DNA of 28,358 nt from a virus (Duplodnaviria > Caudoviricetes). The notes under the pieces are model-generated. The model was not told where the DNA came from. It searched no databases and was given only the letters and a program-made list of their open reading frames with translations. The stretch is taken from IMG/VR virus record IMGVR_UViG_3300024235_000003, positions 1 through 28,358 of that record. The stretch is one strand, 5' to 3'. Below are positions 1 through 28,358 of the stretch, in pieces. Every line of letters begins with the position of its first letter. Position 1 is the first letter of the stretch. Made by a program: the position numbers and the translations under genes.

Positions 1-2
1 TT

Positions 3-2580
3 CAGATCCAATAGCACTGTTTGATTGCTGTCATGACCTCTGTCTCCAGTGCTTTCAAAATGTACTAACGATGTACTGGCATTGGAATTGCCAGTGTGTG
101 TCATGTGTATCAGACTACCGGTTGTTAGTTTGTCTGCTGTGGTGTTGAGCACGTCCCCTGTGGTCAGATCATCAGCATGTACGTTGATCACATCAGCATT
201 GATATTTTTGGCATTGATGTCAAGCAGTTGTTTGTCCGTGTCCTCGTTGTTGAGTTGCACCAGCGGTACATTGTACGCACCACTACCTGAATTGTTTGTC
301 ACCTCCAGTGTGGCAGCAGGTGTGTCTTCACTATCACCAATGCTGATTCTGTTGACCGATGTATCAACAAACAACATGTGTGTTTCATCGTCTGATTCGA
401 CTCGAAAATCTGTGTCACCTCTACCGTTTTCGTTTACTACAACTTCTGACCCGTCACCGTACACAATGAAAGCGCTTGCTGTGGTGGTACTCTCCACACG
501 AAAATCTAGATCTATCGAGTCTTCATTGACCACCACTTCTGCCTGTGTGCCTACTCCTTGTGGTTCTGTAGTGTTTACTTGCCCTCCGATGCTCAACATG
601 TTTCTCAACTGAGCCGGTCCCCCGTCAGTGGCTTGCACCATAAAATTGAGCACTCCACTCGCTTCATTTTGTTGAATGTCAGTGGCTCGGGCGCTGATGG
701 CCGCGTACACGGTGTCTGCGTGATTGGAATCATCACCTTCAAATGTTATCGTGCCCAGATCCATGTCCTTCGCGGGATTATTGCTGGATCTCTTGAAATT
801 TAACAATGCTGGTGTGTCATGTGCAGCGTTGCTGTTGCGTAACTCTAACAACGGGTTCTTGTCTGCTGCTGTTGATTCAAATCGTATCGATTCTTTGGAT
901 CCGCTGGCGATCGCATCATTCTTTATATGCAACAATCGCGCACCAGTGGCAGCTGTGTTGTCGTTCATGATTTTAACAAGATCACGATTTCCTGTGTCTC
1001 CAGAGTTACTATGTAGATTTGCTATCGTGCCGGTGATCAAATCGTCCACACCTGAGATATCCAGCGCTGTACCGGTCGTGATTTTATTGGCATCAATCTC
1101 AGCCACCACTCCGGTGGTCTGTTCTGAATCTATCCTGAACGCACGGGCGTTCGCATTGGATGTGGTGTTGAAATCAATATCTACACCGATACTAGCCGCT
1201 GAACCAGCGCGGTCTCCATATTGTTGAATCAACATTAGTGTGCCAGCATCGTCACTCGTGTGAGTGTCTTTCACATTCATCCCGGTGCCAGTTGTACGGC
1301 TGTCGAATCCAATCTCCAAACCAGTACCGGTGGTCATGTCTGATGCGCTCACGGTCATGGCCGTGCCAGTTGTGACACGTTGAGCGTCAACTTCGACTAC
1401 TGTACCAGTTGTCTGTTCTGAATCGATTCGTAACGCGCGAGCAGCTGGGTTGGCTGTGGTGTCAAAATTGATGTCTAGTCCGATGCTGGCTTGTGTACCA
1501 TCACGATCACCAGCCTGTTCAATCTTGACCAACGCTCCTGCGCTGTCCGTGGTGCTGGCATCATGTATATGCAATCCGGATCCGGTGGTGCGGCTGTCCA
1601 TGTGCATGTGCAACCCTTTACCAGTTGTGAGCGGTGTCGCGTCAATCTCGACAACCGTACCATCACGCTGTTCACTATCTATATATAGCGCGCGAGAGTT
1701 TGGATTATTTGTTGTATCTAAATTTAAATTCAGAAGTGTGCTAGATTGATCTCCGGAGCGATCACCCGCTTGTTCAAATTTTATCAAATTGCCTCCATGA
1801 TCTGATCCGTGGCTATCATATACATGTAAACCAGTACCAGTGGTTCGAGTGCCCATCAACAACTCAATCCCTTTACCGCCAGTCAAACCATCTGCATCAA
1901 TCGCCAAAACACGACCTGTTGTTATTTCACTCGCGTCAACTTCTACAGCAGTACCGGTTGTTTGCTCTGTATCGATGCGTACTGTACGAGCAGCTGTACC
2001 ATCAGTTGTGTCAAAATTCAAATCCAACAACACTGTAGAGTTTGTATCGTCACCACGATCTCCAGTGCTTTCAAGATGTACCAATGACACTTCAGATTTG
2101 TCACTACCAGTATGAGTCATGTGGATCAGACTACCGGTGGTGAGACTGTCTGCTGTGGCGTTGAACACGTCTCCTGTGGTCAAGCTGTCTGCTGTGACTG
2201 ACACAACGTCAGCGCTAACTAAATCGTCTGCGCTCACACTGATCACATCAGCATCAATGTTCTTGGCATTTATATCCAACAATTGTTTGTCTGTGTCTTC
2301 GTTGTTAAGTTGCACCAACGGTACATCAAATGCTCCACTGACTGGATCGTTTGTCACTTCTAATGTGGCTTGTGGTGTGTCTTCACTATCACCTATGCTG
2401 ATTCTGTTGACTGATGTGTCAACAAACAGCATATGATCTTCGTGGTCGGATTCTACTCGAAAATCTGTGTCTGCGTTTCCATCCTCATTAATCACCACCT
2501 CAGCTCCATCACCACTAACCACAAACGCGCCTGTGTTTGTCTCTGAACGCACCACAAAATCCACGTCTGTTTGATATTTG
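3..2580 (-). repeat. Large intragenic duplication: about 3-520 resembles about 2019-2580 (offset 2016-2055 nt)
   Basis: Matching DNA such as tgtgtcttcactatcacc and tccagtgctttcaa, and matching peptide (MLFVDTSVNRISIGDSEDTPxATLEVTN...VPLVQLNNEDTDKQLLDINAKNI) in both copies. The offset changes by 39 nt, one 13-aa unit. Confidence 0.9.
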
Positions 2581-3215
2581 TTGAACGTCACATGATCTTG
2601 TGTGTGTATTGGTTTCACCCCACTCTCAACATGATCAACGTCACGTGATTGCATCTGTAACATGTCTATTCCACCAACTCTAAAATTTATCTCGCCCTGA
2701 TCAGCTGGATATATGTCATGAATCTCCCCTACTGTATTCACATAATGTGCTGACAGATCAGAACCAAACAACATGTAAGTATCAACATCATCATTGTGAT
2801 AGATGTAATCCTCCACACCCACTTGACCTCTCACATCGAGATCGAAACTTGGGCTCTCTCCTCGATTGGCATGTGGTTGGCCATGATCCATGCCAATACC
2901 AACTCTTCCGATCTCATCAACAACAAATTTTCTAGCGAACGGACTGGCGCTGGTGTACATCACCAGCGTGCCGCTGTCGTGTATCACGATGCCGCTTGTG
3001 TCATACAAATGCAGATCTGATCGATTCAAAAACCTTAAATGTGTGTTGTCAAATGTTACATATTGAGAGTCTTTGAACACCACATTCTGTTGATGTATCT
3101 CATCTCCACTGTAGTAATCATACGGTACATAAACATACGAACCTGAATCTAGAAAAATACCGTGTTTTCTGGCAGGCCAATCATAATAACTTGTTGGTTG
3201 GTATTGGTGCGACAT
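3..3215 (-). CDS. Long repetitive tail fibre / adhesin-like structural protein (3'-truncated by window edge, at least 1071 aa; absent from ORF track)
   Basis: ATG at 3215 (MSHQYQPTSYYDWPARKHG...) downstream of CATAAATA. The frame at 3215 matches the frame read at the window edge (...HFESTGDRGHDSNQTVLLDL) and no stop was found in the segments translated. Contains GRVGIG, DTDFRVESD..HMLFVDTSVNRISIG and DLGTITFEGDD..YAAI motifs typical of phage fibre proteins, plus many xxTTG repeats. Confidence 0.75.
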   Translation of the reverse strand, partial: MSHQYQPTSYYDWPARKHGIFLDSGSYVYVPYDYYSGDEIHQQNVVFKDSQYVTFDNTHLRFLNRSDLHLYDTSGIVIHDSGTLVMYTSASPFARKFVVDEIGRVGIGMDHGQPHANRGESPSFDLDVRGQVGVEDYIYHNDDVDTYMLFGSDLSAHYVNTVGEIHDIYPADQGEINFRVGGIDMLQMQSRDVDHVESGVKPIHTQDHVTFNKYQTDVDFVVRSETNTGAFVVSGDGAEVVINEDGNADTDFRVESDHEDHMLFVDTSVNRISIGDSEDTPQATLEVTNDPVSGAFDVPLVQLNNEDTDKQLLDINAKNIDADVISVSADDLVSADVVSVTADSLTTGDVFNATADSLTTGSLIHMTHTGSDKSEVSLVHLESTGDRGDDTNSTVLLDLNFDTTDGTAARTVRIDTEQTTGTAVEVDASEITTGRVLAIDADGLTGGKGIELLMGTRTTGTGLHVYDSHGSDHGGNLIKFEQAGDRSGDQSSTLLNLNLDTTNNPNSRALYIDSEQRDGTVVEIDATPLTTGKGLHMHMDSRTTGSGLHIHDASTTDSAGALVKIEQAGDRDGTQASIGLDINFDTTANPAARALRIDSEQTTGTVVEVDAQRVTTGTAMTVSASDMTTGTGLEIGFDSRTTGTGMNVKDTHTSDDAGTLMLIQQYGDRAGSAASIGVDIDFNTTSNANARAFRIDSEQTTGVVAEIDANKITTGTALDISGVDDLITGTIANLHSNSGDTGNRDLVKIMNDNTAATGARLLHIKNDAIASGSKESIRFESTAADKNPLLELRNSNAAHDTPALLNFKRSSNNPAKDMDLGTITFEGDDSNHADTVYAAISARATDIQQNEASGVLNFMVQATDGGPAQLRNMLSIGGQVNTTEPQGVGTQAEVVVNEDSIDLDFRVESTTTASAFIVYGDGSEVVVNENGRGDTDFRVESDDETHMLFVDTSVNRISIGDSEDTPAATLEVTNNSGSGAYNVPLVQLNNEDTDKQLLDINAKNINADVINVHADDLTTGDVLNTTADKLTTGSLIHMTHTGNSNASTSLVHFESTGDRGHDSNQTVLLDL

Positions 3216-3223
3216 ATCTTAAT

Positions 3224-3231
3224 TATTTATG
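3224..3231 (-). promoter_or_regulatory. T4-type late promoter-like motif (CATAAATA), 8 nt before fibre ATG
   Basis: Minus strand reads CATAAATA-attaagat-ATG; T4 late consensus is TATAAATA. Confidence 0.6.
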
Positions 3232-3254
3232 CCGGACAGTGTCATGAAAGTAGA

Positions 3255-5027
3255 TTATGCTGGTGGGAGCTGTGGGGGTGGGTCTGCTGGTGTATCATCT
3301 GGAACATCCGGTGGTGGTCCGAAATCCGGAGGTGCACCTGGATCTCCAGCTGGGGGTAATGCTCCACCCATATCACCACTCATCGCGCCCCCTTCCATCC
3401 CCGGTTCACCTTCACCGGGTGCGGTCATACTCTCACGCCAATTTGGTCCCATGCTCTCTAGCTGAGTGAGTTCCCATTGTAATTCTTTATCTTTCTTGAG
3501 GAACGCCCGGTTGGCAACTACGTCTCTATCCGTCCACCCTAAATATTTCTTCTGACAGTATGTGTTGGATATCAACTCGTTAGTGCTCATGTTAGCAAAA
3601 TTCCCGCTTTTGACTTCGAATATTTGCTGCTCTCTTAATGCATGAAAACTGTTAGGTGCGTTGAATGTTATATGGAGATTATCCTCCCTTAGATTGTACT
3701 CATCCCACAATTCTTTCATTTTGAGCTGTGTTATAAACGTGTTTTTGAGACCCTCTGAGAATCGTTGGTGCAAGCGCATTACAAACTTCGCGAACTTCAA
3801 TTCTTCTCTCAATATCTCTGTACCATCACTATAACTAGCCTCCGCTTCTAATCTGTTGCTAGGCACCTTGAGTGCTTTGTATAATTTCTTGACGAAATAC
3901 ATTAAATCGGTCAATTCTCCCAAATTCTGACCTCCCTGCAACTGTGTCACTTCAGTGCCATTGTTTCCTGCTCTTTTGGCGAACCAAAAACTATCAAGCA
4001 TCGATTGTGGGTTGAATGCATTTACTTGCCCACCTTGATTGTTGTCAAATGTTTTACGATTCCAGTAATTGTGCATTAATTTCTTGAGATACGCTTCAGC
4101 TTTAGGTGGTGGCATGTTACCTACATCAACATTGAACACCAATTTTTCCGGTGCCCGGACAAGCCGGTAAACCACAATACTATCCTCTATCATGGTGAGT
4201 TGTCGATACGCTCTTCTAGCATTCTCAATAAATGGTAGTCTCATGGTCTTATCCTCATTCCAGATGCCACTGTTCACGTATGTTATCTGGTTTTTCTCAA
4301 ATGGTATGTATTCATATTTTTCAACCTGTTGTGTCTTTGGATTTAATATAGGTTGTCTGAACAAATACCCCTTTATCAATGTGTTTTGCACGTTGTCATA
4401 TATTGGATCTATCAGTTCAGTGGGTACTAACAATATACCTAAAATACCTTTCTCTGGATGTTCCTCATGGATGATATGTTCAAAATACACTTCTGAATCA
4501 ACAAGTATGTTTCTAAAATACTCCCAACCCTTGTTCTCCAGATCGAAATATTTGGCAATCTTGTCAAACTCTTTTGTCAGTTCAGTTTTAGCCGCCTCAG
4601 TCAGATCTGTGTCTCGGAACTCAACAGTCGCGATCTTACCAGTGTCTTCATTCACGTTGATCACATCATCACATATCTCGTCAAGTGCATCTGCCACTTC
4701 TGCATATGCGGCCATTATTCGATAATCTCTCAAGCGTTTCTCTTTGTCCAGATCAACGTTTGCATACATGAACTGATGGTAGTTTTTGTCAATAGCTATA
4801 GCACCCACACCTTGGTCGTTACTCACGACCTGTTGTGATATACTATGTTTAGCGAGCGCTACATCTCGCTTGGTTCCAGTGTTATAGAAATGTTTGAATT
4901 TTGGGTTCAAATCTTGAACACCATCCATCACATACGATTGATTGTATGGTAATTTTGATGCAACATATTGCATGAAATTACGACCGAATGTTGATCCCTT
5001 GCCACTGTTCTGTTGATAACCTGCCAT
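3255..5027 (-). CDS. gp20: T4-like portal vertex protein (gp20 family)
   Basis: Hallmark motifs YRxMAxxxEVxDALDEI, QLTMIEDSIVVYRLVRAPEKLVFNVDVGNMPPPKAEAYL, SMLDSFWFAKR..GTEVTQLQGGQNLGELTDLMYFVKKLYKALKVP and EILREELKFAKF; Pro/Gly/acidic C-terminal tail. Confidence 0.97.
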   Translation of the reverse strand: MAGYQQNSGKGSTFGRNFMQYVASKLPYNQSYVMDGVQDLNPKFKHFYNTGTKRDVALAKHSISQQVVSNDQGVGAIAIDKNYHQFMYANVDLDKEKRLRDYRIMAAYAEVADALDEICDDVINVNEDTGKIATVEFRDTDLTEAAKTELTKEFDKIAKYFDLENKGWEYFRNILVDSEVYFEHIIHEEHPEKGILGILLVPTELIDPIYDNVQNTLIKGYLFRQPILNPKTQQVEKYEYIPFEKNQITYVNSGIWNEDKTMRLPFIENARRAYRQLTMIEDSIVVYRLVRAPEKLVFNVDVGNMPPPKAEAYLKKLMHNYWNRKTFDNNQGGQVNAFNPQSMLDSFWFAKRAGNNGTEVTQLQGGQNLGELTDLMYFVKKLYKALKVPSNRLEAEASYSDGTEILREELKFAKFVMRLHQRFSEGLKNTFITQLKMKELWDEYNLREDNLHITFNAPNSFHALREQQIFEVKSGNFANMSTNELISNTYCQKKYLGWTDRDVVANRAFLKKDKELQWELTQLESMGPNWRESMTAPGEGEPGMEGGAMSGDMGGALPPAGDPGAPPDFGPPPDVPDDTPADPPPQLPPA

Positions 5028-5034
5028 TGTACAA

Positions 5035-5042
5035 TATTTATG
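5035..5042 (-). promoter_or_regulatory. T4-type late promoter-like motif (CATAAATA), 7 nt before portal ATG
   Basis: Minus strand reads CATAAATA-ttgtaca-ATG in the short intergenic gap. Confidence 0.65.
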
Positions 5043-5059
5043 CCAGTGACATCAGTTTA

Positions 5060-8000
5060 TCAATAGCTCCTGATCGTTTCAGGAGTATCACCTGTAGTAA
5101 CAGTGGAGTCAATTTGCAGCGGTGTTGTGAGTTCAGGTGTTAGAGATATCTCTCTTGAAATGGGTGTGTGTGACTCGCCCGTCATCATGGTGCCATCAGA
5201 CATAGTGTGGAATGACCCAGCGTATATCTCACCATCAACGTAACCTACAGCATTTGAGTTGGTGTAATTTTTACGATCCACTGTAACATATGATATGTAT
5301 CTAGGATTCTGTGTCTCTAGTACGAACATTTGTTTGTGTTTGTTGTTCTCGGTTACAATGGTTTGTGTGTCTATCAGCTTCACATCTTCGAACCCGGAAT
5401 CAATAGTGAAATTATCTGTCTCGATATTTATCGAGTATATCAGCTTCTTAAATGTGTTGTATACTGCAGTCAATGTGGCTGTTGTTGTGGTGTTTGAGGA
5501 GTTATCAAATGTATATTTATGTGTGAATCCAAATCTCCGCGGATCATACAAATCGCTTTGATCTGGTAAATCATTTATATCAAAGCTTAGCGCCTCTAAA
5601 CCGCTTGCTATTATTCGATCGTTCACCTGTATATCTCCACCATCACCCGGGTCGAATATCAATCGATTCACTCGGTGATCAGTACCATCTGTTGGTATAT
5701 TTTTTGTGCTCAAATTAAAGTTTAACTCAAAACTACTCAACAATCGTCCTATTGTCCCAGAGATTGATTGTGTCACATGCACGTCTTGATCTCCTCTCGC
5801 ATGCTGACCACCGGCTATTTCCACGGTATCCCACTCCCCCATTATCTGACTTCCGTCTCCAAACACCAATTCCACCGGGAGATCTGATATCAATTGATCC
5901 AGGCTACTCAAGCTATTACCCACGAGTGTATACATTTCAGGGCCTGCATCCGTGGCGGAAAGATCTACAGTCGTGCCATCATATCCATCTACCAACTGAA
6001 ACACACCACGGTAACGTGAGTGTTTTGCTTGCTGTGGGGTTGGTATCCAGTATTGATTAGGTTCCAATTCAAAATCTAATGTCAACATCTCCTCCTCCCA
6101 TTCATCTATTGGGGGTGTGTAAATCTTAACCGGATTAGTGTGATACATAAACACATTCTCTAGTGTCATCCCATTTGCATCTATCTCGAAATCACTTGTA
6201 CATACACCATGCAGTGTGATATCATCATCATTCACTAGTTTGCAGGAGTATGTGACACTGTGTAAGTTGGTGAATTCATTGAAGCATATCAACGGACGAT
6301 CAATTGATACGTATTGATACCCTATGAGATCACCTGTCAACACGAATTTACTTATATCGTTCCCAGGAGTGGGGAACGCTTGTTTGAACAGCATGGTGTT
6401 TAGATCAACATAATACAATCTAGGATATATCACACCAGTCTCATGTGTGTCAGTATGGCCAAACAACACTATATGTTTGTCAGTATCATAATATGGTCTG
6501 ATCGTGGTCTCTATCACATTATCATCCTGTGTTGTCTTTGTCAGTATTATGGGGTGACCAGGGGGTAACATGCTGGCGGTTTTTGGATCGAAATTAATCT
6601 TCATGAAGAATATATGCTTCTCAGTCTCTATCATCTGCACATCACAATACATCTGCATTGATCTTATTTTGTTGTTTGCTAATTCATTCCGGAAGTTGTC
6701 ATAATCACTGTTCTTGAACAGGCTGTAATCACGTATTAATGGGTCTATCAACTCAACAACACTCGCGATTCGTGCACTATTATATGATCTGAATAAACCT
6801 CGACCAATGGAAGCATGATTCTCTTGATATGATGTTAGTGGTGTGAATATATCCAATCCCTCTTCATCTGCATACTGTGTTTCGGATATTTGTAGAGTGT
6901 CTTGAAATAATGGTACGGTATTATCAACATTATACTCAAATTCCCCTCGAACGTCCGCGCAGTTGCTAGCAAAAGTCTCACCATCCAGGGTGCCTCTCAA
7001 TATAATCTCCCCTTCCGGGTCGTCATTACCATAAGATGTGAACCCAACATCCGGATTGAATTCAGGGTAATGTTCATTGCAATATGTATCAAATGCCTCA
7101 TTGTTATAATCCTGCGGTACTGTGTAATTCACAGTCACCACTCCACCAGACAACCTCAACTTCATATCTGATGTTATACTGGTGGTTGATCCTTTGGTTA
7201 CAGTGACACGGTTTGTATTATTGTCGCTGTTCCACTGACCTACCAACTCACTTAACACAGGCCATCGACCACCAGTTATGATTATCTCGTGTCCTGACGC
7301 TACAACGTAATCCTCACCGAGGGTGGTTATTATCAGATTCTTGTCAGCCACAAGTTGTCTTAAAGTCGAAACACCATCACCAATCAATTGTATGTCAATT
7401 GGTCCTATCTCGGTAGATCTTATACCAACCGCCGGTAATGTCACCCCACCCGTTACTCTTATCACCACATCATCCCTAGGTACCATGGTCAAATCCCCGG
7501 TAGATGTATACTCATGCGTGTGTAGTAGTTGCTCCACACTGCTCAAACTGTTACCATATATTGTGTATGTGACGCCTCCTGGTTTGGTGGCGGTCAATCC
7601 TAATGTGGTTGTACTGTTATTAGAGGTGGTATATGTACCATCATATTTACTGTAACTAGCGGGTATTACATCATAATATCTAGAATACACATTACCCTCA
7701 GTGATCATATCCGTGGTCAACTCTATACTATTGCCTATCTCACCAGGTGTCAATGCCATTAAGCCTATACTAATATCTTTTGTCAACACGCTCTCAAAAC
7801 CACCATGGAATTCATGAGATGTGGGTATGTACGTGGTGTCAACACCGATCACCACACCATCACCATCTAGTGTCGTTGATGTTGTCGCGATTACTGGTTG
7901 TATGTATGCTTGATTGTCAGTTATAGTGGTACCTGTGTATGTTACATTACCTGATGATCCGGGAAGTTGTTGAGCTAGCAATACAACCTCTCGATAATCG

Positions 8001-10693
8001 TCCGTGTATACATGTGTTGCATCTATAGACAAATCATTGTTGTCACTAGCACTAGTTATAGCATTGGTTAATGTTCGCGCCAATGGCTCTGTAGTAGAGT
8101 CACTTGTGACCCCATACTTGTATGTTGACGCGTCAATTCGTGTTACTTGATCCACTGACAATTGATGATCAGCGATGAATGTGACAGTTCTAGGTGTCTG
8201 GTTGTTGTCAGTTAATGTCAAGCTCAATCCGGAGGGTTGTATGACGTACCCACTCCCGGTAAGATCGATCTGTAAATCCTGTTCAGGTCTCACACCCCCA
8301 CCGGTGAGTGTGCTCAGGTCTATTTTTTTGTCTGATGTGTTGTTATGATCGAGCACCATCTCACGTAGCGTTTGGATGCCGGTAGATTTCAAGCTCACGT
8401 TCTGATCCCGCCCGGTGTTGACGGTTTGTACTTCTATATATTTAGTTATTCCTTGCACATCCGGTATGTTACCTTTGTATGTAGCAGGTATTGAATCTGT
8501 TGTGTCCCTATCGTATATTAACAAGGATGTTTTGGCTGGTCCGGAGGTCTCATGAGTCTCGTAACCGGCGGATGTGAATTGAGCGAATGTGTTGCTGGTG
8601 ACGCTGTTAGACACACGATCGCCAATGCTGGATATGTCTCCACCGGATATTATTTTCTCCAATGTTTGCGGGAGTGATATGTGCATCGCGTCCGGGCCTT
8701 CACCAGACAAACCATCAGAAAACACACCAAACACATAATTGTCCTGTATATCACACTGCAACGATCCGGGATTTTCAACACCACAAGTGTCATCTGTGAA
8801 CAACCCACCATATGACTGTGTGTCGAATGTCGGATCTGGCCGGAAGCCGTGATATGTTATGGGAGTATTTGGTATCAATTCTGTACGTTGCGGATTTGGG
8901 CCGTCGTAAAATGAATTATATGGCTCCAGTGCCTTGAACAGTGTGCCATCACTTTTGCGATAATATTTCTGTCTCCGGATGTCCGGGAATGGAAGCATTC
9001 TAGGAGCTTGCTCTACTTTTGGATCTTGCCCACCGGTCCTACCCCCATCATAATATTCAAAATTTACCGTCCTGTCAGCCCATTGCTTCATTCTAGGGCG
9101 GAGCGTGTCACCACCATCTATTGTGATACATTCAGTGTTTGGTTCAATCTCATCATCATCTATAGCAGATGCGAGCGGCTCGCGGATCGGTGACACTCGC
9201 TTCATCAATGCATATTCGTTGCCAAACATATCTGAACTCCACTCCACTGGTGTCTCGTCAGTTACATTTAGATATTTCTGTCGCTCATCTACTTTAAATA
9301 TATTATGTGCTTCTGATGGGAACACGTCCTCATTAGCCCATTCTTGATTTTTCTCTCCAGAGAAAAAACCTACTGGATCAATCCACCGGCTGACACCATA
9401 CTTTGATGTTTGCTTTACCTCTTCGTCAGATCTATAACCGAAAAATTTAGGAGAAGTCCGTACATTCGTTATATCTCCGTGTAGACGATCATTACTACTG
9501 TCAGCTTTGAACCACGTCACGTCAACATTTTGTTCTATCGGTATATGTTTACTTCCTGCGAACACACTAGGACCATATCTAGATGGATCCGGGATCGGTC
9601 CTGTATAATCAGTGTCAGTATCCACTAACGTAGGATTGTACCCATAATATGTTAGTATTCCTATATTTTCCGGGAGGTTCAATGAACCTAGATTGTATTT
9701 TGATTTATATAATTTAACCTTGTTGTTTGTTATCGCTGGTGCTGATCGATTGAAAATATTACGCCATGGTGCTTTGGCTGTTACCATAGGTGTAACCTCA
9801 CCTCCAGATAGAAACATTATGTCATTCCCCACTAAGCTTGGTATAAACTCAGCCAATTTTGTTAAATTTAAATTTTGTTGATCCTTAGTATAATTGTAAA
9901 AATTGCTATAATCTAACAGTGTTATGTCCGTTAAATCGGACTCACCATTACTAGCAGCAAGACTTATGCCTAGTTCAGATGATAACTCGAGTATCGGTAC
10001 ACAATCCATTAACAACTGCCTCACAGCAGCATCAACGTCTGTGAATATTTGTTGATCATATTCTATGGTGTTATCTCGTGGATCTACAGGTTCTACATCA
10101 TATAGTTCTGTTATGGTGGTGACAACAGAATCAACCTTGTTGTTTGTCATTGCTCCCGGGCTCTTGAGACCTCCTTTCTGCACTCTTTGCTGTCTGGAGA
10201 GTTTTGGCACTGTCACATTTATTAATTGCTTCAATCCTTGCTTGGTACCGGTGGTGGATTTTAGGTTTTTTTGATTGCGGATCGATTGCCTCTCATCGGC
10301 ATAAAATATTGACGTTTCTTTGAGTTTGCTCGCGAAAAAAGTTATCGCGGATTCAACATGCCGAGGGTTGTTGTAATCTAGATTTTGTAGAAATCGTTTT
10401 TGTTCATCTGTTGTGTAATTTACAGCTATATTTCTGAGTGCAGATTTATATTTGTTTATCACATATCTGGACTGGATCGCTTGCCGTTGTTTGGATTTCT
10501 GCTTCCAATTAAACAAATATTTACTATACTCCTTTGACATGTCTTGCCCGGGTTGTAGGTCCACATTCACGTTGTTGAGCCACTCGGTGTATGTCATCGG
10601 TATTTGAGAGTCAGTCGCCGATTCACTACTGTCACCATATAGCATGCTTGCTTTTGGTTCGAAATTCCGGGTTATGTTGAGATCTATTGACAT
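5060..10693 (-). CDS. Giant (1877 aa) virion structural protein, probably baseplate-associated, with repeated beta-rich insert modules
   Basis: Long ORF downstream of gp6 and the 1908-aa gene. Thr/Asp/Gly-rich, with repeated LxAxxxG...GNSLSSxxQL...GG modules. No enzyme motif recognised; function inferred from context. Confidence 0.6.
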   Translation of the reverse strand: MSIDLNITRNFEPKASMLYGDSSESATDSQIPMTYTEWLNNVNVDLQPGQDMSKEYSKYLFNWKQKSKQRQAIQSRYVINKYKSALRNIAVNYTTDEQKRFLQNLDYNNPRHVESAITFFASKLKETSIFYADERQSIRNQKNLKSTTGTKQGLKQLINVTVPKLSRQQRVQKGGLKSPGAMTNNKVDSVVTTITELYDVEPVDPRDNTIEYDQQIFTDVDAAVRQLLMDCVPILELSSELGISLAASNGESDLTDITLLDYSNFYNYTKDQQNLNLTKLAEFIPSLVGNDIMFLSGGEVTPMVTAKAPWRNIFNRSAPAITNNKVKLYKSKYNLGSLNLPENIGILTYYGYNPTLVDTDTDYTGPIPDPSRYGPSVFAGSKHIPIEQNVDVTWFKADSSNDRLHGDITNVRTSPKFFGYRSDEEVKQTSKYGVSRWIDPVGFFSGEKNQEWANEDVFPSEAHNIFKVDERQKYLNVTDETPVEWSSDMFGNEYALMKRVSPIREPLASAIDDDEIEPNTECITIDGGDTLRPRMKQWADRTVNFEYYDGGRTGGQDPKVEQAPRMLPFPDIRRQKYYRKSDGTLFKALEPYNSFYDGPNPQRTELIPNTPITYHGFRPDPTFDTQSYGGLFTDDTCGVENPGSLQCDIQDNYVFGVFSDGLSGEGPDAMHISLPQTLEKIISGGDISSIGDRVSNSVTSNTFAQFTSAGYETHETSGPAKTSLLIYDRDTTDSIPATYKGNIPDVQGITKYIEVQTVNTGRDQNVSLKSTGIQTLREMVLDHNNTSDKKIDLSTLTGGGVRPEQDLQIDLTGSGYVIQPSGLSLTLTDNNQTPRTVTFIADHQLSVDQVTRIDASTYKYGVTSDSTTEPLARTLTNAITSASDNNDLSIDATHVYTDDYREVVLLAQQLPGSSGNVTYTGTTITDNQAYIQPVIATTSTTLDGDGVVIGVDTTYIPTSHEFHGGFESVLTKDISIGLMALTPGEIGNSIELTTDMITEGNVYSRYYDVIPASYSKYDGTYTTSNNSTTTLGLTATKPGGVTYTIYGNSLSSVEQLLHTHEYTSTGDLTMVPRDDVVIRVTGGVTLPAVGIRSTEIGPIDIQLIGDGVSTLRQLVADKNLIITTLGEDYVVASGHEIIITGGRWPVLSELVGQWNSDNNTNRVTVTKGSTTSITSDMKLRLSGGVVTVNYTVPQDYNNEAFDTYCNEHYPEFNPDVGFTSYGNDDPEGEIILRGTLDGETFASNCADVRGEFEYNVDNTVPLFQDTLQISETQYADEEGLDIFTPLTSYQENHASIGRGLFRSYNSARIASVVELIDPLIRDYSLFKNSDYDNFRNELANNKIRSMQMYCDVQMIETEKHIFFMKINFDPKTASMLPPGHPIILTKTTQDDNVIETTIRPYYDTDKHIVLFGHTDTHETGVIYPRLYYVDLNTMLFKQAFPTPGNDISKFVLTGDLIGYQYVSIDRPLICFNEFTNLHSVTYSCKLVNDDDITLHGVCTSDFEIDANGMTLENVFMYHTNPVKIYTPPIDEWEEEMLTLDFELEPNQYWIPTPQQAKHSRYRGVFQLVDGYDGTTVDLSATDAGPEMYTLVGNSLSSLDQLISDLPVELVFGDGSQIMGEWDTVEIAGGQHARGDQDVHVTQSISGTIGRLLSSFELNFNLSTKNIPTDGTDHRVNRLIFDPGDGGDIQVNDRIIASGLEALSFDINDLPDQSDLYDPRRFGFTHKYTFDNSSNTTTTATLTAVYNTFKKLIYSINIETDNFTIDSGFEDVKLIDTQTIVTENNKHKQMFVLETQNPRYISYVTVDRKNYTNSNAVGYVDGEIYAGSFHTMSDGTMMTGESHTPISREISLTPELTTPLQIDSTVTTGDTPETIRSY

Positions 10694-10705
10694 TATTACA
10701 TTTAT

Positions 10706-13700
10706 TTAATCGTCACTATCACTTATGAACGTGTTGATCGAGTCAGTACCATCAAACAGTTGCAAGCCTTCTCGCAACGTCTTTTCAAACATGATATCCA
10801 TCACACCACCATCATCCACCCAATCACCGAACGCGCTAGTGTTGTATGAAACAGTGGTCCTACCATATGGAGTTTGTTTGAATTGTGTGGAATCCGCTCC
10901 GGCCGACCAATCAATTGCGTTGTTTATATATATTTGTTCTTTATTACCGTCTGATATATATTCATTTACTGTGTAGTATTGCCACACATTTCCATCTACA
11001 GGAAAACTGAGACCCCATCCGTATCTGCTCATGTTATCATATGATCCAGAGTTGATATCCAGTTCATATGATGTAATACCATCAAATTGTGTTGAATAGT
11101 GTGGTATGCCTGTTACTTCAGTTATTGAAATTTTTCCGCTTATCTTGGGATCATTCGCGCTTTGATAGTATAAATGCTCTGGTATTGGTCCATGTATCGG
11201 ATGATCGTCTGTTTTTATTATTATCTTACCGGATTCGATCGATTGATTGGATACAAAATTTTCAACAGGTTGTGCAGATGCTCCGGGGCTCGTGGTGATT
11301 ATCACCGGGTGACCGGGAGAGTTTATTGTGAATGTATACACTCTGTTTCGGAACAGATGTATTGTTGGATTTGGATTGATGGGTGTACCTATCAATGATA
11401 TTATCTCGGATCCATCATCTATAGTGAACATAGGGTGAGCGTATCTCATGGATGACATGTATTCAGGTGTGGTTGAGATTCGCATGTTCGGGTCGCTCAC
11501 TATAAAATTATCTCCGGAAAATTCAATACCATAATCCCTACCATCCTCAAAACTAACAACCATGGGGGTCACTAAATTATACGCACCAGTATGCTCCTCC
11601 CGGAAAACTAGCTTCTGATCTACGCTAATTTTTAATTTATTTAGTAGCTTTACTATAACTGGTAGTGTGTTGTAATGTGCTAGTTGTTCCTCTGGTGACA
11701 ACCCGCCATACACCTGTTTGATTCGATCTAAGTGTTGTGACCTTACCAGTCCATCCGGCCAGTGTCTCCAGTATTCTCCATGGTCCGTTCCAGGTTGAAC
11801 ACCCGCGGGTACACTCTGAATACTCTCGTAATACTCACCATCATTTAATACATAATCATTAGCACCGTATGTGTGGCTATCAATTGTGATTGTGATAGCA
11901 TTATCCCTGGACGTTGGTATGTATCCACCGCCTCTCAACACTATCACCTCTCCGGAAGCGACCTGCTTTTGAAACAGCTGCTCCACTGTTAATGTACCAC
12001 CTGGTGCTTGTACCGCTTTGATACTCTCACTCAAATTCCGGGTTGATATTATATGATAATTTTCATTCACATGCTCGCCAGTCATCCACTCCTTGATCAG
12101 TAACAGCTCTGCCCCTAAATTGGTACCAATTGTTTGTTGTTCCATATTACCCATCTTTTCAAAATCATGCTGGAAATTGGTTCTTGTGCCTCTGAGCTTA
12201 GTGAAATTGATGGATAACATATCCATCAATCTCCGGATTTCTGCAGGTTGGGAAGGTTGTTGTTGCATTAACCTATAATTCACCATTGATGCTAAACCGT
12301 GCAATGAGTCTATGGTACATGTGTCAATATCACTGTGATTTTGGATGTAATTGGCAATTCTCTCGTAAACTCTCTTGCCGATACTACTCACATCACTTGT
12401 ATCTGTACCGAATATCGAATTCATCATCTCTGTATATAATTTTGTACTCTCCATCAGGTTACTCTGCTTCATGTACGATCTCAATGTCCCGGCGAAGTCT
12501 TTATTTTCATTAACCTTGACTATCTCATGTGTTCCATGGCGTGGTAACAACTCAAACTCATCACTCGCTCCAGTGACACTGATAAAACCGGTTGTCTCGT
12601 CAGTCTCGACAACTCTAGTATCAAATTTGTTTATCCAGTTGTATCCGGTCCAGTCTCCATTCGCACAGATTATCGATTCAAAACCGGTAGCTGATACAGG
12701 ATTAGCACCATGAGCAGTGCGAAGCTTTACTTGCGGTTCAACAACTGTATCGTAATATCTATTATACGCGGAAAGCCTCTCAGCAGTGGTCCCAGTAAAG
12801 TTTGTGTTGTTGAAAAATACGAGCATTTGCTCTTCAGTCATGTAACTGGAGGGTGTTGAGTACAACATGAATGTGTCTTCATCGGCGAAATTATCACTGC
12901 TTATGGATGGTACCCAGTCAAACTCTTCGTACGGTATATCAGTACTTTCAATATTCACAAACGCACTCAAGACGAAAGTATCTGAATTCATGGCGTATAT
13001 TCTCTTATCAGCATTATTCACCACAAGTACATTGTTGGCGGTATCCATACCCAGTCCCTCTATAGCAGATCTTCGATTGGCATTATCCCGACGATCATAC
13101 AACTCTGCAGACAACGGGTGATACCTAGGATCATCATACGCTGACCCAACTGCAAGTGTGGTGTCAACATAGTCTTGTCTCACGTTGTATCTACTCACAA
13201 ACCGACTGCCCCATGAGAACCAAATATTGTTATTATTGTCTGGAACTACATATGTAGGGTTGTTTATCATATCGAAGCTATCATCCGGTCTAGTATCGGC
13301 TATCACAATTTTTACAGTGTCCAACACACATTTTATCTGTGGGTAATTTTTATCTATCAACAACATTCGCTTTGGTGTATCTTTTGTGATGGTGATGCTC
13401 AATACATCTGTGTCTCTACCAGATAAACCGTCTGTATCCAGGATGATATCACCAGCGTTAGAAAACTGTCTCACATCAGTACCATTAGATATATTGATCT
13501 GGCTTCTAGTAGCCTCTCTTAGTTCTAATTGATGTTGTCCTCCATTCCAATATTTGTTTTTAAATACATATGTGTTTCCTTCGTATAATGTGAGCGGGGG
13601 GTTGTGCATGAAGCTAAAGTCGTCTTCTAATACAAGTGCAGTCTCTACATATTTTTGCTGCTTGTAATCGAACTCTTGATCATATATAAAACTATACTCT

Positions 13701-16432
13701 ATAGTTTCGGAAACCGGTGGAGCCGGCAAGTTCATATCCTGATAAGTTGTGCCTCTCAATGAATCTACAACCAATCTCACGTTCAGTTGCTCATCAAACG
13801 ACATAACAGTTCCGGATAATGGCTGATCAATGATATTACCGGAATGATCAAGCCCGGTTGATTCTGTAACTGCCCATACATGATCATGCACATCTATACA
13901 CATAGATCCTGTAAAATATCGATCCTCTCCAAGGAATTCGAATTTACATAAACGCTCCCCGTTTGAGTTGTACCTTGCTATAAAGCTACATAATGGATTT
14001 GTGTACGTGACAACAATATCATCATTCCGGCAAGTCTCAACAACTCCAGGATTTAATATATTTTCACCATACTCCCCTGGCCGGCCAGTCACTTCATTTA
14101 TTGAGTATGTTGAGTCATATTGCCAGTGCCCGGACGGATTGGTGGTTCTAGAGTTTGCTAGGAAATTATGTTCTGCTGGTACAGCCGCGGCGATGATGCT
14201 GTTTGTATTACCGTCAATCTTCACTGTTGAAATTGTGTCGTATAAAGTCACCCAATAATCATTGTTACTATCTAGACTGATACTGCTTGGTGTGTAACCA
14301 TATGCATCAGGATCACCCGGGTAGTGTTTCTGTTGTTCTTCCGGTGGGAACAGATCATGTATATTGATTTCCGCACGGACATCCATGTTGCGTATGTATC
14401 TTATTATTTTGTCAGTATCCCCATCCACTGCATTAGCATTACCATCCACATCCACTGCCAGCCCATACATTCCACTGTTACCAGGTGTTCTTGTAATGAT
14501 TGGTGGTGTGTATTTTTGTGTGGATCCACTTTCACCATAGCTATACTCACGATAATATACTGGCTTGATTTGTTGTATCGTGTCATTTGATGGGTTTGTT
14601 ATATAGTAGTATAACACTTCTGTATTGAAATATAGTGGAGGGTCTACTAGTGTGTTCACGACCAGTTTGTATTTGTTATCCTTGTACACATCCCAATCTG
14701 CATCCAGATTCACAAATGACAGATATGACCCAGGTGTTTGAAATGATTCTGTAACATCAACAATATCCATGTTGATTGCATCTGTTGTTTTAAATTTTGA
14801 GGATGGTGAGATGTAACCGTAGTAACTAGCGCCCTTTTTAGTTTGCCATCTTCGTGCATGACCACCGGATTCGGGATCAGATTCATTATATATAAGATCT
14901 TTTGCCATTCCATTTGTAAGCGCGGCCTGTTGCTCTTCCACCAACTCACTAAACAGTATATTGACCGTTTTGACAGGTGTCTGCAATGGGGGGTAGTCTG
15001 CGACCCGGTTTAATTCGGTCAACAATATCACAACATATGAGTTGGATATATTCTCAGGATATATTGTACCCACATCCCATGTTTTAAAGTCTTCTGTCGA
15101 TTGAAATGGCTGTGTTATCCTTGTAAATGTTGTGTCAGATCCACTCAAATACATGTTTACGAACCCTTGTGATGTCACTATATCTGTGTATGTGTTTTCC
15201 GCGGAGAAGGACTGTGAGGTCGCGCTCCATCGAGAGCTTAACGGTACCAGGTCATCAGTGGTTAACAGGTATCCTTCATCACCCTCCATTCTCACTGTGA
15301 CCGCAAATGGAGAGTTTGCAAATTTCGAACCGGTGATTCCCATCTCGCTTATGCCATTGCTTGAAACATTCAATCTGGTTGGTAGATTAAATTTGACGCG
15401 TATTGGCATGCCCACTTTTTGTGTCTCATACATCTGAAAATAATTGCTTTTCAAAGATTCGTATTTTGACATGTCCTTGTCATTTGAAACTACTGAAAAT
15501 TTACTGGTATCAAAAGACGCAAAGGCGATTAAGTCCTTATCCTCCACAATCTCTGCCATTTGATTTTCAGTTGGCCTGGCGTTTGAATTTGCAAACGCGG
15601 CTGTGGCACTTCCGGTGCTTCCGGTGGCTTTGGCACTGGTGAGACGGTTGGCCATGTCATCAAGGTAGTGTACTACTTTGGTGCCACTAGTACCGGCGAA
15701 AAATGCAGTTGAATCTAATGCGGATGCCCGGGTGAGATTGTTGTTCTCTACTTTGACATATATATAGTCATTGTTGTCTGTCTGTACCCTCTCTACCGGC
15801 TCAGTACTCTGTGGTGTCTCGACAAAACGCCACCCAGGCACAAGATGTGTGTCAGCATTTGACCAATATTGCTCCGGTGTTACTGGACGGGAACGACTTC
15901 CCTGTGCATATAAATTTAAATAGTAGCCCCCATCACCTGATACAGACGACCAGCTCTGCCAGCTATTAGTTCTATATAATGTCAGTGGTTCTGATGGCCG
16001 GCCTGCTAAACACACTTCAGGTTTTCCACCTATCTCATCAGCTATAGCCTCAGTATACCACATGAGACTATCAGGAACGTAATTTAACACCTTGATTGTC
16101 TGACTTAATTTGTTTTTGTATGTTTGTCCGTTCTGATCGGTGAATATATTTGATATTTTGTACTCTCCAGGGAATTGATATTGTTTGGTGACGGTTACAC
16201 CCACTTGTGTTGTACCGTCCCCGAGATCCCATATTAAATTGTTGAGGCTTGGTCCTATATTTGTATTGTCAAGTGAGCTCAACACAGCTGTGAAAGTGAA
16301 TGGTGTTGGCTCTAGTGTATAGCCGGTTAGTGTTCGAGTACACATATCAGCATCACCCAATCCGTTTTCTGACCGGAATGGTGATACCAGTTCGGTTAAA
16401 CTAGTATATTTTATGTGTTCAAATGTGGCCAT
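10706..16432 (-). CDS. Giant (1908 aa) baseplate wedge gp7-position protein with PKD, beta-propeller-like, cupredoxin-like and CBM-like domains
   Basis: Directly follows gp6 (TGA-c-ATG). N-terminal PKD motif WDLGDGT..KQYQFPGEY; NHL/propeller-like blades (YGLAVDVDGN, SISLDSNNDYWVT, CIDVHDHVWAV, GLGMDTANNVLV); helical segment GKRVYERIANYIQNHSDIDTC..PAEIRRLMDMLSI resembling a wedge core. Confidence 0.6.
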   Translation of the reverse strand: MATFEHIKYTSLTELVSPFRSENGLGDADMCTRTLTGYTLEPTPFTFTAVLSSLDNTNIGPSLNNLIWDLGDGTTQVGVTVTKQYQFPGEYKISNIFTDQNGQTYKNKLSQTIKVLNYVPDSLMWYTEAIADEIGGKPEVCLAGRPSEPLTLYRTNSWQSWSSVSGDGGYYLNLYAQGSRSRPVTPEQYWSNADTHLVPGWRFVETPQSTEPVERVQTDNNDYIYVKVENNNLTRASALDSTAFFAGTSGTKVVHYLDDMANRLTSAKATGSTGSATAAFANSNARPTENQMAEIVEDKDLIAFASFDTSKFSVVSNDKDMSKYESLKSNYFQMYETQKVGMPIRVKFNLPTRLNVSSNGISEMGITGSKFANSPFAVTVRMEGDEGYLLTTDDLVPLSSRWSATSQSFSAENTYTDIVTSQGFVNMYLSGSDTTFTRITQPFQSTEDFKTWDVGTIYPENISNSYVVILLTELNRVADYPPLQTPVKTVNILFSELVEEQQAALTNGMAKDLIYNESDPESGGHARRWQTKKGASYYGYISPSSKFKTTDAINMDIVDVTESFQTPGSYLSFVNLDADWDVYKDNKYKLVVNTLVDPPLYFNTEVLYYYITNPSNDTIQQIKPVYYREYSYGESGSTQKYTPPIITRTPGNSGMYGLAVDVDGNANAVDGDTDKIIRYIRNMDVRAEINIHDLFPPEEQQKHYPGDPDAYGYTPSSISLDSNNDYWVTLYDTISTVKIDGNTNSIIAAAVPAEHNFLANSRTTNPSGHWQYDSTYSINEVTGRPGEYGENILNPGVVETCRNDDIVVTYTNPLCSFIARYNSNGERLCKFEFLGEDRYFTGSMCIDVHDHVWAVTESTGLDHSGNIIDQPLSGTVMSFDEQLNVRLVVDSLRGTTYQDMNLPAPPVSETIEYSFIYDQEFDYKQQKYVETALVLEDDFSFMHNPPLTLYEGNTYVFKNKYWNGGQHQLELREATRSQINISNGTDVRQFSNAGDIILDTDGLSGRDTDVLSITITKDTPKRMLLIDKNYPQIKCVLDTVKIVIADTRPDDSFDMINNPTYVVPDNNNNIWFSWGSRFVSRYNVRQDYVDTTLAVGSAYDDPRYHPLSAELYDRRDNANRRSAIEGLGMDTANNVLVVNNADKRIYAMNSDTFVLSAFVNIESTDIPYEEFDWVPSISSDNFADEDTFMLYSTPSSYMTEEQMLVFFNNTNFTGTTAERLSAYNRYYDTVVEPQVKLRTAHGANPVSATGFESIICANGDWTGYNWINKFDTRVVETDETTGFISVTGASDEFELLPRHGTHEIVKVNENKDFAGTLRSYMKQSNLMESTKLYTEMMNSIFGTDTSDVSSIGKRVYERIANYIQNHSDIDTCTIDSLHGLASMVNYRLMQQQPSQPAEIRRLMDMLSINFTKLRGTRTNFQHDFEKMGNMEQQTIGTNLGAELLLIKEWMTGEHVNENYHIISTRNLSESIKAVQAPGGTLTVEQLFQKQVASGEVIVLRGGGYIPTSRDNAITITIDSHTYGANDYVLNDGEYYESIQSVPAGVQPGTDHGEYWRHWPDGLVRSQHLDRIKQVYGGLSPEEQLAHYNTLPVIVKLLNKLKISVDQKLVFREEHTGAYNLVTPMVVSFEDGRDYGIEFSGDNFIVSDPNMRISTTPEYMSSMRYAHPMFTIDDGSEIISLIGTPINPNPTIHLFRNRVYTFTINSPGHPVIITTSPGASAQPVENFVSNQSIESGKIIIKTDDHPIHGPIPEHLYYQSANDPKISGKISITEVTGIPHYSTQFDGITSYELDINSGSYDNMSRYGWGLSFPVDGNVWQYYTVNEYISDGNKEQIYINNAIDWSAGADSTQFKQTPYGRTTVSYNTSAFGDWVDDGGVMDIMFEKTLREGLQLFDGTDSINTFISDSDD

Positions 16433-16433
16433 G

Positions 16434-18239
16434 TCATGCTACTACTTTAATTTTCTTGTATAAGTCGTAAGAGTCATGAAAATATGGATACTTATAGTAT
16501 GGTAATTTTATGTTTTGTGTTGTTATTGTTATGTCCTGTGGGTACACAGGATTCCAGATACACATGCTAAGACCAGGTGTTCTCTGTCCAGTGTCGTTCC
16601 GGACCGTGGTCATTTCATCTACTCCGGAGATGTCTAACAGTTTTGTACTCAGATTTGTTGTGTTTATATCTTGGCCTAAACCTACATTTTCATTTTGAAA
16701 ATAATCAATTATCGTCTTGGACACTTCCTCTACAATTGCATCATCGTCTCGGATTATACCAACTGATCTTTTGATTTCAAGTACTGTATTATCAATATAA
16801 TCTACAGATTCAACCTCTCCGGAGCTTCTAGTGGATAAATTGACTGCTACATACACTGGATCCATCAACACTGGTTGATGTGATACCATCTTGACTCTAT
16901 CCATAGTGTTGAGTATTATGTTCTTTTGCGAGTTACCAATGAAGCTTGCCATTGGCTCTATTGATGTGTTTTGCGCGATGTGTGGAACACAATATATATA
17001 GATATTATTGAATGTGTTGGTTGATGCTATGTCCAGGTGATTGTACATCACTCTACTCTCGACATTCGGATTGTTTATGCCTATATCTTCAACCATATAC
17101 CGAAAGTGACCATCGAGGTATCTGTCATTATCAACCACCACACTCGAGGTGACTATCCTCCCATAATTCTTACTAACAAACGTGTTGTAATCACTCAGTG
17201 TCACCAGTCGATCCCGACTAGTGAAATACACGGGAGCTTTTTCTTTGATCTCCTGTGTTGACTCACGTTGTTGTGGTGGTGTGGAGCTACTATCATTTGT
17301 CATGTACAACGTTTCTAGATTGTCATGTGTTATATATTTTATGTTTTGTGGTCTTACATGCTCTTTGATCTTACTGAACGTATTGGTACCATACATGTTC
17401 AATCGATTTTCATCTAAAAAATTTGGACCAACAACACCCTTTTCACCATCAGATTGTATATAGTATAATTGTACAGTGTCCCCACGATTTAATCTTCTAC
17501 CGGTTACCCCGTTTCCAAATTTAATTTCATACGAGAGGTCTTCATTTAAACGCTTCTCGAATACCGGATCGTTTGGACCGTGGAGAAAGAGTGAATTTGT
17601 CTCCTCATATTGTATGTATTGCTGTGTGTCTACATCCTTAACATATACGTCTACGTGGAAGTGATCGATATTTGTGCCCGGAGTGGATACTAATGTTATA
17701 GTCTCAAATGTACTACCAACTGATTCAATTGGATCTGATTCCACCCACTTACCTTGATATAGTAAATATGTTGACCCTATGAGGGCCAGTGGTTCGTCAA
17801 GTTGTGTGTTTTTTGTAAATGTTATATCCCTGTCAGTGGTGTAGGTTATACCATTGTTGTTGATGAACGAATATCTTGGTATTGTATAATTACCAGGTAT
17901 TAAATCTTCTGTCGCGAAGGTTTGGAACGTCAATGTGCTAGTTTGGTATCCTAATGGCTTGTAATTTAACAGTTTCACTATTCTGTTTACATTTTCATAT
18001 ATAGTGGACTGTGTGAAGACACTCTCACTAGATGTCCGGTTCAGATAAAATAACAATACATGATAACTGTAAGCTATAACATCTATAAATGATGATAAAT
18101 TACTCCCTTCGTATATTTGATCTGTGAATGTTGAGTTTTCATTTAGTCTCTCAATTATCAATGATTTTAAACTCTCTGCATCAAATGTAGTGTATGCAGT
18201 TTGTGGTAAGTTGTATTCTGTTATATCGTTTTCGCTCAT
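16434..18239 (-). CDS. gp6: Baseplate wedge subunit (T4 gp6-like)
   Basis: N-terminal FDAESLKSLII...FTDQIYEGSNLSSFIDVIAY...SE..F...ENVNRIVKLLNYKP, YEIKFGNGVTGRRL and ESTQEIKEKAP..F.SRDRLVT..DY are gp6-family motifs; adjacent to gp25. Confidence 0.9.
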   Translation of the reverse strand: MSENDITEYNLPQTAYTTFDAESLKSLIIERLNENSTFTDQIYEGSNLSSFIDVIAYSYHVLLFYLNRTSSESVFTQSTIYENVNRIVKLLNYKPLGYQTSTLTFQTFATEDLIPGNYTIPRYSFINNNGITYTTDRDITFTKNTQLDEPLALIGSTYLLYQGKWVESDPIESVGSTFETITLVSTPGTNIDHFHVDVYVKDVDTQQYIQYEETNSLFLHGPNDPVFEKRLNEDLSYEIKFGNGVTGRRLNRGDTVQLYYIQSDGEKGVVGPNFLDENRLNMYGTNTFSKIKEHVRPQNIKYITHDNLETLYMTNDSSSTPPQQRESTQEIKEKAPVYFTSRDRLVTLSDYNTFVSKNYGRIVTSSVVVDNDRYLDGHFRYMVEDIGINNPNVESRVMYNHLDIASTNTFNNIYIYCVPHIAQNTSIEPMASFIGNSQKNIILNTMDRVKMVSHQPVLMDPVYVAVNLSTRSSGEVESVDYIDNTVLEIKRSVGIIRDDDAIVEEVSKTIIDYFQNENVGLGQDINTTNLSTKLLDISGVDEMTTVRNDTGQRTPGLSMCIWNPVYPQDITITTQNIKLPYYKYPYFHDSYDLYKKIKVVA

Positions 18240-18240
18240 A

Positions 18241-18729
18241 TCATGTGTCTGTCAAAAAATCAAACCCGGGAGCGTTGAGAACCGCGGGTAACTCTCTAGA
18301 TATATTTAATTGTGGGATGGTGATAGCCAACTTGATTTGATACTGATTGTTGTCAGCATCTGCAACTACCGACACATTTTTCAAGTTCACTCTAGGCTCC
18401 CATTTGCTTAGACCATTAAATATTGCCTCTCCAATCTCCTGAGCTCGGAACTCTGATACTGGTTCAAACAACCATTGTGATAAATTCAAACCAAATGTCG
18501 GGTTGAGTATCTTCTCACCAGGGGAGGTGTTGAATATATTCTTTATACTATTCATTATAGCACTCTCATCAACTGAATGTCGAATGTCTGTTTTTGTCAC
18601 TTTACCATACAATGTCTTACTAATAGGAGTCTCGTCTTCAGTTACATCAAAATACACATCTTTATAAGACACTTCATTTCCAGCGGACTTGGACTTCACT
18701 TTATTTATTTGTGTTATGCTTATAGACAT
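18241..18729 (-). CDS. gp25: Baseplate wedge subunit gp25 (GPW/gp25 family)
   Basis: DESAIMNSIKNIFNTSPGEKILNPTFGLNLSQWLFEP...LSKWEPRVNL is a classical gp25 signature. Confidence 0.93.
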   Translation of the reverse strand: MSISITQINKVKSKSAGNEVSYKDVYFDVTEDETPISKTLYGKVTKTDIRHSVDESAIMNSIKNIFNTSPGEKILNPTFGLNLSQWLFEPVSEFRAQEIGEAIFNGLSKWEPRVNLKNVSVVADADNNQYQIKLAITIPQLNISRELPAVLNAPGFDFLTDT

Positions 18730-18736
18730 ACATATT

Positions 18737-18744
18737 TATTTATA
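18737..18744 (-). promoter_or_regulatory. T4-type late promoter (TATAAATA), 7 nt before gp25 ATG
   Basis: Perfect consensus on the minus strand: TATAAATA-aatatgt-ATG. Confidence 0.75.
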
Positions 18745-18782
18745 CCAGGAACATGAATACGCCTGGAAATTTCAGTGGTTGC

Positions 18783-18790
18783 AATAAATA
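18783..18790 (+). promoter_or_regulatory. Late promoter-like motif (AATAAATA), 6 nt before ATG 18797
   Basis: AATAAATA-attaaa-ATG, divergent from the gp25 promoter. Confidence 0.6.
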
Positions 18791-18796
18791 ATTAAA

Positions 18797-19378
18797 ATGA
18801 TTAGCAAATTCGACACAATTTTTGAAAGTAATTTTTCACGATTTCAAGGTGGTGGTTTTCTCACTGGAGATGTTATACGGCTTAAAGATGGTTGGCAATC
18901 TGATGATTGGACTAAAGCCGCACCGGAGCAGATGGTGGCTAAACTCAAAGAGTTGGACGGTTCTGATCTGTTGTTACGTGTGAGTAGTGTGAAGACTGTT
19001 CGACCGGCTGTCAATTCTAGTGTTGATCAAGCAGCGGGAGTTGAGGATTTTTATATAGACATAACACAAGAGACCGCACCAGGTCGATACACAGGTGATT
19101 TTGTCACACTACCTCAACAGTTGATAATGTTTGATGGTGAGCAGGATAAGCTACCTAGAATTCCTGATTCGCTTAGACGAGAAGAGGATGTGGATATAAA
19201 ACCTCGTGAGTTGACAGATGAAGATGTATCAACCGGTGAAGATGCCGACCCGGCCATGACTAACGCTGAGAAGCAAACTGGTAGTGATGACAAGGTCAAT
19301 AAGCGAATGACTGATAAGGATATTAAGCAACAAGGTGCCACCGCCGCAGATTCATATACTGCTCAATACATCTCTTAA
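18797..19378 (+). CDS. Hypothetical phage protein (193 aa), acidic C-terminal half, probably late-expressed
   Basis: Clean ORF filling the gap between gp25 and the clamp loader, preceded by a late promoter-like motif. N-terminal RFQGGGFLTGDVIRLK; no function recognised. Confidence 0.75.
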   Translation: MISKFDTIFESNFSRFQGGGFLTGDVIRLKDGWQSDDWTKAAPEQMVAKLKELDGSDLLLRVSSVKTVRPAVNSSVDQAAGVEDFYIDITQETAPGRYTGDFVTLPQQLIMFDGEQDKLPRIPDSLRREEDVDIKPRELTDEDVSTGEDADPAMTNAEKQTGSDDKVNKRMTDKDIKQQGATAADSYTAQYIS

Positions 19379-20301
19379 TCACTCAAAGTCAACAGACAGG
19401 TGTAGCAGTTGATTTCCGGATCTGCGACAAAAGCTGCACGATATATATACTCTGATACCTTGATCATCTGCTCAGCTTTCAGATCATCCTCAATCTCATT
19501 ACAATCATGTATGTAGTTAAACATTGATCTTAACAGCTCTGTATAATCACCGTTAAACACATGCTCGTTTTCGATCACCTTTTTCCTAGCCTTGATCGCA
19601 AGCCCACTGGAGATAATCTTATACAAACTCTCTACGAACACATCCTTAACTTTAATCAGATTATCAAATATTATGGTACCATCAATTACGTTCTTTTGTA
19701 TCTCATTTATACATTTACGCAAGTCTGGATATGTGGTCTTTATGAATGGGAGCAATCGAGACCTTTCATCTTCACTGATATCAACACCCTCACATTCCAA
19801 TATATAGTTCACCCGATCGTAACACATTTCTAATGGTGGTGTGAGATCGAAGGATTGACATCGACTTTGTAGTGGTGGTATTATGCGGTGATTATAATTT
19901 GCTGTTAATATGAATCTAGTGAGCTGTGAGTGTTCCTCCATTGTGTTTCTCAGAGCACGTTGGGCATCCAGGCTTAAGCCATCAGTTTCATCAAGTATTA
20001 TACACTTCACATTACCATCAAAACTTTTTGTTCGAGCAAAATTCGTAACTTTGGTCCGGATTGTGTCAATGCCATTCTCATCACTGGCGTTTATGTACAA
20101 ATATTGACAATTCAACACAGATTTACATAATATCTTGGCTAGACTGGTTTTCCCAATTCCGGCGCAGCCAGTGAACAGCAAGTTAGGTATCTCTTTGTCT
20201 TTTTGAAACTTTTCAAAGATACACCGGTTTGGTGCACTCAACACGATCGTGTCTAGCGTGTGTGGTCGATATTTTTCAACCCACAGGTTGTTGAAGTTCA
20301 T
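19375..20301 (-). CDS. gp44: Sliding-clamp loader AAA+ subunit (T4 gp44 / RFC small subunit-like)
   Basis: LWVEKYRP, Walker A GCAGIGKTS, INASDENGID, Walker B IILDETD, AQRALR and the SRC motif LQSRC. Confidence 0.95.
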   Translation of the reverse strand: MNFNNLWVEKYRPHTLDTIVLSAPNRCIFEKFQKDKEIPNLLFTGCAGIGKTSLAKILCKSVLNCQYLYINASDENGIDTIRTKVTNFARTKSFDGNVKCIILDETDGLSLDAQRALRNTMEEHSQLTRFILTANYNHRIIPPLQSRCQSFDLTPPLEMCYDRVNYILECEGVDISEDERSRLLPFIKTTYPDLRKCINEIQKNVIDGTIIFDNLIKVKDVFVESLYKIISSGLAIKARKKVIENEHVFNGDYTELLRSMFNYIHDCNEIEDDLKAEQMIKVSEYIYRAAFVADPEINCYTCLLTLSD

Positions 20302-20777
20302 TATACTTTAAACTGAAATGGTGGGCGTGTTATGTCAGATGAGCCGAACCCCTTGTCTCCACGCTCCGTTACAGACACATCATCTGTGAATGTGAATGTC
20401 GATTGATTCAGCTGATATACTACTAATTGTGCTATCCGGTCTCCTGCATTCACCTGATAATCATCAGTTGAACTGAAATTATACAATTTCACACCTAAAT
20501 CCCCACGATATCCGTTGTCAATTACACCTAAATGTGGTTGTATGTTGTGCTTGAACCCTAATCCACTTCTAGGTTCTATCCTTAGCCAATAACCTGGGGT
20601 GATATCCGCTAGAGTCAATCCCACTGGTACAATCGAGCTACCAGATGCGGGTATTATCACATTTTCAACAGATACGAGATCGTAACCGGAATCACCTACA
20701 CCTACCTCTTTGTTATTGGCTTGTGGGAGACAAGCAGCCGGGTGGGTTTTCTTGACTTTTATTTGTAAATTACCCAT
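20301..20777 (-). CDS. dut: Trimeric dUTPase
   Basis: All five motifs present: DSGYDL, PRSGLG, GVIDNGYRG, GDRIAQL, RGDKGFGSS. Confidence 0.97.
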   Translation of the reverse strand: MGNLQIKVKKTHPAACLPQANNKEVGVGDSGYDLVSVENVIIPASGSSIVPVGLTLADITPGYWLRIEPRSGLGFKHNIQPHLGVIDNGYRGDLGVKLYNFSSTDDYQVNAGDRIAQLVVYQLNQSTFTFTDDVSVTERGDKGFGSSDITRPPFQFKV

Positions 20778-20919
20778 TTAACAACGTCTCACCGTCCTTC
20801 AACGGGCGGACTTTGGCTTCCACCGGCATTGAGTTATTTTGTAACCAACCCAACAGTTCATTCAACTTACTGGAGTGTATAACATATTCTCCATGTCCTT
20901 GTACTTTAATCGTTACCAT
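20770..20919 (-). CDS. Small hypothetical protein (49 aa), first gene of the dut-gp44 operon; absent from ORF track
   Basis: MVTIKVQGHGEYVIHSSKLNELLGWLQNNSMPVEAKVRPLKDGETLLNG*. Starts 5 nt after a TATAAT box and overlaps the dut start by 8 nt. Confidence 0.7.
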   Translation of the reverse strand: MVTIKVQGHGEYVIHSSKLNELLGWLQNNSMPVEAKVRPLKDGETLLNG

Positions 20920-20924
20920 ACCTT

Positions 20925-20953
20925 ATTATAACATGCCATTATATATTTTTCAA
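20925..20953 (-). promoter_or_regulatory. Sigma70-type early/middle promoter TTGAAA-N17-TATAAT with extended -10 TG
   Basis: Minus strand reads TTGAAA aatatataatggcatgt TATAAT aaggt ATG. Confidence 0.75.
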
Positions 20954-20961
20954 CTATAATG

Positions 20962-20969
20962 TATAAATA
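20962..20969 (+). promoter_or_regulatory. T4-type late promoter (TATAAATA), 5 nt before ATG 20975
   Basis: Perfect consensus: TATAAATA-tatgt-ATG. Confidence 0.75.
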
Positions 20970-20974
20970 TATGT

Positions 20975-21457
20975 ATGGTAGATGTCCCAGATCCGGATAA
21001 TAATTCAAACGGTGTTAAAAGTTTGATTGAACAATTAAATCAAGGAGTGGAGTTGAGCAAACAGATTGACACACCAGAGTTCGAACTGGCTAAAGAGGAC
21101 TTAGAGCAATTTGTGTTAAACAACACAGGTAGACTCATAAAAGATAGCATGGAGACAATTGATAGTATAAAGCAATATATAATAAGTGCCCCGGAACCAG
21201 AGGATGTTCACTCTCTAGCAGAATTATACAAGGCTAGCACGAGTGCTATCGATACACTCAATAAAATATTACTACAACAAAACAAAAGTGACACTCAAAT
21301 AGCAGTGAAGACCATGGATATTCAAGCGAAAAAAGCTTTATTAGAGGATAAGGAAAACCGCAACAGTTTCACAAGGGAAGAGGTGATGATTCAGTTGATG
21401 AACTCTGGAAAGTTGATAGATGCAGAAGTGGCTGATACAGATGACACTGTCAAATAG
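20975..21457 (+). CDS. Helical late protein, possibly terminase small subunit (T4 gp16-like)
   Basis: 160 aa, predicted helical. LIKDSMETIDSIKQYIISAPEPEDVHSLAELYKASTSAIDTLNKI resembles the gp16 helix-turn-helix oligomerisation core in size and pattern; late promoter upstream. Similarity judged by eye only. Confidence 0.45.
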   Translation: MVDVPDPDNNSNGVKSLIEQLNQGVELSKQIDTPEFELAKEDLEQFVLNNTGRLIKDSMETIDSIKQYIISAPEPEDVHSLAELYKASTSAIDTLNKILLQQNKSDTQIAVKTMDIQAKKALLEDKENRNSFTREEVMIQLMNSGKLIDAEVADTDDTVK

Positions 21458-22724
21458 ATGTTAACTTTTTCCGGTTTGTCTGTTGTGTGTTGTATGTCGT
21501 GTATTTACCGTATCTAGAGGTGGGTACTGTCTCGGTATCATCACGCACATAAGATTTTATCTTATTTTTCAACAAATCAACTGCAACAGTAAAATTTTCC
21601 ACCTTGCATAAGATTTGCTTGGGCTTACCGGCGGTCATCAGGTTATCTCTATTGCTGATCAGATCCAACACCTCATACAATCCTTTGAGATGTTGTTGTA
21701 GTACTAGTTGAATATGTTCTATGGAGCTGAACATACGTGTGGTATGTTGAAAATCACTCACAAAATTATTTCCATGGCTTTGAGTTGAAAAAGCTGGCAT
21801 TGGACCGGTGATAACTTGATCTTGACTAGCATCTTCCATCATTTGACACACATTCTCCCGGAACACACTATTTGTATTTTTAGATAACTGTGTACCGAAC
21901 GCGATTGATTCATCTCTCATACTATATCTAGCCACACTCGGAACGGTTGACGGTATCGAGTAACTGTTACCATATGCTGCCACTGCAGTGTCCCATACTG
22001 GCAGGGTGGATGTGTTCCATACATCTGTTAAATTCTTTAACTGTCCTACAGATTCACTGAAATTGACAAAATACTCATTATCATCACCTAACAATTGCTT
22101 CAACTCAGTTTTGACCACCTCATGTGATGTTCGGAACTTCTCGATCCACCACATTTTATGCCACACCCCCATCTCACTAATACCATATGCTGATTCAAAC
22201 TCCAATGGAGATTTCTGTACTTCTAGTGGTTTTGATACATCTACCTTACGTGTCTCTGTTACACTCTCTGTCTTCCATTCACCAGTCGCTTGTGAGTCAT
22301 TGTCATCAAAACCTCCGGTGGTTTCCCATGTTCGTATTCTTCGGTTGGCGGTAACATCAACTTTATCCCCACTCACTGTCACTTTATCATATTTGTTACC
22401 GCTAGGAGTTTTAATATGTAGTGTTGATGGTAATTGATCCCGGTAATTTTTATTTTCCATTTCATCTGTGGTGGTATATTGCTTAACCACCCCATCAGTA
22501 TTATCTTTCAGTTGTAATGACTTATTGTTTAAATCTTTGAACATGTTTATCTTACTTGTCACGGGATCGCTATGTGCATTTGTGTGCCAATACATACTAT
22601 TTGTAGCGCATTCATTTGTAAATGTGATTAATATATCAACATAATCAGTCATGTGTAATTGAAAATCAGATGATGTTATTATGTTAGAATCTACGTAAAA
22701 TGGATCTATTTTTTGTGTTGCCAT
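21450..22724 (-). CDS. Hypothetical protein (424 aa), last gene of the hub operon
   Basis: Long ORF starting 4 nt after the stop of the 550-aa gene; no motif recognised. Confidence 0.75.
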   Translation of the reverse strand: MATQKIDPFYVDSNIITSSDFQLHMTDYVDILITFTNECATNSMYWHTNAHSDPVTSKINMFKDLNNKSLQLKDNTDGVVKQYTTTDEMENKNYRDQLPSTLHIKTPSGNKYDKVTVSGDKVDVTANRRIRTWETTGGFDDNDSQATGEWKTESVTETRKVDVSKPLEVQKSPLEFESAYGISEMGVWHKMWWIEKFRTSHEVVKTELKQLLGDDNEYFVNFSESVGQLKNLTDVWNTSTLPVWDTAVAAYGNSYSIPSTVPSVARYSMRDESIAFGTQLSKNTNSVFRENVCQMMEDASQDQVITGPMPAFSTQSHGNNFVSDFQHTTRMFSSIEHIQLVLQQHLKGLYEVLDLISNRDNLMTAGKPKQILCKVENFTVAVDLLKNKIKSYVRDDTETVPTSRYGKYTTYNTQQTNRKKLTSI

Positions 22725-22728
22725 GTTG

Positions 22729-24381
22729 TTATTTGTTTAGCTGTTCGGTGTTTTTATAAAATATATCTGTAGTATTGAAGTTATTGGACCGGAAGAGAAA
22801 CGGTTTGACACCAATTATCGAGTTTGTGTAACCAGTCGCGGTTATTGTGTGTGTTACTCTGGTCGTGAAATATTGTCCTAACAACTTGTTGTCATATTTA
22901 TTATCAACATACATGTTGTCTCGGTCCAAAGCGAACCACACGCCAGATCTACGGGAACTTGCACCAGTGGAGGTAAATTGTATGCTGTTGCCAAGTAGGA
23001 ATGCTGCTAGTAATTTTTTATTACGACCTTGAGCTAGGTTTAGCTGTGAGTTCGGTGTCCAACTAGATTTCACAGATATATTGAAATTCTCTTCCCTGGA
23101 TTTGTCGGATATCCATGCAGTGACTCCATGACCACTCTCACCACCGTACGTCTTGTTCACGAACATACTTTGGAATTCCTGTTGTACATTTTGTATGTTA
23201 CCATCAGTTATGTTTATGTTGAATGTCTTGGATCTCTCAGAGTATGAATGCACCACCACACTGTTTAGTATCTCCTGACAGTCAACACCATTCATTTCTG
23301 AAAAAACATAATCATCAACAATTGATATGTCTGGATAGTGGTAATTTATCATGGCATTTGACTTGTCCCGACCAAATGTTTTCCGGGGTGGTGGTATGAT
23401 AGTATCGGTGGATTCCGATTCAGATTCAGCTGCTAACAAGAAGAATTCTGATTGATATGGACCTGGACCTTTGTTGGAGTTAGATCGCTCAAAGTATTCT
23501 TGTATTGGTAGCAACTCCCACCTATCGGTGTATCGTTGCAATTTTAACACACATGGTTGAAATTGACTATTACTGGAGCTAACATGCCGGTTCAACACAT
23601 AGTTTATATCATCGATAGCTTTATACTCTGCTGGTGATGTATATAGCATTTCATTCTCTCCAAATTCCCATTGTCGTGAAAATAGATTGGATACATCAGT
23701 TTTGAGCAATGCACTTGATAATAAATCTTGTATTATTTCTCCAGTGTTTTTAGAACGGTTCGTGTCACCAGTTTGGGTCACACTTTGGTTATATTGTAAC
23801 TGGTCTCCGAGTTGGTCTACGTTTTTCGCGGTGCTGTAATATGTATTTTTTTCTCTTAATATCTGTGCACGGTAATCATGAAAATATATCTTTTGCTTCT
23901 TGTCTTTAGAGCCGGAATCGGATATCACATCTTCTACTGCATATATTGAGAATAAAAATTTCATTGTATGTACAACACTATTAACGTCACTAGTGGGTGC
24001 ATCACTCTCTGTAGTGTCTATATGTGGTTCCATACGTATATACAGAAAATCTCTCGCGTCACCTCTTATGGTGTATGGTGATATGTCAACTTTCCCACCC
24101 TGTATGGTATCATTAACGTGTTGACTTGTAACGCGTTCCATTATGTCATGTGGATTGGTGAATGTCATGTTACCGGTGTGGAACCAGTCGAGTATATCAT
24201 CAACTATAACGAGTTCATCAATAGCACCCTTACGTATCTTGACCCCCTCACCATCCGGATTGAGCAAGTACGCACCAAACTTGAACCGCCGGTGGTCAAA
24301 TTGTTCAATACAATTCGGATTGTCCTCATCCAACCTCAAAACCTTGATTACATTCTCAAAAAACTTGATCGTGGGTGTCAT
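22729..24381 (-). CDS. Probable baseplate hub / tail protein (gp27-like position and size)
   Basis: Follows the gp53-like gene with a TAATG overlap. N-terminal IDELVIVDDILDWFHTGNMTF and C-terminal G.SSRRSG.W...LLGQYFTTRVTHTI resemble hub-family beta-barrel patterns. Confidence 0.5.
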   Translation of the reverse strand: MTPTIKFFENVIKVLRLDEDNPNCIEQFDHRRFKFGAYLLNPDGEGVKIRKGAIDELVIVDDILDWFHTGNMTFTNPHDIMERVTSQHVNDTIQGGKVDISPYTIRGDARDFLYIRMEPHIDTTESDAPTSDVNSVVHTMKFLFSIYAVEDVISDSGSKDKKQKIYFHDYRAQILREKNTYYSTAKNVDQLGDQLQYNQSVTQTGDTNRSKNTGEIIQDLLSSALLKTDVSNLFSRQWEFGENEMLYTSPAEYKAIDDINYVLNRHVSSSNSQFQPCVLKLQRYTDRWELLPIQEYFERSNSNKGPGPYQSEFFLLAAESESESTDTIIPPPRKTFGRDKSNAMINYHYPDISIVDDYVFSEMNGVDCQEILNSVVVHSYSERSKTFNINITDGNIQNVQQEFQSMFVNKTYGGESGHGVTAWISDKSREENFNISVKSSWTPNSQLNLAQGRNKKLLAAFLLGNSIQFTSTGASSRRSGVWFALDRDNMYVDNKYDNKLLGQYFTTRVTHTITATGYTNSIIGVKPFLFRSNNFNTTDIFYKNTEQLNK

Positions 24382-24764
24382 TAGATTTTTTGCTTGATCT
24401 CATCAATTATTATCCGTATAACTTCCGGTTTTGGTATCATTAATTTAGTACCTCCATTGATCTCACTAAATGTATCGTCAATTTGATTCATTGCTGCGAT
24501 AATCCACCATAAATCAATTCGTTTATAGTTTGTGTATGAGATGTTGGTCCATGTTTCACCCTGTTTGGTGTAATATGTGAAATATGCACCTGGTGTCACA
24601 CGTTCAGGGAAATTCACAGTGTTGAGTATGTTATAATAGAAATGTTTGGCGCCATGTTGCTTATATACATCAAATACACGCTCGAGTTTAAATTCATCTT
24701 GCGCGTTGAGATTTAACAATGTTTGCACCTCAAATTTATTATATGATGTCGGTTCTTGTGTCAT
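24381..24764 (-). CDS. gp53: Baseplate wedge subunit, T4 gp53-like (LysM-like fold)
   Basis: YYTKQGETWTNISYTNYKRIDLWWIIAAMNQIDD...GTKLMIP matches the gp53/LysM-type pattern. Confidence 0.75.
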   Translation of the reverse strand: MTQEPTSYNKFEVQTLLNLNAQDEFKLERVFDVYKQHGAKHFYYNILNTVNFPERVTPGAYFTYYTKQGETWTNISYTNYKRIDLWWIIAAMNQIDDTFSEINGGTKLMIPKPEVIRIIIDEIKQKI

Positions 24765-26017
24765 GTTGATCCAGTTCGTATCTTATCATTCATAGATTCT
24801 TTTAACATCTGATATTTAGAGTTTTGAGTCTCACTAAACAACTCTGTAACAGTGATTGACACTTGATATGCGTCCGGGATGACGGTCAAGATCTTTTTCT
24901 TATCTAATAACCAGTTAGTTTCACTTGGTGATCCAACTCTAGATGATGATGAGTCTAAAAACATTATGGGAATCTCCATCTCTCTACGCGCTCCTAAAAA
25001 ATCTACTCGCATGTCTGTTATACTGGAGTACTTACTGTACCACACACCAGGTATATATGACTCGTATATACATGGCGGATCGATAAGATCCCTATTCACA
25101 CGATTGGGTGTGTTTTGATATGCTAATAGAAAAAGATACTGCCAGTTTTTAATTATCTCAACATAGCTTTTTGTGTTTAACAGTGGGAATGTCACAGTGT
25201 ATGACTTTTCCCGTCCGGTGAAACTGAATGCTTTGGGTTTTTCTATCAATCTACCAGGTGATAACAATCGATTGGTGTTTAATCCTTGTATGAGCTCATT
25301 TCCTCCTTCTGCTAGTTTGGCCATTGCCGTTGTCCATGCTCCTTGACCAGTCATCGCGGATTCTCCGAACGTACCGGTGGTGGAAGAGTATGTATCTTCC
25401 ATATATGGTAGTGAGTATTTAAATCCAGTGGGCATAACTGTGTATAGTAGTTGATACGGGTTCATAGGATCAGCAAAAGTTGATTCCTGTTGAGCTTGGG
25501 TGCTCTCTATAGTCGAGTTTAACAGTGTTGATATCTCTTTGGCTTTCTTATCAAAACTGAAACCATCACCAGATATTTCATCCATCACACCCTTCAACTT
25601 CTCAACTCCGTCAGCCCCACTACCTACAGCAGCTTGAACATTGTTAGCAATTTGATTCAACATGGGGTTAGATAATATTTGTAACTCCTTTAAGTTCAAG
25701 ACCGGTACTTCGCGGCGAGATGATATCGGGGATTCTGTCCAGTGATGTTCATCTCTAACGTTTATATGTGTGCTAGGTCCGTTTTGAGTGCTAGCGAATA
25801 TGTCTTCCGGAGAGCTTCCGGCGGATGTTATAGGGGATAGTCTAGGAGCAGGTCCATATCCGGATTGGCGCTTCAAATCACTAGCAGCTCCAGTATATCC
25901 ACCAAATACTGATCGTTTAGGTGGTAGCATTTTCCAATAAAACCGGACATTTGGTGGTATTACACCTTTCCAGTTCTCGTCTAGATTAAAATTGTTTGAT
26001 ATGTCGAATTTTATCAT
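24761..26017 (-). CDS. Baseplate tail-tube cap/initiator (gp48/gp54-like)
   Basis: EKPKAFSF..REKSYTVTFPL, PPCIYE..IPG..Y..ITDMRVDFLG and IPDAYQVSITVTEL fit a tube-like fold; located between tape measure and gp53. Confidence 0.55.
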   Translation of the reverse strand: MIKFDISNNFNLDENWKGVIPPNVRFYWKMLPPKRSVFGGYTGAASDLKRQSGYGPAPRLSPITSAGSSPEDIFASTQNGPSTHINVRDEHHWTESPISSRREVPVLNLKELQILSNPMLNQIANNVQAAVGSGADGVEKLKGVMDEISGDGFSFDKKAKEISTLLNSTIESTQAQQESTFADPMNPYQLLYTVMPTGFKYSLPYMEDTYSSTTGTFGESAMTGQGAWTTAMAKLAEGGNELIQGLNTNRLLSPGRLIEKPKAFSFTGREKSYTVTFPLLNTKSYVEIIKNWQYLFLLAYQNTPNRVNRDLIDPPCIYESYIPGVWYSKYSSITDMRVDFLGARREMEIPIMFLDSSSSRVGSPSETNWLLDKKKILTVIPDAYQVSITVTELFSETQNSKYQMLKESMNDKIRTGST

Positions 26018-26448
26018 TATGTTCTGGTCAGAATGTTGTTTATGTAATATGGTTTGTTATCTGAAGTGATTAAGGAGTAGACATCGACGATCTCATCACT
26101 ACCCATGGTGTATGTTCTTGTCACTACATGTTCTTGTGCATTCACATCACATAATATATCCCCTCGATTGATTTGATCGCTATGTATGTATCGGTCTTTC
26201 TTTTTTTCATACACCAGCTGCTTGCCTGTGCAGATAAACACTTCCATATCTTGTATTTGTAAACAAGTGAACTTTTTAGCACTAGATTTCCTGGTGCTAG
26301 CGACTAATGACCATGTGTTGTTCACCCGATTTTTTGACATTATCATCAAATCATCACATATATTGAATCCGGCGATATATTCACCTATAGTTATTTCTGA
26401 AGTTATACCACTTTTCATAACACTGACTATACATCCACTCTGTACCAT
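26017..26448 (-). CDS. Standalone Hint (intein/Hedgehog)-fold protein lacking catalytic residues
   Basis: Blocks align over the full length: A MVQSGCIV..SG..TIGEY, B FICTGKQLVY, YIHSDQINRGDIL, F/G VDVYSLITSDNKPYYINNILTRT*. Confidence 0.7.
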   Translation of the reverse strand: MVQSGCIVSVMKSGITSEITIGEYIAGFNICDDLMIMSKNRVNNTWSLVASTRKSSAKKFTCLQIQDMEVFICTGKQLVYEKKKDRYIHSDQINRGDILCDVNAQEHVVTRTYTMGSDEIVDVYSLITSDNKPYYINNILTRT

Positions 26449-26454
26449 ATATAT

Positions 26455-26462
26455 TATTTATC
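26455..26462 (-). promoter_or_regulatory. Late promoter-like motif (GATAAATA), 6 nt before the Hint-like ATG
   Basis: Minus strand reads GATAAATA-atatat-ATG right at the tape-measure stop. Confidence 0.6.
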
Positions 26463-28357
26463 TATAGTGACAGTCTTCCAATGGCTTTGTTGCGATGTGA
26501 GATTATATCAGAATCTCTTGTCACATTTGTTACGTTTGTACTGTTTCCCCCGTTGTTAACAACGGTATTACCCTGTTTGTCCACCAATCCATGTTCCTTT
26601 AGTGTGACAAGTGTTTTTTGTTGTGTGTCAGCTGTCTCAGACATTATCTCAACCATTTTGTCCAATTTCTTACCCATCGCATCATTTACTTTTGATTGAT
26701 TATCTATCGTTTGATTGTTCGTTGTGGACTCAATTGATTGCTTATACACCTTACGTGGATCTTCTAATCCATTCATTATGTTTATATCGAAACTCTTCCA
26801 TTGATCTACAGACGACGTCGTGTCTTGAGGTTTCAACACAGTAGGTGTATTGTCTTGGAGTTTCACCGGGGGAGGTGATTTGACCTTAGGTATTCGCTGT
26901 ATACTGTCTAATAGTAGCTTATTTTCCTCCAAGGTCCTCCACCGCCTAGGGGCTATAGGTGTTGCTGACACTTTATTAATCTCAACTGTGGTTTTTTCTT
27001 CTACCTGTACAGGCTGTGCTGTTGTCTTGTTGATGTCATCACGTGACATTGGAGCCACTCTATTGACTTGTGTTGTTGTCTTGTTGATGTTGTCACGCTC
27101 ATACTTGTCCACGAGCTCCATCAACTCTTTACCTTGCTTTTCATACTCACTGTCTTGTATAATCTTAACCTTCTCGTAGTGTGCCGCTAGTGCTTTGTAT
27201 ATTTTCTTGCTTGTGGCTGTATTAGAATCTGACAGTTTATCTAGAGCTAATCTGATGAGGTGCGAAGATTCTATTGACATGGGATCGTTTCCGAACTTTT
27301 TCTTTATCACCTCATTTATCCGAGCATCCACTAGAGCGGTACGACCTTTATCCCCATCTAGTTCCGCCCATTTTAATCTCGAGGCGATGTACTCAGCGTC
27401 CTTGTTACCAAATATCTCTCCAGACACATCAGATCTTACCTTGCTCATCTCTTCCCGGACTGCGGCCTTATTTCTACGAGATTTCGCCTGATCACTTGTC
27501 TCAAGCTTCATACTATCTGGTAATATCGTGTTGAATTTATCTCTCATGTAGTCTAACGCCACGTCCATATCCAACATCTTGTCGAGAAATGTGAACACCG
27601 GATCCATCTTCCCGGCTATCCATTTTGATGGGTCACTCACCCAATCCGGCAGGTGTCCTTTTATGTCCATGTTACTCCACATGTCATCTAACCACTTCCA
27701 TGCAGATGTAATCTTACCGGAGATATACTCACCAACATTAGTCACACCTGTGGACATCTTGTCCCAACCGGTTTTAATTGATAGTTCTAAATCTGGAAAC
27801 ATGTCACTAACCCAGGACCACACTCCAGATATCTTGTCCCACAACCAGTCACCAACATTATTCACACCAGTGGCTACTTGATCCCAATGAAGCTTTATTG
27901 TTGTTTTCGGATCTGACCACATAGCGGTAACCCAGGACCACACTCCAGATATCTTGTCCCACAACCAGTCACCAACATTAGTCACACCAGCAGAGACTGT
28001 ATTCCAACCAGTTTTAATTGCTAGTTTCATGCCATCAAACGTGTCCTTCATCCATCTCCACACACCATCCACACCGGTCCACAACCAGTCACCAACATTA
28101 GTCACACCAGCAGAGACTGCATTCCAACCGGATTTGATCGACGTTAACATGCCATCAAACGTGTCCTTCATCCACTTCCACACACCACCCACACCGGTCC
28201 ACAACCAGTCACCAACATTAGTCACACCGGTGGCAATTTGATTCCAACCGGATTTGATCGACGTTAACATGCCATCAAACGTGTCCTTCATCCACTTCCA
28301 CACACCACCCACACCGGTCCACAACCAGTCACCAATATTAGTCACACCGGTGGCAAT
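26462..28357 (-). CDS. Tape-measure-like / baseplate hub length-determinant protein (5'-truncated by window edge)
   Basis: Frame stays open past the track's GTG at 28345 to the window end. Trp-periodic amphipathic 40-aa repeats; C-terminal NTVVNNGGNSTNVTNV typical of T4-like hub/tape C-termini; upstream of gp48-like and gp53-like genes. Confidence 0.7.
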   Translation of the reverse strand: MATGVTNIGDWLWTGVGGVWKWMKDTFDGMLTSIKSGWNQIATGVTNVGDWLWTGVGGVWKWMKDTFDGMLTSIKSGWNAVSAGVTNVGDWLWTGVDGVWRWMKDTFDGMKLAIKTGWNTVSAGVTNVGDWLWDKISGVWSWVTAMWSDPKTTIKLHWDQVATGVNNVGDWLWDKISGVWSWVSDMFPDLELSIKTGWDKMSTGVTNVGEYISGKITSAWKWLDDMWSNMDIKGHLPDWVSDPSKWIAGKMDPVFTFLDKMLDMDVALDYMRDKFNTILPDSMKLETSDQAKSRRNKAAVREEMSKVRSDVSGEIFGNKDAEYIASRLKWAELDGDKGRTALVDARINEVIKKKFGNDPMSIESSHLIRLALDKLSDSNTATSKKIYKALAAHYEKVKIIQDSEYEKQGKELMELVDKYERDNINKTTTQVNRVAPMSRDDINKTTAQPVQVEEKTTVEINKVSATPIAPRRWRTLEENKLLLDSIQRIPKVKSPPPVKLQDNTPTVLKPQDTTSSVDQWKSFDINIMNGLEDPRKVYKQSIESTTNNQTIDNQSKVNDAMGKKLDKMVEIMSETADTQQKTLVTLKEHGLVDKQGNTVVNNGGNSTNVTNVTRDSDIISHRNKAIGRLSL

Positions 28358-28358
28358 T
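27690..28358 (-). repeat. 120-bp (40-aa) tandem repeat, at least 5.5 copies, coding
   Basis: acaaccagtcaccaa(c/t)atta recurs at 27841, 27961, 28081, 28201 and 28321, with a degenerate copy at 27721; unit GVTNVGDWLWTGVGGVWKWMKDTFDGMLTSIKSGWNQIAT. Confidence 0.97.

Follow-up and report, generated by a model that had tools for sequence, protein, structure and literature searches.

Self-splicing or self-cleavage is what Hint domains are known for, inteins being mostly viewed as parasites, and in the C-terminal-cleaving intein tags that have been engineered Cys1 is replaced. Splicing, as set out in PMC4031507 and PMC7765530, requires a nucleophile at position 1, the Thr/His of block B and a terminal Asn, and the cyclization of this Asn is able to run uncoupled, releasing the C-terminal part. 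A-type BILs cut their own C-terminus via His-Asn without ligation, and engineered C-terminal-cleaving tags are described in the same source as being in general use (PMC7765530). Class 2 inteins (the KlbA type) are defined by an N-extein, Cys+1, His at B10 and Asp at F4, and mutation of the B10 His in the KlbA intein lowers C-terminal cleavage (PMC4031507); class 3 inteins have an N-extein, a +1 nucleophile and a Trp-Cys-Thr triplet (PMC2807308). In T4 tail assembly, the tube polymerises on a platform made up of gp48 and gp54, and gp26 and gp51 are hub assembly chaperones (PMC3004832).

The gene compared here with these systems lies in a stretch of 28,358 nucleotides of tailed-phage DNA (IMG/VR record IMGVR_UViG_3300024235_000003; hereafter the window), which is the late region of an uncultured T4-like myovirus and encodes portal, gp6, gp25, clamp loader, dUTPase, gp53-like and tape-measure proteins. 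The sequencing runs that contain this stretch are labelled seawater or viral metagenomes; no cultured phage yielded a homolog of its gp48-like protein at E 1e-3, and portal matches were at most 35%. The operon of interest is read from the minus strand, on which all of its features given below lie. The 3′ part of the tape-measure gene (26462..28358, cut at the window end; phrog_58, E 3.6e-9) is followed by the Hint-fold gene (26017..26448), a 418-aa gp48-like (baseplate/tube junction) gene (24761..26017), a 127-aa gp53/LysM-like baseplate wedge gene (24381..24764; phrog_7145, E 2.4e-7) and a conserved 550-aa gene (22729..24381) that is hub-like by position only and has no named profile match. 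The gp48-like label comes from gene order and language-model features, which score 0.96 to clusters carrying PF11091 (T4_tail_cap) on 16% of their members; profile searches of Pfam, PHROG and PDB gave no match for this protein. Elsewhere in the window, the tape-measure gene carries 120-nt tandem repeats (40 aa, Trp-rich, 77–91% alike) at the contig end (27729–28348), and two huge ORFs of 1877 and 1908 aa occupy 5060–16432 (-) between gp6 and portal; a PKD domain is all that is recognised in them, and their products are probably wedge or fibre proteins.

The Hint gene is free-standing and encodes 143 aa, beginning MVQSGCIV and ending NILTRT-stop. An in-frame stop precedes its ATG by three codons only, which leaves no N-extein. 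The first-pass annotation, whose span of 26017–26462 comprised this ORF and 14 upstream bases, had described a Hint domain from end to end without exteins, and this description holds, residues 1–143 being in register with Hint structures. The residues that it listed were also read correctly: Met1 (26446..26448) stands at block A position 1, where active inteins have Cys or Ser; block B reads T74-G-K-Q77 (26218..26229); and R142-T143, followed by the stop, occupies the block G His-Asn site (26020..26025). In block F (26053..26076) S125 (F4) and K132 (F13) are likewise as stated, but as signs of catalytic loss they are weak, because F4 is T, S, A or N and F13 mostly Gln across the family, including those members that keep His-Asn. 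With neither nucleophiles nor exteins, the window protein is predicted to be dead for splicing and cleavage.

Profile searches of Pfam, PHROGs and NCBIfam with the window protein returned no Hint family, and phmmer gave no match in the PDB. The protein does not reach the Pfam cut-off of PT-HINT or Intein_splicing, which is exceeded by three of 25 relatives, namely P0153, P0159 and P0164 (both families). Structure prediction places it in the Hint fold: the ESM Atlas model (pLDDT 0.85) has a TM score of 0.80–0.86 to PT-HINT domains in all ten rows listed, and AlphaFold2 with the 28-row alignment reached a pLDDT of 95.9, superseding a run on a two-sequence alignment that gave 39.9 only. Foldseek comparison of the AlphaFold2 model with the PDB returned exclusively inteins, BILs and Hedgehog Hints among the listed matches. 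VIA-align superimposed model residues 1..143 on 1..135 of the Clostridium thermocellum BIL (2lwy) with Z 19.3 and an rmsd of 1.5 Å over 131 residues and, as this alignment spans the whole domain, Met1 falls at the Cys1 position and Thr143 at that of the terminal Asn. Among 48,161 chains, 31 had Z of at least 8 and every one was Hint-fold; none was a solved virion chain, in a library of representatives only. The matches of the family profile are also inteins, the best by sequence being NrdJ-1 (8ubs, E 8e-15). The horseshoe proposed in the first pass is thus predicted for this ORF by each structural comparison. The AXH family (PF08517) shares one Atlas cluster with Hint families; AXH has been linked to dead Hints, a link for which a search of open-licence PubMed Central and bioRxiv papers found nothing.

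By its residues the window gene is outside intein classes 1–3, the A-type BILs and the split inteins, but within the Hint fold. Of the class 1 features, it has Met1 instead of Cys or Ser, retains T74 with Q77 replacing His10, and ends with a stop after residue 143, leaving neither a +1 Cys/Ser/Thr nor an insertion between two exteins. The N-extein, Cys+1, His B10 and Asp F4 of class 2 are all absent, and the class 3 triplet of Trp B12, Cys F4 and Thr G5 reads V79, S125 and T141, one position in three. Both of these classes likewise have a non-nucleophilic first residue; they have an N-extein and a +1 nucleophile, as PMC2807308 describes, whereas the window protein has Val at B12, Ser at F4 and no extein. 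The A-type BILs and PT-HINT domains share its minimal fold and size (Z 19.3 for 2lwy and 18.4 for Tetrahymena BIL2, 6tmm). However, BILs are internal, begin with Cys and end in His-Asn before a domain that is released, whereas the window Hint begins at Met1 and has no N-extein, His-Asn or C-terminal partner. Phage mini and split inteins, such as NrdJ-1 (8ubs, Z 19.3), gp41-1 (6riz/6qaz) and Spl DnaX (7cfv), also have the same fold and no endonuclease domain, but they splice within replication and nucleotide enzymes, while the window family has no Cys1 and no exteins to join, lies in a tail operon and is unsplit, the window protein carrying the entire fold on one 143-aa chain. What the window protein does have are the properties of a pseudoenzyme, namely an enzyme fold, no catalytic residues, and purifying selection, the codon test for which covers relatives that keep His-Asn.

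Searching 1.84 billion proteins with a profile yielded 28 matches at E ≤ 0.001: the query, 17 further free proteins, two fused forms, two fragments and six ordinary proteins that bear a Hint, the last of which were excluded from the family. With the window protein and P0002, this gives 19 free representatives; the free proteins are 139–150 aa long, at 20–40% identity. Ten of the 19 end in His-Asn plus 2–7 residues, and nine lack the pair, two of these having Asn only. Scans of viral contigs with single proteins or a two-row alignment found no Hint relatives, a metagenome scan found solely the window's own sequence (L001, a 99.6-kb contig), and a scan of prokaryote genomes for the family found none.

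In a second form, which the first-pass annotation did not include, the Hint domain precedes the gp48-like protein on a single chain, as an N-terminal fusion. This is known from predicted proteins and was found in seven of 120 listed gp48-like homologs (148 found in all), these being P0047, P0054, P0066, P0069, P0071, P0072 and P0075, of 565–627 aa. Since several fused clusters have multiple full-length members, sequencing error is disfavoured. A profile of the fused domains, run against 125 stored proteins, recovered the window protein at E 8e-18. Six of the fused proteins begin at the Cys1 position, and the start of one was called six residues further in. All seven carry His-Asn, with Ala, Thr or Met as the next residue, and so have by sequence the His-Asn and downstream domain of a BIL; the frequency of His-Asn in fused and free forms (7/7 vs 10/19) gives a Fisher p of 0.058, for sequences that are not independent. 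Their logic matches that of BILs, with a Hint ending in His-Asn and a C-terminal partner predicted to be released. In the fused forms B10 is Gln and so, for the most part, is F13; given the effect of B10 in KlbA, self-release at the C-terminus of the Hint leader is a prediction. They also resemble the engineered tags in having a dead N-terminus, a retained His-Asn and a cargo behind it, with cleavage again predicted; they differ in occurring naturally, in being encoded by phages and in having a two-gene counterpart with which they are interchangeable.

Across the 28 aligned members Cys1 is absent throughout, Met1 and Thr B7 are invariant, and B10 is divided between His (14), Gln (13) and Ala (one). 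A strand reading T52-R53-x-S55-x-x-K58-D/K59-F60 is also conserved in the family. The alignment thus indicates that Cys1 is lost family-wide, and His-Asn only in some lineages. The suggestion that relatives would also lack the catalytic residues is therefore borne out for Cys1 and not for His-Asn, which part of the family retains. The converse possibility, of homologs that mostly bear Cys1 and a window copy in decay, finds no counterpart in the data, as no member has the Cys and the window copy keeps the conserved columns.

Synteny and promoter position tie the gene to the baseplate operon. Among 81 scanned loci the Hint gene is present in seven, the window's own and L003–L008, and in the window and all six viral loci, which represent four distinct gp48-like partners, it lies directly between the tape-measure and gp48-like genes, as the first pass had expected of relatives. 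For eight of the 11 free-Hint clusters looked up, the longest contig is exactly that of a gp48-like homolog, which implies a shared contig, not adjacency; one of these, P0100, is the most basal member of the clade, on a long branch. The locus L002, nested within the clade, retains all the neighbours and has no Hint gene, so the gene is dispensable in close kin. More distant loci with sufficient upstream DNA also lack it (73 loci tested), weak upstream matches being seen in L078 (E 0.0065) and L054 (E 0.34). A motif at the end of the tape-measure protein, I-x-x-F/H-R-x-x-x-x-G/S-R-L, is conserved with or without a Hint gene downstream (window region 26481–26465; L002, L003, L005, L006, L010 and L055). 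In L027, a distant relative, the clamp-loader gene is broken up around a 314-aa ORF that may be an intron or homing element (13500–15814).

The tape-measure stop lies 13 nt ahead of the Hint ATG, and between them, 6 nt 5′ of the ATG, is the motif GATAAATA (26455..26462), late-promoter-like by the T4 late consensus. Across the whole window ATAAATA shows no enrichment (11 found vs 7.5 expected); its position is what matters. In 51 distinct Hint-less upstream regions, 40 have TAA[AG]TA within 25 nt of the gp48-like start (background 2.6%), as does L002, where the motif stands straight before that start; in Hint-bearing regions it is near the gp48-like start in none of four and before the Hint start in five of five, with the Hint ATG 5–8 nt past it in each. 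The motif was thus rightly placed before the Hint ATG, but it is not the gene's own, as first proposed: it is the late promoter of the operon, with the Hint gene lying between it and the gp48-like start. A sigma-70 promoter scan gave nothing specific. Five genes of the window have ATAAATA within a few bases of the start codon and lack a clear Shine-Dalgarno motif (18784 and 20963 on the plus strand; 26461, 18743, 18739 and 5041 on the minus strand); late mRNAs may have almost no leader.

At its 3′ end the Hint gene is coupled to the gp48-like gene as the first pass described, its stop overlapping the next start in TAATG (26015..26019), the site that corresponds to the His-Asn junction of the fused relatives. 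Other loci have TAA-T-ATG, TAA-TC-ATG or TAA-TT-ATG here. Translation that continues into the gp48-like gene by programmed frameshift or read-through was considered and rejected, since the frame offset varies among loci and no slippery run was seen. Between L006 and L008 the Hint proteins are 99% identical and the adjoining gp48-like genes 68%, a recombination breakpoint exactly at the Hint/gp48 junction.

In the Hint tree the fused domains are monophyletic (94/97), and the gp48 parts of the fused proteins fall within one 15-row subclade that also holds unfused proteins (a quick tree of 126 rows, partial proteins below 380 aa omitted). One fusion is simpler than several fissions, and the free state is therefore probably older; an early fused stage may have preceded the spread of the clade, which would explain free proteins with His-Asn and short tails. 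His-Asn is absent from the long-branched group made up of the window protein, P0002 and P0148. The window lineage has a branch of 1.62 and 22% identity to other members, vs 33% among those, and the window and P0148 Hints are 40% identical where their gp48-like partners are 84%. The free genes are under purifying selection. Free relatives that keep His-Asn have dN/dS far below 1, as the first pass had anticipated (nine synonymous vs one non-synonymous change for L006/L008; dN 0.39 and dS 1.67 for L003/L005), while the window lineage was assessed from proteins only: its protein is hydrophobic at 30 of 33 family core columns (background 0.43) and matches P0002 at 48 of 70 family-conserved columns vs 28 of 69 variable ones (p 0.001), the same contrast falling short of significance in both comparisons that involve P0148 (p 0.22 and 0.10). 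The gp48-like and gp53-like genes evolve at about half the rate of the Hint gene, and Hint and gp48 distances are uncorrelated (Mantel r 0.10, p 0.23, 16 pairs). Contigs covering the Hint gene occur in each of four RNA-library runs, for which DNA carry-over is possible, and the single non-synonymous variant in the gene across four DNA runs is uninformative.

Free Hint domains without Cys1 also occur elsewhere. A Foldseek match in a viral library led to LVP1_g075 of Lactobacillus phage P1 (L106:21821-22252), which like the window Hint is free, Cys1-less and of 143 aa; it has Gly at the Cys1 position, GNQ in block B and a His-Asp-stop end, and is annotated as hypothetical. The protein is present in the cultured Maenadvirus-type phages P1, P2, Maenad (L107:1420-1929) and Satyr, conserved at 59% in the last two, and its gene sits among the non-structural genes of a siphovirus, outside the tail module. 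The hhalign comparison with the window family (probability 72%, C-terminal half only) indicates a different family, only distantly related. Free dead Hints thus arose more than once and need not serve tails. Further Hint-like proteins of 128–171 aa, extein-free by length, were seen in Herelleviridae sp., Aeromonas phage CC2 and unnamed bacterial clusters (BFVD rows 5, 19, 31, 34, 43 and 48; Atlas feature rows 1–3), and free Hints may be a wide class.

Taken with its context, the gene is likely a former intein now retained as a tail-assembly helper. That the window Hint itself is a non-catalytic binding partner of the gp48-like baseplate protein, aiding its folding or assembly, is a tentative reading, held at a little short of an even chance. 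In the ancestor of a single phage clade, an intein or BIL-type Hint would have inserted downstream of the late promoter and ahead of the gp48-like start codon, and its Cys1, useless without an N-extein, would have been lost. Made first from the late transcript, the Hint would be supplied at about one copy per gp48-like chain through the stop/start overlap. One lineage would then have fused the two genes with His-Asn retained, the leader being released by Asn cyclization, while free-gene lineages, the window's included, would have been able to lose His-Asn. By analogy with T4 gp26 and gp51, the helper would hold the gp48-like chain until it joins the baseplate; the proposed role, of a small late protein aiding assembly of the baseplate centre, is the same, although the folds are unrelated and the gene context is what suggests the role of the Hint. 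The free and fused layouts would yield the same two products in roughly equal amounts, the pattern expected of a helper made with its client and then separate, and what the fused relatives retain is precisely what freeing the gp48-like protein would require. The confident fold (pLDDT 95.9, Z 19.3), the kept core columns, the synteny, the fused forms and the RNA-library coverage count for a helper; the absence from L002, the fast window lineage, the lack of Hint/gp48 co-divergence and the Lactobacillus case count against it. The fuller account, in which the intein was domesticated into a tail-assembly chaperone acting either in trans as a dead free gene or in cis as a self-cutting Met1-Hint-His-Asn leader, is possible but doubtful.

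Some of these observations would suit an inert intein remnant whose reading frame serves only to bring ribosomes to the gp48-like gene on a late mRNA with almost no leader. The Hint ATG follows the late motif closely in all five loci and the gene is tightly coupled to the next, its absence from L002 is clean, the window's lineage evolves rapidly, and His-Asn has gone in several lineages. A loading frame needs no fold, however, yet the core columns are kept and dN/dS is far below 1; the size stays at 139–150 aa despite the low identity; and in Hint-less phages the gp48-like start stands right behind the motif (the 40 of 51 distinct cases above), so that a leader frame is unnecessary. Such a relic is judged unlikely. 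The late motif, the structural-gene neighbourhood and the coupled translation would equally fit a stoichiometric virion subunit, permanent in the baseplate or tube base by the gp48-like ring or the tape-measure end, and fusion to a structural gene would fit such co-location. But L002, a close relative, keeps every neighbour without it, the roughly twofold faster evolution of the Hint gene is at odds with such a part, and the cleavage residues in all fused forms suggest that the two parts must separate; permanent residence in the virion is accordingly thought improbable.

Host-interaction genes are often patchily present and fast-evolving, and both traits are seen here, which raises the alternative of a role outside the tail, in which the protein would bind some protein of the host or the phage, active inteins included, or act as its decoy, and would only use a slot behind a strong late promoter. 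The independent Cys1-less Hint of the four Lactobacillus phages, conserved at 59% among non-structural genes, would agree with this. Its fixed position clade-wide and its stable fusion to the gp48-like gene argue otherwise, and no second Hint was found in the window or in three related records that are 34–41% complete, so that the regulation of active Hints elsewhere in the genome, raised in the first pass, is without support. A role away from the tail is regarded as distinctly improbable.

The gene is real, conserved and apparently undescribed, with context as the guide to its function: searches of open-licence PubMed Central and bioRxiv papers, outside which such a description may exist, listed none of a Cys1-less Hint, whether free or leader-type, from a phage tail operon. 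A family that lacks Cys1 across a deep phage clade, with several lineages lacking every catalytic residue, points to a non-catalytic use of the Hint fold. The leaders of the seven fused proteins are candidate natural C-terminal self-cleaving tags, and the Lactobacillus case points to a broader class of free dead Hints that lacks annotation, for which it offers a genetically tractable system. If the proposed domestication is true, this phage clade would preserve the entire path from an autoprocessing domain to a pseudoenzyme.
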